Source: a virus
Taxonomy: Duplodnaviria; Caudoviricetes
DNA: 64,000 nt
Virus record (IMG/VR): IMGVR_UViG_3300005686_000008
Strand: one strand, 5' to 3'
This document shows positions 1-64,000 of the stretch, piece after piece; within the stretch, counting starts at the first letter, position 1, and every line of letters begins with the position of its first letter. The notes beneath the pieces are model-generated. The model ran no database searches and was not told where the DNA came from. It saw nothing but the letters and a program-made list of their open reading frames with translations. A program made the position numbers and the translations under genes.

Positions 1-25
1 AACTTCCTGAGAGGAAAGAACAAGC

Positions 26-508
26 ATGGAAAGCAACGTCACAACTTATTCTCGGGAAAGTTTCATCAAGTTGCTGAGCGACCCCAGCAAGGTTGACGCT
101 TTCATGGCTTTGTTCAACTCTGCCGCCCTCATCGTTGGCGACTTCGATGACTATGGCGAGGTTTTGCAGAGCAACGAAGCAGGCATGTACGACGAAACAA
201 CCAACATTGAAAAGCTGCGCGGAGCTATCAACCTCATTAGCCCCGGCATGGTTCCCGAGGGGGATTATCTTCCCCATTTGACAGAGCAGCAGCAGAAGCG
301 GCTCGAAGAGGTTGCGGCTGAGGTTGTTGCGATTGGCGATGGTGTGGAAACCAAGCCTATAGAAGATGCTGCTTCTGAGGTTGAAACCATGACCCCGAGG
401 GAACGGCTCGAAGCCACGGGCTATTGGGCAAGTACCGAGGACCGTCAAAGGAGCTTGCGGAAGCGGTTAGGATTCGACCCTGAAAATGGGGAAGAGTTCA
501 AGGACTAA
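26..508 (+). CDS. hypothetical protein (putative early gene)
   Basis: 160-aa ORF with upstream GAGG; its stop is the TAA of motif A. Confidence 0.8.
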   Translation: MESNVTTYSRESFIKLLSDPSKVDAFMALFNSAALIVGDFDDYGEVLQSNEAGMYDETTNIEKLRGAINLISPGMVPEGDYLPHLTEQQQKRLEEVAAEVVAIGDGVETKPIEDAASEVETMTPRERLEATGYWASTEDRQRSLRKRLGFDPENGEEFKD

Positions 509-545
509 ACTTTCTTCTCATCTTTTATAAGCAAGGAGATATTCA

Positions 546-887
546 ATGTCCGAACTCATCAAGCCCCATGTCCTGACCGAAGCCGAAGCTTTGAAGCGCA
601 TCAGAGATGCTATTGATAGCATGGACCTTGATGACCTTGCTTGTCTCGTCAGCGACGTTTGTGACACTGATGGACCTGTCGTTGTTGTCCATGACGGCTG
701 CGAGGCCACGACCGCCGAGGAACTCGGAGCGGACGACACAATTCCCGTTTCTGCTGTCTACGAGAACGGCGAGAATGTCGGCGATTTGGCCGAGGATGGA
801 ACCATCTACGGCGATGATGCGGAGGATGACGCGGACGAGGCCAAGAATCAGTCCGACAAGTCTTTCGGCGGGATGGATGACGACTAA
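546..887 (+). CDS. acidic hypothetical protein
   Basis: AAGGAG RBS; very D/E-rich; stop lies in motif A. Confidence 0.8.
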   Translation: MSELIKPHVLTEAEALKRIRDAIDSMDLDDLACLVSDVCDTDGPVVVVHDGCEATTAEELGADDTIPVSAVYENGENVGDLAEDGTIYGDDAEDDADEAKNQSDKSFGGMDDD

Positions 888-911
888 ACTTTCCTCGCGC
901 AAAGGAATCGC

Positions 912-1262
912 ATGAAGGCTACAAGGTTCAAACTCGAAGGGAAAAGGCATGAGGCCCTTCGGTTCATCAATCGGCAAGAGGGTTTCGAGCTTCTCATGTC
1001 CTGCGAGTGCGTTTTGGTTAATGGGGATTTGCTTGAAGATGGGTTTTATCCCTTCAAGAACGACAGTCAGACTCTTGTTGTTGCGATTCCCGAGCTTGGG
1101 AATAGCAGCAGCAAGGAAAACGAGAACATCCACGAATGGGTGGACAGTTTCGTAGATGGTTTGATGGAAGCGGTCGGGAAGATGAAGGCGGACGAGTTTG
1201 AGGCTGCTTCTTTGGAGGGCATGAAGGGTTACAGTAGGATTGCTCGCTTCCATTGGTATTGA
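912..1262 (+). CDS. hypothetical protein
   Basis: AAGGA RBS just after motif A at 882. Confidence 0.75.
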   Translation: MKATRFKLEGKRHEALRFINRQEGFELLMSCECVLVNGDLLEDGFYPFKNDSQTLVVAIPELGNSSSKENENIHEWVDSFVDGLMEAVGKMKADEFEAASLEGMKGYSRIARFHWY

Positions 1263-1457
1263 CGAACTAGCGCGATCGGATGTCGGACCCTAGACTCCCG
1301 TGCGGCGATACGGCACGAACAAAATGGGGTAGGTGTTGCGGTTGCAGTTGCTTCCCCTTTCAGCCTTAAATGCGGAATCGGCAACGGGACAGAGGAGGGT
1401 TTGCAAGCCCTTCTCTGTTCGTTTAAGACTAAACTTCTTGCGCAAAGGAGTGTTGAT

Positions 1458-1778
1458 GTGCCAAAGTCAAATTCCCAAAAGAGGAAACTACCTCCGCTGA
1501 AAGAGGGAGACCTGGTCATCACTGTTTCTCTTGAGTTCCCTAACCATGAACGAGGCGGAGTTCCTCGCAAGTTTGATTTGGTTTGCGACCCCGAGACAAT
1601 GACCGTTCAGTTGGAAGAGGACTTGGTTGAACTTACTGAACCGTTCGACCCCAACGAAGACCCCGACAGTTCTGCTTTGGAGGTTTGCAAAGCCATCGAA
1701 GACGAAGGCATCTCCATGAAGGGGATGCGCCACCATATTGCTGCACTGCTTACGGCGGTCATTGAAGCGACTCCGTAA
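1458..1778 (+). CDS. hypothetical protein
   Basis: Probable GTG start at 1458 after AAGGAG; flanked by motif A at 1427 and 1779. Confidence 0.65.
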   Translation: MPKSNSQKRKLPPLKEGDLVITVSLEFPNHERGGVPRKFDLVCDPETMTVQLEEDLVELTEPFDPNEDPDSSALEVCKAIEDEGISMKGMRHHIAALLTAVIEATP

Positions 1779-1808
1779 GACTAAACTTCCAGAGAAAGGA
1801 ACACTGTT

Positions 1809-2150
1809 ATGGCAAAGAAGAAAGCAAAGAAGAAAGCGAAGAAGGTTGTTGCTGACCCCAAGTTCCAGGTTTGGGCGTACTACAGCCATCCGCAAGGGAT
1901 TGACTGGGACAAGGATGACGAGATCCGTAAGGCCGCCGGCAAGGAGGACTTCGGTTCTGGTTTCGGTATGCACGGCGGGCTGCGCGACCTTTCTTTCTTC
2001 GCGCAAAACATGGCTCATGCGCTGCGCATGAAGGACCGCATCCTCAAGCTTCGCTGCGTCGTTCGCGTCGAGGTATCCGAGGACGAGAAGGGCGGCAATA
2101 CGGTCTTTACCAAGAAGAACAAGAAGGGGAAGTGGCAAAGCTACGGTTGA
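1809..2150 (+). CDS. hypothetical protein, Lys-rich N-terminus
   Basis: AAGGA RBS after motif A; starts MAKKKAKKKAKK. Confidence 0.8.
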   Translation: MAKKKAKKKAKKVVADPKFQVWAYYSHPQGIDWDKDDEIRKAAGKEDFGSGFGMHGGLRDLSFFAQNMAHALRMKDRILKLRCVVRVEVSEDEKGGNTVFTKKNKKGKWQSYG

Positions 2151-2354
2151 ATGGGTAAAGTAGGGGAAACCCTCTCTGGCTAAACTTTGACCATTGAGCC
2201 AAAGGATGTTCAGAACTCAAGAACCACTCTAAGGAGCGAGTCAAGTGAGCAAGAAGACCCCTATCAAAGGCAAAAAAGTTGGGAAGACGGTGACTTTCCA
2301 AGCCAAGCCGAAGGTTGACCCCTTGACTAAACTTCCTGCGCAAAAGAAGAAGAT

Positions 2355-2496
2355 GCCGACATAGTTTATCCTGGTTAGAACAGCAATGTTTGACTCAAGT
2401 AGGAGCTAGCGCAGTTCTGAAAAGTAGTCAAACCGAGCCTTGGCGCAAAGGCGGGAAAATTGAAAGAAGGAGGTTCGATCCCTCCTGTCGGCACCA
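2355..2496 (+). ncRNA. tRNA-like RNA with a 71-nt structured insert replacing the anticodon loop
   Basis: Acceptor stem GCCGACA/TGTCGGC followed by A-CCA; D-arm GTTT...GAAC; T-arm GGAGG-TTCGATC-CCTCC; anticodon stem CAAT/ATTG encloses 2388-2458; followed by a terminator. Confidence 0.8.
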
Positions 2497-2504
2497 CCGA
2501 TAAC

Positions 2505-2530
2505 AACCCCCGAAATGGGGGTTTTCTTTT
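2505..2530 (+). terminator. intrinsic terminator
   Basis: AACCCCC-GAAAT-GGGGGTT followed by a T-tract. Confidence 0.8.
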
Positions 2531-2826
2531 GCGATCATCCGTCTAATCGTTATGAGTGAAGAAGATCTACACAACCGCCAAGATCACCTCGTAGATCACC
2601 TCGCACATTTGGCACACAATGACCCACATTCTTAAGCTAACAAGCCACGCGATGTCCGGAGCTGCCACGCGATGTCCGGATGCCCAGGGCAAAAAGCCCA
2701 GGACTCGGAGGAGCCTCTCTTCAGTTCTGAGGCGGAGCCGCTCCGAACTGAGAGTTCCGTTAGGATTTTGGTATCTACAGTACGAGACTCCTCGCTGGCT
2801 AAACTTTCTTTGGAGCAGTTTTGGGT

Positions 2827-3075
2827 ATGAGCGTACAAAGACATTGTTCAATCTACCTCGCCAAGAACGGCAAATGGTACATGGAGCTTGGCGACCAAGA
2901 ATATGACCGCCAAGACGATTCAACGACGTATGGACCCTTTGCCTCAAAGGAGAGGGTCTATGATGAGCTGAGGTTCCATGCGAACCCCGGCGGAAGTTTC
3001 CAAGACGACAGCGGAACTCGTGAAGTTCCTACCGTTTCTCCCAATGGCAGGCCAATCCAAAAACCAAGAGGATAA
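2827..3075 (+). CDS. hypothetical protein
   Basis: ORF downstream of motif A at 2797 with GGAG RBS. Confidence 0.7.
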   Translation: MSVQRHCSIYLAKNGKWYMELGDQEYDRQDDSTTYGPFASKERVYDELRFHANPGGSFQDDSGTREVPTVSPNGRPIQKPRG

Positions 3076-3076
3076 C

Positions 3077-3292
3077 ATGAGCAACAAAAACTGGAACAAC
3101 AGTCACATTCAGTTCGCCCGCCTCATCGCTGAGATTGAAGCGAACGGAGGCTTTACGAACAGTTTGATGGACGACCTTTGCTCCTCGATGGACTTGGAGA
3201 GGATGGACGTTTGCGGCCTCATCAATCGGGCGCAGAGCGAGTGGGACGAAATCAAGGCTCAGATTCCCAAGACGATTCCCAAGAAGAAGTGA
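3077..3292 (+). CDS. hypothetical protein
   Basis: GAGGA RBS; ATG immediately after the previous stop. Confidence 0.7.
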   Translation: MSNKNWNNSHIQFARLIAEIEANGGFTNSLMDDLCSSMDLERMDVCGLINRAQSEWDEIKAQIPKTIPKKK

Positions 3293-3442
3293 ACCGTCCT
3301 CGAAAGATGACGACTAAACTTATCTGATGGCTCTACTACAGAGCAAGGTTTACTTGTCGTTATTGTTCCAAAGGAGGTGCCTTATGTAACCCTAACTATG
3401 GTTTGTTTGCAGGACTAAACTTCCTGAGAAAGATTTAGAGAC

Positions 3443-3709
3443 ATGGAAAACTTCTTGTTTGGTTTCGAGCTTGAGACAGTTAGCCCCTTCGATAAGAGGC
3501 ACTTGTCTTCTGTTCTTAATCAAAGAGGAATCAAGACCGTCGTTTCCGAGGATCTTCATTACAGAGAAAAGAACGCTTACCTGGTTGATGGGTCATACTC
3601 GCTTGTCGATGATGGCAGCATCAAGCCTGATGGGTTAAAGTTTGGTGTTGAGTTTAGGAGTTGCATCTTTGCGCTCCACTGTCTCGACATGCACAAGCCT
3701 CTGGTTTGA
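3443..3709 (+). pseudogene. truncated amidoligase-like N-terminal fragment
   Basis: FGFELET and SLVDDGSI...GVEFRS resemble the phage amidoligase N-terminus, but the ORF ends at 88 aa. Confidence 0.5.
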
Positions 3710-3890
3710 TCGCCACAACCAAGAGACCGGCGTTCTTATGACGAAGGAAACGAAAAACCCTTGGGCTGAGATGGACAAGGGGCGCGAAAAGAAAAGCTAC
3801 GCCTTCCTGGCGGAACGGTTGGACGGGTACTTGAAGGCCCCGTGACTAAACTTCCGTCGCAGAACAAGAAAGCAACAAGGAGTATCAACC

Positions 3891-4127
3891 ATGATTGATT
3901 TCATCGCTCACAACTGGCATTGGTTCGGTTTCACGACCTTCGGAATTCTCATTCTCTGCGTCATCAACTTCATCGTAGCGGCTCGCTACTCGATGAGAAT
4001 GGACCGCCAGGTCTTCGTCTACTCCATCGGTGTCCACCTGTTCCTCGGCCTTCTGTTCCTTCTCTCGGCGATTCCTTTCTCCATCGGCGCAATCATCGCC
4101 ATCATCAAGTACGTTCAGGCTCAGTAA
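3891..4127 (+). CDS. small membrane protein (2 TM)
   Basis: AAGGAG RBS; two hydrophobic segments. Confidence 0.75.
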   Translation: MIDFIAHNWHWFGFTTFGILILCVINFIVAARYSMRMDRQVFVYSIGVHLFLGLLFLLSAIPFSIGAIIAIIKYVQAQ

Positions 4128-4167
4128 CACTGCGCAGGACTAAACTTTCAGCGCAAAGAGAACTGAC

Positions 4168-4374
4168 ATGAGCAAGGGCATACGAATCAAGAGCGAGAAC
4201 TTCTCGGCAATCTCTGATGCCCTTGAAAAGTCAGGAATTGATTGGTCGGTTTGGAACGCAGAGGCCATGATGGACCCTAACTACAGCGGTCCCATCGACC
4301 TTGAGTGTCACGACAATCATCGTTTCGGAGAATTTTCTCGCATCGTCCGTAGTGTCGAAAAAAGGAGTCAGTAA
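4168..4374 (+). CDS. hypothetical protein
   Basis: Follows motif A at 4138; stop overlaps the next start. Confidence 0.7.
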   Translation: MSKGIRIKSENFSAISDALEKSGIDWSVWNAEAMMDPNYSGPIDLECHDNHRFGEFSRIVRSVEKRSQ

Positions 4375-4637
4375 TGGACCGCATTTTCGCAGGTATCGCC
4401 ATTGGCATCGCCGGTTTCTTCGCTATCATCGCCCTCGCCTTCTGTATCGCTCTCCTCGCTGCCATCCCGCTGTATTTCCTCTGGAACGCCTTCGCTCCGA
4501 CGTACTTCCCGTTCCTCCCCGCGCCCTGGCTCGCCATCCCCTTCTGGCACGTTGTCTGTCTGACATGGCTGCTCAGTATCGTCCGCGGCATCATCATGCC
4601 GAGCGCAGTCGCAAACGCAACGGCCAAGAACGACTAA
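4374..4637 (+). CDS. small membrane protein
   Basis: AAGGAG RBS; hydrophobic; ends in a motif A variant. Confidence 0.75.
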   Translation: MDRIFAGIAIGIAGFFAIIALAFCIALLAAIPLYFLWNAFAPTYFPFLPAPWLAIPFWHVVCLTWLLSIVRGIIMPSAVANATAKND

Positions 4638-4722
4638 ACCTCGTCGTCATGTCCTTGAGCGAGGCCCTGAGCAATCGGGGCCTTTCTCTTGTGACTAAAC
4701 TTTTCGCGCAAAGGAAAGTTGT

Positions 4723-5019
4723 ATGGCAACTGAACTGAAAATCGACAGAGAGAAAGCCAAGTCCGTTTACAGCGGCAAGGATGGCGCATGCTGCTGCGGT
4801 TGCAGCGGAACCCATTACTACGCCTCCAAGCACCGCGAAGAGGCCGGGAAGAGTCGTGGTTACAATGTTGAGGACAAGGAAATCAACGACAAGCAAGTAA
4901 CTCGCATCATCAACAAGATCGAGAAACTCGCAGCGGCAGGCGTCCAGATCGATACTGTTCCCGATGTCTACTTCTCCGCTGTTGAGGGCAAGCGGCTTTA
5001 CATTGTTTATTACAACTAA
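4723..5019 (+). CDS. hypothetical protein with CCCGC motif
   Basis: VYSGKDGACCCGCSG; motif A on both sides. Confidence 0.8.
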   Translation: MATELKIDREKAKSVYSGKDGACCCGCSGTHYYASKHREEAGKSRGYNVEDKEINDKQVTRIINKIEKLAAAGVQIDTVPDVYFSAVEGKRLYIVYYN

Positions 5020-5043
5020 ACTTTCCAATCAGAAGGGAAAGAC

Positions 5044-5442
5044 ATGAAGAACGTAAGATTCCTTACAAGGGATGAGATTCTCGAAACCGATGGCGGACGA
5101 GAAGGAACTCTGAGCGAGAACTACGCCACCGTTCGCAAGGCGGTCGAGAAACTCCCCGGATTTGACCAGGGCTTCTTCATCAATCCCAAGAGCGGCGGCG
5201 AAGATGCCGACTTCCCCGATGATGATGAGAAGGTCGATGTTACCTTCGGTCTGAAAGATGAGGAAACGGGCGAGGTTCTCATTGTTTGGAACTATAAGAG
5301 CGGTCCCGCTTACAACCCCAGAGATAACCTGACACTGGATGACATTTCCGAGTTCTCCATCGGATATGGAGGCGATAAAAAGAAACCGTCCACTGCGCTG
5401 CTCTCCGCTCTGATGGAGGCTTGCGATATCGCCAAGCATTGA
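5044..5442 (+). CDS. hypothetical protein
   Basis: ORF between motif A copies at 5014 and 5444. Confidence 0.75.
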   Translation: MKNVRFLTRDEILETDGGREGTLSENYATVRKAVEKLPGFDQGFFINPKSGGEDADFPDDDEKVDVTFGLKDEETGEVLIVWNYKSGPAYNPRDNLTLDDISEFSIGYGGDKKKPSTALLSALMEACDIAKH

Positions 5443-5473
5443 GGACTAAACTTCCTGCGCCCGTTTGTAAGGT

Positions 5474-5683
5474 ATGAACGTCAACGATACCATCCACCGC
5501 CGCTGCCAAGATTGCGGAGAAACCTTTGAGGTTATCGACCCCGATTGCAAGGCGGAGGTTCGCTGCATTTCTTGTCAGGTGCAGTTCCGTATCACCGGCA
5601 AGACGGCTCTTGAGCGGTACGCCGAGGCTCTCGCCGAATCAATGAGCCAAGCCCTCCCCGCAAAGGAGAAGGTGTCATGCTGA
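5474..5683 (+). CDS. small zinc-ribbon protein
   Basis: CQDC...CISC. Confidence 0.7.
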   Translation: MNVNDTIHRRCQDCGETFEVIDPDCKAEVRCISCQVQFRITGKTALERYAEALAESMSQALPAKEKVSC

Positions 5684-6114
5684 TTTCAGCCATCGAAGTT
5701 CAAGAGGCAAGGCAACGGCTCATCGCCAAGTACGGACAAGCCTATGGCCTACGGCGCGGCTGGTTGCCTCCAGAAGAAGCCGAGAAGCTGAAGGTCAAAC
5801 TGAAGGTCACTCGCAAGGAGGGCGTTCTGGGGCAGTTCTGTCAGCTCTGGCAAGGCAACGTGTTGGTGGTCGAGTCTTACATCTTCCCGACCCCAAGAGG
5901 AGAGTTCAAGAACGTAAGGGAGTTCATCGAGGCGAAGAAGAAGGAGTGGGAGATTGTCAACCTTCCCACCGAGAACGACCCTCGGTATTACGTTCGCTTG
6001 CTCGCTGTTTATCAGTCAATAGGAACGATGTCGATGGGTTGTGTTGTCGAGGGAGGCAAGAGCGTCGATTGCTACACCGTTGACGATTTGATTGCGGTTG
6101 GCTTTGCCGACTAA
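5677..6114 (+). CDS. hypothetical protein
   Basis: AAGG RBS; stop lies in motif A. Confidence 0.75.
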   Translation: MLISAIEVQEARQRLIAKYGQAYGLRRGWLPPEEAEKLKVKLKVTRKEGVLGQFCQLWQGNVLVVESYIFPTPRGEFKNVREFIEAKKKEWEIVNLPTENDPRYYVRLLAVYQSIGTMSMGCVVEGGKSVDCYTVDDLIAVGFAD

Positions 6115-6138
6115 ACTTCCTGCGCAAGGAAAGTAGCT

Positions 6139-6618
6139 ATGAACAATAGCAAACACCGCCAGACTCTCAGCAAGGCAGCTCTCATCGGTCGGCTCAACGG
6201 CATCATCGCCCGCATGGACCGTAACCGCGATGCTTACTTGTGTTCCCACAAGAAGACAAGGGACGCTGACACTGGAAAGCTCCCCGCCGAACTGCTCGCC
6301 ACTGATTTCGCAGCGGCCCAGGCTGAGCTTGAGGCGTTGCACCGCGAGGTCAACACTGATATGGTCGAGGGGTCAACTCTCGAAGGGCAGTACGATAAGA
6401 GCCTTGTGGAGACAACCATCGCGACGGTCTTGGGCAAGGTTCAGCAGCAGTTTGGGCATCAGCCGAACATCCTCGCTACCCTTCAGATGTTCGCGATGCT
6501 CCTTCAGTCCGAACTGTGCCTCAACGCTCATTTCCTCTTTCTCAAGACGGACGCCAATGTGGAGGACCGCATCAACCATCCGAACCTCTACGGTCTTGAC
6601 GGAAACCCCAAGCGTTGA
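6139..6618 (+). CDS. hypothetical protein
   Basis: AAGGA RBS; motif A on both sides. Confidence 0.75.
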   Translation: MNNSKHRQTLSKAALIGRLNGIIARMDRNRDAYLCSHKKTRDADTGKLPAELLATDFAAAQAELEALHREVNTDMVEGSTLEGQYDKSLVETTIATVLGKVQQQFGHQPNILATLQMFAMLLQSELCLNAHFLFLKTDANVEDRINHPNLYGLDGNPKR

Positions 6619-6649
6619 CTAAACTTTCAGCGCAAGGTAGAATGGTATG

Positions 6650-6840
6650 AGGTAATGCGGGTCTAACCCCGCTAGAGGATGCGTCCTCTATAGTATAAGC
6701 CGAAAGGCCAGAGAAATACCGCCTCTAGGGATTGGAACCCCTCTAAGAAATCCCCTCGTCGGTAGGTAGCCGAACAGCCGAACCCGAGCGGCAATCGGGA
6801 GTGTATCGCGCCGACCCTAAACAAGTCGGCTTATTTCTTT
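6650..6840 (+). ncRNA. candidate multi-hairpin structured RNA
   Basis: At least 6 consecutive hairpins and a 9-bp long-range pair (6695-6703 with 6826-6834); no credible ORF; follows motif A at 6617. Confidence 0.5.
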
Positions 6841-7156
6841 AATCCCTCTTGTTTCCGTTTGCGGAAACTCGCCGAGTTTAGGAAACTCACCCATAACCAT
6901 TACCAGACGCCAACATAATCGTTATGAGTGAAATAGTGTTCCAACGGGTTTCAGTGTCCGGATCCCGGATCCGGGTGACCAGTCTCAGGTCAACCGGGTG
7001 TCCGGGTGTCGTAGCCAGAAATTTCTGCGCAGAAACAAACTCCGAACAACCCCAACAGACTAAACTTTCCAATAATCCAAACAGACCAAAGCCTCAACAA
7101 TCCCAACAGACTAAACTTTCCTCGCAATTTTGCAGAGTACCCAATAGGAGAAACCC

Positions 7157-7912
7157 ATGAAACTCATCAGCCGCAAAGAACTCATCGAACGCCTTTACAA
7201 TCAGACGACTCAGACCATCGTTTCGATGGTTTGCGTTACCGAGCCTGACATGAGGGCGAAGGCAATCATCGAAGCCGTCGATATCGCCGTCCCCCAACCG
7301 AACCCCTACCGCATCGGCAAGGGCAAGGCAGCGGTTTCGACCATCAGCAAGGTCTTAAAGGTCAACGGCAAGATTAACGACCGCTACGAGCGCGTCGTTA
7401 CCAACAAGGCCAAGCGCATGATTATCGCCGAGCGCGAGGCCGCGAACCTTGCTCCGCTCTCGCCCGAGCAACTCGATGCAGCAGCGGCGGCGGTCCCCGA
7501 CTTTGGGGAATCTTGGCATACGCCGATTCTCGATGCCGAGGGCAAGCCGACTTGTCTCAGCGTCAACCGCAAGACGCCCGAGAACGGCAAGGTTTATATT
7601 CGGTTCATCTTCAAGGCGAAGGGCGAAGCCGAATACGTCAACAACGACAACGGCGCAACCGAACCGAGCGAGAACGTCTACCCATTCCTCTCTCCCTCAT
7701 CCGACTACAGCAATCAGAATCTCGCCGAGGGCGATGAAGTCCGTTTCGTCGTCTATGACGTTGCCAATATCGCCGAAATCGCGCTTGGCGGCGAACGGCT
7801 CCGCATCCTCGATACCCTCGCCGAACAGTCCGAGGGCATGAGGAATAAGGTTTGGGCAATCGCCGAGGAATACTTGGAGGGCGAACGGAGCATGAGCAAG
7901 GTCGGCAACTAA
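7157..7912 (+). CDS. hypothetical protein
   Basis: 251 aa; AGGAG RBS. Confidence 0.85.
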   Translation: MKLISRKELIERLYNQTTQTIVSMVCVTEPDMRAKAIIEAVDIAVPQPNPYRIGKGKAAVSTISKVLKVNGKINDRYERVVTNKAKRMIIAEREAANLAPLSPEQLDAAAAAVPDFGESWHTPILDAEGKPTCLSVNRKTPENGKVYIRFIFKAKGEAEYVNNDNGATEPSENVYPFLSPSSDYSNQNLAEGDEVRFVVYDVANIAEIALGGERLRILDTLAEQSEGMRNKVWAIAEEYLEGERSMSKVGN

Positions 7913-8100
7913 CGCCGGCTAAACTTTCCCCAACCCTCAACCCCAATCGTTTGTCTCCATTGGGGACCGAACGCCAGCCTTACAAGGTTGGCGTTTGGTC
8001 ATTGCAAACACTGAATCATTATGAGTGAAATAGAACAGCCGAGCAAACATTAGCCGACTAAACTTTCAGCGCAGAATTGAGAAGTAACGAAAGGAACCCC

Positions 8101-8514
8101 ATGAACAGCCGCAACCATAACGATGACAGCCTTAACGGTCATGGCTTTTTCGAGCATGACATTCCTTTTGGACAGCCCGAACTCCAGCCCGACAAGGCTA
8201 CGGCGGTCATCGTCAAGGACAGGCCGAAGGACGAAACGAAGGGGCAGCGTCCGCATGTCGTTCTCGTTTGGAATGACCAAGAACATTCGGAATTGTTCGT
8301 CATCGGCGTTCTCATGGAAGTCTGCAAGATGAATTTGCAGCAAGCCATCCAAACGACCATGAAGATTCATGCCGAAGGCAAGGCGGCGGTCATCGGCGGA
8401 TTGTTGGAGTATTGCGAGTTAAAGAGGGACCAGATTGCAACCTTCCGCGATGCCCTTGTCATCTCGATGGGAGGCCCCAACGTCCCCCTCAACGTTACGG
8501 TCGCGGAGGCATGA
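8101..8514 (+). CDS. clpS: ClpS-like ATP-dependent Clp protease adaptor
   Basis: PHVVLVWNDQEHSELFVIGVL...TMKIHAEGKAAV...CELKRDQI matches the ClpS core. Confidence 0.8.
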   Translation: MNSRNHNDDSLNGHGFFEHDIPFGQPELQPDKATAVIVKDRPKDETKGQRPHVVLVWNDQEHSELFVIGVLMEVCKMNLQQAIQTTMKIHAEGKAAVIGGLLEYCELKRDQIATFRDALVISMGGPNVPLNVTVAEA

Positions 8515-8676
8515 GGCGCAGCGGACTAAACTTCCGCTAGAAGGTACTTTCATGGGCGGGGTATTGAAGCGGCTCTCGGCGAGGCCGCTCTACCCCTTTA
8601 AGCCAACCGAATCGTTATGAGTGTAACGCCATCGCCGACCCCTCCAAACTAAACTTCCGTCAGCAAAGTTATAATC

Positions 8677-8892
8677 ATGGCAGCAGAACCAATCAACACG
8701 AAGCAGCCAGGCGATTGCGGATACGTCTTTTTCTTCCGCGGCAAGGAAATCGCCCTCTACGCTCCGAGCTTGGCAGCGGCAAAGGACAAGGCCGTGACGC
8801 ATTTCAAGGCCCCCAAGAGCCAACGGCATATGGTTCATGGAGGTATCGCAGAGGACAAGGACGGCAAGGAAATCGTCCATACAGCAGACTAA
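8677..8892 (+). CDS. hypothetical protein
   Basis: Between motif A copies; stop lies in the motif. Confidence 0.7.
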   Translation: MAAEPINTKQPGDCGYVFFFRGKEIALYAPSLAAAKDKAVTHFKAPKSQRHMVHGGIAEDKDGKEIVHTAD

Positions 8893-9002
8893 ACTTCTAA
8901 CTTTGTAATTCTCCGCGCATGGTTGTTTGTCTCGCCGACTAAACTTTCAGCGCAGAATTGCAGAGAGTTAGAACAGCCCAAACCCAATGAAAGGACAGAC
9001 AA

Positions 9003-9518
9003 ATGGCAAAGCTCGCTCTCCTCAACCTCGCCGCCTTCGAACTCGCCCGCCGTCGCATCGCCGAACGGAACATTACCCTTCCGAACGATGAACAGATCAT
9101 GGCTGGCAACTACAGCGTTCGCGTTTTCAACAGCCCCCGGCACAGCGATATCTACGTCATGCAACTTCTCTCCACCTTGTTCCGTACCCAACCGAACAAG
9201 GCGGCGGAAATCGCCCTCAAGATCCACGACAGCGGCGATGAGGGAGTTACAATCTTCACCGGCAGCCGCGATAACTGCCGCAACCTCATGCGGGCGTTGG
9301 CGGCTTGGGGCGGCGATGCCGCCGCAAACCTCGCCCTCCGCATCGACAATGACAAGGGACTGTACGCCGAAATGACCGACAACCGCAGCGGCGAAATCGT
9401 ACAGCGCAGCGGCGATGAGGATGAAGGGGCCGACGATGCCGCTCCCCAACTCGCCCCCGCCGTCGCTCCGCCCGTTCGCCCGCTCGATGCGGTTTTCGCT
9501 CGGCTTCTCGGCAACTAA
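9003..9518 (+). CDS. divergent ClpS-like protein
   Basis: YSVRVFNSPRHSDIYVMQLLSTLF...AAEIALKIHDSG...TIFTG resembles the ClpS fold. Confidence 0.6.
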   Translation: MAKLALLNLAAFELARRRIAERNITLPNDEQIMAGNYSVRVFNSPRHSDIYVMQLLSTLFRTQPNKAAEIALKIHDSGDEGVTIFTGSRDNCRNLMRALAAWGGDAAANLALRIDNDKGLYAEMTDNRSGEIVQRSGDEDEGADDAAPQLAPAVAPPVRPLDAVFARLLGN

Positions 9519-9551
9519 ACTTTCCTCGCCAAAGGAAAGTAGTAAAGGACA

Positions 9552-9639
9552 GGCAAGGGACTCTGCCTCCGAGACTCGTTCTCGGAGGGGCGTTCAGAGG
9601 ACAGCGGACGGGAAGTAACGCGCCCGAGCCGCACTTGCC
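9552..9639 (+). ncRNA. candidate structured RNA (multi-stem junction)
   Basis: Closing stem GGCAAG/CTTGCC; inner stems CTCTG/CAGAG, CCTCCGAG/CTCGGAGG and GCGG/CCGC. Confidence 0.4.
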
Positions 9640-9710
9640 ATTTAAGCCAATCTAATCGTTATGAGTGAAAGCCGCATCCGAACTAAACTTCGCGCAAGAA
9701 AGTTATAAGC

Positions 9711-9920
9711 ATGGGACTCGGAAAGAAAATCGACGGCAAGTATCAACCCATCAGTAATTACGAAGGCTCATGGGCCGACGTAATGAAGAAGGCAAGAGAA
9801 AGAACTCGCCGCGAAGCCGAGAAGGACAAGAGGCCCTCATCCTTGCTCGCCTACGAAGGAGTCCATACCCTCTCCAACGGCGTCAAGGTTGAGTTTACAA
9901 ATACCAACCGCATCGACTAA
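9711..9920 (+). CDS. hypothetical protein
   Basis: Between motif A copies; stop lies in the motif. Confidence 0.7.
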   Translation: MGLGKKIDGKYQPISNYEGSWADVMKKARERTRREAEKDKRPSSLLAYEGVHTLSNGVKVEFTNTNRID

Positions 9921-9944
9921 ACTTCTAGGGGAAGGATTAGAAAC

Positions 9945-10262
9945 ATGGTAGACTACAATGCTCCATTGTTTCAGCATCCCCAAGAGACTTGGGACAAGGC
10001 GAAATGCGAGAAACTCGCCAAGTATCGCCATGTCGATGCTTTCGGAACCAAGCAAAGCCGCAAGGGGTTTCTAGGCTCGGGCGCAGCCATCCCCGCAAGG
10101 TTCGGCATAACTCGTTACAACGGAGGATGCGAGCGTAATGGCGAATGGTGGCAAGGCGAGAATTTTCCCTTCCCCATCCTTGCCGAAGGGTTTGAGATTG
10201 TTTACGTTCTGACTTGGGGATGGTACATTCAACGTAAGGCAGGCAGCCATGAACGTCAATGA
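9945..10262 (+). CDS. hypothetical protein
   Basis: AAGGA RBS after motif A. Confidence 0.7.
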   Translation: MVDYNAPLFQHPQETWDKAKCEKLAKYRHVDAFGTKQSRKGFLGSGAAIPARFGITRYNGGCERNGEWWQGENFPFPILAEGFEIVYVLTWGWYIQRKAGSHERQ

Positions 10263-10440
10263 TGGAATTTTCTACCTCTACTCCGACGATGAGAAGGGGT
10301 TTTGGAACAACGAGAGCGGCTGGGGTTCGCTCGAAACGGCGCAAGAGTATTTGGAGGAGGACTTGCATGGGTACATCCCTAAAGGTTCTCGGTTCGTTTC
10401 CGCAAGCGAAGCCGAAACCCTTTGCGATGACCCAAACTAA
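10249..10440 (+). CDS. hypothetical protein
   Basis: Overlaps the previous gene; stop lies in motif A. Confidence 0.65.
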   Translation: MNVNDGIFYLYSDDEKGFWNNESGWGSLETAQEYLEEDLHGYIPKGSRFVSASEAETLCDDPN

Positions 10441-10481
10441 ACTTTCGCGCAGGTACTTCTAGGTAGAAAGGACTCTATCCC

Positions 10482-10721
10482 ATGAAGGTTGAAATCCGTC
10501 ATCTCAAGACCCTCAGCCAGCCCAACGGCGAACTCATCGAAATCGTTGAAGTTAACGCCCAAACCATGAACGCCGAACAAATCCAAACAAAGGTTGGTTC
10601 GGCCCTCATCAGCAAGGGCATCGAACTGTTCGGCTCCGAATTCCAATCGGTCGGCAACAACTCCATCTTCGGCGGTTACGTTCGTAACAAGGCCAACGGC
10701 GAATGTATCATCGCCGTTTGA
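10482..10721 (+). CDS. hypothetical protein
   Basis: AAGGA RBS. Confidence 0.7.
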   Translation: MKVEIRHLKTLSQPNGELIEIVEVNAQTMNAEQIQTKVGSALISKGIELFGSEFQSVGNNSIFGGYVRNKANGECIIAV

Positions 10722-10858
10722 GGAGAAACTAAACTTCCGTCGCGGAAGTTAAGAGTATGAAATACAACTCTACTTTCTGCGGCTCGCAAACTCCCCCAAC
10801 TTGGCGTTGGGGGAATCTTTTTGCGCCAGGCTAAACTTCCTGAAAAGAAATGAGAAGC

Positions 10859-11071
10859 ATGGCAACTCAAACAGTCAAATCTCGTTCAAGCAAGCCCCGT
10901 TCAAGCAAGCGGACCCATCTCAACATCAATGTTTCTCTCGAAGTCGATGATGTTGTCAGAGTCGCCGGCTGGCATAAAGCCAACCACATGCTCAACCGCG
11001 TTCTCGCCTTCGCTGCAAACAACAAGGGACGCATCAGCCTCAAGGTAACAAAGCCCACGACGAAGGGCTAA
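10859..11071 (+). CDS. basic hypothetical protein
   Basis: After motif A at 10829; start at 10850 or 10859. Confidence 0.6.
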   Translation: MATQTVKSRSSKPRSSKRTHLNINVSLEVDDVVRVAGWHKANHMLNRVLAFAANNKGRISLKVTKPTTKG

Positions 11072-11180
11072 CAACGGAGCATGGTACGGGTAAAGGGCGA
11101 GCAGCCTAACCCAGCCCGCAAGGGTATGGGTTCCGTACCGATTTAATGAGGACTAAACTTTCCTTCCAACAATCAAGAGC

Positions 11181-11372
11181 ATGTTGAACTGGAACATTGA
11201 CAAGATGAGAGGGGCAGATAAGAACAGCGTTGAGGTTCAGCTCTTCAATGCAGAGAACGCTCTCTCAAACTGGCGCGAGGATGTAGCGAAAGGGTATTGC
11301 CGTTATGATGCTGGCGAGGAGAGGAAACTCAAGGCGAAGATTAAGGAACTGAGGACTAAACTTCCCGGCTAG
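11181..11372 (+). CDS. hypothetical protein
   Basis: After motif A at 11151; last gene of the array. Confidence 0.65.
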   Translation: MLNWNIDKMRGADKNSVEVQLFNAENALSNWREDVAKGYCRYDAGEERKLKAKIKELRTKLPG

Positions 11373-11569
11373 AACCCCCTCCGTTGGGGCGCAGTGGAAG
11401 GGATGCTCTCTCACTCATAATGATTAACATCACAGAGGCACCCCATACCCCTCGCCCGCCCCTTCAGGAAAAGTAAGATATCTATATTTCAAAGGAGTAC
11501 CCTAGAGTATACTCAGTTACAGAAAGAAGGTATCCTCAAAATGTCGATATTATTTTAGGAGGATACCGC

Positions 11570-12004
11570 ATGCCATATAAAAGTGTAGAAAAAAGAACTG
11601 AATGGAAAAGAGAATGGGCAAAGAAAAATAAAGACAAAATACAAGAATATGCCAAGCGATATTATGATAAGAAAAAGAACAGCCTACCAAAGTCTGTAAG
11701 AATAAAGAAGACAAAAGAAGAGATAAAAGAAACAGATACGGTTGCAAGAAAAAGAAGAATACAAAGAAATAGAGAATATATCAATTCTATAAAACAAGGA
11801 AACAAGTGTTTGAAATGCGGAGAATCTCATATTTCATGTTTAGTTTTTCATCATAGAGATAGAAGAGAAAAAGAATATACGATTAGCGATATGGATAACA
11901 TGAGTCTTGAAACAATAAAGAAAGAAATAGAGAAATGCGATATGCTTTGTCATAATTGTCATGCTAAACTACATTATGAAGAAAGAGGGTACGCCGTCAC
12001 TTAA
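11570..12004 (+). CDS. HNH endonuclease (homing-type)
   Basis: CLKCGE...LVFHH...EIEKCDMLCHNCHAKLH; AGGAGG RBS. Confidence 0.85.
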   Translation: MPYKSVEKRTEWKREWAKKNKDKIQEYAKRYYDKKKNSLPKSVRIKKTKEEIKETDTVARKRRIQRNREYINSIKQGNKCLKCGESHISCLVFHHRDRREKEYTISDMDNMSLETIKKEIEKCDMLCHNCHAKLHYEERGYAVT

Positions 12005-12541
12005 AATTCGCAATATGGGGGATACCTTATCTCGTTCACAGCAAAGAGGTATTTTTTTGATATTGACGAATTGGTAATAGAAGACTTGCAGGAGAATGAA
12101 ATGAAAAGGATAGAAAGTAAAAACTACGCAAAATCAAAGACGGCTCAAGTAAATCAAGAAGATATAAGAAGCCGTGTTTTTGATTTTGCTAAAAAGATGT
12201 TTCATCTTGCTAAAAACGCAAGAGTGATTATTAGCATGAACGAGGTAGGAAACTTATTCGTAGGCGAATATGGATGGACAGATGAAGGCAAGAGGATACA
12301 CGATATGTCAGTAAGGGTTCTCTCCAATCCAAGGTCTTCTATTCAAGAACTTTTTGAAATCATAGAAAGCATTATAAATCTAGCAGGCGATAAAGAAGTT
12401 GCGGACGGAACCCCTCCCGGAAGAGGCCAACCTCGTGTTATTGGTCCAGAGTTGATTACTGAATATAGAAACCTAAAAGCAGAAGCCAATTTCTAAAATT
12501 AGGTATACGTCACTTAAAATTCGCGCACAGAGGGATACCTT
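11995..12541 (+). repeat. 34-bp imperfect direct repeat CGTCACTTAAAATTCGC-N7-GGGATACCTT flanking one gene
   Basis: Copies at 11995-12028 and 12508-12541. Confidence 0.8.
12101..12496 (+). CDS. hypothetical protein (N-terminal KTAQ)
   Basis: GGAGA RBS before ATG at 12101. Confidence 0.75.
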   Translation: MKRIESKNYAKSKTAQVNQEDIRSRVFDFAKKMFHLAKNARVIISMNEVGNLFVGEYGWTDEGKRIHDMSVRVLSNPRSSIQELFEIIESIINLAGDKEVADGTPPGRGQPRVIGPELITEYRNLKAEANF

Positions 12542-12624
12542 GCTTGTTTATTCCTGACCCTAATCAGAAGCCAATATAATAATACAAAGGACTAAACAAT
12601 TATATTGTGGAATCCCACAATATA

Positions 12625-13170
12625 ATGAAAGGCTTTACTCTCATCGAGTTGCTTGTTGTTATAGCGATAGTTGCGATACTCTTATCTCTTGCTATGACGG
12701 CTCTTTCAAAATCTCGTGATACAGCAAGGGGAGCCATCTGTAAAAACAATCTACACCAACTCGCAACTTCTATTCAAATGTACTCGTTTCAATATAATGA
12801 TTTACCAGACGCTTGCCTTATCGAGGGCATGATTTCAGAACATTCTCTTTCAATAAAGCTAGAAAACTTTCTAGACGCTCCAAAACCAGAAATCGGCAAA
12901 AGAGTAAACCCTTGGTGTTGTCCGTTTGACGAGCGATATTATAAACTCTGCGGAGGCAGTTATCATTATGCTCCTGCATCATTACGAAATACCTATACTC
13001 TTCCAGTTTTGAAGATTTACGAGAGTATTCCAAGGATGGCTCTTCTTACGGACATTTCTCCAAGAAAAGATAGCAGTTATCATCTTGCGAGGATTGACGG
13101 TTCGGTTATAGATGCGAATAGGACGACGCCTTTTCCTGATACAAGGTGGTTGTTTGATTATCGAAGGTAA
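12625..13170 (+). CDS. prepilin-type N-terminal cleavage/methylation domain protein (DUF1559-like)
   Basis: MKGFTLIELLVVIAIVAILL...SRDTARGAICKNNLHQL. Confidence 0.9.
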   Translation: MKGFTLIELLVVIAIVAILLSLAMTALSKSRDTARGAICKNNLHQLATSIQMYSFQYNDLPDACLIEGMISEHSLSIKLENFLDAPKPEIGKRVNPWCCPFDERYYKLCGGSYHYAPASLRNTYTLPVLKIYESIPRMALLTDISPRKDSSYHLARIDGSVIDANRTTPFPDTRWLFDYRR

Positions 13171-13189
13171 GGACTGCCGATACTCTAGT

Positions 13190-13483
13190 ATGGCAAAGAA
13201 ACCAATCAAAGAAAAGAAACTAACCAAAGAGAAGATAGCATCGCAAATTGTAAACGAAGCATGTCATCTATACAATAAGATTTTATTTGGACAAAAGAAG
13301 CTCAAAGGAACTTTTGAGGATTTACAACAAGTTTTGGTTGCTTGTATTTATTGCGTTCGAAGCAACAACTATAACGAGGCTCTTATAATTCTTGAAGACT
13401 TATCTTCTGTAAAGAGGTCTAGCAAGACCTTGCGAGACTTGATTACGAAGCACAACGATCTTACAAAGAAATCTAGCACATAA
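13190..13483 (+). CDS. hypothetical protein
   Basis: ATG 6 nt after a GCCGATAC box, so possibly leaderless. Confidence 0.65.
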   Translation: MAKKPIKEKKLTKEKIASQIVNEACHLYNKILFGQKKLKGTFEDLQQVLVACIYCVRSNNYNEALIILEDLSSVKRSSKTLRDLITKHNDLTKKSST

Positions 13484-13736
13484 CGATTTGGCTATTACGA
13501 ATAAAGTAATGGGACTTACATCCGCCCCGATGCTGTAACGAAGGTTCAAACGTTACAGAGCCATCGGGGTTCTTCGTTAATGTCCAACCATCATTCCATC
13601 TTGGCTTGATAGAAATAGCAATTTTTGAACCGCAACCGCATCCGCAAAGATGGACAGAGCAGCCATACTCTTCAGATATGTATAAAGTATCCTTTTCGAC
13701 CTCATTGGGGATATACTCGCAAAAGACAGTTTTCAT
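13473..13736 (-). CDS. DUF6527-like Cys/His protein
   Basis: HLCGCGCG...W.L...G.VTFEPSL...CKSHYFIR. Confidence 0.7.
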   Translation of the reverse strand: MKTVFCEYIPNEVEKDTLYISEEYGCSVHLCGCGCGSKIAISIKPRWNDGWTLTKNPDGSVTFEPSLQHRGGCKSHYFIRNSQIVMC

Positions 13737-13897
13737 GGATTTTTCTTTCTTTAGATTGATTCTTGGGCTATCTGTATATGCATAGCAATGTTACATCAAA
13801 CCTTGTTTTTCTATAAAGGGAGAAGGTTAGATGATGTCGAAATAAGAAGGGTACAGGATAATTTCGCGCAAAGGCATAAAGCAAGGGATTGGTTTTT

Positions 13898-15592
13898 ATG
13901 TGTGAACATTGCACAAATGATGGTTTAGAAAAGTTTGCTCTTCTCATGGGAAGGCATTTTACTATATATCCATTTCATCAATCCTTAGCAATGCTTCCGC
14001 CCGACATTCAACAGCTTACAGTCAATCGTTATCAAACGCTACTAAACAACCCTGCTTCGGGAGCGAACATCAAACCCATAACAAGAAGCAATGGAGAGAT
14101 GTATGCGGCGGAGATAACAAAAGGGCATCCTGGGTATAGGGCATTAGCCTATAAGCTAGGCGAAATCTTTGTTTGGTATTGGATTGGGGCGCATCGAGAA
14201 TACGAAAAGATGATTTATAAGAGTATTCCGGTTGAAGCCATAAGGAAAGCTCAAAAGGAGTTAGCGAACATGACAAATAAGAAATCTTCGGAATATTTCA
14301 ATCTTAGCAAAGAGGCCCAAGCGGAACCTCCTTATATTCCAGAAGGCGTACAGCCAAATCCTGAATATCAGCAAATGCTAGATAATCATGCCAAGAATCC
14401 AACTCGTTGCTCTCAGTGCGGCGAAGTTATGGACCATAAGAACGTACTAAGTCCATCGCATCCTATGATATATGATTGTCATAAGTGCGGACACAGGTTC
14501 AATCCTGATAATGAAAAGTTTACAGGAAAGTTTGCTCAGTTTGAGGGAAGCATGGGATTACCATCTATTCCTCCATCGCAACCGCCAACAGATCCTACTC
14601 TTCCAAAATCTCCTAATAACAAGTTTGATGAATGTCCGCAATGCGGAGGTCCGATGTCTGATTGGGAGGAGGGGGAGGTTGATGCTTGGAACCAAAGTAC
14701 CGAGACTCATTATACAAAGCCAAGCGGCAAAGAATACAGGACATGCGCCGAGTGCGGTTATAAAGAAGAGCAAGAAGTTTACAACCCAAGAAACGACCCC
14801 GACTATCAGTATGAGAGGATGAGGGATGACGAAATGGACGGGGGAAGATTTGCTTCATCTCTTGGCGCGAAAATTGCCGCTGGCGAGCATCCATCAAAAG
14901 GCGAAGGTCATAAGTGTATGAAGTGCGGCAAGCCAACGCAAGCTGGTTGGGGACCAACGATGTGCGCCGAGTGCGCGAAAAACGAAAAGAAGGCAGGTTC
15001 TTATTTTGATTTGTCAAAGGTATCTCAGGTGAAGAGCGAAACTTGTCCGAAGTGTCATAGCGGGTTTTTATCTCAATGGGAGATGGAGCAAAAGCCATCA
15101 GACCAAGGAACGATGGGTATAACGAACATGCTCAGTCGTTCTTGTAGCAACGATATGTGCGATTTTTATGAAACGAAGCCATATCAAGCCGAGCAGCCCG
15201 GCGGCAATCCTTGGGCCGGTTCAGACTTCTTAGGCAAGGATTCGGATATCCCGGACAGCGATTTTGGTAATAACGATTCTATTGTAGCTTCGGGATCTGG
15301 GAGGAAGACGGCTCAGTTTTTTGACGAAGCGATTCAGCAACCGAATAATGAAGTTATTCCTTGTAACAGGTGCGGCGAGCAGAAGCCTGATGTTGAGGAG
15401 AGGAACTCGTATGGGATATATGCTGGCAGGATGTGCGCTGAGTGCGCATATGATTCATACAGGGATCATTGCGGTCTTGTAAAGAATCCTGACGGAACGT
15501 ACAGCGAAGGCTCTCAGGGGGATACGAGGGAGTTAGAGGACATGGGGGAAGTTATAGAACCGGACGGCAATGACGAAATGAGATATTACTAA
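13898..15592 (+). CDS. RelE/ParE-like N-terminal domain plus five zinc-ribbon modules
   Basis: GYRALAY...VWYWIGAHREYE; five CxxC...CxxC pairs separated by KxA(Q/S/G)-type linkers. Confidence 0.75.
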   Translation: MCEHCTNDGLEKFALLMGRHFTIYPFHQSLAMLPPDIQQLTVNRYQTLLNNPASGANIKPITRSNGEMYAAEITKGHPGYRALAYKLGEIFVWYWIGAHREYEKMIYKSIPVEAIRKAQKELANMTNKKSSEYFNLSKEAQAEPPYIPEGVQPNPEYQQMLDNHAKNPTRCSQCGEVMDHKNVLSPSHPMIYDCHKCGHRFNPDNEKFTGKFAQFEGSMGLPSIPPSQPPTDPTLPKSPNNKFDECPQCGGPMSDWEEGEVDAWNQSTETHYTKPSGKEYRTCAECGYKEEQEVYNPRNDPDYQYERMRDDEMDGGRFASSLGAKIAAGEHPSKGEGHKCMKCGKPTQAGWGPTMCAECAKNEKKAGSYFDLSKVSQVKSETCPKCHSGFLSQWEMEQKPSDQGTMGITNMLSRSCSNDMCDFYETKPYQAEQPGGNPWAGSDFLGKDSDIPDSDFGNNDSIVASGSGRKTAQFFDEAIQQPNNEVIPCNRCGEQKPDVEERNSYGIYAGRMCAECAYDSYRDHCGLVKNPDGTYSEGSQGDTRELEDMGEVIEPDGNDEMRYY

Positions 15593-15675
15593 ACGTGGAA
15601 GTTTTGGATCTGCGCGAAAAAAAATGGGCCGAAAAATTTTGCGAGCGTGGCCGAGCTAAGGGAATGGGGGATTAA

Positions 15676-15873
15676 ATGTCTACATGGTATGAACTATCAA
15701 AAAAGGCGGACGGGCAGTGGCAGAACGTTGGCCTAGCTGAGGTTCAAGACAATGATACGTTTAGAGAGAAGATTCTTGATATGTACAAGAAGAGGTTTCC
15801 TATTCTTCAAATATCAAGACAATTAGGTGTTGGTCTTCATGCCGTTGAGTCAATAGTAAAAGATTCTCTGTAA
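15676..15873 (+). CDS. small HTH protein with N-terminal WY tag
   Basis: MSTWYELSKKA...ILQISRQLGVGLHAVESIV. Confidence 0.7.
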   Translation: MSTWYELSKKADGQWQNVGLAEVQDNDTFREKILDMYKKRFPILQISRQLGVGLHAVESIVKDSL

Positions 15874-15891
15874 CAAGTGTCAGGAATAAAG

Positions 15892-16257
15892 ATGGCTTGG
15901 TATAAGATAGCACAACTAGCAACAAAGCAACAACTAGTACAAGCCATTGTTCAGGTCAAAGGTACTTTAATTGATAACGGCAGTAGCGTTTCTTGCCTTG
16001 CTCCTCATAAAATGATATGGAATTCTTCTTCCAATCATGAACTAAGTATCATGTATGAGCGAGGATGGAAAAAAGGCGAAGTATATTATGAATTATTACA
16101 AGAGGTTCTCATGGGAGTTTCTCAGTGTAACGATCCAGAATGCGAGTGGTGTAGCGAATTAGGTAATGAAGGCTCTCCAATGGGATTACCATATGGAACA
16201 AATCCAAGAGATTGCATTGTTATAAATGGAGTCCTTCAGCAAAAGGGTGTTGTATAA
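15892..16257 (+). CDS. hypothetical protein with N-terminal WY tag
   Basis: MAWYKIAQ; CxxxxCxxC. Confidence 0.7.
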   Translation: MAWYKIAQLATKQQLVQAIVQVKGTLIDNGSSVSCLAPHKMIWNSSSNHELSIMYERGWKKGEVYYELLQEVLMGVSQCNDPECEWCSELGNEGSPMGLPYGTNPRDCIVINGVLQQKGVV

Positions 16258-17804
16258 TGACAGTATTTGCTTCTAAAATAGATTCTCCCAGAGACCCAAG
16301 ACAGCCTTGGGAAATGACTGGACAAGAATACTTGGCAGACAATTATACTGGCAGTATTTCTTCTGGCGCTTACGATTCTTATGCTGACTCTAAAGGCCTT
16401 GATTGGGTAAAATATGAAAAATTTGGAATACTGATTGATACTCTTAATATAAATGGTCAACCTGTAGAAATACGAGCAAAACAAGAAAAGAACAAATATG
16501 TAAAGCATGATGAAAATGATGAAATTGTTCGAGACCAAAAAGGGATGGCCTTATATCTTACTGATGAAGAGATTCAATCTAAAGGATATTCATTAGAAGA
16601 GTTTACTATTGCGGCTTTTGCGAATAAGATTCCCGTAGGTATTGCGAGCGATGAATGGGGAGCATCTGGTGTCTGGGTTGTAAAGGATTTTCAACGTCAA
16701 GGTTTAGGTATTCGATTACTAGAAGAATTACATCGCCTAAATCCTCGTCTCGCGAAAAATAGGCTTGGTCAAATGACAAATGCTGGTTGGAACATGACAA
16801 AAGCCTATCATAAACGTCTTGTTCAAAAGGCCTTGCAAGAAGGGAAGAGTGTTCCTCAAAATGTTTTACAAGAATATCCGGAATTTGCTAATCAAAAACA
16901 ATCTATGGTTACATATTTCGAACTAGAAAAAATTGCAGATAGACTAACTATTGCGCCAAATGTTTATCCAGAGGACAGACCAATTCTAAAAGACTCTGAT
17001 TATGTTAGAGTTTTTCATGGATTTAGGGATATGGAAGATGCGATAGCAGCATGTCGTTATGGTATATCTGGAAAATCTAGAGTTGGAAGAGTTTATTCGT
17101 ATGAGGCTGACAACAATCCAACAGGCTTATTTGTTACAACCAATCCAAAGGCGGCTGCTGAGTTTGGTGAAGTCATCATTGAGTTCCATGCAAAAGGAAC
17201 AGAGCTAGAGGCTCCTGTTTGGCCGGGAGGCTCATATACCGTTCAAGGTCAAATGGCTCAATACTTTGGTAATAACAAAGCTAAAAGAGAAGAAGCAAGA
17301 CAGTTAGCCCGACAAAGGGCCATTGAAAGAGGATTTGATCCTATCAGCAAGAGCGACCGTCCTGAACTTGCAAATACTCTCATGGCATTTGGAGAAAACC
17401 AAGCGCTCTTTATTGGGCATCTTAATCCAAACAGAATAACTAGAGTCTGGTTGAGAGGAAATAGAGGAGAGCTTCATGTTCTTTCTCGAAGAGAGTTTCT
17501 TGTAAAAAACAAGGGTTACAATTTCTCTCAAAAGAGCGGCAAAGATGCATGGCAAGCATCTCATAGAGCATTTCGAGTTGATGAAGACTTCAATCCAGAT
17601 AAGTTAGTTCAATGGCTTTCTTCCAAATATGGAAATCGTTGGTCTTTCGATGAGGCCAAGAAAATCCTTGTAAGAGCTTTAGGCGCTAAAGACTTATACA
17701 CAATGAAGTATGAGTTATTGAAGTATGTTTGGCCGAAACAGTTACCTGCCGCTCTAAGATGGCTTGGCAGGGAATACAGGGCAACCAACAAATTAACGCC
17801 TTAA
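16257..17804 (+). CDS. GNAT acetyltransferase plus ADP-ribosyltransferase-like polyvalent protein
   Basis: VKDFQRQGLGIRLL (GNAT motif A); VRVFHG...GLFVTTNPKAAAEFG (ART-like); start coupled to the previous stop. Confidence 0.65.
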   Translation: MTVFASKIDSPRDPRQPWEMTGQEYLADNYTGSISSGAYDSYADSKGLDWVKYEKFGILIDTLNINGQPVEIRAKQEKNKYVKHDENDEIVRDQKGMALYLTDEEIQSKGYSLEEFTIAAFANKIPVGIASDEWGASGVWVVKDFQRQGLGIRLLEELHRLNPRLAKNRLGQMTNAGWNMTKAYHKRLVQKALQEGKSVPQNVLQEYPEFANQKQSMVTYFELEKIADRLTIAPNVYPEDRPILKDSDYVRVFHGFRDMEDAIAACRYGISGKSRVGRVYSYEADNNPTGLFVTTNPKAAAEFGEVIIEFHAKGTELEAPVWPGGSYTVQGQMAQYFGNNKAKREEARQLARQRAIERGFDPISKSDRPELANTLMAFGENQALFIGHLNPNRITRVWLRGNRGELHVLSRREFLVKNKGYNFSQKSGKDAWQASHRAFRVDEDFNPDKLVQWLSSKYGNRWSFDEAKKILVRALGAKDLYTMKYELLKYVWPKQLPAALRWLGREYRATNKLTP

Positions 17805-18347
17805 ATATTGTTGAACCCAGTACATATCAATAGCATAGTAGTTTTTTACGTTGATTACTGAGGTATCAGTTCTAACAACATTAATAGTTCCGTTTTCTAC
17901 TATAAAGAAGTCCTGCATAAGCTGAAGATTTGGAACCTGTTCATACATCTTTATCATGGGAAGGACATAGTTACGTCTCATGAAATATGGAGCATACAAG
18001 TAACTTCCGCCTCCTTCGCCATACCAGTACAAGATCTTATCATTAGGGCAAGCCCACGGCATTATTCTTTGTTCTACTGAACCGGAAGGAGCAGAGATAA
18101 ATGATGATAGTTTGTATGATAGATTTAGTTCTGGAACAGAACATTCTCTTCCAAATGCATCTGGAAAGTCTTTCCTTTCATCAACGTACATTTGAATGCC
18201 TGTCGCTATTTGTCTGAGATTATTTCTGCAAACGATCTCTCTAGATGTAAACCTAGCCTTTGCAAGAGTAGGCGTAATGATGGCAATAAGAAGTCCGATA
18301 ATAAAAATCACAACAAGCAATTCTATTATTGTAAAACCCTTTGCCAT
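17793..18347 (-). CDS. second prepilin-type N-terminal methylation domain protein (DUF1559-like)
   Basis: MAKGFTIIELLVVIFIIGLLIAII...VCRNNLRQI; paralogue of the gene at 12625. Confidence 0.9.
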   Translation of the reverse strand: MAKGFTIIELLVVIFIIGLLIAIITPTLAKARFTSREIVCRNNLRQIATGIQMYVDERKDFPDAFGRECSVPELNLSYKLSSFISAPSGSVEQRIMPWACPNDKILYWYGEGGGSYLYAPYFMRRNYVLPMIKMYEQVPNLQLMQDFFIVENGTINVVRTDTSVINVKNYYAIDMYWVQQYLRR

Positions 18348-18446
18348 ATACACTTAAGTATATATAGGGAGTTTGTAGTCCTCCTATTTTAACATAAATA
18401 CGGCGTTCTTTGTGTTTTTTGGCATTACATGACGATGTTTGTGATT

Positions 18447-18695
18447 ATGGCAAAATCAAAAGGGCGGCGGGGATTAATCACAACCAAGGACTTTGTAAGA
18501 ACGCTTTCCAAGATGGGGATAAGTTGCAAGCAAGTTGAGGGCGGTTATAAGTTTGTGAACCCCAAAACAAAGCAAACAAGCAACATTCATGCTCATGGGG
18601 AAAAGCACGAATTAAATCCATCTGTTATTAAGAAAACTGTTATATGGCTCGGTTTGGATTACGATCAGTTCAATTCGGCGGTTTTTGATCAGTAG
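18447..18695 (+). CDS. HicA-like mRNA interferase
   Basis: KDFVRTLSKMGI...YKFVNP...IHAHG...ELNPSVIKK..LGL. Confidence 0.6.
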   Translation: MAKSKGRRGLITTKDFVRTLSKMGISCKQVEGGYKFVNPKTKQTSNIHAHGEKHELNPSVIKKTVIWLGLDYDQFNSAVFDQ

Positions 18696-19752
18696 GCTCA
18701 AAAGGCTCTTGGTCATACTGGGGTTCATAGAGCGGCGGCATTGGAGGGGATGGTTTCTTTCTAGTAGGGAATTTAGAACCAACTTCTTTAAGTTGTTTAT
18801 CCCAATGTCTAAAATCTGTCATATTGCTTAGTTTGCTCATGACTGATTCTATTTCACTAGAATCTTCTCCTGTCGCTTCGGAAATAAACGCCAACATCGG
18901 ACCTGATTGGTGAGATGTATTGATAACCAAGTTAATTGAGGATATAGCCAAATTAAAAGGCATATTTGGAATTTGTAATATCATTTTATAAGCATTCTCA
19001 ACTCGGTCTCTAGTTTCGTCTATTCCTCTTTGTTGCCAGAACTCATACCAAATAGGGAAACATGCAAACTGCATAAATTCGAAAAGTATTTCCTCAAGAC
19101 CATAAAACTGAGATAATGCAGAAATAAGTTGTATCATATCATCTTGGTAGAATGTATTTACAAACTCGGAAAAATCCATTTCTTTATAATATTGTTCCAA
19201 TTCTTCTTTTATCTGGTCTTCTGTTTTTTCATTTCCTGAGTCAGAGATAAGATTTTCTAGATCAGCTTCAATTAGTTCATTTTTACAATCATTGAGCCAT
19301 GCTGATATTACTTCAGCTTCTCCGCTTTTTACAGCATAATCCATTTTTTCAAACACTATGCTTGGGTCAATGTTTTTAACATTCTTTTCAACATTAGCTT
19401 CTGTAAGAATTAATTCAGCGACTGCTTCTGGAGTATGACCGTATATATCATCCCATTGTTTAATTCTGTCTTCTGCCCATATTGCAGGCGAAAGAAGCGC
19501 GTGGCCTTGTAGCCAAGTGGCAAAAACTGGTTCTAATATATTAGCAATATCCTGAATACATTGTCGAGTAGAGGCTTCTAAGCCTTTGAGAATATTTTCA
19601 TATCTTTTGGGATAACCCTTAAAACCTTGAGTAGTAATTCTTTGATATTTGTAAACAAGTTCATAGAGAGTCTCAAGACAACTAATAAGAGATCTATTGT
19701 TGTATTGTTTATCCCAGATTTGGCCGTATTTTGCTAGTTCAAACCATCTCAT
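18670..19752 (-). CDS. hypothetical protein with N-terminal WF tag
   Basis: MRWFELAK start downstream of a TACGATAA box. Confidence 0.75.
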   Translation of the reverse strand: MRWFELAKYGQIWDKQYNNRSLISCLETLYELVYKYQRITTQGFKGYPKRYENILKGLEASTRQCIQDIANILEPVFATWLQGHALLSPAIWAEDRIKQWDDIYGHTPEAVAELILTEANVEKNVKNIDPSIVFEKMDYAVKSGEAEVISAWLNDCKNELIEADLENLISDSGNEKTEDQIKEELEQYYKEMDFSEFVNTFYQDDMIQLISALSQFYGLEEILFEFMQFACFPIWYEFWQQRGIDETRDRVENAYKMILQIPNMPFNLAISSINLVINTSHQSGPMLAFISEATGEDSSEIESVMSKLSNMTDFRHWDKQLKEVGSKFPTRKKPSPPMPPLYEPQYDQEPFEPTDQKPPN

Positions 19753-19835
19753 GCTTATTATCTTATCGTAAAAAATGAAGTATTCCTTGTTGCTCAAAGG
19801 AAAAGGCCCTTCTTTTTCGATAATATAAGTAAGAT

Positions 19836-20333
19836 ATGTGGTATACTTTAGCCTCAGAAGGAACGGTCACGTTATATCATGGCACAAGTCGTGAGAATTA
19901 TCTTTTAATGAAAATAAGCGGAGTTTTCAAAAGGTCAGGAGTTGCGAATCTAACCACTAATAAAAAGTCAGCTATAGCTTGGGCGAGAGCAATAGCAGGA
20001 GATGACGATCTTGTTGTTTTAACATTTGTTGTACCTGTTGAAATGCTTGATTACAATCTTAATGTTGAAAACGTTCTTGGTCTTACTGATATACCAATGA
20101 AGTTTTGCAAAAAAGTAGAAAAAATACGTCCTGTAGACGAGATAATAGATCCAACAGATGTTATACATGATACAAGGATTAAGAATCTCAAACCAGAAGA
20201 TATGTCTAATCCATCCAACCCTCAGCATGAAAAGCAAATTCAGGACAAGTTGAGTGAATTACGCAGAAATCCTAGTGCATATATCCCTGCATGGATGAAG
20301 AATGATCCGAGATTAAAGGGCTATCTAAGATGA
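19836..20333 (+). CDS. ADP-ribosyltransferase-like protein with WY tag
   Basis: MWYTLAS...VTLYHGTS...NLTTNKKSAIAWA. Confidence 0.55.
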   Translation: MWYTLASEGTVTLYHGTSRENYLLMKISGVFKRSGVANLTTNKKSAIAWARAIAGDDDLVVLTFVVPVEMLDYNLNVENVLGLTDIPMKFCKKVEKIRPVDEIIDPTDVIHDTRIKNLKPEDMSNPSNPQHEKQIQDKLSELRRNPSAYIPAWMKNDPRLKGYLR

Positions 20334-23300
20334 ATTGGTACAAGAAAGCACATCAAATGAAGAAGAAAGCAAACGGGCCATGTCCGCAATGCGGCGGTCC
20401 TATGGTTAAGAGGAAGAACAGTAAAACCGGACAAGAATTTTGGGGTTGTTCTAACTACTCAAAGGGATGCAGGGGAACAAAACCTGTTGAAGCTCCTCGC
20501 CAGCAGCCTCAAGCTCCTCAACCAGCTATAGCTCGCCCTCAACCAATTCAGGCTCCGGTTCCAGCTCCTGCGGATAAAAAACTATGGCTTCTCGCAACCA
20601 TGCTTGATGATGGAACTCCTATTGCTGTTACCAGAGGCGTAAACGGGTGGGAGTATAAGAGAGAAAACGGAGAAGAAGGAACTCTTCCAAACGCTAATAT
20701 TGCTAATCTAATAAAGTCTGTTGAAAAAGACGGCAAGAAAGTAAGCGGAGCAGCGCCTGAAGAAGTGTTTAAAATATTCCACCAAATGAACAATCAGCAA
20801 CCTCAAGAGGTTGAAAAGCCAAAGGAAGAGGGAGTTAAGGGAAGAATACCTGCTGATAGAATGAGTCCTCATCAAAAGGGGATTGAGAATTCATTCCTAA
20901 ATACTCAGCAAAGTGTTATGATAAATGCATTAGCAGGCACGGGTAAGACAACAATGCTTCGCCACTTGGCGACTTTCAAAGACCCTGGAGCAAAATGGCT
21001 CTATCTTGTTTTCAACAAGAAGAATCAACTTGAAGCGTCTGAGGGTAAAGGCAAATTCCCTAATGGAGTTGAAGTAAAAACAAGTCACTCATTCCTTGGA
21101 CAAGTTTTAGGTCGCAGCGCTGATCTCAATGCTATTCAAAAAACAGACTTATGGAATAGAGGCGGAGAAAGAATATCAGTCATTCTAGATAGTATGATGG
21201 AGGGAGATAATACTTTCCCTCAATCTGTTCGTTTTGTTGCAAAGCAGGTTATTAAACAAGTTGCGAGCTGGAGTAAGGGTTTTGCTGTTAATCCGGCGTC
21301 CCTGAATGCAGCAGAACAAGTTGCTGCCATAATCAAGCAATATGGGGTTGACACGGATCTTTCTACAAATAAAGACAATCCGCAACCCGGAAGAGCAATT
21401 GATTATACTCCTCAGATAATTGATAAAGTTTTAGACCTTCTTCATTATTGCTTGCCAGGCAATGCCCCAAGCGCAGAACTCGGAATTATGAGAGACCATG
21501 ATGACACGTTATGGTATTCTGCGATTAACCCAAATATCAAGTGGCCTCGTTATGATGTTGTTTTGGCTGACGAAGTACAAGACTTCAATCGTTGTCAAAC
21601 TTTCATGCTTCAAAAACTTTCAGAAGCAGGAGCGAGAGTTGTTGCGGTAGGAGATCCAAATCAGTGTCAACCTGCGGGAACTATAATATCTTTGACTAAT
21701 GGAATTTCTAAACCAATAGAGAACGTTGTTGCTGGAGATGAAGTAATAACATATAACACAAAGAAAAGTTATTTCCCTGGAACAAAAAATCAAGGAAGGA
21801 AAGTTATACAAGTTGCGTCTAGAGATTTCTATGGTCAACTTATAACAATTAAAACGTCAAAATATGAACACAAATGTACACCAAATCACAGGTGCCTTGT
21901 TAAATTTAATGCTGATAATAAATATGCGCTATATCTAATGATAAAAGGAGATTCGGCAAGAGTTGGCATTGCTAAAGTGAAATATTTTCAATCATTTGGA
22001 CCAGCAATGAGAGCTATATCGGAAGAAGCGGATAGTCTTTGGGTTTTAGATGTTTTTGAAACTCAAGAAAAAGCCAGATTGGAGGAAATGCTTACTTGGT
22101 CTAAATTTGGTTTACCTGGTCTTATATTTAAACATAATGGGCAAAAAACAGGATCACAAGAATTTATTGATAAGTTTTACAATCAACTTGGAAATAATCT
22201 AGAAAAAGCTAAAAAATGCCTTTCTCATTATGGAAGAGATTTTTCTTATCCTCTTTGGACAAAAAAAGAACAGGAAAGATTTGGAACGTTAAAACAGAAT
22301 TATATTGGTAGTAAGAAAAGCTTTGTAACTCAATCTTGTAATCTAATTTCTGGAGCTATGCAAGTTAGAACTTTTGAGGGATCTAATAGGGGAGGAAATT
22401 GGGAAACAATTCAGGTATCAAGAGAAGATTCTAATTGTAAAGTTTATAGTCTCGAAGTTGAACCAACAGAAGATGGGAAAAGATTATATATAGCAAATAA
22501 TATAGTTACTCATAACTCTATTTATATGTTTAGAGGAGCTGATGCTCAGGCTTTCAATTCTGTACAACAAGTTCTTGGTAACGCTCCTAATGGCAATGCC
22601 CCGCATTCTCTTCCTGTCAACTATCGCAGCGGTCGCAAGATTATACAATACGTCAATGAGAATACTCACGTTAAGGATCTTCAAGCCGGCAAGGATTTTG
22701 ACGGAACTGTAACAGAGAATCGTCCTGCTGAAGAAGCTGTTAGCGGCATAGTTACAGAAAAGAATAGAGGCGGCAGGCTTGCAATGCAAACCTCATTTAT
22801 TGCAAGAACAAACGCTCCTCTTGTTAGGACGGCTCTTGATTTAATGTCAAATGATGTAGATTTCGTTATGATAGGAAGAGATTTTTCCAAAGAGCTTACA
22901 GACCATATTGAAAACGTAACTGGCAAAGGAAGAAACGCCAAAGTTATTCCTATTAACAATCTTGACATGGCGCTCATTGATTATGTTTCTAGAATGGAAA
23001 ATGCTTGGAAGGGAAAAATAAGCAAAGAAGGCGAACTCAAGGAAATGAAGATCATTAATGATGCCCTTATGGACGTTATTGAGTTTCTAAAAAGAAACAA
23101 CTTCAGAGACAGAAAACTCAACGTTCAGGTTACAAACAGCACAACATTTATTTCTTACATAAAGCAGAAGTTTTCTGGCGTAAATATTGACGACGCTGCT
23201 GAAGCTCAGAAGTTAAGAGAAAGAGACCCTCTATCTTTTGTAACATTAACTTCTGCTCACAGATCCAAGGGTCTTGAGTTTGATAGAGTTTTCATTCTTG

Positions 23301-23902
23301 AACCTCAACTTTTCCCTCATCCAAAGTCTAAGACTCCAGAAGCTTTAGCTCAAGAAGAAAACGCCAAGTATGTTGCATTTACAAGAGCCATGAAAGAGCT
23401 TCATGTTCTTGCTCCAAGCAAGGAAGAGAAGAAGCAAGAAAGAAACGCCTCTTCTAAATCAAAGAAAAAGAACGGATGGTATGTAAAAGCTAAGACTCCA
23501 AAATCAATAAAAGTGGTTGAAGCCTTTATTACTCCTGAAAACCTAAGAACTCTTCAACAAATGGGGTATCAGAAGAATGAAGAGTTTTTCATAGGTCCAT
23601 ACGAGTTGTATATCATAGGTCATCCTGGCGCTCAAATGTATCAACTTGCCATACAAACAAGAAATACTCAGGCCGTAGATATTAAACAACAAAACATGAA
23701 ATTCAAAATGGAGCCAGATACAGATCCTGGCTATATCAATGATATAAAGAGTAAGATTATAGAATGGAAAAGCAAATACGGTGATTTAGTTATTGCGTCT
23801 CATAATCCAAAGAAAACAGAAAAGTACAAAAACATTCTAACTTATCTTGGATTTGAACCAAGGCAAACAAACTTTATGGGTCACACTCTTTATGTAATAT
23901 AA
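20330..23902 (+). CDS. UvrD/Rep-family SF1 helicase with N-terminal topoisomerase-type Zn ribbon and an intein
   Basis: CPQCGGPMVKR...FWGCSNY..C; ALAGTGKT; DEVQD; VGDPNQ|intein|SIYMFRGA; SAHRSKGLEFDRV; YVAFTRA. Confidence 0.9.
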   Translation: MNWYKKAHQMKKKANGPCPQCGGPMVKRKNSKTGQEFWGCSNYSKGCRGTKPVEAPRQQPQAPQPAIARPQPIQAPVPAPADKKLWLLATMLDDGTPIAVTRGVNGWEYKRENGEEGTLPNANIANLIKSVEKDGKKVSGAAPEEVFKIFHQMNNQQPQEVEKPKEEGVKGRIPADRMSPHQKGIENSFLNTQQSVMINALAGTGKTTMLRHLATFKDPGAKWLYLVFNKKNQLEASEGKGKFPNGVEVKTSHSFLGQVLGRSADLNAIQKTDLWNRGGERISVILDSMMEGDNTFPQSVRFVAKQVIKQVASWSKGFAVNPASLNAAEQVAAIIKQYGVDTDLSTNKDNPQPGRAIDYTPQIIDKVLDLLHYCLPGNAPSAELGIMRDHDDTLWYSAINPNIKWPRYDVVLADEVQDFNRCQTFMLQKLSEAGARVVAVGDPNQCQPAGTIISLTNGISKPIENVVAGDEVITYNTKKSYFPGTKNQGRKVIQVASRDFYGQLITIKTSKYEHKCTPNHRCLVKFNADNKYALYLMIKGDSARVGIAKVKYFQSFGPAMRAISEEADSLWVLDVFETQEKARLEEMLTWSKFGLPGLIFKHNGQKTGSQEFIDKFYNQLGNNLEKAKKCLSHYGRDFSYPLWTKKEQERFGTLKQNYIGSKKSFVTQSCNLISGAMQVRTFEGSNRGGNWETIQVSREDSNCKVYSLEVEPTEDGKRLYIANNIVTHNSIYMFRGADAQAFNSVQQVLGNAPNGNAPHSLPVNYRSGRKIIQYVNENTHVKDLQAGKDFDGTVTENRPAEEAVSGIVTEKNRGGRLAMQTSFIARTNAPLVRTALDLMSNDVDFVMIGRDFSKELTDHIENVTGKGRNAKVIPINNLDMALIDYVSRMENAWKGKISKEGELKEMKIINDALMDVIEFLKRNNFRDRKLNVQVTNSTTFISYIKQKFSGVNIDDAAEAQKLRERDPLSFVTLTSAHRSKGLEFDRVFILEPQLFPHPKSKTPEALAQEENAKYVAFTRAMKELHVLAPSKEEKKQERNASSKSKKKNGWYVKAKTPKSIKVVEAFITPENLRTLQQMGYQKNEEFFIGPYELYIIGHPGAQMYQLAIQTRNTQAVDIKQQNMKFKMEPDTDPGYINDIKSKIIEWKSKYGDLVIASHNPKKTEKYKNILTYLGFEPRQTNFMGHTLYVI
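21665..22516 (+). mobile_element. intein (284 aa) in helicase motif III with a non-LAGLIDADG, possibly GIY-YIG-like, insert
   Basis: Starts CQPAGT, has block B CTPNH, ends VTHN before S; removal restores GDPNQ-SIY. Confidence 0.9.
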
Positions 23903-23911
23903 AGGTCCAGC

Positions 23912-26101
23912 ATGAGATGGTTTACCAAATTATCTGATGAACAAAGCAGAAGGCAGGGATTGCTTAAACAGTTCCCCAAAGCCGATCCTGCGCTTATAGA
24001 TAATGTTATGCAAGCCGATCCGTCTATCAATAAACAATATAGTCGTTTCATTTTGCAATGGGCATTAAACGGCAGCATTCGTTTACCAGAAGATTCCGGA
24101 AGGCTCAGTAGGTCTCTTTCTTTCTTCGGTTCAAACTTCAATAAGTTTCAGAAGAAAGACATTAGCGCTTATCCAACTTTCAATGATTTTGAGTTTGCCG
24201 TTGATAGTGTTATTGATATAATGCAGGGCAAAGACAACAGAAGCAACAGGCAAGTTGTTAGGGACATAAAGACAGAAGGAACCAGAGAAGTTTATCGAGA
24301 TAATGAGTGGCGTATTATTGAGATGACAACGCCTCAAGCCGTATGCGAACTAGGTAAAGGAACGAAGTGGTGTACGGCTGCTGATGATGACGGTCTAGAA
24401 ACTGCTGAGTCTTACCTACAGAGCGGTTCTTTATTTCTCATTTTGTATAATAGCGGAACTAAATGGGAAAAGTATGCTCAGTTCACGAAAGACCTTGATC
24501 AAATAATGGATGTTAGGGATAGGCAGATTGTAAAGCCTCCTCAATCTCTTGTTGTCGCCATTAAGTCCTTGATAGAAAAAGGCATTTTGAGGGCTGACCA
24601 TTTCTGGGAAAACTTTACGGCTTCAAGAGATTACGAAGGGGTAGACCAGGATTTTGTAAATTGGTTCAAGTATGAAGAAGAAAAATCTGATGGATTTTTA
24701 CCTAATGAGGTTCTTAAAGAGATATTCAGGCATATAAAATCTTATGGAGTAAGGATGCCTGCCGTTGAAAACAACATTATATTTACAAGAACAAAGAGCG
24801 ATAAAAAGAAATATCACGGCCTTATTGATGGCGATAGAATATCTGAATATCTTGAAGCTATTGGCGTAAACAAGAGAATAAAAGAAAAAGAGCCTGCTAT
24901 ATTGCAATCTACATTTGCTATGGAATATTACATGGATTTCTACAATGAACTGAAAGGATACAACAGGCTTCGTAAAGAAGTAGTCAAAGATATAAATGGA
25001 CTTGAACGTTGGCCAGAACTTGAGCAAGCCTTTCTATCTAATCCTTATAGATCAGAAGAGATGGTGGAGTATCTTTGGCAGACAAATGGGCATAAGAGAG
25101 CCGAGCCTATTTTTGAGCAATATCTTCTTAATTGCGCGAAACAATCAAAGAGTCAGTCCTTTGAGCATTGTATTCAGTATGCAAAAAACTGTAATATGAG
25201 ATGGGACGAGCTTGAAAAAGCCATTCTATCGACTGAGGATCCAGCATCTCTTACTGAATATGCTGAAGATATTCTTAGACAAAGGTGGCCTGAGGCGGAA
25301 CCTTTGATTCTAAATAACACATGGAATGCGTATTTGTATGCAAGAGAAGTTATTAGAGGAAGATGGCCAGAGCTTGAAAAGATCCTTTTAAGGAGCGGAG
25401 ACGGGTGGACTAGCGCTGCTTATGCTGTAAACGTTATGAGATCAAGATGGCCCGAGATGGAAAGATATATGAAGAATTTTGGATTTGATAACACAAATCA
25501 ATTATATGAAAAGACATTTGGGGTTAAACTGAAAGAGGCTAGCATGACTTGGTATAAAAGGTGTCAAAGACTAACTCCTCAGCAGATGGGGATGTATCAA
25601 AACTTCAAAAGCCCAACTGGTGTTCAGTTGAAAGGTAGCGGAATGTCTGCTGTTTTTCAGATTCCCGGCATCAATCAAACAATCAATGGCGCTCAACTTA
25701 TGAATCAAGTTGTTGCCAGAATAAAAGGCGTTCTTAATCAAAACAACGTTCACACAATAGATACAAGTCCTGTTTCTAGAGCCGATGCTATAGGGTTGGC
25801 AGTAAGTTCTGAACCAGGAACTGTCCATGTCGATATTGCAAAAATATTCAATATAGTCAAGAATCAGACGTTGCCTGCTGTTACCCAACTTGACGGGACA
25901 ACGGTTGACAAAGACGTTCAAAATGACATTATAGGTAAAATTTCATCATACATTACGAATCAGCTAGCAAATACAGCAGCTCACGAATCTCAGCATAATA
26001 TAGACTATTTTCAGAGTTTTCCAAAGGGCAAGTTTGAGTCTCCTGAAGGAGGGGCAGAGGCTTTTGGTAATCAAATAGCAAATCAGTATTTTAGACCATG
26101 A
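23912..26101 (+). CDS. multidomain protein: WCT/PcfJ-like domain, RWPE(L/A/M)E repeats, C-terminal HExxH domain
   Basis: LGKGTKWCTA; ~5 RW(P/D)ExE repeats; AAHESQH. Confidence 0.7.
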   Translation: MRWFTKLSDEQSRRQGLLKQFPKADPALIDNVMQADPSINKQYSRFILQWALNGSIRLPEDSGRLSRSLSFFGSNFNKFQKKDISAYPTFNDFEFAVDSVIDIMQGKDNRSNRQVVRDIKTEGTREVYRDNEWRIIEMTTPQAVCELGKGTKWCTAADDDGLETAESYLQSGSLFLILYNSGTKWEKYAQFTKDLDQIMDVRDRQIVKPPQSLVVAIKSLIEKGILRADHFWENFTASRDYEGVDQDFVNWFKYEEEKSDGFLPNEVLKEIFRHIKSYGVRMPAVENNIIFTRTKSDKKKYHGLIDGDRISEYLEAIGVNKRIKEKEPAILQSTFAMEYYMDFYNELKGYNRLRKEVVKDINGLERWPELEQAFLSNPYRSEEMVEYLWQTNGHKRAEPIFEQYLLNCAKQSKSQSFEHCIQYAKNCNMRWDELEKAILSTEDPASLTEYAEDILRQRWPEAEPLILNNTWNAYLYAREVIRGRWPELEKILLRSGDGWTSAAYAVNVMRSRWPEMERYMKNFGFDNTNQLYEKTFGVKLKEASMTWYKRCQRLTPQQMGMYQNFKSPTGVQLKGSGMSAVFQIPGINQTINGAQLMNQVVARIKGVLNQNNVHTIDTSPVSRADAIGLAVSSEPGTVHVDIAKIFNIVKNQTLPAVTQLDGTTVDKDVQNDIIGKISSYITNQLANTAAHESQHNIDYFQSFPKGKFESPEGGAEAFGNQIANQYFRP

Positions 26102-28596
26102 AGATAATAGATACACATTCTGGGTGGTTCAAGGAAGCTCAGCTATCCAATTATTTAGTTCAATTGGGGTACAGCCAGCAGTTTATCCAATACGTTTCTA
26201 CATTACCAAAGCATGTTCAAAAGGCGATTGGCAACGAGATAAATAGCAATGGTCCTATTCCTGAACCTCAGTTTATGCCAATGATTCAGCAGTTTCTTTC
26301 TCAGCCGCCTCCGGCCCCAGGTCCAGTTCAGAAAAATCAACCAAGGACTCCGGTTCTTGATGCAAGATTTGCCAACCCGCAAGCAAAAGAAGAGTTTTTC
26401 AAGACCATACCAAAAGAATACGTTCCTTGGGTTATTGGGCAATTGAATAATCAAAGAACGCAGTTTATACCAGATGAAGATTCTCCAAGATTGATTGGCG
26501 CTCTTAAGGCCTTTACTGAACTCAAAGGCAGAGCAGATATTCCTATTGAGAAAGACATAAACAAATATCAAAACCTGTTAGAACTCGAAAATGTTGTTGA
26601 GAGATATTCTGGCACTGGCTCTAAGTCAGGCGGCTATTTACAGTACAATCCAATGAAACTCCCGGGAGTTGAACTTATTGCGACTCTCAAGAACGGAGAA
26701 CAGCTTTACAAAGTTTCTGATGTTGGTTCTGTCGAAAAAATGGGGCTTGGAACAAAATGGTGTACAAGAGGAGACTATGGATCTCGCAGCATGGCTGAAA
26801 GATACATACAGGAATATAAGCATTTGTTTATTATGGTAAAAGACGGCAAGCCATATATGCAGATGACTCCTGACCTTTATCAAATTATGGATGTAAAAGA
26901 TAATCCCATGCCTCTTCCAAAAGAGCTATACAAAATGTTTGGCCCTCAGTATGCTAAACAGATTGGCGTAACTCCCCAGGTTTTGCAGTTATTTGAACAA
27001 GAAGGCGCTGATAAGAACGAGGAGCTTCTTCTAAAGACTGTTGCGAAATCTCCAAATGCAATAAGACTTGCATCTCCTGAGTTAAAGATGAATCCTCAGT
27101 TTGCTATACGAGCTATACAAAATGGCGTGGATTCTAGCGAGTTTGAAGATTTGCTAAATGATAAACATATTGGCGATGATTTTACAAATGTTGTTGAAAG
27201 ATTGCAAGGCAATTACGATTATAGAAACTTGAGCTACAGAGATCTTAGCGACGATCTTGAAAATATCATTTTTGGAAAAGATAACTTTGGAGTAGAGGTA
27301 AGCCTTTCTAGTTGGGACTATACAGAGGCGTATGATGAGGTTCTTGAAGAACTAAGCGGGCGTTCTGGCGGCTACAATAATGATGGAGGAGGCGAAACTC
27401 ATTATTGCGCGAAAGTTCTTGCAAGAGCGGCCATTGAATCTGACATGTGGAAAATAAAAGAGGGAGACTTCAAGCAAGACAAGATAATGTATATTGCTCT
27501 TGGTTTAGCACAAAGCCATCGTAAAGTAAGTAAGATGAACTACGAAAGATCAAATAACGCATACGTTAATCCTCTTATTGAACCATTCCTGGAACCTGCA
27601 AGAAAAGAAATTGAAGAAAGTCTTAAGTATTATGGCAATACTGGAATGGTCAGACCGGATGATTTTGAACAAAGAGTTAGAAAAAGAGCTTTTGAGAAGA
27701 TGCAAGAAGAAAGAAAGTATCCAAATCTAAAGTCTCTTGACGAACTCGATCCGGCTGTTAAGAGAAACTATATTTGCGAAGCTATAGACAAGACTTCTAG
27801 AATATCTCAAGTTTATGATAGAAGACAAAAGAATGATGAGGATTTCTATTTTGAAGATGATTGGATGGAATATCCAGACGAGCCAGATCCTGATGATTTT
27901 GAGAGCGATGATGATTATAGAAAAGCTTATGATGAATGGGAAACCGCAAAAGACAGTCAAAGAGAAGAAGCAGAAACTGAACATAGAAATAATAACCTTC
28001 CTTGGTGTTTGGATGATGCAGTTATAGAGGAAATGGCAAGACTACTTGAAACGACCTACAAGAGTTCTATGAAGCTTCCGTCATGGATGGTTAAAATGTT
28101 TGGGTCTCAAAAGAGCGGATCTCGTCCTCAGTTGATATGGTCGCTTGAGCATCTAATAAGAAAGGCTAAGAAGCCGAAGGCTACCGTAAAGACTAAGAAG
28201 CCAAAAAGAAAGGTAAAAGCAAACGGGTGGTATAGTGTAGCAGGAAACTTGTCAGAGGAGGAATTGGAGAAAAAGAGAAAAAGCGATTTCACAAAACAAT
28301 ATCTAGAGACTGAAATAGAATGTGTCGGCTATCATCACGGGCAAACTGACATGATGGTAAGAGCATATGACACATATACGAATCAATATGTGGGCTATTT
28401 GAGCTATAGTATTTTCAATGATGAGATTCATGTTTCCATGATTGAGGTTCTTCCAAACTACAGAAGGCAAGGAGTAGGCACCCTTCTTATAAAGAAAATG
28501 AAAGAAGAAAATCCTAAAGAGAAACTCGTTCCGGGTTTATTTACAAGCGATGGTTATCCATTTTTCAAGGCCATGAAAAGAAGAAGGGTTGTTTGA
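26098..28596 (+). CDS. multidomain protein: WCT/PcfJ-like domain plus C-terminal GNAT
   Basis: MGLGTKWCTRG; IEVLPNYRRQGVGTLL. Confidence 0.7.
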   Translation: MKIIDTHSGWFKEAQLSNYLVQLGYSQQFIQYVSTLPKHVQKAIGNEINSNGPIPEPQFMPMIQQFLSQPPPAPGPVQKNQPRTPVLDARFANPQAKEEFFKTIPKEYVPWVIGQLNNQRTQFIPDEDSPRLIGALKAFTELKGRADIPIEKDINKYQNLLELENVVERYSGTGSKSGGYLQYNPMKLPGVELIATLKNGEQLYKVSDVGSVEKMGLGTKWCTRGDYGSRSMAERYIQEYKHLFIMVKDGKPYMQMTPDLYQIMDVKDNPMPLPKELYKMFGPQYAKQIGVTPQVLQLFEQEGADKNEELLLKTVAKSPNAIRLASPELKMNPQFAIRAIQNGVDSSEFEDLLNDKHIGDDFTNVVERLQGNYDYRNLSYRDLSDDLENIIFGKDNFGVEVSLSSWDYTEAYDEVLEELSGRSGGYNNDGGGETHYCAKVLARAAIESDMWKIKEGDFKQDKIMYIALGLAQSHRKVSKMNYERSNNAYVNPLIEPFLEPARKEIEESLKYYGNTGMVRPDDFEQRVRKRAFEKMQEERKYPNLKSLDELDPAVKRNYICEAIDKTSRISQVYDRRQKNDEDFYFEDDWMEYPDEPDPDDFESDDDYRKAYDEWETAKDSQREEAETEHRNNNLPWCLDDAVIEEMARLLETTYKSSMKLPSWMVKMFGSQKSGSRPQLIWSLEHLIRKAKKPKATVKTKKPKRKVKANGWYSVAGNLSEEELEKKRKSDFTKQYLETEIECVGYHHGQTDMMVRAYDTYTNQYVGYLSYSIFNDEIHVSMIEVLPNYRRQGVGTLLIKKMKEENPKEKLVPGLFTSDGYPFFKAMKRRRVV

Positions 28597-28702
28597 TATC
28601 TATAACTTGGCTTAGAGACCAGTTCGGTCTTGTAGAAAATAGAGGTATTTTCTATACCAACTAAGTTTCAGAGAAGAGAGAGAAGACATGACAAGACCTG
28701 CG

Positions 28703-28730
28703 CCCGCTTCTTTATTGAAGCGGGTTTTTT
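28703..28730 (+). terminator. intrinsic terminator
   Basis: CCCGCTTC-loop-GAAGCGGG followed by T6. Confidence 0.8.
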
Positions 28731-28839
28731 ATTAGTATTTTGTCGAAAATGATTATAGATAAACGTTAACAGAAAGAAGGATGAAGGCTTTTTTTAGCGA
28801 AATATAGAGGTAGCCTCTAAAATAGTGGAGTCATGTCTA

Positions 28840-31800
28840 ATGGGATGGTTTTCAACAGCAAAATTGCTAGTAAAGTTCGCAGGCCCTAAAGAGAGAATCC
28901 AGCAGTTTAAGATCACAGATCCTGATTTGCAGCTCTTTATTATGCGTTATGATCAGCTCATTAAATGGGGCGGCTATACTGTTGAAAACCCAGGAACAGG
29001 CGAAATTATACAAAAGAAGATTGACCCCAAAAATGGACCTGCTGATGTCAATGAATATATAAAGACCCAACTTGTTCCTAGAGTTTTGAACAAAACTGAG
29101 GAAAAGACTCCAGAAGACGAAATAAATAAAGATAGTTATTTCATGAAAGATTATAATATTGAAGAACGATATAACTTCAATAAACTTAATAACATTCACA
29201 ATCCAGAATTGGAACACGCTTATTGGCTTTGGCAGAATGATCCCAAAGCAGGCGTTGCCTTTTATTTAGGAGTTATTAACAAACAAAAGAAAGATGTATA
29301 TAATGGATGGAAAGAACTTCTTGTAAATCATCAAGAGTATTCTGCTCATCCGGCTTTTGTTTATATGGTACTTTCTCAGGTAGTTGAATCTTCTGATGCT
29401 TCTCAAGAGAAGCCGCCAGTACAGGCAAATCCAATTGTTTTGGCTAAGATGTTCAACAAAGTTAATAAAGCGGTTTTCAAATATAATGGACCAATTAAGG
29501 ATGAAGGGATATATAAGAAGATTCTTGCTCTTTCTAGAGAGACTCTTTCTCCGGAAAAGATATCTGAAACATCAGAAGTTCCGGTGGAAAAAGTTCAGCA
29601 AATTCTTGGATTAAGAGGTAAGAAACTTAATGAAATAGCAAACGAGACTGGAATACCTCAACCTAAAGTTCAACAGGTTATGGGGCTTGCTAAAGAGACT
29701 CGTCCTGCCGCCGATATTGCAGCCGAGACCGGAGTTCCTGTTGATCATGTTCAGGGAGTTATAGATCAAAATAACTCATCTAAGATTGATATTCTAAAGA
29801 CTTATCAAAAAGATCTAAACGAACATAGCCTTGAAATGACAAGGCAGATTTTTGATGAGAAGACAAAATCCGGTTGGATTAAGTTGCCTATGAAAGACAA
29901 CGTAAAGCCCGGAGTTGACGAGAAAGGCAATCCTCTCACAAAAGAACAAGTTTGGGATAAGAACCTAGACATATTGAACAACTTCTCTCTTCCTAATAGC
30001 TGGTGTACCACAAAGAATGTTAATGGTCCATTATACTTATCTGAGGGCGACTTCTGGATTCTTGTTGAAAACGGCAAGGGTTGTGTTGGTATTCGATTTG
30101 GCGAAAAGAATAAGAAAATATATGAGATTGCCGGGGACCAAAGTTTTGCTGGCGGAGTAAGTCGTTCTTGTCCTGTTACTTATTGGAGAGAGATTACAGA
30201 TCTCATATTCAGAGAAGGACTTGAACCAATGATAACTGGCTCTGCGAGGTATCATTGGGAAAGAATTCTCAAAGAAAGAGATAATAACAAGAGCTACTTC
30301 AATGATGATGGAACTCCAAATATGGAGGAAATTGAAGAGCTTATTACAAGAATCAAAGCAGACCCATCCTTGTATAACAATGCTATAAAAAATGAACAAT
30401 TCCAAGAGTTTCCAGAGATAATGCAATCTCTTCAAACAGCTTGTAAGGAAGCGTGGTTTAAGAAAATTCATGCTCTTCAAGGAGCTGACGCTTTCCAGCT
30501 TGCTGAAGATGTTGCTCAAAATGCAGCTCAAATGCCAGATTTCGTTCTAAGAGATCCGGCTTTTATTGAGAATGTTCACGGCAGACTTGCCGCTATGTAT
30601 CAAAACTCCCCTGAACAAGTTGCAAAAGTTTTGGGCAAAGTTCCTAACCACTGGGACATATATCCAAGAGGTAAAGAGATATTTAAGCAAGCAGTTATCA
30701 ATAAGTATGCAAGCGGTTTATATTGGAAATCTAACGTCTTTAGTACAAGTAGAAAAACAAAGGAGATGAAAGAGAGAATAAGGGTTGCCAAAAAGGAGTT
30801 TGAAGATATTCAGAAGGCCATTGGCGATTACATGCCGGAATTAAACGCAGACCATGAGTTTGAAATGGCTATTCAGCAAGCGAAAGTAGAAAGCGCTCCT
30901 GCGGCCATGATAGAGGGTTATTTTGCTATTGATATGCCTCGCGATGCTGTTGCTCAGTTTTTTGATAATCCGGAAAACGTAGATGCTATGGCTAATAACC
31001 TTTCTACAAAAATAAGTCCAGAAGTAAAAGACCCAAGAGATGTAAGAAGAGACCATTCTGTATACTTAGATAAAACATTTGAAAAAGAGCTTTCAGCTAT
31101 TGCTCCATTATGGGTTCGTAGACTTCCTGGATTCCAGTCTTTTGCTGATAAAGTAAAACAAAAGGTTCTTAGAACTAACATTGATATGTTTAGAAAATTT
31201 GAACCTCAATTCAAGAATGATGAGCTTTTCCAAGAGTACAAAAAACACATGCTTCAGCAAGGAGCTTTAAGAAACAGACTAAGATGGGGAGATGAAGAAA
31301 TAGATCCAAGACTTCTTGCCGATCCTGATTATCAAAAAGCGACAGGTCAGGTTGATGATCAAAACATCAATCAAGTTCTTACAATAATGAGAACAAGAGC
31401 ATCTGCATTCCTTACTCTTCCACTGGAAACTCAGCAAAATCCAAAGATTCAAGAGGCATATATTGCAGCAAGAGCAACAACAACAAATGATGCGTTTAAG
31501 GCTCTTCTTGTAAAAGAGTTCCCTCGTTTGCCAGACTTTATGAAAGAAGATCAAAGACTATTGAATGCATATATACTAACAGTTATTAACCTTCTTATAG
31601 TAGCAAGACCTGGATCTAAACAATATCTTGACTGCAAAGATATTGACCCAATGGCGTATATTGAACCAAGAATTATTGAATTGTGCAAAGCCAGAGGAAC
31701 TCCAATCGCCTATAATGCCGAACCATTACCAGAGATAGATCAAGGCGATATTGAATTTGGCGGACCAGATATTCCTCCAGATGAACCAGATAATCCTAAT

Positions 31801-31851
31801 GTAATAGCATCTCAACTAGGCTGGTATAGGAAATCTTCGATAATATATTGA
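28840..31851 (+). CDS. large protein with tandem HTH-like repeats and a WCT/PcfJ-like domain
   Basis: Three I(S/A)xE(T/S)xVPxxxVQ-like repeats; PNSWCTTK; WF/WY tags at both ends. Confidence 0.7.
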   Translation: MGWFSTAKLLVKFAGPKERIQQFKITDPDLQLFIMRYDQLIKWGGYTVENPGTGEIIQKKIDPKNGPADVNEYIKTQLVPRVLNKTEEKTPEDEINKDSYFMKDYNIEERYNFNKLNNIHNPELEHAYWLWQNDPKAGVAFYLGVINKQKKDVYNGWKELLVNHQEYSAHPAFVYMVLSQVVESSDASQEKPPVQANPIVLAKMFNKVNKAVFKYNGPIKDEGIYKKILALSRETLSPEKISETSEVPVEKVQQILGLRGKKLNEIANETGIPQPKVQQVMGLAKETRPAADIAAETGVPVDHVQGVIDQNNSSKIDILKTYQKDLNEHSLEMTRQIFDEKTKSGWIKLPMKDNVKPGVDEKGNPLTKEQVWDKNLDILNNFSLPNSWCTTKNVNGPLYLSEGDFWILVENGKGCVGIRFGEKNKKIYEIAGDQSFAGGVSRSCPVTYWREITDLIFREGLEPMITGSARYHWERILKERDNNKSYFNDDGTPNMEEIEELITRIKADPSLYNNAIKNEQFQEFPEIMQSLQTACKEAWFKKIHALQGADAFQLAEDVAQNAAQMPDFVLRDPAFIENVHGRLAAMYQNSPEQVAKVLGKVPNHWDIYPRGKEIFKQAVINKYASGLYWKSNVFSTSRKTKEMKERIRVAKKEFEDIQKAIGDYMPELNADHEFEMAIQQAKVESAPAAMIEGYFAIDMPRDAVAQFFDNPENVDAMANNLSTKISPEVKDPRDVRRDHSVYLDKTFEKELSAIAPLWVRRLPGFQSFADKVKQKVLRTNIDMFRKFEPQFKNDELFQEYKKHMLQQGALRNRLRWGDEEIDPRLLADPDYQKATGQVDDQNINQVLTIMRTRASAFLTLPLETQQNPKIQEAYIAARATTTNDAFKALLVKEFPRLPDFMKEDQRLLNAYILTVINLLIVARPGSKQYLDCKDIDPMAYIEPRIIELCKARGTPIAYNAEPLPEIDQGDIEFGGPDIPPDEPDNPNVIASQLGWYRKSSIIY

Positions 31852-31875
31852 AGAACAAGATAGTATGGAGAAAAG

Positions 31876-34800
31876 ATGAGTAGCTCATATTTTGATATTA
31901 CCAAGATTGCTCAGGCTGAAGATGAAGTACCTTTAGAAGAGGTACAACCGCTACAGCCAAGGCAACCAATACAACCAGCACAACCGGCTCAACCAGTACA
32001 GCCTCCACAAGGACAACAGGTTCAGCCTCAACCAATTCGTCCACCTGGTCAACCTCAAGAACAACTCAACAATCAAAGAAAAGTTATTTTTGTTGAAGAA
32101 CAAGCTTATGGAGTATCTTGGACTAACATTATCGTTCAAATCAATGATTTGAAAAAAGAAGAACTAAAAAGCCTAAAAACATTACCTGAATTATACATTC
32201 ATTCTCTTAGGAGGCCAGACGGTTCTTTGCCAACTTGGGCAACTGCTATAAATCCTTACAAGAAAAATGCTTTATTACCTGCTCACTTTAAGCTGTTTTC
32301 CGATCAGAAAAACAAAAGAGGGCCGGGTTTCTATAGTATAGGAATAACAGAACAACCATTTTTTGAACAAATTCTTCAAGAGCTTACCAATATGGGTTTT
32401 GATGTGTCTCAAATACAGAGATTCTTGAAACCAAAACAAATAGAAGGGCCACAAGAACAGCAAGTTGCAGCTTTTGAACCTATACAGATTACAGAAGTAA
32501 GCTGGGACGAGTTTATACTAAACTTCAAAAAGAACAACGATGTTACAAACTTCATTAAAATGAACAGGATTGGAGCAAGATGGAATCCTGAAGTTGATGT
32601 TGGTGGAGGAAGAAAAGGAGGATGGGTATTCTTGCTTAGAGGCAATCCCCCAATTCTTCCATCAGCACTAGAGGCTCTTGCTGAGTTTATGAGACAGAAG
32701 GGATTTGATGTTACAAGACTACTTCAAATTACTGAGAAATACAAGAAAACTCTTGAAGAAAATAAAGAGAATTTACAAGACCCAAATAAGACAATTATCG
32801 TTAGAGATATAAGCGATAATACCAAATTCCTATTATCTATCTCTTTCCCAAGGACACCGATTCTTCAAAGAGAGTTAGAAGATTTTGTTAGATTCTCATT
32901 CCCAAGTAAGGCCAATCTTACCGATTTGCGACCAGAACCGCCTCAAGCTCATGGTAATGTACTTCCTCCTCAGCTCAAACAACTTCCAAATGGTAGATAT
33001 GAACCAACAGGAATGAGACTTGAGCAAGAAAACAGATGGTGTGTTTATGGAAAGTTTGATGAGTTTTATCGCTTTGCTTCTCTTGTAAAGAGCAGAGGTT
33101 GGGATGTAACTAATCTTAGAGTAGCTCTAAGCCTTTTGTTACGAGCCGGTAAAATGGAAAGAACAAGATATCCAGGAGAGCTTGATGGATATGAAGTTAA
33201 AGATGAGGCCGGTAGACAAATAAGAGACAAAAGGGGAAACCCGGAATTTGATTACAAAACATTCTATAAAGATGTTGAGAAATCAGTTAAGAATGTTGAA
33301 CTGTTTCCAAAGCAAAAAGACGGCGTTCGTTGGCTATATGAAAGAAACAATGCTATTTTGGGAGATAAAACCGGAACAGGAAAAACTCTTACTACTCTTG
33401 CAGCCGCCAAAATGAGACTTGAACGTAGCGGCGGAAACTGCCTTATCATAACTCTTAAAGCAACACAGCTTCAATGGGCAAATGAAATTGTTGATAAGCT
33501 AGGAGAAGATCCTTCGCAAGTATCATTTAACCCATCAGATAACAAGAGATGGACAATAATAACCTATTCTAATCTTTCTGTTGACCCTCAAGTTGGTCAA
33601 GACGGAAACATTATTAGAAGACCAACGGGAGCTCCTGCTGTCAAAGAAAGATGGAGATCTAGACAAGCGATACTTGATGGTCTTTTTACGGCAAAATATT
33701 CTGTTGCCATTTTTGACGAAGCCCATCTTATTAAGAATGCAAAAAGCGCTATGGCCAGAATCGTAGGAATGCTTGCTCCTTCTATTCCGTTTAAGTGGGC
33801 AGCATCTGCTACATCTGTAGCCAATACCGCTATTGACGTTCATAACGTTTTGAATGTTGTAGACCACACTCTTGGCAAGCTAGATGCTAGGGACTTTAAC
33901 AAAGAATTCGTTGGCTCAAAGATTTCAACAACAGATTTCAAAGATGAGAATAAGGCAAAAGCCGCGCTTATTCAACAAGAAGAAAGAGCGTACAATCTTA
34001 GAAAGTGGCTTACCCTTTCCGGCGCTTATTTGAGCAGATCTCAAAAATCTATCAATCCAAATCTTCCAGAACACAAAATCGGAGAGAACTATATTTTAGA
34101 AGAAGATTTTGATATGGAAGCATTTAGAGACGAACTTGATAGGCTTAGGATAAGGTATGCCGGAAATGCAGGACATGCTCTTGCAGGACTTACTGGGCAA
34201 AGAAAGAAACTTGCCGAGCTAAAGGTTCCTCACACGATAGCGAAGGCTAAGGAAATACTTGATAGAGATGAAAAGGTTCTGGTTTTCTCTAACTTTAGAG
34301 GGGTATGTAAGCAGATATACGCAGAGCTGTTACAGTATGTTAAAACCAAAGATCCTGACTTCCAAGTTGTAAGGATTATGGGAGACGATAACGGCGCTGT
34401 AATTATGGACGCTGTTGAGAAGTTCAAAGATCCAGAAGGTATTGCTAGGGCTATGGTTATTTCCGCTAAAAAGGGAGGAACCGGAATCAGTCTTGAGAAC
34501 TCCGCAAGCAATGTTATAATGAATGACTTTGACTGGTCTCCATATACTGCCGAGCAGACAGAAGGAAGAGCATTCAGAATTAACAACTTTATGCCAGTAA
34601 ATACTCATTACATGGTTGTAAAGGGAGAAAACGGAAGACTCAATCCAGATGAAATATTCTATAAGTTCGTAAGAAGCAAGATTAGGATTGCGAACATTAT
34701 TCAGAATCTCGATGCAGAAGCAGAAGAATATATTCTAAGCGGATTCAATGACGCGAAGATTCAAGAGAACATTGCTAAAGCAAGGCAAGAAGATAGGGAA

Positions 34801-35007
34801 ATAAACCTACAACTCGGTCGAGATGCTTTACAATTCTTTGAGCAAGAAGGTATTGCTTTTGGCGGCAATGAAGATCCAGACCAAATAGCCTTTGACTTCG
34901 AAGATGAGGCAGGAAGAAGAGCAATTGATGAAGAAGATGATGACGACGAAGAGGATGTAAATAAGCAAGCATCTTCTTGGTATGACAAGGCTTCCATTTA
35001 CGGGTAA
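31876..35007 (+). CDS. SNF2-family (SF2) helicase/ATPase
   Basis: LGDKTGTGKT; IFDEAH; KVLVFSNF; GGTGISL; DWSP...QTEGRAFR. Confidence 0.9.
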   Translation: MSSSYFDITKIAQAEDEVPLEEVQPLQPRQPIQPAQPAQPVQPPQGQQVQPQPIRPPGQPQEQLNNQRKVIFVEEQAYGVSWTNIIVQINDLKKEELKSLKTLPELYIHSLRRPDGSLPTWATAINPYKKNALLPAHFKLFSDQKNKRGPGFYSIGITEQPFFEQILQELTNMGFDVSQIQRFLKPKQIEGPQEQQVAAFEPIQITEVSWDEFILNFKKNNDVTNFIKMNRIGARWNPEVDVGGGRKGGWVFLLRGNPPILPSALEALAEFMRQKGFDVTRLLQITEKYKKTLEENKENLQDPNKTIIVRDISDNTKFLLSISFPRTPILQRELEDFVRFSFPSKANLTDLRPEPPQAHGNVLPPQLKQLPNGRYEPTGMRLEQENRWCVYGKFDEFYRFASLVKSRGWDVTNLRVALSLLLRAGKMERTRYPGELDGYEVKDEAGRQIRDKRGNPEFDYKTFYKDVEKSVKNVELFPKQKDGVRWLYERNNAILGDKTGTGKTLTTLAAAKMRLERSGGNCLIITLKATQLQWANEIVDKLGEDPSQVSFNPSDNKRWTIITYSNLSVDPQVGQDGNIIRRPTGAPAVKERWRSRQAILDGLFTAKYSVAIFDEAHLIKNAKSAMARIVGMLAPSIPFKWAASATSVANTAIDVHNVLNVVDHTLGKLDARDFNKEFVGSKISTTDFKDENKAKAALIQQEERAYNLRKWLTLSGAYLSRSQKSINPNLPEHKIGENYILEEDFDMEAFRDELDRLRIRYAGNAGHALAGLTGQRKKLAELKVPHTIAKAKEILDRDEKVLVFSNFRGVCKQIYAELLQYVKTKDPDFQVVRIMGDDNGAVIMDAVEKFKDPEGIARAMVISAKKGGTGISLENSASNVIMNDFDWSPYTAEQTEGRAFRINNFMPVNTHYMVVKGENGRLNPDEIFYKFVRSKIRIANIIQNLDAEAEEYILSGFNDAKIQENIAKARQEDREINLQLGRDALQFFEQEGIAFGGNEDPDQIAFDFEDEAGRRAIDEEDDDDEEDVNKQASSWYDKASIYG

Positions 35008-35070
35008 TCGTGAAAAAGAATAATTCAAACAGCGAACTTGTCGATTCCTAATCAGATATTGGAGGAAACA

Positions 35071-35883
35071 ATGGACGAGTATCGCTTTTGTGTGAGAGTG
35101 TTTTTGACCGATAAGTGCGAAGACTCCATAGAGGACATTCTTCATGGCGACGGGTCTTCTCTTGGCCCTACCTTTGACCAGATTCAGCAGGAAGCAAAGA
35201 AATATAAGGGAAATTTTACAGACTGGGATGTTATGATTTGCGATTATGGTTTTCCGTCTGAAGAAAAAGCAAGCAAATTTATCCAAAACATCCGAAGGAA
35301 ATTCTCTGGTAAAATTGATCTAGAATACATGGGAAAGAAAGATTTTGAAAATCCCAAGGACAAAAAAGTATTTCAGGAATTACCAACACCGCTTCCTGAA
35401 AGAATAGGAGCGATAACTCCTTCTCAGTTTCGTTCTCTCAAAGTAAAAATTCACATTATAGAGACGGATGCCTTATTCACTTTTCAAAGCGAAGACACTA
35501 AAGATATTTACAGAATGACATATGCTAATCTGGAATGTAAAACCAGAAACAAAATAATAAGCCACAGTGTTCTTCTCAGGTCTGCCTCAAAAATATTCAA
35601 AACCATTTTTGAAACTACAGGAAAAAGCAATTCAAAACTGGAAGAAGCAAAAGCTTCTGGATGGACAGACCATGATATATACTATGATTCTATTATCAAT
35701 GGAGTCTTCAAAAAAGATATCTTTGAAGATACATACAATGGAGCATCTTGTCCTGAAATAAATTTTGCATTTACACATGCGGTAATTGTGGTTTGCGACT
35801 ACTTTGGGGATCAGTTCATTGGCTGGTATTTTTACAATGAAAATCTTGACGAACCAATGCATTACACAAATTACACGGTGTGA
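35071..35883 (+). CDS. hypothetical protein
   Basis: GGAGG RBS before ATG at 35071. Confidence 0.75.
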   Translation: MDEYRFCVRVFLTDKCEDSIEDILHGDGSSLGPTFDQIQQEAKKYKGNFTDWDVMICDYGFPSEEKASKFIQNIRRKFSGKIDLEYMGKKDFENPKDKKVFQELPTPLPERIGAITPSQFRSLKVKIHIIETDALFTFQSEDTKDIYRMTYANLECKTRNKIISHSVLLRSASKIFKTIFETTGKSNSKLEEAKASGWTDHDIYYDSIINGVFKKDIFEDTYNGASCPEINFAFTHAVIVVCDYFGDQFIGWYFYNENLDEPMHYTNYTV

Positions 35884-36120
35884 AACGCATTTGCCTATCA
35901 TTCTCTCAAGGAGCGATGGTATGCTAACTCTAAAAGATGTGGCTAAAGAGTCCGAAAGATGTAGCCTTTTACACCAAAAGCATGTAATGGGAATGCTTAT
36001 TTTGGTTCTTTTATCTGCGGCTTGGCGGCGAATAACGAGCATATGTAGAAGATAAACTTACACTTATTAGAAGATAAACCTCCGGTTGTCGATAAAGCAA
36101 TATCAACTGGAGGTTTTTTC

Positions 36121-37128
36121 ATGCTCAAAATAAAGTCGCTAGAACTATCTAACTATTCTGGATTTGAAAACAAAAGCGTTTTCAATTTTGCCAACAAAGA
36201 TGGTTCATATAAGAAGATTAATGTTTTTTATGGACCTAATGGGTGCGGAAAATCTACCGGATTGAATGCTATTGCCGTTCTTTCTAGGGCCAAAATGTAC
36301 GCAAAAAGAACAGATGATGATGAAAATCTTCTTCTTAGAAAGATGCAGTTTCATCCGGATTATGATCCGGGATATATTGCATACACTAAATATACAAACC
36401 AAATGGAAATAATAGGAATATTTGAAGAGGATGGTAAAGAGTTTGTTGTTCACATCAAAGATAATGATGTTATAAGAAATGACTTGAGCGATAGGAAAGC
36501 TGAAAACTGCGTTTATATTGATGCTGACCACCCAATAAATAATAGCAAGTTTCAAATACCAGCGGATAGGGTGAAAGACTTTATAGAGCTAGGAAGAGCT
36601 ATTTATGGTTATAACTGTAGGGTTGAAAAACCAGTTTCTTCTGAGGGGGTTAGCGCTTCAAAAGACCTTCTCAAAGAGGCCTTGTCAGCATACGCTAAAA
36701 ACGTTGATAAAATCAAAAAGAAGCCCCAAGGGGCAGTTATGACCACAGAAGAGGTGTATAATCAAATTTCTGATGCTAAAAACGATTCTTTGGCCTTTTA
36801 TCAGGACTTTATCATTGAAAAAGGCAATGTCAACGTCCACTACAAGTCTATGAGCGCTGGCGAGAAGAAAATTGCCACTCTTTTGAGAAATCTTTGCGAT
36901 CCTGAGACTATTGACAAGAGCGATATTGTTCTTGTTGATAATATTGAGATGCATGTGTATTTCAAACGTCACAAAAAGATGCTTGACAAGATTCTTGAAA
37001 TGTTCCCGCAAAAGCAGTTTATTGTGACAACTCATAGCGGCGTAATGATTGATCATGTGAGAGAAAGGTTCGGAGACGACTGTTTGTACGATATTCCGGT
37101 CATCAAGGGTCAACCCCTTGTTGACTGA
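36121..37128 (+). CDS. ABC/SMC-type ATPase (AAA_15/AAA_21-like)
   Basis: GPNGCGKS; MSAGEKK; IVLVDNIE; FIVTTHS. Confidence 0.85.
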   Translation: MLKIKSLELSNYSGFENKSVFNFANKDGSYKKINVFYGPNGCGKSTGLNAIAVLSRAKMYAKRTDDDENLLLRKMQFHPDYDPGYIAYTKYTNQMEIIGIFEEDGKEFVVHIKDNDVIRNDLSDRKAENCVYIDADHPINNSKFQIPADRVKDFIELGRAIYGYNCRVEKPVSSEGVSASKDLLKEALSAYAKNVDKIKKKPQGAVMTTEEVYNQISDAKNDSLAFYQDFIIEKGNVNVHYKSMSAGEKKIATLLRNLCDPETIDKSDIVLVDNIEMHVYFKRHKKMLDKILEMFPQKQFIVTTHSGVMIDHVRERFGDDCLYDIPVIKGQPLVD

Positions 37129-37136
37129 GATGTGCT

Positions 37137-37706
37137 ATGGAAAATAAAGAAATCTCCGAACAAGAAAAACCACTACAACGGCTTTCTGGTAAGATAAACG
37201 AACTCTGTTTTGAGTGCAAAGACCTTTTTTGCAACTATGACGAGTTTGAAATCCTCTGCTCTAGAAAAAATCTTGTCACGAAAATTCATACCACAAAAAT
37301 GGGAGGCAAAAGACCCTTTGTTTTCTTCACTGCTTCATCTTTTTTGGATTCAAACAGAATGACAGAAGTAGTTGTTGCCTGCTTGAGATTAGCGGGTAAA
37401 ACCGCTAAAACAAACATTGTTCTTCAGGAAGAATTCATTAGAAGTTTTTGTGAGACTATTCAATATAAAAACTCTATTGATGTATTACTTACGGAAAGTT
37501 CTATATCTATTCTAAATAACGACATTTCTTTTATGGTTTTTGATGTTCAGGATATAGATGCTCCTGCAAAGCATATGCTTTTGAGGTCTTTCTGTATGCT
37601 TCTTGCTTTTTGCGGGAAAACTGTTAGAAACAATCAAGATAAAGTTGTTTTGAACGATTATGGAATAGCAAATGTTAATTCTTTCACAGATGGCGGTATT
37701 GCATGA
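37137..37706 (+). CDS. hypothetical protein
   Basis: 189-aa ORF in an operon-like run. Confidence 0.7.
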   Translation: MENKEISEQEKPLQRLSGKINELCFECKDLFCNYDEFEILCSRKNLVTKIHTTKMGGKRPFVFFTASSFLDSNRMTEVVVACLRLAGKTAKTNIVLQEEFIRSFCETIQYKNSIDVLLTESSISILNNDISFMVFDVQDIDAPAKHMLLRSFCMLLAFCGKTVRNNQDKVVLNDYGIANVNSFTDGGIA

Positions 37707-38620
37707 AAAAAGTAACATATTCTAATAATTTGCTTCCAAGCTTCATTACTCAAGGCAATGTTCGCTATGAGCGAAACTTCATTGATGTAAATGATATGGA
37801 AGATGGATACATAAAGATCCCTATCTATTTTGATACAACAGATTTTGCCATATTATACGACTTGAACAATATAAACATTCAACAAAACCTAGATTGTATA
37901 TTTGGTTGCTTCTTCGTTCCATTTATTCCTTGTGCAACAAAAGAAGAGTTGACTCAGAAGATTGCTCGTCTTGTTGTTAGGCTTGGTAATGCAATTGTTG
38001 AAAGAAGAAAAATTGCCAAACCAGTTCTAAAGGTTTTTGTATATAGATATATAGACCCTAATGGTAAAAGATTCTTTGCTATTGCTGGATCCAACCTGAA
38101 TCCCAAAAGCGAAAAGATTCATAACTTGAATATCAAGACTTTGCTTTCTGACACAATTCCTCCTGATCCTATTCTTTCATGGGGAGCCGTTGTTGATGAA
38201 TTGTCTGATCTAAATCAAACTCCAACCTGTATAATCAACAAGGAAGATGTTCTTGATTTTGAATCGAGAAAGGCCATTATCAGAGTATCCTGCGATCATG
38301 CTCTTGCTTTTTTGCCAAAATCTTCAAGTTTTTTTGCTCAACATCTTTCCGGGAAAGGGGTATCTTCTTTCTTCAATAAGGAGATTGGAGAAACCTGTAA
38401 AATATTCGGTCTAAAGAAAGATAGAGTAAGTTCATCAGAAGAATTCAACATTCTTATCAAGAAAATGATTGAATCGTTTAGGGAACTTACTGGAATGCAA
38501 TATGTTGAAACTACCGCCATATATACTGAAACAGAAGGCGGCTCTTTGGATATCAGTATTGCTTCTTTTGAAGGACAGCCTATCCTGTTCAAGAAAAACG
38601 ATGTCGAAGAAGATTTTTAG
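37703..38620 (+). CDS. hypothetical protein
   Basis: 305 aa; ATGA overlap with the previous gene. Confidence 0.75.
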   Translation: MKKVTYSNNLLPSFITQGNVRYERNFIDVNDMEDGYIKIPIYFDTTDFAILYDLNNINIQQNLDCIFGCFFVPFIPCATKEELTQKIARLVVRLGNAIVERRKIAKPVLKVFVYRYIDPNGKRFFAIAGSNLNPKSEKIHNLNIKTLLSDTIPPDPILSWGAVVDELSDLNQTPTCIINKEDVLDFESRKAIIRVSCDHALAFLPKSSSFFAQHLSGKGVSSFFNKEIGETCKIFGLKKDRVSSSEEFNILIKKMIESFRELTGMQYVETTAIYTETEGGSLDISIASFEGQPILFKKNDVEEDF

Positions 38621-38666
38621 TGAAACGCCGACACCTAGTGTTGTGTGACGTTTTGGAGCAACATGG

Positions 38667-39437
38667 ATGAATATCCTTGAAAATAACGCTGACTATCTTA
38701 TCAACAGTCTTGATCAGGAAGACTACCTGTTTTATGTCTACGATAGAGCCATAAATGCAGGAGCAAAGCTGTCTGATTTAGTTGAAACTAGATCTAGTTT
38801 TAATAGACTAATGGCTATGTATCAAGAACCAGTTTCTTGTTCCCCTTTGATTCCAAGAAACTACCACAACTTTAGTCATATATCTCAGGGGGTTAGGGAT
38901 ATTGTTGATGTAGAAGTTTTGTGTGAATGCACAGAAGACGCAATCAATAATGTCCTTCTTGCATGGTTTTACCATGATTGCGTGTATGTCTTAAATCCAG
39001 CGACCGGAACGAACGAAGAAGATAGTGCAAAGTTTGCCCTTAATGAACTTCTACAAATGGGCTTTTCTGGTGAAAGGGCTGGAAGAATCTACGATCTTGT
39101 TTTATGGACAAAACACAAAGTCAATCCTCCAGAAAACGATTATGAAGCTAATCTGATTGTAGATATTGACCTTCAAAGAATCTCCGCCTGCCCTGTTGAA
39201 GCATTTTTTATGTCTACTGAAACAGTAAGGGAGGAATTTGGATTCTTGAGTGATAAAGAGTGGATTGAAGGTAGAATCAAGTTCTGGAAATCTTTTTTGA
39301 AGTTGAAGGGAAACAGAGTCTTTAGAACATCTCATTTTGAGCATCTAAATAAGATTGCTGTTGACAATATAAACAAAGAGATTTACAGTCTTGAAAAAAG
39401 CAATTTCAGAAAAGGAGATAGTAGTGATGAAAAATAG
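38667..39437 (+). CDS. HD-domain metal-dependent phosphohydrolase
   Basis: RNYHNFSHI; AWFYHDCVY; NEEDSA; VDIDL. Confidence 0.8.
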   Translation: MNILENNADYLINSLDQEDYLFYVYDRAINAGAKLSDLVETRSSFNRLMAMYQEPVSCSPLIPRNYHNFSHISQGVRDIVDVEVLCECTEDAINNVLLAWFYHDCVYVLNPATGTNEEDSAKFALNELLQMGFSGERAGRIYDLVLWTKHKVNPPENDYEANLIVDIDLQRISACPVEAFFMSTETVREEFGFLSDKEWIEGRIKFWKSFLKLKGNRVFRTSHFEHLNKIAVDNINKEIYSLEKSNFRKGDSSDEK

Positions 39438-39648
39438 TGATACTGAACTAATGAGAATATTAAATGATATACATCAGTCGGTTATGAAGAAAGACGACGA
39501 TGAAGAATTAGATGACGATCTAGATGATGAAGATGACGATCTAGATGACTGGGACGATGATGACGACGATTTTATGGACGATGATGATGACGACGATTAC
39601 GACGATGATGATGATTTAGAAGATGACGATGATGACGAAGACTTTTAA
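39427..39648 (+). CDS. Asp-rich highly acidic small protein
   Basis: AAGGAG RBS; C-terminal ~50 aa almost all D/E. Confidence 0.7.
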   Translation: MKNSDTELMRILNDIHQSVMKKDDDEELDDDLDDEDDDLDDWDDDDDDFMDDDDDDDYDDDDDLEDDDDDEDF

Positions 39649-39652
39649 CTGC

Positions 39653-39683
39653 AAGACCCTGCCAAGGCGGGGTCTTTTCTTTT
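39653..39683 (+). terminator. intrinsic terminator
   Basis: AAGACCCTGCC-AA-GGCGGGGTCTT followed by a T-rich tail. Confidence 0.8.
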
Positions 39684-39727
39684 GGTGAAAGCTGGTCCTG
39701 ATACCACCATTTTGCCGACAACACCTA

Positions 39728-40260
39728 CTAAGCAGTCATTGGGCATCTAGAGTGTCCCAAGACGAACATAAACAAAGGGAATTCAAGACCCTTCTTCTTT
39801 CTTGAATAGGCTCCCGCCTTAGCCTCCGTCTTAGGCATACAGCCCCATAAAGGGCAGTATTCGCAAAGGAATCTAGATTCTGATGCGTTTTCTCCGAAGT
39901 TCAATAGAACTTAGTTGACTGCTTGGCTTTCACCTTTCACCTTGCAGTTAGACGAAAAGGAGACGGTAGACTGATATATAGCTAAGTCTTCCCACCGACT
40001 ATAAAAGACCAACTTAGCATCTCGTACAAGAGGGTCAGCCAAGAGTGCAATTTTACTTAAAGTTACATTTTTGGCTGAAAGGTCGAGCGCAGCGCTAAAT
40101 TGACATAAGCGCTTCCACAATAGATAAAGTTGTGGCTATCTAATATCCAACCTAATAATACAGGAAAGGTTCGAACCGACGTAGGAGGTTCGGACCTCTG
40201 AGCCGATCAGGCTCAGGTAAATAATCAAGCCTACCTGCCCAGACCTGACCCGATGCCTTA
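39728..40260 (+). ncRNA. candidate large structured non-coding RNA (~530 nt)
   Basis: No credible ORF; GCCGACAA box at 39714; long-range pair AAGCAGTCA (39730) / TGACTGCTT (39916); more than 10 hairpins. Confidence 0.5.
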
Positions 40261-40376
40261 CGAAAAGCTACAATTAAATTTTCTAATACCTGAAATTCTT
40301 ATAGAAATTTTTCCAACAAAAAACCACTACAAAGAACGTAGTGGTCTGTTTCTTTAATGAAACAATGAGATAATAC

Positions 40377-41177
40377 TTATCTTTGATTCTTTATTTTCTT
40401 ATGAATTGGACAATCTCCATCTCCATCAGTATCTTTTTCGCAACAACGATCTGATATATCACCATTAATAAGGAATCCAACTCTAATATTTTCCAGTTTC
40501 TCTTTAATATTCGCAGGCTTTGTTGATTTGGCTTCTATTGGAACTTCTCTCCACAACTCAAGACCTTTTATATTACTTCTTAGGTCTTTAATAAATGACT
40601 CAACAACAATACTATCCGTTCCTAAATCTTTTGTAGAAAGAAGATTTTCGAGTTTGTCTATATAGGCAAACTCTTCTATTAAACCAGTTCCTACATACTG
40701 CTGCCAAAACCTAGCAGCCATAGCATGAGGAGCGATTTTCTTCAAAACACTTTTTTCGAAGTAGAAACTCTTCTCATTGAACAAACAGTCGCAAAGCAAC
40801 TTGAACCCAACAAAGACATATGCTTTTTGTATCTCCATCGTTGTACCAACGATTACAGAGTCAAATGGCTTTTTGATTTGCCACTCCTCAAACGCTTGTC
40901 TGAAACACCTGTTGATTTCACTTAGATACTTACCTTCAAGCAAAAACGTCCTATCATTCAAGAGACCTTCAATCTTCTCTGGCACGATAGAGAAGAACGG
41001 AACTTGAACATCTGGTTTGTATAAATTGTTCCATTTTTCTAAGGTTTGCTTACTGTGAGCGTCAAACTTTGACCAGTCAAGCCTATACAATGGAACTTTT
41101 GATGAGTTTGTTGGAAAACAAATCTCTTTTTCAAACACTAACTGCGGAAAATGAACAGGACACCTAACGGTTAACAT
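40377..41177 (-). CDS. hypothetical protein
   Basis: AAGGAG RBS on the minus strand; upstream GTCGATAA. Confidence 0.75.
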   Translation of the reverse strand: MLTVRCPVHFPQLVFEKEICFPTNSSKVPLYRLDWSKFDAHSKQTLEKWNNLYKPDVQVPFFSIVPEKIEGLLNDRTFLLEGKYLSEINRCFRQAFEEWQIKKPFDSVIVGTTMEIQKAYVFVGFKLLCDCLFNEKSFYFEKSVLKKIAPHAMAARFWQQYVGTGLIEEFAYIDKLENLLSTKDLGTDSIVVESFIKDLRSNIKGLELWREVPIEAKSTKPANIKEKLENIRVGFLINGDISDRCCEKDTDGDGDCPIHKKIKNQR

Positions 41178-41259
41178 AAGCCAACTCCTTTTACTAACAA
41201 GCCACAGCCTATCTGTGACTAACCATTAGATTTATCGACAAAAAAGACGAAGTGTTCAT

Positions 41260-41703
41260 ATGGATATATCAAAAATACAGCTTGTACAGATACCTGCTGA
41301 AATACTAAGGCAAAAGTGTAAAGAAACTGAGTATTCAGAAGATTTGCGCCGAGCAGCAGACAAGATGCTTAATATCATGCTTGTGAATGAAGGGGTAGGA
41401 CTTGCTGCTAATCAAGCAAACCTTGACATTCGCATGTTTGTTATGAAGACTCCAAAGATGAAAAGGCCTAAAACCTTCATAAACCCAGTCATAACTTATG
41501 GCTGCGTTCCTTTTGAAGAGGAAGAGGGATGCCTTTCTTGTCCCGGAGTTAGAAAAATGGTCAAAAGAAATAGATATGTACTTATAGAGTATATAGATTA
41601 TGAGGGCAAAAAGGTAAAAGAGCATCTAAGAGACTTAGAAGCTCGTTGCGCCCAGCATGAAATTGACCATCTTGACGGTATACTTTTGGTGGACAAGCCT
41701 TAA
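41260..41703 (+). CDS. def: peptide deformylase
   Basis: GVGLAANQ; EGCLS; QHEIDHLDG. Confidence 0.95.
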   Translation: MDISKIQLVQIPAEILRQKCKETEYSEDLRRAADKMLNIMLVNEGVGLAANQANLDIRMFVMKTPKMKRPKTFINPVITYGCVPFEEEEGCLSCPGVRKMVKRNRYVLIEYIDYEGKKVKEHLRDLEARCAQHEIDHLDGILLVDKP

Positions 41704-42182
41704 ACAATATTGATTGGAGTGACATCGGTAACAAGGCCATTGTTATCCGTTGTTATAACTCCAAGTTTCTTATTGTTTAGCTCAACATCTCTTGCTATAG
41801 AAAGGAGCCATACTCCTCTTGCAAGAGCATCTGTTTGAGATATCTCAAAAAACCTGCATAAACGTTCAATGTGGTCAAGAGCCGCTTCGTTATACTCTAG
41901 AGTTATTTTGAACGTTCCAGTTTTGACGTTGTTTTCTGCTGGCTTTTGATTTACTTTAGTAGAGCATTGATTTGGACATTCTATAGGTCCGCTTGCATTT
42001 ACGGTATTTGCTTGAAACAGAACCTTGTCCTTTTTAGGGACTGGAAGGGCTTCTGTCTCTGTTTCATCGACATATTGAGTAATACTATTTGTTGGAAGAG
42101 ATTCGCTCTCGTCCCCGTTCTCATTCAATCGCAATGCCTTTCTGACAAGCTGAACAGTCGCAGTGAGGAGTGCCTTTATCAT
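41700..42182 (-). CDS. hypothetical protein, possible C-terminal ribbon-helix-helix
   Basis: GGAGG RBS; FKITLEYNEAALDHIERLC...SQTDALARG. Confidence 0.6.
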   Translation of the reverse strand: MIKALLTATVQLVRKALRLNENGDESESLPTNSITQYVDETETEALPVPKKDKVLFQANTVNASGPIECPNQCSTKVNQKPAENNVKTGTFKITLEYNEAALDHIERLCRFFEISQTDALARGVWLLSIARDVELNNKKLGVITTDNNGLVTDVTPINIV

Positions 42183-42269
42183 GTTAACCTCCGTTGTTAT
42201 ATCGACTCAATTCCTTTCATTTTATAGAGGCGTTTGACCTTTGTTCGATAATCAATATAGGAGATAAAT

Positions 42270-42620
42270 ATGGCTAAAAGCAAAGAAGAATATCAAAAAA
42301 GATTCATTCAAAGTCTTATCGCCCTAAGAGACCATTTTTTAGAACTAGATGCGAATGAACTTGTTGGACCAAAGAAGAGTTATCTTGTAGAATCTGTTAT
42401 AAATGGGTATTTTGGCGAAAGAAGGAATCGAGTTCCTATCAAAGAGCCGTCTATGTATATGACTAATGAAACTATCGCTGAATATCTAAATGATACTGTT
42501 TTATCGTATATTTATGATGAAGTTCCTGAATACCTAGAGATTGACTGGAAAGAAAGATATGTTCTAAAAAGCGAAATGGATAGGTTAATCTCTGATGGTG
42601 ACGACAGCGACTCCTTCTAA
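42270..42620 (+). CDS. hypothetical protein
   Basis: AGGAG RBS; TTCGATAA box upstream. Confidence 0.75.
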   Translation: MAKSKEEYQKRFIQSLIALRDHFLELDANELVGPKKSYLVESVINGYFGERRNRVPIKEPSMYMTNETIAEYLNDTVLSYIYDEVPEYLEIDWKERYVLKSEMDRLISDGDDSDSF

Positions 42621-42962
42621 AACGCTTATGGTAAAAGATAGCCCAGTATTCTCCATGAACTTTTGTAGACTTTTTGGCGAGAAATCCTGACACATGACGC
42701 TTTCATTATCTTTTAGGAGAACTTCAAATCTTTTCATTTGTTTATAGTTTTTTGTAAGCGTCCAATATGGACAAAAAGAGTTTTCAAGTCGATTTGGGTC
42801 TTTTTTCTTTATGAAGGAAGAGTGCTTCTTCTCTTCCATAAGAATATAAGAATGGTCGCATTCTTCGCATTTTACAGAGTAAAAGAAATGTCTATTGAGC
42901 AATAAAACGTCTTTGCTTCCGCAAATAGAACATATTGGATTTTTGATAACAAACTTACTCAT
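42585..42962 (-). CDS. zinc-ribbon protein
   Basis: CSIC...CEEC. Confidence 0.65.
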   Translation of the reverse strand: MSKFVIKNPICSICGSKDVLLLNRHFFYSVKCEECDHSYILMEEKKHSSFIKKKDPNRLENSFCPYWTLTKNYKQMKRFEVLLKDNESVMCQDFSPKSLQKFMENTGLSFTISVLEGVAVVTIRD

Positions 42963-43570
42963 TAGAGTTTTATGGTTTTATCAAATATCTTATCAACATT
43001 GTTTTGAGAAGAATACCAGCCTTGAGGACATCCGTTTGAGTATTCTTGAATATGGTTTTCGTAAGCTTCGTGCCACTTCTTTCTATCAGATTCAGATGCT
43101 TTGACTATTTCTTTTTTCTTTATTCCAGTAATAGTCTCTGCCTTACTTTCTGCTTCTTTTCTTACTTGTTTCCATTCTTCAACTGTTTCGGTCATTGGTC
43201 CCCAGTGAAGTAGTTTTTTATCTCTTGATACAGCCCAAAAATCTATTGACGGAATTTTGTGCTTCAAGATTGTTTTTGTAAAGTCAACCGCTTCTGGACT
43301 AAAGCCTAAGTCTTCAAGTTCATTTCTTGCTATTTTTAGCGCTCCTTGCATGCTATTGTCTATAGCAAGAAGGTCTCCTGAATCAAAATTGCATTCAATA
43401 AGAATGTCAACATCTTTGATGCGGAAGTTTTTATCGTCGTATTTTTCAGCAACAATTCCCCATGCGTATACGTTCTTTACCCTATTAAGAGAAGCTATGT
43501 TTTTAGCAGCCTCTTTCAAATAAGGTTGTATATCGCCTATCTTCGGAATTGCTCTTTCATACCATTTCAT
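42962..43570 (-). CDS. nucleotidyltransferase-like protein with N-terminal WY tag
   Basis: MKWYERA; VYAWG...KDVDILI (pol-beta-like G..DxD pattern). Confidence 0.55.
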   Translation of the reverse strand: MKWYERAIPKIGDIQPYLKEAAKNIASLNRVKNVYAWGIVAEKYDDKNFRIKDVDILIECNFDSGDLLAIDNSMQGALKIARNELEDLGFSPEAVDFTKTILKHKIPSIDFWAVSRDKKLLHWGPMTETVEEWKQVRKEAESKAETITGIKKKEIVKASESDRKKWHEAYENHIQEYSNGCPQGWYSSQNNVDKIFDKTIKL

Positions 43571-43759
43571 AAAAACCTTCGCTAAAAGAAATATAGTTCA
43601 CATTATGCACTTCTATTTACTACTTCTTTTTTCCTCTATTTTCGGAGTGTTTCGATTTGATAACGGAGAAAGTCACAGAATTGGACGGTAGTGAAACCTC
43701 GATTGATTTAGGGGTTCGTGTCGATATCTTCATCTAAAGTCCTTTTACAAGAGGTATGT

Positions 43760-44665
43760 ATGACAGAAGTTGAAAAAGTAAAGTATCCAGACCAAGAAAA
43801 GCCGCATCCCGCATTTCAGGTGTACAAAGTTCTTGACGCAGGGTTTATACGTTTAGTAGATTCTATGCCAAGTCCTACGGACCCATACTCTATTCCAGCA
43901 GATGCCGCAATTGTGCAAGCTGCAAGAGTAAGTTATGGAAGAGGAACAAAGGCTGTAAACGAAGATAAGGGGCTTGTTTCTTATCTTATGAAGCACAGAC
44001 ACACCACTCCATTTGAGATGGTTGAGTTTAAGTTTCATGCCAGGATGCCAATATTTGTTGCTCGTCAATGGATAAGACATCGAACCGCTAACGTTAACGA
44101 GTATTCGGCTCGTTATTCTGAGGTTCCCGACCTTTGCTATGTACCAGATCCAGAAAGAATAATGGGACAGAGCAAAATGAACAAACAAGCCTCTGATGGA
44201 AGTTTGTCTCAGGAAACGAAGGATGCCTTTATTGGTAGGTTGCAAACTATTGCTTCTGAAGCGTATGGAGATTACCAAGAGTTTTTATCTCAAGGCGTCT
44301 CAAGAGAGACTGCAAGAATGTTCTTGCCTGTAGCGTATTATACTGAATGGTATTGGAAGATTGATTTGCACAATCTTTTCCATTTTATATCGCTTAGATA
44401 TGACCCTCATGCTCAGTATGAGATTCGGGTTTATGCCGAGGCGATGTATAATATATGCAAGGAGCTTGCTCCTATTGCTACCGAGGCTTTTGAGACATTT
44501 AGACGACAAGCTATAAGTATAGCTGGTGACGAATGCGATATCATGAAGAGTATTATTGATACTGACAATCTTGAAGGCAAACTGGTTGAACAGTTTAATA
44601 GAAAAGGTTGGAGTACAAGACGCAGAAATGAATTCATGGAAAATCTTAACAAGTTGCTTAAGTAA
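43760..44665 (+). CDS. thyX: FAD-dependent thymidylate synthase
   Basis: AARVSY; HTTPFE; RQWIRHRTANVNEYSARY; HAQYEIR. Confidence 0.95.
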   Translation: MTEVEKVKYPDQEKPHPAFQVYKVLDAGFIRLVDSMPSPTDPYSIPADAAIVQAARVSYGRGTKAVNEDKGLVSYLMKHRHTTPFEMVEFKFHARMPIFVARQWIRHRTANVNEYSARYSEVPDLCYVPDPERIMGQSKMNKQASDGSLSQETKDAFIGRLQTIASEAYGDYQEFLSQGVSRETARMFLPVAYYTEWYWKIDLHNLFHFISLRYDPHAQYEIRVYAEAMYNICKELAPIATEAFETFRRQAISIAGDECDIMKSIIDTDNLEGKLVEQFNRKGWSTRRRNEFMENLNKLLK

Positions 44666-45225
44666 TGTATTTGATTATTGATTTAGAGGCTACCTGTTGG
44701 GAGGCCCCTAATACTCCTGATATTAACGAGATAATAGACATGGGAATAGTCGTTTGCGACTCTTCTTATGAAGTTATCTCTTCGTGGAACAATCTCGTTA
44801 AGCCAAAAATAAGAACCAAACTATCTCCATTTTGCAGAAGACTTACTTCTATAACGCAAGAATCAATTGATAAAGCGGCTTTATTTGAGTCTGTTATTTT
44901 TGATTTTAGAGAGTGGTTTAGAAGCGAATACGGTTGTGAATCAACAAACTGTATTTGGTATACATGGGGCAGTTGGGATTTGCGTTGCGTTCTTTTTGAT
45001 TGCGAAAGAAGCGGAATAGAGTTTCCGTTTGGAGAGCATCGAGACCTAAAGGATATCTATTCTGAAGTAAGAAATCTTTCTTCTGGCGAAAAAAGAAATC
45101 TGAAAGATGTTATTATAAGAGAGGGTCTAGGAAGCACAGAGGGTCTTCATAGAGCTAAGGTTGATGCAATTGCTACCGCCAAGATTGCTCATCGCATTTT
45201 TTCAGAAATCTCTAGGGAGCTTTAG
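44665..45225 (+). CDS. DEDDh 3'-5' exonuclease (ERI-1/KapD-like)
   Basis: IIDLEATC; WGSWD; LHRAKVDA. Confidence 0.9.
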   Translation: MYLIIDLEATCWEAPNTPDINEIIDMGIVVCDSSYEVISSWNNLVKPKIRTKLSPFCRRLTSITQESIDKAALFESVIFDFREWFRSEYGCESTNCIWYTWGSWDLRCVLFDCERSGIEFPFGEHRDLKDIYSEVRNLSSGEKRNLKDVIIREGLGSTEGLHRAKVDAIATAKIAHRIFSEISREL

Positions 45226-45973
45226 TCGCCTGATTGCCAAGTTCTTTCATGACTTGAACATGGTTTCTTGAGCGATTTCCAACCTGTCCGTACCATTTAC
45301 TCTTTTCCATAAGAGACGCGGCTTTTGCATATTGTTTACTTGTAATGAGTTTCCCGGTATCTGGGAATTTGGAGGCTATGCTTCCTCCCATATTGAATGA
45401 CATATCAATGCATATGAGTTGAACTTGCTTTGGTTGTGAATCTAAGTTTGGTATCCATTTATGCGCATCAGCAATTGCTATTTTTGCGTATTTTTCAAAT
45501 AGTTTTGATATTTGTTCTTTTGAAAGAGATTGTTGGCCGCTGATAAGTTTTGCCTTATCTGCGCCGATTGCCTTTAGTTCTTTTTCTGCTCCGGGTTGGT
45601 CCATATTAAAACCGATACCTATGGTCCAAAAGCCTTCGCTATCTTTGTAGGCTTTTTCTCTATACCCTTCCCACGGAGCTGTAAAGTCTTGTACTTCTTT
45701 TATAGATACTGCTACGTTTTGTCTTGGTTGAGGCTTTACTTGTTGTTTGGGTTGTTCTTGAGGCTTTTGTTCAGGAGCAACCGTTTCAACTTGCTTTGTT
45801 TGTTCTGGCTGAGATGTTTGAGGCATGTTATGAGGGCCGGTTAGAAGTCCAATGGTAGCAGGCAAGGCTCCTAGCATCCCTCCGATACCTAGTCCTTTTC
45901 CAACATCTTTCCAATTAATAGCTTCTTTGCGCAAATCTTGTTCAACTAAGTTTGTATACCATCTATTTGTCAT
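45212..45973 (-). CDS. phage lysozyme (GH24/T4-like) with N-terminal WY tag and hydrophobic segment
   Basis: WEGYREKAYKDSEGFWTIGIG; IDMSFNMG; SKWYGQVGNR. Confidence 0.85.
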   Translation of the reverse strand: MTNRWYTNLVEQDLRKEAINWKDVGKGLGIGGMLGALPATIGLLTGPHNMPQTSQPEQTKQVETVAPEQKPQEQPKQQVKPQPRQNVAVSIKEVQDFTAPWEGYREKAYKDSEGFWTIGIGFNMDQPGAEKELKAIGADKAKLISGQQSLSKEQISKLFEKYAKIAIADAHKWIPNLDSQPKQVQLICIDMSFNMGGSIASKFPDTGKLITSKQYAKAASLMEKSKWYGQVGNRSRNHVQVMKELGNQATKAP

Positions 45974-46057
45974 ACGTTTATATTTCGTCTATTTTTTGAT
46001 AGCTTCCTTTGCTGTACGTTAGTTTTGACGATAAGAGGGTAGGATGGAGGAAATCTG

Positions 46058-46387
46058 ATGAATAAGCCAATGAATTTCAAGATTGAGGCGGTAGAGAGAG
46101 CAGTAACCATTTATGACGAGATCAAAGAAGCATGCACAAGGCCTGATAAATCAATCAATGGGGAAACGTTGCAGATTTATAAAGAACTTGCTGACTGGGG
46201 CTTCTTTGAAAAGTATGCAATATCTGATATTGCAAATAAGTGGCTCTATGTAACAGTTTTGGCTATGCATTTTACAATGAAAGCTTATCCTGTTTTGAGT
46301 CAAACTCAAGATAACGGAAAGTGGCAAATAATACAATCAGCTTTAGAAAGGTCCAACAAGGCAAGATTTGGTAAAAAGAAAGTATGA
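46058..46387 (+). CDS. hypothetical protein
   Basis: GGAGG RBS; GACGATAA box. Confidence 0.75.
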   Translation: MNKPMNFKIEAVERAVTIYDEIKEACTRPDKSINGETLQIYKELADWGFFEKYAISDIANKWLYVTVLAMHFTMKAYPVLSQTQDNGKWQIIQSALERSNKARFGKKKV

Positions 46388-46632
46388 TTCTTTATGAGTC
46401 ATCTTTCTACGGTGATATTTCACCACAAGGATACAAAATAAGTTATCTATTGTTAGATAGACATATAAAGCACAGCTTCATCCTAATAGATTCAGATTTC
46501 ATTTTTACAATAAAGACCGCAAAGAAACTTAGAGAGTTTATTGGCTTTGAAGAAATAGTTAAATACATACAAAGTTATAACTATATATTCGATTTCCCAG
46601 AAGTAGAAAATTGGTGGATAGATAAGAATTAA
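46384..46632 (+). CDS. hypothetical protein
   Basis: ATGA overlap with the previous gene. Confidence 0.6.
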   Translation: MILYESSFYGDISPQGYKISYLLLDRHIKHSFILIDSDFIFTIKTAKKLREFIGFEEIVKYIQSYNYIFDFPEVENWWIDKN

Positions 46633-46689
46633 ACTACGCTATTGAAGGATAGTGTAGTTTTTTCTTGTATGCTCCGATATAGAGTAAGG

Positions 46690-47025
46690 ATGATAATACA
46701 TCTTATACTATCTCTTTTGTTTGGATATTCTCTAGCCATATTGCTAGTAGAAAAAGGAGATGATTGGCCCATTAGTCTTATAACCAAACCTCTTAGGTTT
46801 GTTTTGGGAAAGATTCATTCTAAATTGCCCGGCGTACTTGAGTGTACTGTTTGCGCTTCTTTCTGGGCGTGCTTGGTTGGCGAGATTGCGTTAAAGTTTT
46901 GGATAACTGGTTTGTTCTTATGGCCTTTTACAGGGGTGATAACCCTTGGTTTGACTTGGACCGTAATTGAGTTTATGAACATATTGGATAAGCCAACTTT
47001 AACTGACAATGACAAAACCACTTAA
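46690..47025 (+). CDS. membrane protein with CxxC.SFW motif (DUF1360-like)
   Basis: Hydrophobic segments; LECTVCASFW. Confidence 0.6.
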   Translation: MIIHLILSLLFGYSLAILLVEKGDDWPISLITKPLRFVLGKIHSKLPGVLECTVCASFWACLVGEIALKFWITGLFLWPFTGVITLGLTWTVIEFMNILDKPTLTDNDKTT

Positions 47026-47221
47026 AATAGCGGGTCAAGGTTGTGACTGGACAGAAGAAGTAGCAGCCCTAACTAAAAATAGGCTCTGCGAGGTAGGATT
47101 CTACGCCAGAATACTGAATCTAAATAGTAAGTTCTACGTTGTTTATTCTTACAGAGATTTTACTAAAGAAGAAGCTTTTGCTGTTTTAAGTCAAACATTT
47201 GTGGAGAAAGAACATGAATAG
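47009..47221 (+). CDS. hypothetical protein
   Basis: Overlaps neighbours in an operon-like run. Confidence 0.55.
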   Translation: MTKPLKIAGQGCDWTEEVAALTKNRLCEVGFYARILNLNSKFYVVYSYRDFTKEEAFAVLSQTFVEKEHE

Positions 47222-48278
47222 TAGCCTAATGAAGATAACCCCATTTGCTCTTGTTATACTTTTTGTTTTAGGAACACTTGGGTGGGCTTTTGTACTTACT
47301 TCGTGTTCTGGAGGCGGAGGTAAGGTTATAACAGAGACTCCTCCGACAGCTCCAAATATAGACACAGAAAAACAAGACGTTGGTAAAGTCGCTACCGAGG
47401 TTGGTGGAATCTCTAGGGATGTTGGCGAACGAGCCGACAAGATTGATATTCATACAGAGGCAATTGAATCTAAGACTCCACCAGAGGCTAAAGAGGCTGT
47501 AAAGCCAGATATTTCAGGAATTAAAGAAGAGACGAGAGGGTTGAGGCAGGATTCTGCCACTCTTTCGGCTGTAGAGCAAAAACTAAAAGATACAGAGCAA
47601 AGATTAGCAAAACAGCAAGAGTCTATAGAGAAATACACCGAGTACGCAAAAACATCAGAGATTGATAGAGTAAAACTTCAAAACGAAATAAAAGAACTAA
47701 AGTCATCAAATTCAAAGATGCTAAAAACTATGATGTCGTGGATTGTTGTGGTTAGTGTTATTGGCATAGGAGCAAGCCTCGTTATAGGTTTCTTCTTTAA
47801 GACCCCAGCAGCGTTTATGGTTGCAGCCGGTTGTGTTGCAACTCTTGGTATTGCTGTTGCCGTAACTCTATATTTACAACAAATCGCCTGGGTCGCTCTT
47901 GCCCTATTAGGGGTGGGTTTCGTCGCAGCGGTTATTTACGTCTTCACCCAAATGAAGGATAGAGAAAAAGCGGTCAAAGAGCTTGTTCATACTGGCGAGG
48001 TTGCCAAAACCTATCTCCCAACCACTGTTAGAGAGAGAATATTTGGTAATGCAGTTGAGCCGGGAGTTGCTCACCAGATTCAGTCTAGTAGCACAATGAA
48101 GCTCGTTAGAAATGTAAGAGAAAAGGAAAAAGGAGTTAGAGGGTTTGGTTTAGCACCAGAATTGCCAAAGTTCTGGAGACCAACAGAAGGGGACTTATTA
48201 CCCGTGACACCAATATCTCAAGATCCATATCTTACACCCGTTGTCTCTAGTAATCCAGCAAAGACCATTCTTGGGTAA
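47214..48278 (+). CDS. putative lipoprotein with coiled coil and C-terminal TM helices
   Basis: Hydrophobic signal ending VLTSC; long heptad region; ~3 TM segments. Confidence 0.65.
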   Translation: MNSSLMKITPFALVILFVLGTLGWAFVLTSCSGGGGKVITETPPTAPNIDTEKQDVGKVATEVGGISRDVGERADKIDIHTEAIESKTPPEAKEAVKPDISGIKEETRGLRQDSATLSAVEQKLKDTEQRLAKQQESIEKYTEYAKTSEIDRVKLQNEIKELKSSNSKMLKTMMSWIVVVSVIGIGASLVIGFFFKTPAAFMVAAGCVATLGIAVAVTLYLQQIAWVALALLGVGFVAAVIYVFTQMKDREKAVKELVHTGEVAKTYLPTTVRERIFGNAVEPGVAHQIQSSSTMKLVRNVREKEKGVRGFGLAPELPKFWRPTEGDLLPVTPISQDPYLTPVVSSNPAKTILG

Positions 48279-48357
48279 GAAAACACAATAACAAATTCTG
48301 TTTGTATATGGTGCTAACTGGCGCTGTATACTTAATTGCATCTGAAAGGAAGGTTGC

Positions 48358-49188
48358 ATGATAAGTGAAGAATTCATAAACGATAAATGGAACAACCTTA
48401 TAAAGGTAAGGAATTCCGTCCCAGAGGAAGAGCGTGAAAAGAACAAGGAGTATCAGGCTGTCAGAAATCCACTTATGGAAATCTACTATCCTCTTGTAAT
48501 AAAAGTGGCAGACAAGATGCAGAAGAAGTATAAGGAAGTGGATTACAACGATCTGGTTTCTTGGGGAACGGACGGACTCTTCCACTCTATTAATCGCTTT
48601 GATCCAGAAAGAAAGAATAAGTTTGAAACCTATGCGGTTCATCGCATTAAAGGCGCTATTATTGACAATATTAGGCAGGTAGATTGGGTTCCTCGTCTTG
48701 TCAGGCAAAGGTATTCTAGTATACAAAAGGCAAAGAATACCCTTGAATCGGAACTTGGAAGAGTTCCTACAAACGAAGAAATGGCTGCTCATATGGGGCT
48801 GTCTATCGAGAAGTTTATCGAGATAGAGGCGAAGTCTAATCCGGTAGCATGTTACAGCATGTATGCTGGTCGCTCTGCTGATACTGATACAGTTAATGAA
48901 GAAATACAACTGGAAAGCTTTGCAACAGAAGAAGACCAGCCGGTTGATTCTGTCTTGAAAGATGAGATGTTCAAAAAGCTCATGGGAAGAAACTTCATTC
49001 CTCTGGAAAGAAAAATCATTCACATGCACTACTACAACAATATGACCATGAAAGAGATAGCTGACAATGTTGGCTATAGCGAGTCAAGAATCAGCCAGAT
49101 GCATGCGAAGATTCTCGAAAGGTTGCAGAAAAAAGTGAAACTCAATCCCAACTACATGAAGGATTTGGTGGCTATACTTCACTCGTAA
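48358..49188 (+). CDS. fliA: RNA polymerase sigma factor, FliA/WhiG (sigma-28) family
   Basis: GLFHSINRFDPER..KFETYAVHRIKGAIIDNIRQVDWVPRLVR; region 4 MTMKEIADNVGYSESRISQMH. Confidence 0.9.
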   Translation: MISEEFINDKWNNLIKVRNSVPEEEREKNKEYQAVRNPLMEIYYPLVIKVADKMQKKYKEVDYNDLVSWGTDGLFHSINRFDPERKNKFETYAVHRIKGAIIDNIRQVDWVPRLVRQRYSSIQKAKNTLESELGRVPTNEEMAAHMGLSIEKFIEIEAKSNPVACYSMYAGRSADTDTVNEEIQLESFATEEDQPVDSVLKDEMFKKLMGRNFIPLERKIIHMHYYNNMTMKEIADNVGYSESRISQMHAKILERLQKKVKLNPNYMKDLVAILHS

Positions 49189-49199
49189 AAGGAGGCTGT

Positions 49200-49739
49200 A
49201 TGAGGGTTTTTGTTGGGGATATCACTTCTGTTAGGGATGTGGACGTAATAGTAAATGCCGCAAATGGAATTGGTGTTATGGGAGCAGGAGTTGCTGGCGC
49301 AATTGCTCGCTCTGCGGGCCTTAGTGATAGTCCCAACGGCGTAAACATTAGGAAAATTGTGAAAGAAGTTGTTGATAACAGTGGACCTTTTGATGTTGGT
49401 GACGTATACATTTCAGACTCTGGATTAATGAAAAGGTTGGGAGTGAAGAAAATCTATCATGCGGTTACGATGAAGTACCCCGGCGGTAGAACTACGATAG
49501 GCACGATAGGGCCTTTGCTGAGGAACGTTTTGGAGACAGCCATCAGCAACGGGGAGAAGTCTGTAGCCTTTGGTGGTCTTGGATGCGGTATTGGAGGCTT
49601 GTCGAAAGAAGAAGTAGCGAGAGAAATGGCCCTTGTTTCTCAAGAGTACAATGGCAGGATTAGTATTCATGTTGTTGACATGAATGAGGATTTTATAGAA
49701 GAATTCAAAAAGAACCTTAGCGTTCCTATAGAGATGTAA
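49200..49739 (+). CDS. macrodomain (ADP-ribose binding/hydrolase)
   Basis: GDIT; IVNAAN; GAGVAGAI; FGGLGCGIGG. Confidence 0.9.
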   Translation: MRVFVGDITSVRDVDVIVNAANGIGVMGAGVAGAIARSAGLSDSPNGVNIRKIVKEVVDNSGPFDVGDVYISDSGLMKRLGVKKIYHAVTMKYPGGRTTIGTIGPLLRNVLETAISNGEKSVAFGGLGCGIGGLSKEEVAREMALVSQEYNGRISIHVVDMNEDFIEEFKKNLSVPIEM

Positions 49740-49743
49740 AATA

Positions 49744-50352
49744 ATGGCAACTCAATCAACAATTTTTTTACCAGCTCTGGTCCTCAATAAGGGCTGGACT
49801 CCTATTACTATTACTCCTGTGAAGAAGGCAATTGCAAAGACAATGCTTGGTCTTGCAAAGATCCTGGATCCGGAGACATATGAGCTTTACACTTTCGAAG
49901 AGTGGATGGAGCTTCCTGTTGTTGAAGGACAGCGGGCTATTAAGACTAGCCACAGCAAGGTAAGACTTCCTGAAGTTATTGTTTTAAGCGATTACGAGAG
50001 ACTTCCTCAGAGAGAGGTAAAGTTGACAAGGAAGAACTTGTTGATCCGTGATAATTTTACCTGCCAGTACACTGGCAAGAAGATTACTATGGAAACAGGA
50101 ACTATTGACCACGTTATTCCTCGTTCAAAGGGAGGAAAGAGTACATGGGATAACCTTGTAATGTGCTGCTTAGATGTAAACGCAAAGAAGGCAGACAGAA
50201 CTCCTGAAGAGGCAGGTCTTAAGTTGCTGAAGAAGCCAGAAAGACCAAAGTGGAGTCCTGTCTATTCAAGGTTTGCTCGTCTTGCGAATCTAAACGTTCC
50301 GAGTTCATGGGCTAAGTTCATTGAAATAGATGGAAACCCATTTGGAACGTAA
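49744..50352 (+). CDS. HNH endonuclease (McrA-like)
   Basis: LVLN; RDNFTCQYTG; TIDHVIPRSKGG..TWDNLV; N.KKADRTP. Confidence 0.9.
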   Translation: MATQSTIFLPALVLNKGWTPITITPVKKAIAKTMLGLAKILDPETYELYTFEEWMELPVVEGQRAIKTSHSKVRLPEVIVLSDYERLPQREVKLTRKNLLIRDNFTCQYTGKKITMETGTIDHVIPRSKGGKSTWDNLVMCCLDVNAKKADRTPEEAGLKLLKKPERPKWSPVYSRFARLANLNVPSSWAKFIEIDGNPFGT

Positions 50353-50375
50353 TTAGTGGTTATTGCAGCCAAAGC

Positions 50376-50404
50376 AAGCCCACCCTTCAAAGGGTGGGTT
50401 TTTT
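50376..50404 (+). terminator. intrinsic terminator
   Basis: GCCCACCCT-loop-AGGGTGGGT followed by a T-run. Confidence 0.8.
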
Positions 50405-50436
50405 ATTGGTTTAATCGCTTTAGACGATGAATTATT

Positions 50437-51090
50437 ATGATCTTTAGGTCTCGTTCCAAGTTTCCTATAAAACAGTGGAAGAATCGTTTTGTTGGAGAAA
50501 CGGCGTTTCTTATCGGAAACGGACCTTCTCTTATAGATAACGATTTAGACATCATAAAGGATAGATTTACAATTGCAATTAATAGGGGTTATAAGGCCAT
50601 AACTCCGGTAATACTTTTGTGGCAAGATGAGTCCTTGTACAAAGACTGTCTTGACGAATTAAGAATTCTTCCTTGCGCAAAAGTTACAAGAAGCGGTATT
50701 GATTCTGATGATATTTTTACACATTTCGTTCTTGGAAAAGGCGGTTTTACATTCACAAACGATCCATCTAAGCTTTGCGGAGGCGGATGTACTGTTGCTC
50801 TTGCTGTTCAGATGATTGTTTCTATGGGTTTTTCTTCAATAGTTTTACTCGGATGCGATGGAAGGTATCGTGGGGATAAAACAAACTTCTATGGAGTGAA
50901 TCCTAATCATACAGCAAATACTCTCGCAAACTTTGATTACACAATGAGATGGATTCGCAGTGAATGCCCTAGAAAAATAGTAAATTGTAGCGATACACCT
51001 TATTGGCCGAAGGTCTCGCTCGAACAAGCGGTGTTTGAGTGTAACACCCCTAAAAGACCAAGAATAGAATGGCTAAATAGGTTGATGTAA
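50437..51090 (+). CDS. MAF/DUF115-like (MptE-like or glycosyltransferase-associated) protein
   Basis: FLIGNGPSL; TIAIN; MGFSSIVLLGCD. Confidence 0.7.
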   Translation: MIFRSRSKFPIKQWKNRFVGETAFLIGNGPSLIDNDLDIIKDRFTIAINRGYKAITPVILLWQDESLYKDCLDELRILPCAKVTRSGIDSDDIFTHFVLGKGGFTFTNDPSKLCGGGCTVALAVQMIVSMGFSSIVLLGCDGRYRGDKTNFYGVNPNHTANTLANFDYTMRWIRSECPRKIVNCSDTPYWPKVSLEQAVFECNTPKRPRIEWLNRLM

Positions 51091-51091
51091 G

Positions 51092-52243
51092 ATGGCAGAA
51101 CAAACAATCGAATCAATAAAACTTGAATTATCTATTGTTGAAGCTTGGGCAAAGATTTTTGATAAGGGAGAGTCTTTCGCAATCATATGTCACGATCAGC
51201 CAGACCCCGACTGTTTAGCTTCTGCTCTTGCTGTTCAAATTCTTGCTCAAAGTAAAGGTAAAATAGCGAATATTTATTATGGCGGAGAAATTCCATATAC
51301 GCAAAATAGCGTTATGATGAATGTTTTGAACATATCAGCAACAAAGCTCGAAAGCGATGAAGAGAACGAGGAAGAGTCAATACAGCAAATCAAAGATACT
51401 ATAGATAAGAGTGTTATTATAGTTGTAGATACAAGTTGCTCTTTTGGTAAAGAGAACAATATTGGATTATCTCAGTTTATAGGTAAAGATAGAAAACCAG
51501 ATGCGGTTATTGATCATCATACAGTAAATCCTCATTTAGATTGTCCTTTCTATGTGAATAGATCGTATGGTGCTTGTTCAACTATTCTTGTTGAAATGCT
51601 AAGTAGTCTTGGTTTGACTATAAGCAAAGGACTTGCAACTGCATTATATCTTGGAATATCCACAGATACTGCTGATTTGAAATCTGAAGGAACCGTACAA
51701 AACGATATAGATGCAATAGAATTTTTGCGTTCTGTTATGGATATTGAGCTTCTAAGGAAGATATATGATTATCCTAAACCATTGGCTTTATTAGAGTTGA
51801 GAAAGAGAGCTTATGGAAGTTTTAATATATACGGTAATAACCTTACAATATCTAATGTAGGACTCATTAATCCGCAACAAAGAGCATTAGTTGCAAAGAT
51901 TTGTGAAGAAATGTTACAGATTGAGTCGATAGATAGTGCCTTGGTATTAGGAATTGTTGATGAAGGCTTTGATAAGCCAAAGTTTTTGATAGCATCTTTC
52001 AGGACAGAAGTTCTTGCTATTAATGTTTCTCAGTTTATACAGAAGATTTTTGGTAAGAAATATGGCGGAGGTCGCCGTGGAGCTGGCGCTGCAAAGATAC
52101 CTTTGGACGATAAGATTTGTTCAGTTATAGACTTTTCTAAAAGACAGGACGAATCAGATTCATCTAAGATGATTAAGGGACTGTTAGAGCCAATTTTTAG
52201 TTACTACACAGATAAGGCAAAAACAGAAAAGAGCAACATATAA
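51092..52243 (+). CDS. DHH-family phosphoesterase (NrnA-like)
   Basis: HDQPDPDC; VVDT; IDHH; GISTDT; GGGRRGAGA. Confidence 0.9.
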   Translation: MAEQTIESIKLELSIVEAWAKIFDKGESFAIICHDQPDPDCLASALAVQILAQSKGKIANIYYGGEIPYTQNSVMMNVLNISATKLESDEENEEESIQQIKDTIDKSVIIVVDTSCSFGKENNIGLSQFIGKDRKPDAVIDHHTVNPHLDCPFYVNRSYGACSTILVEMLSSLGLTISKGLATALYLGISTDTADLKSEGTVQNDIDAIEFLRSVMDIELLRKIYDYPKPLALLELRKRAYGSFNIYGNNLTISNVGLINPQQRALVAKICEEMLQIESIDSALVLGIVDEGFDKPKFLIASFRTEVLAINVSQFIQKIFGKKYGGGRRGAGAAKIPLDDKICSVIDFSKRQDESDSSKMIKGLLEPIFSYYTDKAKTEKSNI

Positions 52244-52244
52244 C

Positions 52245-53588
52245 ATGAAGACGGATTTATCTAAAATCAAATTCATAGATGCGACATTGCAAGAGTTTTC
52301 ATTTGCAATGATGAGCGCAGAATCCGAGTCCATAAAGGAAGCAACAATAGCTGACTTCTTTGGCTCTTATAATAGAACAACTGTTATTACGGAACCTCTT
52401 TCGGAATACGAACACAGAAAAGTTCAGTTTGTATGGGAAGATTATTTCAAAACAAATGGTTGGACTATAAAGAAAGAAATTGCTTTTGGATACATGACTC
52501 AAGTTCCTGCTCAGAAGACGAATATAGAAATCTCTCCCGGTGTCTTCAAGAAGATATATAGAGATTCTGTTATCTTCTATGCAAAAGGAGAAGATAAGAT
52601 TTGCGTTGAGATAACAAGAGCGCCAAGAGGAGAGCATTGTTACTATTTCCATGCATCAGAGGAAAACTCAAATATATATGAAGACATAAAGAAACTTGCC
52701 TCTGAGAGAAACATCTATAAGAATCAAAGGATTGATTGTAGAGGTAATTTCTTAAAGCTTGACAATGTTGAGTGGGAAGATATTGTACTTCCTGAAAAAG
52801 TGAAGGAAGTGATTAAATCAAACATTGATGAAATGTTTAGATTGAGAGAACAGTTTAAGAAGCACGGCCTTTCTGTTAAGAGAGGCGTAATTCTTTATGG
52901 TCCTCCGGGAACCGGCAAAACAAAAGTGTGCAAGTGCTTAGCAAAAGAGGCAATGTATAGCGTTTTGTATACTATGCCTTCTGATTTTACTTCGCCAAAT
53001 GGAATTAGAAATGTATGCGAAATGGCGCAAGACCTTGCTCCGTGCCTTTTGATTATTGAAGATATTGACTGGATTGCTCAAGACAGATCAAAGGGTAATG
53101 CAGCCTTTGTTATGGAGCTTATGAATAAGCTTGATGGTCTTGAATCCTTTGGCGATATCATAACTCTAGGAACAACAAACGCTCTTGGCGAACTTGAGAA
53201 TGCTATTAAGAATAGACCCGGAAGATTTGATAGACTAATCAATATTGATCTTCCGAATCCAGAGTGCAGAGAGCAGATGCTTAAGAGGTTTACAAAGAAT
53301 TTTGTTATTGATGATAGCGTTGCTTTTGACAAAATAGCTGCTGCAACAGAAGGTCTTACTGGCGCTCATATAAACGATCTTTGCAATACGGCTGCAATCA
53401 TTGCGGTCAAAGACTCTTCGCTGGTTGGAGAAAAACTCCTTCTGAAAAAATCGCATTTTGAAGAAGCAGTTAATGAAGTAAAAGACAAAGATTATTCTTC
53501 TTATATGGAAATGCAAAGTAAAACGAATTTTGGATTTGGTGCTAGACATGCTCAAAATTTGGATGATATTTTTGATGACTTAATGTAA
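52245..53588 (+). CDS. AAA+ ATPase (CDC48/FtsH-type module)
   Basis: GVILYGPPGTGKT; IIEDID; TTN...RPGRFDR. Confidence 0.9.
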   Translation: MKTDLSKIKFIDATLQEFSFAMMSAESESIKEATIADFFGSYNRTTVITEPLSEYEHRKVQFVWEDYFKTNGWTIKKEIAFGYMTQVPAQKTNIEISPGVFKKIYRDSVIFYAKGEDKICVEITRAPRGEHCYYFHASEENSNIYEDIKKLASERNIYKNQRIDCRGNFLKLDNVEWEDIVLPEKVKEVIKSNIDEMFRLREQFKKHGLSVKRGVILYGPPGTGKTKVCKCLAKEAMYSVLYTMPSDFTSPNGIRNVCEMAQDLAPCLLIIEDIDWIAQDRSKGNAAFVMELMNKLDGLESFGDIITLGTTNALGELENAIKNRPGRFDRLINIDLPNPECREQMLKRFTKNFVIDDSVAFDKIAAATEGLTGAHINDLCNTAAIIAVKDSSLVGEKLLLKKSHFEEAVNEVKDKDYSSYMEMQSKTNFGFGARHAQNLDDIFDDLM

Positions 53589-53699
53589 CAAAAAAATCGT
53601 CAACAAGATAAAAAGATTTCAAAGAAGGAAGCGAGAGTGCTAAGTTGGTAATCACCTTCTAACGCGGGTTTTATTTTTGGGAGAAAGTAAATGATGATA

Positions 53700-56600
53700 A
53701 TGGAGAAGAAAGAAAATGTTAAGTGCGGCGTTGAAAATAAAGTATATACACATCAAGAAGCGATAGAGAGATCATTAGAATATTTCAATAACGATAGTTT
53801 TGCGGCAAGCGTTTTTGTTAGCAAGTATGCGCTAAGAGATAATAAGGGAAATATTCTAGAATCAGATCCTGATCAAATGCACAGGAGACTTGCAAGAGAG
53901 TTTGCAAGAATAGAAAGTAAATATTCTAATCCTCTTTCTGAAGAAGAGATATATGAGTATTTCAAAAACTTTAGATATATAGTGCCGCAAGGCTCTCCAA
54001 TGAGCGCTATTGGTAATCCTTTCCAAATACAGTCTTGTTCTAATTGCTTTGTTATTCCGTCTCCAGAAGATAGTTATGGCGGAATCCTCAAAACAGACCA
54101 AGAACAAGCCCAAATTATGAAGAGACGAGGAGGCGTTGGTTTTGATATAAGCCTCATTCGCCCAAGAGGATTGGAAACAAAAAACGCCGCAAGAACAACT
54201 GATGGTATTGGCGTTTTCATGGAAAGGTTCTCTAATACTTGTAGAGAGGTTGCTCAGAATGGTCGCCGTGGCGCTTTGATGTTGACTATTTCGTGTCATC
54301 ATCCAGAAATAAGGACGTTCATTAATATAAAGAAAGATTTGGCTAAGGTTACTGGCGCAAACATCTCTATTCGTTTAACTGATGAGTTTATGAATGCAGT
54401 TAAGAACAAGACAGATGTTGAACTTCGTTGGCCTGTAAACTCCAAGAGTCCAAAGATTAGCGAAAGAGTTGACGCTGTAGAGCTTTGGAAAGAAATCATT
54501 GATGCGGCATGGCTATCCGCAGAGCCAGGTCTTTTGTTCTGGGATACAGCGCAGAAATATACTCCTGCTGATATCTATAAAGACTTTGGCTACGAATCTC
54601 TTTCAACTAATCCGTGCGTTACTGGCGATACTTGGGTTATGACAAGCGAGGGTTCAAGAAGAGTTTCTGATCTTATTGGTGTTCCTTTTGACGCTGTTGT
54701 TGATGGGGTTAGATATCCTTCTGATATAAGGGGTTTTTGGAATACAGGTAAAAAGAAAACTCTTGTAATTAAGACAAAAGAAGGATTTGAAATAGAATGT
54801 ACTCCAAATCATAAGATTTTGGTTGCTAGTTTTGAAGACAGGAAAAAGAGAACCGAGTGGAAAGAAGCAAAAGGTATTAAGCTTGGAGATTTACTAAACC
54901 TTGATAATCATTCTCAAATAACAGAGTGGAGTGGAAATGGTTTATTTGAAGAAGGTTATTTGTTAGGTTCTCTTGTTGGAGATGGGTGTATTTGCGGAGA
55001 TACTGCATACCTTTCTTGGTGGGGCGGTTCAAAAATGGTTATGATGAAGTATGCAACCGACTTGGCAAATAAGGTGTTGAAGTGCCGTTCTGATTTAGGA
55101 TCAGGTTCTTATGATTCTTCTAGTATAGAAAAACATGATAGAACAGGCTTCAATTGCAAAGCTCTTAAAGAGTTGGCGGAAGAATTTGGCTTGGATGGCA
55201 GCAAGAATATTAGTGATGAAATAGAAAAAGGAAGCTATCAGCTATACAAAGGTATTTTGATGGGATGGTTTGATACTGATGGAACTATTAATTTCAATAA
55301 GAAGGGACAGAGAAATGACATAAGACTATGCTCTTCTAATCTAAACAATCTTTATGCTGCTCAAAGAATGCTTTCTAGAATGGGGATTATTTCTAAGATA
55401 TATTCTAACAGGAAGGAGGCTGGTAATAGATTGATGCCAGATGGTAAAGGTGGAACAAAGGAGTATTACTGCCAGTCCACCCATGAACTTGTTATAACAA
55501 AGAACAATATCAAAATATTCCATGATAGAATTGGCTTTGCAGATCCAGATAAAAACGATAAGCTTAAGAAACTTGTTTCTTCTTATATGAGTAGAGGTCT
55601 TTATGCTGAAAAATATGTTGCAGAAGTTTTTTCTATAAACGAAGGTAAAGAAAAAGATGTTTATGATTGCCATATTCCTTCTGTTCATCGTTTTGATGCC
55701 AACGGAATAACGGTTCATAATTGCGGAGAGATTGTTCTAAGCGCTTACGATTCATGTCGTTTAATGTGCGTTAATCTTCTTAGCTTTGTAAAGCATAAGT
55801 TTACGGATAGCGCCAGATTTGATTATAAAGAGTTTGAAGAAGTTGTTCAAGTTGCTCAAAGACTCATGGATGACATGATTGATATTGAGGTTGAACAAGT
55901 TGATAAAATTCTTGCAAAGATTGCTTCTGATCCAGAATCTGCTGACGCGAAGCATGTGGAAAAGAATCTTTGGACAAGAATTAGATCGGCCTGCATAAAT
56001 GGTCGTAGAACTGGTCTTGGTATTACCGCTCTTGGAGACGCTTTGGCCGCTCTTGGAATTCGTTATGGGTCTAAAGAGTCTGTGACTATTACGGAAAAGA
56101 TTTACAAGTCGCTTGCTGTCGGTTCTTATAGGTCGTCTTGTATTCTTGCCAAAGAAAGAGGAGCCTTCCCGATATTTGATGCAGAACTAGAAAAGGGACA
56201 TCCTTTCTTGTCTCGCATTTGGGAAGAAGCTCCAGATGTATACGAATTGTACAAGAAACACGGGCGTCGTAATATTGCTAATACAACAACAGCTCCTACT
56301 GGTTCTGTTTCAACTCTTACTCAGACTACTTCTGGTATCGAGCCGGCATATATGCTATTTTATAAGAGAAGGAAGAAGATTAATCCTGGCGACGGAGAGA
56401 GCGCAAGAGTTGATTTTGTTGATCCAAAAGGAGATAAGTGGCAAGAATTTTTTGTATTCCATCATGAGTTTAAGGAATGGATGAGTAAGAATGGATACAC
56501 AGAAGAAGATATTGATAAGAAAGCTAACTCTCAAGATGATCTTCCGTTCTTCAAAAAATCCCCATACTATAAGGCAACCTCTAATGATGTAGACTGGTCT

Positions 56601-57317
56601 GCTAGTGTGGATATTCAATCTGTTGCGCAGAAATGGATTGACCATGCTATAAGTAAGACTTGTAATCTGCCTAATAACGCTTCGAAAGAACTTGTTGCTG
56701 AAGTTTATATGAAGGCGTGGGAGTCTGGATGTAAGGGCTTCACGGTTTATAGAGACGGATGCAGAACGGGTGTTCTTGTATCTGCAAATGAAGGTAAGAA
56801 AGAGAATATAACAAAGACAACAGCCCCAAAGAGGCCGTCAACTCTTCAGTGCGATATTCATCATACAAAATCTAGAGGACAAGATTTCTTTGTTATTGTT
56901 GGTTTATTAGAGGGTGTTCCTTACGAAGTTTTTGCAGGCAAGAATGGGTGTATCACTCACGAAAAGAAAGGAACTATAACCAAGAACAAGAGAGGTCATT
57001 ATGAACTCAAGGCAGAGGATGGTTCTACTATTGAAAATCTTTGCGAGCTATTAACGGACGAACAAGCTGTTATAACAAGAATGATTAGCTTGTCTCTTAG
57101 ACATGGTTCTGATATTTCGTTTGTTGTAGATCAGCTTGAAAAGTCTCCTGGAGATATGACTAATTTTGGTAAGGGACTAGCAAGAGTTTTGAAGAAGTAT
57201 ATCGCCGATGGAACAAAGGTCTCTGGCGCAACTTGTCAAAGCTGCGGAAGTTCAAATGTTGTAAGAATAGAAGGATGTTTGTCTTGTAGAGATTGTGGTA
57301 ATTCAAAGTGTGGTTAA
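53700..57317 (+). CDS. nrdJ: class II (B12-dependent) ribonucleotide reductase with intein
   Basis: SNCFV; GGVG; RRGA; TNP|intein|CGE; TTAPTGSVS; ISKTCNLP; C-terminal Zn ribbon. Confidence 0.9.
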   Translation: MEKKENVKCGVENKVYTHQEAIERSLEYFNNDSFAASVFVSKYALRDNKGNILESDPDQMHRRLAREFARIESKYSNPLSEEEIYEYFKNFRYIVPQGSPMSAIGNPFQIQSCSNCFVIPSPEDSYGGILKTDQEQAQIMKRRGGVGFDISLIRPRGLETKNAARTTDGIGVFMERFSNTCREVAQNGRRGALMLTISCHHPEIRTFINIKKDLAKVTGANISIRLTDEFMNAVKNKTDVELRWPVNSKSPKISERVDAVELWKEIIDAAWLSAEPGLLFWDTAQKYTPADIYKDFGYESLSTNPCVTGDTWVMTSEGSRRVSDLIGVPFDAVVDGVRYPSDIRGFWNTGKKKTLVIKTKEGFEIECTPNHKILVASFEDRKKRTEWKEAKGIKLGDLLNLDNHSQITEWSGNGLFEEGYLLGSLVGDGCICGDTAYLSWWGGSKMVMMKYATDLANKVLKCRSDLGSGSYDSSSIEKHDRTGFNCKALKELAEEFGLDGSKNISDEIEKGSYQLYKGILMGWFDTDGTINFNKKGQRNDIRLCSSNLNNLYAAQRMLSRMGIISKIYSNRKEAGNRLMPDGKGGTKEYYCQSTHELVITKNNIKIFHDRIGFADPDKNDKLKKLVSSYMSRGLYAEKYVAEVFSINEGKEKDVYDCHIPSVHRFDANGITVHNCGEIVLSAYDSCRLMCVNLLSFVKHKFTDSARFDYKEFEEVVQVAQRLMDDMIDIEVEQVDKILAKIASDPESADAKHVEKNLWTRIRSACINGRRTGLGITALGDALAALGIRYGSKESVTITEKIYKSLAVGSYRSSCILAKERGAFPIFDAELEKGHPFLSRIWEEAPDVYELYKKHGRRNIANTTTAPTGSVSTLTQTTSGIEPAYMLFYKRRKKINPGDGESARVDFVDPKGDKWQEFFVFHHEFKEWMSKNGYTEEDIDKKANSQDDLPFFKKSPYYKATSNDVDWSASVDIQSVAQKWIDHAISKTCNLPNNASKELVAEVYMKAWESGCKGFTVYRDGCRTGVLVSANEGKKENITKTTAPKRPSTLQCDIHHTKSRGQDFFVIVGLLEGVPYEVFAGKNGCITHEKKGTITKNKRGHYELKAEDGSTIENLCELLTDEQAVITRMISLSLRHGSDISFVVDQLEKSPGDMTNFGKGLARVLKKYIADGTKVSGATCQSCGSSNVVRIEGCLSCRDCGNSKCG
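54615..55721 (+). mobile_element. intein (369 aa) with LAGLIDADG homing endonuclease, inserted at the RNR catalytic NPC
   Basis: Starts CVTGDT; block B CTPNH; LLGSLVGDG and LMGWFDTDG; ends TVHN before C. Confidence 0.95.
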
Positions 57318-57329
57318 AGGAGAAATAGC

Positions 57330-57815
57330 ATGGGAAACATTGATGAAGCAATATGGCTTAAGAAACTAGATCCATCAGCCGTTGTGCCTAGTAGGGCTAA
57401 AGAAGGCGATGCTGGATTTGATTTGGTTGCTATTGATGATGGAGTGGTTGATTCGGAGGGTTTTATACAATATAGAACAGGATTGTCAATAGACCCTCCC
57501 CAAGGATATCATACAGAGATTTGGCCTAGGTCCAGTATAAGCAAGTATGATCTTGTTTTGGCTAACAGTATTGGTCTTGTAGATAATGGATATAGAGGAG
57601 AACTTTTAGTTAGATTTAAGCCAACTCTTAGGTTTGCTCAAACCAAGGAAGGCGAAATCTATGTGATATTGCCAAAACCAGTTAAGAAATATAAGAAAGG
57701 CGATAAGATAGCTCAACTTGTTATTACAGAAACGGTTGAGTCTTCGTTTACAGAAATGCAAGAGTTAACTGCATCAGCAAGGGGATCTGGAGGGTTTGGT
57801 TCGTCAGGTCGTTAA
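57330..57815 (+). CDS. dut: dUTPase (trimeric)
   Basis: DAGFDL; PRSS; GLVDNGYRGE; RGSGGFGSSG. Confidence 0.95.
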   Translation: MGNIDEAIWLKKLDPSAVVPSRAKEGDAGFDLVAIDDGVVDSEGFIQYRTGLSIDPPQGYHTEIWPRSSISKYDLVLANSIGLVDNGYRGELLVRFKPTLRFAQTKEGEIYVILPKPVKKYKKGDKIAQLVITETVESSFTEMQELTASARGSGGFGSSGR

Positions 57816-57861
57816 TTCTCAAAATATCTAGTATTGTAGAGGGTTTCGCCCCATACTATTT

Positions 57862-57893
57862 GAACACAGAGATACCTCTGTGTTCTTTTATTT
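57862..57893 (+). terminator. intrinsic terminator
   Basis: GAACACAGAG-ATAC-CTCTGTGTTC followed by a T-rich tail. Confidence 0.75.
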
Positions 57894-57945
57894 AACAGCC
57901 TATGAACCGATAATGGTATAGGAACTTGTTATAGGAAAAGTATAA

Positions 57946-60900
57946 ATGTCATTCAAGTTTTTTGCAAGCCTGGATTTTACAGGAGAACCTACTGTTACTC
58001 AGTTTAGGTTTGTATATGGCATGGGCGTTATGAAAGTTTGCCCTAGCCCAATATCTGACTATTCTACATTAACTATAAATGATGATCTGATAAACTATTA
58101 TGTTGACCTAGCGATAAGCCAGGGCTGGGAAGCTATCGCTTGGAATGAAGATAATTTGAGATTTTATATTTGGAATGAAGCAATGAGCGAGGCTGACAAG
58201 GATTCAGCCCTTGATTGTCTCGTTGAAATATATAATAGATCAAAAGATAGAGCAACCGCTGGTGGTAGACCGGATTTGAAAATTGGTTGGTATGATATCC
58301 CAGGAGGATATCCTGACCTGTATAATGTTATTTTGAGTTATAATAAGGATTCAGAAGATTCAGTAAATGTAAAAGCTTATCAAAAATGGCTTAATTGGAT
58401 AACTAGACTTTCTCAAAGATACGAGGGAGGGCTGTTTGTATCGTCCCCATTTAATGATTGTTGCGATTTTGTTGCTCCAAATTTGCAACCCTTTTATGGC
58501 AATGATCAAACGTATATAGATGATTGGAAGATTTTTGCAACGACAGTTCTTGGTAATATGATTGATGTTTCTAAAGATGATCCTCTATACGCTTTTTGTT
58601 CGTTTACCTTTAGTCCAACAACGGTTTATGCAGGCGTTCAAGTAAGCGGCACTAATATGTCTCAAATGGTTGAAACCATAAGGGGTTATGCGGACGGCTT
58701 TATTATAAACGGAGGATTGGCTGCTAATCGCACTTATTCCAATTGGTTCTGGAGACCTTCTGGAGCAACAGAAGCTAATGATCTTTCGCTATGGAAGACT
58801 GTTTCCAGCGGTGCATTTTCTATGACCGTAGCAAATGTAAAGCTAAAGATACAGGGAGTTAATACTTCTTCTGCTGTTTCCATGACTCAGGTTGCTTCTA
58901 TTTTGCAGACAGCAATACAATCTAAAATTAGTTCAGGACCAAATCCTTCGTTTGATGGGGTATATCCGTATCCTCTTGGTACTGTTACTGTAACTTGGTC
59001 ATCCGCTCAAAAAGGTTTTTTGTTCAATATGACAACCAATGGCGCTTCAACGCCGATGCCTGCTAATCTTAGCAGATCTTTATTTACAATAGAATCAAAG
59101 AGCGTATGGGGTTCTACTGTTAGCGGAGTAGATCTTGCTTCTGACCAGTTCCTTGGAGTTGCAACTGTAAATGGTAATGATAAACCAGGAACAGAACAAT
59201 GGGTCTATGGAGGAACTGAAATAAGCAATGAATGGGAACTTTACGCCAGAGATGAAGATTGGTGGGGAGTCCTTAGCGAAAGTTCATCAGAAATCATAGA
59301 ATCTGATGAGTTCAAATACTTTATATCTTGTAGTATAACAGAACAGCCAACTCCAACTAGTTTTGAAGATGATTATGGCATTTCTTTTATGCAAACAGGA
59401 GGATGTACTCCTTGGACAGAAAGTATTGGACAAGCAGCCACAACTCTTCTTACTTCAACTCTTACTCTAAGTAATGCGAATATAGATGCTGCTATTAGTT
59501 CATATCTTAGTCCTTCTTTAGGAGTTAATCAAAAGAAGTTTTTTGCATTTGACTTAGAGGGTTATGGCATTTATCTAGACCCAACACAGTATAGCGATAC
59601 GGTTGTTGATAATATGCTTGATTCTTTCATTAATGCTTTTGTAAGAATGAAAGAAAGACTTGCTTTGCAAGGAATCTATGATGTAAAGATTGGAATATAT
59701 GCAAATCCTTGCTTTAAGAGTTACTATGCTCCGGCTTTGTATTTTTACGGTAAGGGAAATACATCGCAATATAATACAGATTATAATACATGGGTTTCTA
59801 AGTTTAGAAGAATGAACTTAAGAAAATCCGGCGATACATATATAACAAAAGCTTTCAATGATTATCTAGATTTTGTTACTTGTGATATTTATCCAATTTT
59901 CGGAGAAGAAGATCCCCTTGATGATTCTTTCTTTAAGGAAAATCTTACGCAAGCGGTAAGATATATAAGCGGAGATAAGCCTTTATATCCGTTTTTGAAC
60001 CCAGCTTTTCATCCTTCTTCTCCTTGGTCTTCTAAGCCTGTCAGCGGCGATTATATGAAGAAAATGATGACTTGGGTAAAAAGAATAGCAGATGGTGCTA
60101 TTCTTTGGATTACATCAAGTCCAAGTTATAGAAGTCAAAGACAAAGACACTTTATGACTTCTTCTGGCGGTCCTCCCGCTGTTCCTACAAAAACTCTTGC
60201 AGATTGGCAAGGAATAACGAACGGGTGTTTCTCATATTTTGTTATTGGGTATTACAGAGATATTGAAAATGTTGATTTCTCAGTAGCAACAAGTATAGGC
60301 GGCGCAGAATCAACAAGTGTTGTCAATATTATAGAGGCGGCAATAAATGCAGACTTGTACTATATAAACAACTTCATATCTCAATCTGTAACATATCCAA
60401 GTCTTTCTATATCTAGACCATATGAAGTTGGTTCTGTATTTGTTGAATATAATTCAAATTCCTCAAACAACTCTCCAACAGCGTTGTCTCAGGTTCCTTG
60501 TTTTGAGTTTTCATATATAGATCCGGCAATAGTTTCCCCTCCAGATCAGAGTTCTTACACTGGTAGAGAATTTATTTATTGTTATTCTTATTCTGACACT
60601 CTTCCTGGTGGCGGAACAAATATTGGTACGGTAGATTGGATAGGGACATATACTTATACTTATCAAGAATATGATAGTAATGTTTATTCTGGACAAGATG
60701 CAGATCCAGATGAATGGAATAATGGGTGGGTTGTTGATAATGATTGGTGGCACGCTTTTTCTTCAATGGCTGTTGCTAACAAATATAGTCAAGAAAGAAC
60801 TCTTACATTTGCAGATAATATGGGAGTATATACTGGTTCATCTGTTACTGGGATGGTTTCTTCTTGGTCAGGAAAGCCAGCGCCATATGTTTTGAAGAAT

Positions 60901-63900
60901 AGCGACTATGTTGATAGAGTTCATCTTGTATATACAAGTTCAACCGCCGGCTGGTCTCAGTTTACAGATTCTCTTATAACAACAAATTTGCAGAATTGTA
61001 TAAATCAAAAAGCCACTTATTTTGTATGGGATATTGAAGGAGATTATTGTAACGTAATTTCTTCTAATAACAATGGATATCAATACGGAGTTTCAGAGGC
61101 AACTGTTGATTATAATCTTGATCAGTTTAAGTCTATATATAATAGAACTAAAGCGATTGCAGCATCTCTTGGTCATCCGGAAATTCAAGTTGGATTTTAT
61201 GGTTCGCCATTTACGGCTAATACCTTTTATGGAGCTAGATATTGGGCAGATCCTGCATCATATGCTGGATGGGAAACCGCTAGTTTGCAGTTCAGAGATG
61301 GTTTGATAAGAATAAATCAAAGATTGTCTAGCGGAACAACTTATGATGATCCATTCTTGGATTACAATGATTTTCTTGCTCCATCTTTTTATCCTCAATC
61401 TGGTAATACAAAGCATGCATCTTCTGAAAAAGGAGAAAGAGACGCAATACAAGGCTTTATGATGAAAGCCATAGAGATTCTTGGTCATAGTAAGCGATAT
61501 CTGCCATTCTTTATGCCAACATTCTTTGAGCAAGGAGGACTCAATCCTCTTACTGGTTGGGCGCAGAAAAATTACAATATGCAAATGTTGTGTTCTATTG
61601 CTGTGGAATATGGATGCGATGGCGGTATTATGTGGTCAGGCAGTTGGCCTAGCAATGTTGCTTCTGATCAAACTTTTACACCGACAGTTGTTAAAACGCT
61701 TGCAAACTGGCAAGCAATAACGGATGGTTGTTTTATAATAGCGGTAGAAGGTTTCCCTGTAAAAGTTACTGGTTTGAATTTTTCAGCAGCAACAAGTATT
61801 GGAGGTGCAGAATCAACAAGTGTTGCTAACATTATAGAAGCAGGCATGAATGCTAAGATTGCAACAATAACTATAACAGACGAGCCTTGGGCTAGTCCTT
61901 ATGCAACCCCTCCAAAATCTCCAAGACATATTGGCGATGTAACTGTTGCTTGGGATGGAACTAAGTTTGTCATGAACTCAGATAAAGGGCTGTTAAAGTC
62001 TCCTCCGGGATGGGTAAGTCCTCCTGATTTTGAAAAGTCATATTGGGTTACTGCTGCTTGGTCAACTTGGGGAGCTGGAGCTTTGCCAGGAACAGATATT
62101 GGAGTTCCTCAATGGATTGGCAATCATAACGTTTGGACAAGTCTTACATTTACTAGAACGGATTTGGTAGATGAATTTGGAAGATGGGTAGAAGATTCTG
62201 GTTGGTGGGCAAGTTATAGTTCTTTTGCGTTAGGATCTTTGGGTAATAATATAACTAACAGAGTTGTACCAACTATAAATCTTGTAACTTCGTCTTCTGG
62301 CGATGTTCCATTTACCGTACACGTTGACGCTTCTAATTCTCTGTTTAATGGAGTAAATCCTCAAGATTGTATATTTGAATGGGATTTTGGAGATAATTTC
62401 CCAACTTCTGATTCAAAAGCAAGGGGGTACGTTTCTGACCCAAGAAATGATAACGATGTAAATGCTATTGGAACTCCTCATAAGAAGACTTCTCTTTCAG
62501 CTAAGCAAAGAGGAATAAACGCTTCGTATACATATTGGCATGATAATAGCGGAACTCCATTTTTGATAAGTTTGAAGATTTGGTACAACGGAGTCGTAAG
62601 CGATACTGTTTATTATTCTGTAACAGCATCAGATCCTGTTACTGTTGCATATCCAACAAACGATCTTACTAAATGGGTTACTTTGACAGTGGCCCCAAAT
62701 GATAGCGTTCTTCCTCCTGTTGATTCGTTTGCTACTATAAATGCGGCAATGGCGTGGATAGATGCAAATAGACCAGATGGGGAAGTTATTATAGAACTTC
62801 TCACTGAGTATACTGCTACTTGTTCCAATTTCTTGCTCACATCAAAACTTACAATAAACAAGCCAAACATTATCATATATGGTTCTAGAACCTACACAGA
62901 AAGTAATGCTATAATAGCGGCAGATAACTCTTCCTTTAATAGAGCAAGTCCAACTCCTTTGGTTGAAATAGGAGCTGCTGCATATAATGTTCATTTTTAT
63001 GACGTACAGTTTGGAGCTTCTGAAGATATAAGCGGAGATGGCTTGGCAGGACAAGGAAGTGATAATACTTCAAATCTAATAGGCTGTAGCGTACTTTCTC
63101 CTTCGTCTGCGTCTGATATCATCAAGAATGTGGTTTTCACGAATTGTCAGTTTAGGAATCTTTATCAAGCAACCAATTCGTCTCACTTTGTTTCTGGCAT
63201 ATATTTCAATCAATGCCAAACCTCTACAACAAAGATAAAGAGCCACGATTTGATGGGATACAATATAGTGATGAATGGATGTTTGTTTGGAACTCTAAGC
63301 GGCATAGCTGATGATGCTCTTTCTTTTGCCGTTAGAACTCCTACTGATTCGCCAATTAACTTTGGTTCAACTCTTGGCTCTTCAGAAAAGTTCTCCATGA
63401 ATTTCTGCAACGTTTGTCATAACGCATATTTGCATGGAGACAGTATTACATCTTCTGGTCCGTTTAAGATTACAAATGCAAGATTTGTTTCAATATATGG
63501 AAACTACTTGTATGATGGGTCTAGTGTTGTTGATGATTCATTCTCTGTAAGAATACATGCAAATGAGATTTATGCAGGAGGAACAAAGAGTTCTCTCGTT
63601 ATTACGGCTCCGTCGTCTGATATTACCATAGCTAACAATGTTCTTTTCCCAAGATCTTATACGACAGCAAATACAAGATGCAATTCTGGAATACTTGAGT
63701 TTGATGGTTCTTATGGACTAGTCAACAACATAAAGATAATCAATAATACAGCTATCGCTAAGTTTAATACCAATTATGCAAAGGCATTTTGGAATCTTTC
63801 AAGGCCTAATAATGTTGATATTTCAGATCTTGAGTTTGTAAACAATCTTGCAGTAGAAGAACCTACTCAGTGTATTTCTAGTTGGGTTATGGTTGATTCT

Positions 63901-64000
63901 GATGTTAGCGCTTATATTGTACGATTTGAAAACAATTTGTGGCCTCAAAGAATTGGGCAGATGAATTTCGCAATAGTTACAGGACAAGATATTACTTGGA
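57946..64000 (+). CDS. very large (>2000 aa, truncated by window) putative virion carbohydrate-active protein: three GH-like repeats, PKD domain, beta-helix-like region
   Basis: Not in the supplied ORF track, consistent with no stop before the window end; segments translated by hand from ATG 57946 are in frame and open. Contains FAFDLEG and VWDIEG, repeated FS.ATSIGGAESTSV.NIIEA, VPFTVHVDAS...FEWDFGD (PKD), and Asn-rich I.NN repeats. Confidence 0.8.
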   Translation, partial: MSFKFFASLDFTGEPTVTQFRFVYGMGVMKVCPSPISDYSTLTINDDLINYYVDLAISQGWEAIAWNEDNLRFYIWNEAMSEADKDSALDCLVEIYNRSKDRATAGGRPDLKIGWYDIPGGYPDLYNVILSYNKDSEDSVNVKAYQKWLNWITRLSQRYEGGLFVSSPFNDCCDFVAPNLQPFYGNDQTYIDDWKIFATTVLGNMIDVSKDDPLYAFCSFTFSPTTVYAGVQVSGTNMSQMVETIRGYADGFIINGGLAANRTYSNWFWRPSGATEANDLSLWKTVSSGAFSMTVANVKLKIQGVNTSSAVSMTQVASILQTAIQSKISSGPNPSFDGVYPYPLGTVTVTWSSAQKGFLFNMTTNGASTPMPANLSRSLFTIESKSVWGSTVSGVDLASDQFLGVATVNGNDKPGTEQWVYGGTEISNEWELYARDEDWWGVLSESSSEIIESDEFKYFISCSITEQPTPTSFEDDYGISFMQTGGCTPWTESIGQAATTLLTSTLTLSNANIDAAISSYLSPSLGVNQKKFFAFDLEGYGIYLDPTQYSDTVVDNMLDSFINAFVRMKERLALQGIYDVKIGIYANPCFKSYYAPALYFYGKGNTSQYNTDYNTWVSKFRRMNLRKSGDTYITKAFNDYLDFVTCDIYPIFGEEDPLDDSFFKENLTQAVRYISGDKPLYPFLNPAFHPSSPWSSKPVSGDYMKKMMTWVKRIADGAILWITSSPSYRSQRQRHFMTSSGGPPAVPTKTLADWQGITNGCFSYFVIGYYRDIENVDFSVATSIGGAESTSVVNIIEAAINADLYYINNFISQSVTYPSLSISRPYEVGSVFVEYNSNSSNNSPTALSQVPCFEFSYIDPAIVSPPDQSSYTGREFIYCYSYSDTLPGGGTNIGTVDWIGTYTYTYQEYDSNVYSGQDADPDEWNNGWVVDNDWWHAFSSMAVANKYSQERTLTFADNMGVYTGSSVTGMVSSWSGKPAPYVLKNSDYVDRVHLVYTSSTAGWSQFTDSLITTNLQNCINQKATYFVWDIEGDYCNVISSNNNGYQYGVSEATVDYNLDQFKSIYNRTKAIAASLGHPEIQVGFYGSPFTANTFYGARYWADPASYAGWETASLQFRDGLIRINQRLSSGTTYDDPFLDYNDFLAPSFYPQSGNTKHASSEKGERDAIQGFMMKAIEILGHSKRYLPFFMPTFFEQGGLNPLTGWAQKNYNMQMLCSIAVEYGCDGGIMWSGSWPSNVASDQTFTPTVVKTLANWQAITDGCFIIAVEGFPVKVTGLNFSAATSIGGAESTSVANIIEAGMNAKIATITITDEPWASPYATPPKSPRHIGDVTVAWDGTKFVMNSDKGLLKSPPGWVSPPDFEKSYWVTAAWSTWGAGALPGTDIGVPQWIGNHNVWTSLTFTRTDLVDEFGRWVEDSGWWASYSSFALGSLGNNITNRVVPTINLVTSSSGDVPFTVHVDASNSLFNGVNPQDCIFEWDFGDNFPTSDSKARGYVSDPRNDNDVNAIGTPHKKTSLSAKQRGINASYTYWHDNSGTPFLISLKIWYNGVVSDTVYYSVTASDPVTVAYPTNDLTKWVTLTVAPNDSVLPPVDSFATINAAMAWIDANRPDGEVIIELLTEYTATCSNFLLTSKLTINKPNIIIYGSRTYTESNAIIAADNSSFNRASPTPLVEIGAAAYNVHFYDVQFGASEDISGDGLAGQGSDNTSNLIGCSVLSPSSASDIIKNVVFTNCQFRNLYQATNSSHFVSGIYFNQCQTSTTKIKSHDLMGYNIVMNGCLFGTLSGIADDALSFAVRTPTDSPINFGSTLGSSEKFSMNFCNVCHNAYLHGDSITSSGPFKITNARFVSIYGNYLYDGSSVVDDSFSVRIHANEIYAGGTKSSLVITAPSSDITIANNVLFPRSYTTANTRCNSGILEFDGSYGLVNNIKIINNTAIAKFNTNYAKAFWNLSRPNNVDISDLEFVNNLAVEEPTQCISSWVMVDSDVSAYIVRFENNLWPQRIGQMNFAIVTGQDITW

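Follow-up and report, generated by a model that had tools for sequence, protein, structure and literature searches.

In the first 11.4 kb of a 64,000-nt stretch of DNA (the window) from an uncultured phage with a genome of about 0.5 Mb, the sequence RRCTAAACTT recurs on one strand between short genes and RNAs, which raises the question of what this motif does. The initial annotation proposed one promoter per gene, an RNA processing site or a recombination joint. We examined these options in the window, in the 370-kb record of the phage and in its relatives.

Anatomy and statistics of the motif array

The window contains 32 exact copies of the motif, all on the plus strand between 503 and 11363 (0.8 expected), and the 3' end of a 33rd cut by the window start (positions 1 to 5, plus strand), which agrees with the earlier count of about 33 same-strand copies in 11.4 kb. 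We also confirmed the reported lack of full copies in the other 52 kb, since positions 11373 to 64000 hold no RR-type copy and one bare 8-mer at 32518. The array is not limited to positions 1 to 11372, as had been described: the whole record has 89 same-strand copies over 127 kb versus 2 in reverse, and the array extends 116 kb upstream of the window edge and is dense between -26 kb and +11.4 kb; the motif also heads operons over 90 kb of ordinary genes. The 8-mer is invariant, the one-mismatch variants in the same arm (53 forward and 61 reverse) being at background level.

Of the short genes in the dense block, about three quarters carry a motif copy of their own (Table 1), whereas the remaining ones are translationally coupled to the preceding gene. 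ORF 7157-7912 (251 aa) is the conserved core gene of the array, and the unit at 8937 is a duplicate of that at 8056, with the first 14 nt after the motif identical. Moreover, a divergent pair of motifs is found back to back, 44 nt apart, with the ATG of the minus-strand gene at offset 31 (offsets being counted from the first base of the motif). As already noticed, the motif precedes noncoding units too, including the tRNA-like gene at 2355-2493 (38.8 bits with Rfam tRNA; Pro-tgg with intron by ARAGORN -i). In relative L017, the elements at the right boundary of the array follow one another in the same way, and GC falls likewise, from 45 to 35%.

Terminator-like hairpins with a T run ending at most 25 nt before the motif precede 9 of the 89 copies (1.35 expected) and, in the syntenic genome G001, 4 of 41 (0.55 expected). 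The proposal that CTAAACT forms the loop of covarying hairpins was rejected, since the stems (mean of 2.62) are as long as stems formed by pairing flanks taken from different copies (2.63), and stems of at least 5 bp are at chance level (7 seen versus 10.2 expected). The TAA of the motif serves as a stop codon in 72/194 cases (37%), close to the third that reading frame alone would give; among the nine or more genes said to end in this way, the stops at 508, 887, 5019, 6114, 8892, 9518, 9920 and 10440 hold, and that at 4637 lies in a one-mismatch variant, GACTAAACCT.

Table 1. Motif copies and associated features of the window; transcription start sites (TSS), with the leaders that follow from them, are predicted from offset 30
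Feature	Position	Strand	Predicted TSS	Unit
Motif (3' end of cut copy)	1-5	+	26 (A of ATG)	ORF 26-508, leaderless
Motif	503-512	+	~533	ORF 546-887, 13-nt leader with AAGGAG
Motif	882-891	+	912 (ATG)	ORF 912-1262, leaderless
Motif	1427-1436	+		Terminator-like hairpin before motif; candidate start GTG 1458, ORF to 1778, SD upstream of offset 30
Motif	1779-1788	+	1809 (ATG)	ORF 1809-2150, leaderless
Motif	2178-2187	+		147-nt unit without long ORF
Motif	2325-2334	+	2355	First base of tRNA-like gene
tRNA-like gene	2355-2493	+		62-67-nt insertion in anticodon loop; then terminator 2505-2523
16-nt box tAATCgTTATGAGTGAa	2547-2563	+		Further copies at 6919, 8016, 8612, 9656, each after a noncoding unit
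Motif	2797-2806	+	2827 (ATG)	ORF 2827-3075, leaderless
Motif	3312-3321	+		101-nt noncoding unit
Motif	3413-3422	+	3443 (ATG)	ORF 3443-3709, leaderless
Motif	3844-3853	+	~3874	ORF 3891-4127, 17-nt leader with AAGGAG
Motif	4138-4147	+	4168 (ATG)	ORF 4168-4374, leaderless; ORF 4374-4637 coupled, without own motif
Motif	4693-4702	+	4723 (ATG)	ORF 4723-5019; motif 2 nt after T-rich tail of terminator-like hairpin 4661-4684
Motif	5014-5023	+	5044 (ATG)	ORF 5044-5442, leaderless
Motif	5444-5453	+	5474 (ATG)	ORF 5474-5683, leaderless; ORF 5677-6114 coupled
Motif	6109-6118	+	6139 (ATG)	ORF 6139-6618, leaderless
Motif	6617-6626	+		Structured noncoding unit of ~270 nt (6647-6918), then box at 6919
Motif	7058-7067	+		First of tandem pair, 51 nt apart
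Motif	7109-7118	+	~7139	ORF 7157-7912, 18-nt leader with TAGGAG
Motif	7917-7926	+		~70-nt noncoding unit; hairpin covarying in L017/L018; box at 8016
Motif	8056-8065	+	~8086	ClpS-like ORF 8101-8514, 15-nt leader
Motif	8524-8533	+		~58-nt noncoding unit; box at 8612
Motif	8647-8656	+	8677 (ATG)	ORF 8677-8892, leaderless
Motif	8887-8896	+		First of tandem pair, 50 nt apart
Motif	8937-8946	+	~8967	Second ClpS-like ORF 9003-9518, 36-nt leader
Motif	9513-9522	+		~113-nt noncoding unit; box at 9656
Motif	9681-9690	+	9711 (ATG)	ORF 9711-9920, leaderless
Motif	9915-9924	+	9945 (ATG)	ORF 9945-10262, leaderless; next ORF coupled
Motif	10435-10444	+	~10465	ORF 10482-10721, 17-nt leader with AAAGGA
Motif	10727-10736	+		Offset-30 ATG opens 25 codons only; then terminator-like hairpin 10792-10814
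Motif	10829-10838	+	10859 (in-frame ATG)	ORF end 11071; motif 8 nt after T-rich tail of terminator 10792-10814
Motif	11151-11160	+	11181 (ATG)	ORF 11181-11372, leaderless
Motif	11354-11363	+		Last array copy; noncoding unit holding reverse box (about 11408-11423)
Right array boundary	11372-11520			Reverse box, conserved CCCCATACCCCTC, then GC drop from ~50% to 38%

Spacing between the motif and the downstream start

In the phage and its relatives, short genes and small RNAs, well over a hundred in all, begin exactly 30 nt after the start of the motif. When 197 units from G000, G001, L017, L018 and L020 were pooled, the ATG was exactly at offset 30 in 87, at offset 29 in 9 and at offset 31 in 6; no start codon fell at offsets 34 to 41, and 34 were at 42 to 53. 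The syntenic G001 carries 41 copies, L017, L018 and L019 carry 54, 41 and 15, and in lineages L020, L021 and L034 the motif reads CTAGACTT throughout, with the +30 spacing unchanged.

The two classes of start codons differ in their Shine-Dalgarno (SD) sites: the anti-SD duplex energy is -2.85 kcal/mol in the 28-31 class, compared to -3.12 for random 18-mers, and -6.45 kcal/mol in the 42-60 class (P = 3e-11 versus the 28-31 class), a contrast present in each of seven genomes. The layout AAGGA-N5-12-ATG is therefore not the rule it was taken for, and the motif as a partner of the ribosome-binding site was rejected, the SD pairing of +30 starts being no better than random. Some +30 units of this genome do have a well-placed AAAGGA (for example, 882, 4693 and 6109), and in the unit at 1427 a strong SD site precedes a GTG at offset 31. 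Such sites are compatible with translation of read-through RNA and also with transcription starting farther upstream.

A pyrimidine occupies position -1 in 91 of 94 (97%) +30 starts versus 46% in genes without the motif. In 118 copies without an ATG near offset 30, the pyrimidine-purine (Y-R) step peaks at offsets 29/30 (53%), compared to about 10 to 25% at most other positions and a lower peak of 44% at offset 22; A is found at offset 30 in 58% of them, and their A-rich and T22 pattern is the same as in +30 copies.

Apart from the motif, TTGACA-N17-TAGAGT occurs 7 nt upstream of a leader-peptide ATG at about -18260 in this phage, and GGACGATA boxes occur 7 nt upstream of ATGs in the right arm.

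Promoter reading and its rivals

The +30 spacing, the empty interval at 34 to 41, the strong SD sites of the cluster at 42 to 53 and the Y-R step at 29/30 point to a promoter element spanning -30 to -21, with transcription beginning 30 nt downstream of the first motif base. We consider it probable that RRCTAAACTT is the specificity-determining upstream element of a phage-specific promoter class with the start fixed at offset 30. Weaker features follow downstream (YY at -20/-19, an A-rich stretch at -13 to -10, A at -6 and a purine at -3), together with a pyrimidine (-1)/A (+1) initiator step. The pattern contains neither a -35 box, as previously observed, nor a TANNNT -10 hexamer, and TAAACT itself, once likened to a -10 hexamer, belongs to an element lying wholly at -30 to -21 of the predicted start. 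In about half of the units, the mRNA would be leaderless because the +1 A would be the A of the ATG; in others a leader of at least 12 nt with a strong SD site would precede the start codon, and a third type would yield a structured small RNA or one resembling a tRNA. One promoter per gene is thus the favored option of those first proposed, given the genes with their own copy, the terminators before some copies and the divergent pair. We also counted in favor of the promoter reading that leaderless starts in this phage lie behind other promoter types (TTGACA-N17-TAGAGT and GGACGATA boxes).

It is unlikely that an endoribonuclease reads the motif in a long polycistronic RNA and cuts about 20 nt downstream, between Y and A, and thereby frees small RNAs and mRNAs without leaders. 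Since a terminator is lacking in front of most copies, read-through RNA containing the motif must exist; strand specificity and a fixed distance would suit a measuring nuclease, and the motif abuts tRNA ends (four tRNAs end 3 to 7 nt before a copy, and tRNA-Leu(taa) directly follows one). However, copies directly after terminators would need reinitiation, the divergent pair would leave 44 nt for two promoters, each upstream of its motif, and the A-rich -13 to -3 stretch with the Y-R step corresponds to the needs of an initiating multisubunit polymerase. A nuclease that recognizes a linear site of 10 nt and cuts 20 nt away is not known to us, and we found no specific support for a processing role.

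A promoter starting at or just after the motif (offset 9 to 17, including TAAACT as a -10), with 13- to 20-nt leaders translated without SD, appears distinctly improbable. In its favor, the conserved tRNA-Leu(taa), whose acceptor stem shows a compensatory change between G000 and G001, begins at offset 10/11 in both genomes, so that an offset-30 start would truncate that tRNA; furthermore, G/A is common at offsets 15 to 17 in this genome, with AAAGGA in some leaders, and a precedent exists in the short AR9 promoters, AACA-N6-TA/G, which end at the start site (PMC5312081). Such a start would leave unexplained the exact +30 spacing with the empty interval, the SD absent in one class and strong in the other, and the pyrimidine at -1 with the Y-R peak in ATG-less copies, and L017, L018 and L020 do not keep the GCGC/AAAGGA pattern seen in this genome.

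The content of motif units turns over quickly, and units are shuffled from one lineage to another: relatives have no homologues of most array ORFs, the order of core genes is shared by G000, L017 and L018 but differs in L020, and duplication has affected whole units with motif and leader (8056 and 8937; tandem copies 50 to 87 nt apart), the identity in the lineage breakpoint comparison being 55 to 75%. Although this would suit a crossover point of integron-like or PeSL-like cassette shuffling, any promoter-plus-gene unit would resemble a cassette, and we regard recombination as a very unlikely primary role, since the motif has no hairpin, inverted repeat, attC-like or stem-loop structure, is short for homologous exchange at 10 bp, also heads the operons of ordinary genes and is tied in position to the downstream start rather than to unit ends. 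Equally slight is the chance of a translational enhancer modeled on the T7 gene 10 epsilon sequence, in which motif RNA pairs with rRNA or binds S1 and places the ribosome at an AUG 20 nt further along; the fixed ATG distance and weak SD of the +30 class agree with it, but the tRNA-like gene and noncoding units follow the motif as well, the Y-R step remains without an ATG, SD-led genes at 42 to 53 do not hold the distance, and the terminator-motif pairs are left to explain.

Putative reader of the element and comparison with known promoters

The reader of the promoter element would be a factor, encoded by the phage or carried in the virion, that acts on the host's multisubunit RNA polymerase, possibly a sigma adaptor or an unorthodox sigma whose geometry resembles that of the PafBC "-26 element"; alternatively, it would be an RNA polymerase that escaped detection. 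A virion RNA polymerase, suggested earlier as something to look for in the rest of the genome, was not detected in the 370-kb record with Pfam RNA_pol or Rpb2_6, nor was a PHROG polymerase among its large ORFs, and the same 370 kb yielded no gp55-like sigma and no sigma-54 or activator thereof. A divergent 302-aa sigma is absent from the syntenic site of G001.

The mycobacterial "sigma adaptation" promoters of PafBC, with a -26 element plus a -10, similarly have a specific upstream element at about -23 to -28 in place of the -35 box, without a -35 consensus (PMC8635444). Different from the motif promoter, they keep a canonical -10 hexamer; the motif element is 10 nt long, invariant, phage borne and present in more than 100 copies, with no WYL/HTH adaptor identified in the phage. 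T4 middle promoters rely on sigma appropriation, with a MotA box centered at -30 and AsiA, so that a phage-specific box replaces the -35 and redirects the host polymerase to a phage gene class (PMC5312081, PMC8635444). The T4 box, however, is degenerate, needs a good sigma-70 -10 element 11 to 13 bp downstream and produces mRNAs with leaders.

T4 late promoters (TATAAATA, gp55) and T7-type promoters are near-invariant single elements. So are the AR9/phiKZ virion-polymerase promoters, which read AAATATATATTAT-N6-G+1 (PMC5312081). All of these share with the motif high information in one short block, mismatch intolerance, lineage-specific variants and many one-strand copies, but their elements end 0 to 7 nt from the start site, whereas the motif ends 20 nt away, and no matching polymerase or gp55-like sigma accompanies it in the 370 kb. 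Giant eukaryotic viruses have early motifs with one promoter per gene (mimivirus, AAAATTGA; poxvirus early core at -28 to -13), and the archaeal TATA/Inr layout gives leaderless mRNAs; the motif resembles these in being an 8- to 10-nt sequence before nearly every short, putatively early gene, centered near -26, with a Y-R initiator and predicted leaderless transcripts. The present phage is, however, a bacterial virus, as its sigma factors, ClpS, SD sites and intrinsic terminators indicate, and we know of no TBP/TFB-type factor in phages. Like the T4 PeSL cassettes, the motif is a putative promoter repeated between small, probably early genes where gene flux is high, but PeSL has a stem-loop, which the motif lacks, and a different promoter type.

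RRCTAAACTT most probably represents a novel type of phage promoter at which each transcript begins right at the start codon, and the genes of the array would represent an early or host-takeover class.

Distribution of the motif and the case against a structural element

The RRCTAAACTT motif occurs 32 times in the window, where 0.8 copies would be expected, always on the plus strand and between positions 503 and 11363, and a 33rd copy is truncated by the window start, in agreement with the initial annotation of about 33 same-strand copies in 11.4 kb. The accompanying statement that the other 52 kb lack a full copy holds for the motif with its two leading purines, which is not found past 11363 in the window, but the bare 8-mer core CTAAACTT recurs there on the plus strand at two sites only, 11964 and 32518. 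In the 370-kb virus record that holds the window, estimated to be 73% complete, 89 same-strand copies span positions -112762 to +11354 in the orientation of the window (negative coordinates lie upstream of its start), with one more copy outside that span at +152411. Since only two reverse copies exist in the record, the motif is far from equally common on both strands. Its density is about one copy per 5 kb across the first 90 kb (GC of about 41%) and rises to 6 to 14 copies per 5 kb in the densest block (about -26 kb to +11.4 kb; GC of about 50%), while the other 243 kb (GC of about 38%) contain essentially none.

The 8-mer core is invariant: the motif strand has no excess of one-mismatch variants (53, against 61 on the opposite strand). 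The flanks contribute little, namely, G at -3, C/A at -2, and YY directly after the motif, and no -35-like signal was detected near it, the information content being at most 0.2 bit from -40 to -4 upstream. We found no paper tying this word to a phage.

The hairpins previously described with CTAAACT as their loop are attributable to chance, given that the mean stem is 2.62, compared to 2.63 when the flanks of different copies are paired. An element of the T4 PeSL or integron attC type finds no counterpart here either, as there is no stem-loop or inverted repeat and the complementarity of the flanks is that of shuffled partners. A leader hairpin masking the Shine-Dalgarno (SD) sequence shows a weak excess of stability only (-2.9 vs. 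-1.9 kcal/mol). The TAA of the motif does supply stop codons, ending 72 of 194 upstream ORFs (37%), but this is about the one-frame-in-three rate of tight packing.

Putative transcription start at offset 30

The spacing between motif and start codon was analyzed in a pool of five nonredundant genomes (this record and the related phage contigs G001, L017, L018, and L020), calling as the start the first ATG that opens an ORF of at least 45 codons and counting offsets from the first base of the motif. Among the 197 pooled units, the first ATG lies at offset 30 in 87, at 29 in 9, and at 31 in 6; no start falls at offsets 34 to 41, and a second cluster (n = 34) occupies offsets 42 to 53. The two classes differ in their anti-SD duplex energy, which in units starting at offsets 28 to 31 is -2.85 kcal/mol, the same as in random 18-mers (-3.12), and in those starting at 42 to 60 reaches -6.45 kcal/mol (Mann-Whitney p = 3e-11), a contrast seen in each of seven genomes taken singly. 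Furthermore, of the 94 genes starting at or near offset 30 (the +30 class), 91 are immediately preceded by a pyrimidine (-1), compared to 46% of motif-less genes; the class also shows a purine at -3 (91%), A at -6 (72%), T at -8 (38%), and an A-rich stretch at -13 to -10.

As the decisive internal control, we considered 118 motif copies without an ATG at offsets 26 to 34. In these copies, the frequency of the pyrimidine-purine step still peaks at offsets 29/30 (53%); at most other positions it is about 10 to 25%, except for a single smaller maximum at offset 22 (44%). The base at offset 30 is A in 58% of them, and they share the A-rich and T22 pattern of the +30 class. Since the initiator features persist in the ATG-less copies, they belong to the motif and not to translation. 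Moreover, the first base of a tRNA-like gene, 2355, coincides with offset 30 of the motif copy that begins at 2325. The simplest reading is that the motif is a promoter element at -30 to -21, with transcription probably starting at a fixed point, offset 30; this start site, like every other one given here, is inferred from sequence statistics. When the base at offset 30 is the A of an ATG, the resulting mRNA would be leaderless, in line with the absent SD and the initiator signature of the +30 class; when it is not, the leader would measure at least 12 nt, long enough for an SD. The need for the leader to hold an SD would explain the empty interval at 34 to 41.

Terminators provide an argument for a promoter rather than an RNA site. 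A terminator-like hairpin with a T run ends at most 25 nt upstream of 9 of the 89 copies (1.35 expected) and of 4 of 41 copies in G001 (0.55 expected); transcription must restart there, and between such a terminator and the next gene, the motif is the only conserved element. A divergent pair of motifs is found at -52392/-52336, back to back and 44 nt apart, with the ATG of the minus-strand gene at offset 31. Leaderless starts are also predicted from sequence at other promoter types, namely, TTGACA-N17-TAGAGT 7 nt before a leader-peptide ATG and, in the AT-rich, motif-free right arm, GGACGATA boxes 7 nt before ATGs.

The strongest argument that the start may lie closer to the motif, or that the RNA is processed, is provided by tRNA-Leu(taa). 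In this record (motif at about -17632) and in G001 alike, this gene opens at offset 10/11 of a motif copy, and its acceptor stem carries a compensatory change. Were transcription to begin at offset 30, the tRNA would be truncated; it may be made from the upstream promoter. A protein gene without SD begins 2 to 5 nt past its 3' end, at about -17540 in this record and at 54175 in G001 (reverse-complement coordinates), an arrangement of the "tRNA punctuation" kind, in which 3' processing of the tRNA would leave the mRNA almost without a leader. In G001, the long copy of tRNA-Leu(taa) (54530 to 55660, reverse complement) appears to be split between its 5' and 3' halves by about 1 kb with ORFs, one of which has an HNH-like Cys/His pattern.

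Array content and related phages

The 33 motif-headed units of the window comprise 15 predicted leaderless genes, 6 genes with leaders of 13 to 36 nt and an SD, and 12 units that are noncoding, tandem, or unclear; ORFs without a motif overlap the stop of the preceding gene (4374, 5677, and 10249/10259). A Pfam family was assigned to two array proteins only, both ClpS-like, which fits a host-takeover set, and ClpS-like genes recur in every related array. The 251-aa protein has 14 homologues (42 to 99% identity), always adjoining ClpS-like genes; its AlphaFold model is confident (pLDDT of 87) but has no convincing PDB match; the best hits are small Sm-like barrels (Z of 6.1), and the resemblance to small barrels, WYL domains among them, stays below noise (Z of 5.3).

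Features of the window
Feature	Position	Strand	Remarks
tRNA-like gene	2355-2493	+	62-67-nt anticodon-loop insertion; Rfam tRNA, 38.8 bits
251-aa protein gene	7157-7912	+	most conserved gene of the array
Two ClpS-like adaptor genes	8101-8514; 9003-9518	+	tandem-duplicated units; first 14 nt after motif identical
Small structured noncoding units, motif-headed	6647-6918; 7947-8015; 8554-8611; 9543-9655	+	about -0.3 to -0.49 kcal/mol per nt
Second conserved box, 16 nt (tAATCgTTATGAGTGAa)	2547; 6919; 8016; 8612; 9656	+	also at -25224
Same box	about 11408-11423	-	
Repeated ~35-nt element (ACGYCACTTAAAATTCGC ... GGGATACCTT)	11985-12030; 12500-12545		after the first two genes of the AT-rich arm
UvrD-like helicase	20330-23902		carries an intein
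Ribonucleotide reductase large subunit	53691-57317		carries an intein

The tRNA-like gene is missed by plain ARAGORN and is called Pro-tgg when introns are allowed; a strong terminator follows it. None of the four structured noncoding units matches an Rfam family, and the hairpin of the 7947 unit still pairs in L017 and L018, although the stems there differ in sequence. The 16-nt box comes after each noncoding unit, usually 10 to 20 nt past a terminator-like hairpin and 23 to 60 nt before the next promoter motif; 22 copies, one of them the reverse copy, are present in this record, L017, and L018, and a partial reverse copy lies at the array end of L017. A sequence similar to the ~35-nt element is found just past that same end. 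The intein of the ribonucleotide reductase carries a LAGLIDADG domain.

The phage has two compartments of codon usage: GC3 is 0.66 in 23 array ORFs (1 to 11372) and 0.31 in 8 right-arm ORFs (13889 to 57317), GC2 being nearly equal. A chimeric assembly is rejected as the origin of the GC step, because L017, which comes from another sample, shows the same boundary and a similar step (45 to 35%).

G001 (74.5 kb) is syntenic with the region from -72 kb to -0.1 kb at 65 to 75% nucleotide identity and carries 41 same-strand motif copies, which are often found at orthologous genes and preserve the +30 spacing even though the bases in between differ. The contigs L017, L018, and L019, retrieved via the 251-aa protein, have 54, 41, and 15 forward copies, respectively, and no reverse ones; L020, L021, and L034 have CTAGACTT in place of the motif (35, 27, and 18 copies) with unchanged spacing. 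Lineages are A-type, with CTAAACTT, or G-type, with CTAGACTT; L033, L032, and L035 differ solely in the two bases preceding the core. A one-base switch across the whole set points to a reader that co-evolves with the motif. The genes of this record, L017, and L018 are collinear, those of L020 are shuffled, and most ORFs are lineage specific; the pairs L020/L021 and L018/L019 are each the same sequence and hence uninformative for breakpoint mapping. No cultured relatives were present in the phage collection.

Known promoter classes and candidate readers

The motif resembles that of sigma adaptation or appropriation (PafBC, MotA/AsiA), where an element at about -26 to -30 replaces the -35 element: the invariant 8-mer lies here at -28 to -21 relative to the inferred start. 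In particular, it sits where PafBC-dependent promoters have their "-26 element," but these keep a -10 hexamer (PMC8635444). Hybrids of the PafBC and MotA/AsiA type retain a canonical -10, whereas here only the A-rich stretch, the T at -8, and the A at -6 are found. For sigma-70, a TANNNT hexamer about 7 nt before the start (beginning at offsets 15 to 19) occurs in just 9 of 94 +30 units, and a -35 element 16 to 18 bp upstream of a -10 is lacking. The earlier suggestion that TAAACT resembles a -10 hexamer would put the start at an offset of about 15, which the observed spacing and the SD results contradict. The idea that near-consensus sigma-70 promoters make up an immediate-early class of their own was rejected, the matches (7 forward and 5 reverse) being at chance level.

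Sigma-28 (FliA) promoters combine a TAAA box, a spacer of about 15 nt, and a GCCGATAA-type -10; the motif does contain CTAAA, but it is not followed by a CGA box at the spacing needed, and transcription would begin within the ORF. Nor does the motif fit the geometry of an ECF sigma -35 box. In T7-type promoters, the conserved block is contiguous with the start site (-17 to +6), whereas here it stops 20 nt short of the putative start. Sigma-54 promoters have GG at -24 and GC at -12 and need RpoN and an AAA+ activator; here those positions hold A, and Sigma54_DBD and Sigma54_activat have no match in the record. Promoters of the AR9/phiKZ polymerases end 0 to 6 nt from the start (PMC5312081), a different geometry, and split beta/beta' genes were not found.

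The initial annotation had proposed searching the rest of the genome for a virion RNA polymerase; neither Pfam nor PHROGs retrieved any RNA polymerase in the 73%-complete record, a search that could miss very divergent subunits. On 16 large ORFs, the same searches returned helicases, ribonucleotide reductase, a DUF3383 giant protein, and fibre-like domains. PF00940 (phage-type RNA polymerase) had no match in the incomplete record, but its control also matched nothing anywhere; PF00562 had none in the record; an NADFDGD-like motif is absent from all large ORFs, the sole DFDGD match being in a 221-aa ORF, and an Atlas look-up of a 1,008-aa ORF gave no lead. Two sigma genes are present, one FliA-like (48358 to 49188, in the motif-free arm) and the other a divergent sigma of 302 aa, which is rejected as the reader because its gene is missing from the syntenic site of G001, which keeps the motif. 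No adaptor candidate was found in the 370-kb, 73%-complete record.

An invariant block 20 nt from the start, without a -10 hexamer, would imply a recognition factor not yet described. As a tentative proposal, which we hold to be possible rather than probable, this clade of phages of ~0.5 Mb would have an undescribed initiation system, in which a phage factor, be it a sigma adaptor, a sigma of unorthodox type, or a polymerase that escaped detection, recognizes the single invariant 10-bp element at -30 to -21 with no -10 hexamer, more than 100 transcripts per genome begin exactly at the start codon, and element and factor co-evolve between lineages (CTAAACTT vs. CTAGACTT); the promoter-dense block would form a separate codon-usage compartment, as in the GC3 contrast, perhaps tuned to host translation until the phage's own tRNAs take over.

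If this is true, finding the reader would reveal a new way to redirect or replace bacterial RNA polymerase, and the portable 30-bp unit giving a leaderless mRNA would be a useful orthogonal expression part. The expression programme of an uncultured clade of huge phages could also be read by rule: the motif would settle where more than 100 ORFan genes begin (at an ATG at +30 or at an SD-led start from +42 onward), flag about a dozen small noncoding RNAs in the window alone, and tell the motif-driven arm apart from the motif-free arm with its FliA-like sigma.

Follow-up and report, generated by a model that had tools for sequence, protein, structure and literature searches.

A conserved large RNA with three covariation-supported pseudoknots and no match among catalogued families, in uncultured huge phages

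An intergenic element of a huge phage and its homologues

The window analysed here, a 64,000-nt stretch of DNA, belongs to a 370,652-bp IMG/VR virus record whose completeness is put by CheckV at about 73%, and the phage is therefore roughly half a megabase in size. Between two convergent genes of this window lies an element without open reading frames, set within about 640 nt that are isolated between two terminators.

39427-39648, + strand: upstream gene for a 73-aa acidic protein whose last ~45 residues are nearly all Asp/Glu
39653-39676, + strand: intrinsic terminator of the acidic-protein gene (a 10-bp stem followed by a T run), bounding the unit upstream
39681-39687, + strand: conserved UUUGGUG motif, 27-28 nt ahead of the CCGAYR box; it may be a promoter element or belong to the RNA as its 5'-most part
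39714-39721, + strand: GCCGACAA box (consensus nCCGAYRn), a putative -10-like element 8 nt before UAAGCAG
39729 to ~40292, + strand: the RNA from UAAGCAG onwards, ~565 nt long, or up to ~630 nt if continued to the terminator
40321-40355, both strands: bidirectional terminator hairpin (40321-40347), terminator-like on either strand, which closes the unit and also ends the convergent gene
40377-41177, - strand: downstream gene for a 266-aa protein, convergent on the RNA element

The element has no coding capacity, alternative genetic codes included. No ORF of at least 60 aa is present on the + strand of window positions 39680-40320, each of the six frames contains at least three stops in every one of 17 distinct homologous sequences, and reading TAG, TGA or TAA as sense, one at a time, opened no frame across the element. 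Its G+C content is 0.42-0.465 as against 0.30-0.39 in both flanks, and the + strand of 39690-40300 folds to -177.3 kcal/mol compared with -143.9 +/- 5.3 for dinucleotide shuffles (z -6.26), the - strand of the same region reaching z -4.0. The original prediction, made from the sequence alone, had described an ORF-free, heavily base-paired region richer in G+C than its flanks, and these claims held, with folding far better than in shuffled controls. Its coordinates held as well: the terminator at 39653-39676, the box at 39714-39721 and all of the hairpin arms it listed are present.

The gene order around the element is AAA ATPase, a ~190-aa gene, a ~305-aa gene, a cytidylyltransferase-like gene, an HD-like phosphohydrolase, the acidic protein, the RNA and peptide deformylase, with the cytidylyltransferase-like gene missing from this syntenic block in the window and in one relative (L032). 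A hairpin equivalent to the upstream terminator is present in most homologues. Depending on the lineage, a 63-aa gene and/or the reverse-strand 266-aa gene is inserted between the RNA and peptide deformylase (def), which is always the next, next-but-one or next-but-two gene after the RNA. Comparison of the neighbour proteins with Pfam and PHROGs revealed no RNA-binding domains, the sole match being a phosphohydrolase PHROG for a 256-aa protein, and no protein partner can be named because the neighbouring proteins belong to no RNA-binding family.

Searches of IMG/VR with the two immediate neighbour proteins returned no relatives. Using the AAA ATPase encoded four genes upstream as a query led to four related huge-phage contigs, in which BLAST then located the conserved core of the element. 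A pattern built on this core (AGACGG..GACUG..CCGAC...AAAAGA) gave two more IMG/VR records and three true metagenome matches, the remaining four of seven metagenome matches being dismissed as chance, and a profile of the 250-aa HD-like neighbour protein, run against 5.8 billion proteins, yielded eight more copies on the contigs of its matches. These 17 further copies bring the total to 18 instances, two of them sharing one contig, and represent about 11 lineages whose mutual identity is only 45-55% over the element. All lie on huge-phage contigs at the same site, 3' of the acidic-protein gene and 5' of peptide deformylase. L038 and L039, more distantly related phages that also encode the HD-like protein, carry no copy within the 7.6 kb examined, blastn of the region against 50,697 phage records gave no match, and pattern scans of one genome each for 185,579 prokaryote species found no true copy; the 3 and 5 pattern matches in prokaryote genomes were rejected as chance, none having an nhmmer or CM match. 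The three phage records open to a search over their full length (G000, G001, G005) contain exactly one copy each. The RNA is thus very likely carried by a small clade of uncultured huge phages as a single-copy element, the copy number having been checked in those three records.

No known family accounts for the element. Rfam 15 at gathering thresholds matched only one tRNA, at 2355-2493, in the whole window, and ARAGORN reported no tRNA or tmRNA in it. With E values up to 10, the interval 39500-40500 gave weak chance matches only, most of which fall on the repeated acidic codons or the terminator of the upstream gene; inside the element the only weak matches were mir-367 and snoR1, both on the - strand. 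Six divergent homologues searched at E up to 1 gave no match on the RNA. The families left unmatched include GOLLD, ROOL, OLE, raiA, HEARO, RNase P, tmRNA, SRP, 6S and the group I/II introns, and a full-text search of the literature found no such RNA described beside phage peptide deformylase or in huge phages. The original prediction's central proposal of an undescribed large phage ncRNA is supported by the homologues from about 11 lineages, by covariation on the + strand and by the lack of an Rfam match.

Architecture and covariation of the RNA

The fold consists of about ten conserved helices and three pseudoknots (PK1-PK3) arranged around near-invariant loops and junctions. From 5' to 3', its parts in the window are as follows.

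39729-39735, + strand: UAAGCAG, the putative 5' end, conserved across homologues
39739-39745 with 39753-39760, + strand: hairpin H1, TTGGGCA/TGTCCCAA; elsewhere a hairpin of different sequence stands at this place, as judged by eye and uncounted
39775-79 with 39789-93, + strand: PK1 stem 1, AAGGG/CCCUU, of an H-type pseudoknot; the stem has 3-5 bp
39781-88 with 39800-07, + strand: PK1 stem 2, loop AUUCAAGA with UCUUGAAU, the 3' arm lying directly 5' of the next helix
39808-12 with 39821-25, + strand: hairpin P2, AGGCU/AGCCU, 98.8% paired
39816-19 with 39833-36, + strand: PK2, P2 loop GCCU with AGGC, 90.4% paired, compensatory changes in 6/6 pairs
39842-55, + strand: hairpin H3 with loop AUAAAG; CG changes to UA in 6 sequences
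39862-87, + strand: hairpin H4, long and variable, independently formed in 13/14 folded lineages and weak in L037
39891-95 with 39959-63, + strand: helix P5, UCUCC/GGAGA, enclosing H6 and P7
39898-39911, + strand: hairpin H6, inside P5
39914-26 with 39940-53, + strand: helix P7, 13 pairs long; 11 of them show compensatory changes, and the helix includes an invariant G-U
39927-39, + strand: near-invariant P7 loop CUUUC...UUUCA (CUUUG..CCC..AUUUCA in most lineages)
39964-67 with 39994-97, + strand: PK3, CGGU with ACCG in the P8 loop, 98.5% paired
39968-80, + strand: invariant GACUG strand between the 5' arm of PK3 and P8
39981-90 with 40005-18, + strand: helix P8, covarying, with a 26-nt loop
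40021-32, + strand: hairpin H9, formed in every lineage
40035-47 with 40066-78, + strand: helix P10, CAGCCAAGA/TTTTGGCTG, 9/13 pairs with compensatory changes
40085-40250, + strand: variable 3' domain (~170 nt), poorly alignable between lineages
40085-40114, + strand: GCGC-repeat module, with three or four GCGC palindromes in most lineages
40115-35, 40167-97 and 40198-40216, + strand: lineage-specific hairpins, predicted from the window's own fold
40258-40312, + strand: conserved 3' tail, family consensus CAAUGAAAAGGUA ... AACCUG ... UAUAGRAAWUUUU

RNAalifold, run on 10 and then on 17 sequences, returned helices with compensatory double changes in most pairs, and the structure was hand-placed on a MAFFT alignment of 17 sequences covering the 280 nt that are best conserved (window 39808-40086). 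Across its 57 pairs, 93.4% of cells in the 17 sequences are standard pairs as against 81.2 +/- 0.7 in shuffles, compensatory changes occur in 38 of the pairs (22.7 +/- 2.2 in shuffles), the covariation score is 0.480 compared with 0.234, and none of 500 shuffles reaches any of five structure measures. When the 3' partners are shifted by 1-3 columns, only 35-47% of cells pair. Of the cells that deviate from the commonest pair, pairing is retained in 77.7% (against a mean of 48.6% and a maximum of 53.3% in shuffles), and in 75.5% when each lineage is represented by a single sequence. The structure was derived partly from the same 17 sequences used for scoring, and MAFFT mis-registers some segments, which lowers these figures rather than raising them.

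The same comparison identifies the RNA strand. The consensus structure holds 104 G-U cells versus 18 A-C cells, and the + strand is therefore the RNA. Standard pairing is 93.3% when read on the + strand as against 84.2% on the - strand, and one G-U pair is present in 16/17 sequences. That G-U-tolerant pairing has been selected favours an RNA element over a DNA element.

PK1 has the same topology in every lineage while its sequences differ (AUUCGAGA/UCUCGAAU, UAAUCAU/AUGAUUA, UAUCAG/CUGAUA), with compensatory changes between close relatives (L003 vs L033, L012 vs L037); its score is reached by no more than 5 of 200 shuffles in 9/14 lineages and support is weak in the other five. A conserved linker, CCUCYGU, sits between P2 and the 3' arm of PK2. 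In PK3, pair counts of CG:15 AU:1 UA:1 and UG:8 CG:4 UA:3 AU:1 were obtained, and where the first C changes to U in one lineage and to A in another, its partner G becomes A and U, respectively. The inner pairs of P5 covary among CC/GG, UG/CA, CG/CG, UC/GA and CU/AG, and in nearly every lineage H4, H6 and H9 form on their own although the underlying sequences are unrelated. From P7 to P8 the mean column identity reaches 81%, whereas the sequences are elsewhere only ~50% identical. This very conserved core of about 110 nt includes two long unpaired conserved runs, GACUGAAUGAGAG and the 26-nt P8 loop, and conservation is highest over 39964-40018, the segment of PK3, the GACUG strand and P8. A conserved CUGAAAGG junction closes the H9/P10 segment (40021-40084). 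From their conservation we infer that the near-invariant loops and junctions are candidates for making tertiary contacts or for serving as a binding or active site.

Two further helices were considered and rejected. A helix 'P3' proposed by RNAalifold, CYG with the CGG of AGACGG, shows no compensatory change and is broken in L035, and it was dropped for PK3 because pairing of CGGU with RCCG of the P8 loop explains both variants. A closing helix 'P11' around the 3' domain, AGGGn with nCCCU, does no better than shuffles.

As a separate observation, the UUUCA in the loop of P7 has two potential partners, UGAAA in the 3' tail and GGUGAAA in the upstream motif; these pairings are beyond comparative testing because all of the partners are invariant.

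Several of the hairpins first proposed were confirmed by comparison, namely TTGGGCA/TGTCCCAA (H1), ATTCAAGA/TCTTGAAT (PK1 stem 2), GCCC/GGGC (H3), AGTTC/GAACT (H6) and CAGCCAAGA/TTTTGGCTG (P10). The proposed long-range pairing of AAGCAGTCA with TGACTGCTT is complementary in the window and otherwise unsupported: TGACTGCTT is the 5' strand of P7, in which 11/13 pairs show compensatory changes, and, on inspection of the alignments, good counterparts of the proposed pairing exist in L012, L005 and L013 and not in L022, L035, L036, L040 and others. The AGACT/AGTCT hairpin failed, as AGTCT lies in the covarying P8 and GACUG stays invariant when P8 changes. Comparison is uninformative for AGCGCT, CCACAA/TTGTGG, the TAGATA/TATCTA knot, AGGTTCGAACC and CTGAGCC, all of which lie in the lineage-variable 3' domain. 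The last four hairpins of the original prediction are the form that the lineage-specific hairpins of this domain take in the window. Within that domain the GGTTCGAACC motif (40168-77) falls in a lineage-specific hairpin, and the palindromic GCGC module may conceivably serve as a contact for oligomerisation, for which there are no data.

Transcription signals and the ends of the RNA

Upstream of the RNA, the array UUUGGUG-N27/28-nCCGAYRn-N8-UAAGCAG is found in the 11 lineages with displayed flank, its intervening bases being variable, and the distance from the CCGAYR box to UAAGCAG is 8 nt in most homologues and 15 nt in the L003 group. This array looks like a promoter because its spacing is strictly kept over non-conserved sequence. 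The box reads GCCGACAA in the window and mostly CCGATA in relatives. In the phage genome CCGATA is under-represented rather than enriched (84 occurrences vs 153 expected), and neither UUUGGUG in the phage genome nor UAUAGRAAWUU of the 3' tail shows genome-wide enrichment. The CCGAYR box is conserved yet not a general, recurrent promoter of this phage. No sigma-70-type promoter was found in front of the RNA. The sigma-28 (FliA/SigD) promoter consensus is TAAA-N15-GCCGATAA. The nCCGAYRn box resembles its -10 element and stands 8 nt before the first conserved bases of the RNA, where the start is inferred; unlike a sigma-28 promoter, the window has no TAAA-type -35 element at the right spacing, and the second conserved element is UUUGGUG. 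Some lineages carry AGTTT/AGTTC 10-13 nt upstream of the CCGAYR box. The suggestion of a sigma-28-like promoter therefore held only in part: the box is conserved at fixed spacing, but it lacks a -35 partner and genome-wide enrichment.

Both the 5' and the 3' end are inferred, since no expression data exist. Three relatives are without the upstream terminator hairpin, and because of this, read-through from the acidic-protein gene is possible. A recognisable downstream terminator is present in the window only and is absent from most relatives after the 3' tail; because in most relatives no terminator separates the tail from the same-strand gene that follows, the RNA may also be co-transcribed as a leader or be processed from a longer transcript. 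Without expression data, a stand-alone RNA is the likely and best reading for the window, and a leader or a processed 5' part is not excluded for the family.

Interpretation and relation to known large RNAs

In our main reading this stretch is a genuine gene, conserved and single-copy, whose product is a large RNA with three pseudoknots that belongs to a new family; we consider this very likely (probability about 0.9). We lean, with less assurance, towards an RNA that acts in trans through its fold and not as a leader. Transcription would start at or just after the conserved upstream signal (UUUGGUG-N27/28-CCGAYR-N8-UAAGCAG), and the RNA would accumulate during infection as a stable, compactly folded molecule. 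Its action in trans would proceed via the three-dimensional fold, with the RNA either forming the core of an RNP or assembling without protein as GOLLD and ROOL do, and would depend neither on base-pairing to a target nor on a DNA signal; the molecular target is unidentified. The RNA is retained whatever comes next, be it def directly, the 63-aa gene or a reverse-strand gene, and in the window the terminators on both sides and the convergent gene behind it rule out a role as leader of a downstream gene. Near-invariant loops and junctions in sequences of ~50% identity are what would be expected of tertiary contacts, a binding site or an active site. A bolder reading, possible in the absence of activity or oligomerisation data, is that the near-invariant, triply knotted core either is a catalytic centre or builds a higher-order assembly made of RNA alone, specific to a lineage of phages of roughly half a megabase, through which the RNA would act on the translation or RNA-processing machinery of host or phage.

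The rival that deserves most attention is a cis-acting leader, a long 5' UTR that would control the downstream operon (the 63-aa protein and/or peptide deformylase) at the level of transcription elongation or translation, possibly as a sensor of some ligand or protein. This remains possible, since in 16/17 homologues a same-strand gene with a Shine-Dalgarno sequence begins 40-70 nt after the 3' tail with no terminator between, and peptide deformylase always lies within the next three genes. Against it, the window has a bidirectional terminator and a convergent gene and the RNA is still fully conserved, the identity of the next gene varies between lineages, and no alternative terminator/antiterminator or SD-sequestering pairing is seen at the 3' end. 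A length of ~570 nt with three pseudoknots is moreover well beyond known regulatory leaders. A ribozyme, in which the invariant junctions would form an active site for self-processing or for processing the phage's many small RNAs, appears unlikely. In its favour are the near-invariant segments GACUGAAUGAGAG, UCUUAACGCCGACCUYAAAAGAYCAA, GUAGACGAAA, CUGAAAGG and CAAUGAAAAGGUA, held by covarying helices and three pseudoknots in a pattern typical of catalytic RNAs, and a 3' end that would need processing because most relatives lack a terminator. However, there is no Rfam match to RNase P, group I/II introns or small self-cleavers, flanking exons are absent, no cleavage site can be inferred, and equal conservation would be expected of protein or RNA-RNA contact sites.

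A DNA replication element, which the original prediction had named as its alternative, is the least plausible explanation and is very unlikely. Here the stretch would be an origin, or would yield a structured primer transcript able to form an R-loop with the A+T-rich DNA further downstream, comparable to ColE1 RNA II and the T4 oriF/oriG transcripts. What looks like a promoter-like signal is indeed followed by what looks like a long structured transcript and then by an A+T-rich 3' flank, and the local GC skew changes sign at the element in the window. This sign change, however, coincides with the switch to the convergent gene, and along the entire 370-kb record the cumulative GC skew declines monotonically, without an extremum where the element lies; iterons and repeated boxes are absent, no replication genes adjoin the element, and its G+C content exceeds that of its flanks. 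Both the strand-specific G-U pattern and the covariation of the pseudoknots show that selection acts on an RNA fold rather than on DNA. With neither a skew extremum nor iterons, the origin alternative is unsupported.

The reading we prefer, a gene for a large structured RNA, would add to a short list. Elaborate bacterial and phage RNAs of more than 500 nt are rare, comprising the rRNAs, RNase P, the group I/II introns, OLE, GOLLD, ROOL, raiA and a few others, and each of them has turned out to be a machine or is still a prominent unsolved problem. What is new here is very likely an uncatalogued large phage RNA with three covariation-supported pseudoknots, and a further unrelated family in huge phages would provide a new test case for the role of large RNAs in infection. 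Despite the phage being uncultured, the RNA can be produced in vitro for probing, cryo-EM and activity assays. The finding is also relevant to the annotation of huge phages, where such gaps stay blank.

Among published resources, the closest in source is the set of 10,006 candidate structured RNAs of 29-151 nt from IMG/VR viruses (Fremin et al. 2023, PMC10690425), which shares with our RNA an intergenic origin in IMG/VR and evidence from covariation. The ~570-nt unit described here falls outside that length range, and it is not excluded that a fragment of it is in the catalogue. OLE RNA (RF01071) is a bacterial RNA of extremophilic Firmicutes that works with OapA/B/C and is membrane-associated. 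It resembles our RNA in its size (about 610 nt), in having conserved blocks within a multi-helix fold, and in being single-copy in a conserved neighbourhood, and it differs in that there is no CM match between the two and our RNA has no Oap-like neighbours.

The closest systems in kind are GOLLD (RF01998) and ROOL (RF03087), which cryo-EM has shown to form RNA-only nanocages (bioRxiv 10.1101/2024.12.08.627333), oligomerisation being their defining property. Like them, our RNA is phage-encoded, non-coding and intergenic within a size class of about 0.6-0.8 kb, combines many covarying helices and several pseudoknots with conserved loops and a poorly conserved linker or side domain, and has an unknown function and no known protein partner. 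It differs from them in showing no similarity by sequence or covariance model, in being confined to one clade of huge phages, and in lying beside protein genes with one tRNA 37 kb away, whereas GOLLD and ROOL are often found beside tRNA islands. In the absence of oligomerisation data, the kinship with GOLLD and ROOL holds only in the loose sense of a large, phage-encoded RNA with a complex covarying fold; the RNA is a member of neither family.

GCGC repeats in the 3′ domain

40085-40114: GCGC-repeat module, at the same position in most homologues

In most lineages the long conserved helix P10 is followed immediately on its 3′ side by a run in which the palindrome GCGC occurs three or four times (e.g. 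UGCGCAGCGCAUGGCGCA). Alternative hairpins within this module would leave a self-complementary GCGC in an exposed loop, and the repeats might serve in dimerisation or in protein binding.

Genes upstream of the RNA

38667-39437, + strand: gene for a 256-aa phosphohydrolase-like protein, matching phrog_19425
39427-39648, + strand: gene for the small acidic protein

The 256-aa neighbour matches the phage phosphohydrolase family phrog_19425 (E 1.4e-19), and JGI annotation describes its relatives as HD-superfamily phosphohydrolases. Directly before this gene most relatives carry a cytidylyltransferase-like gene (PF01467); the window has no PF01467 gene. The acidic-protein gene always lies immediately 5′ of the RNA, both in the window and in the related huge-phage sequences L003, L005, L012, L013, L016, L022, L032-L037 and L040. 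Its product, of ~60-85 aa, consists of a brief N-terminal portion and a ~45-residue tail that is nearly all Asp/Glu. Neither Pfam nor PHROG offered a family for this protein, which may act as a nucleic-acid mimic.

The interval before peptide deformylase and a rearranged relative

40377-41177, - strand: gene for a 266-aa protein, also in L012 and L037

This reverse-oriented gene separates the RNA from peptide deformylase in only three lineages (the window, L012 and L037), and its product has no family match. The 63-aa gene found 3′ of the RNA in many relatives is absent from the window. In the related sequence L002 (IMGVR_UViG_3300033067_001661, positions 11900-12710), the acidic-protein gene, the RNA and a peptide deformylase gene cut down to its first 105 codons form a block that lies in the opposite orientation to the adjoining genes, and the truncated deformylase gene overlaps the HD-like gene. 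Either the inversion is genuine or the assembly is chimeric here.

Other features of the window

2355-2493, + strand: full-length match to the Rfam tRNA model
543-1253, - strand, and 546-887, + strand: example of overlapping ORFs

The tRNA match covers model positions 1-71 over 139 nt, and a tRNA gene here would therefore hold a ~68-nt insertion, possibly an intron; ARAGORN made no call for this candidate. Positions 1-13000 contain numerous ORFs of 100-240 aa that overlap one another on opposite strands, which suggests that this region holds short genes or RNAs, or that its coding is unusual.
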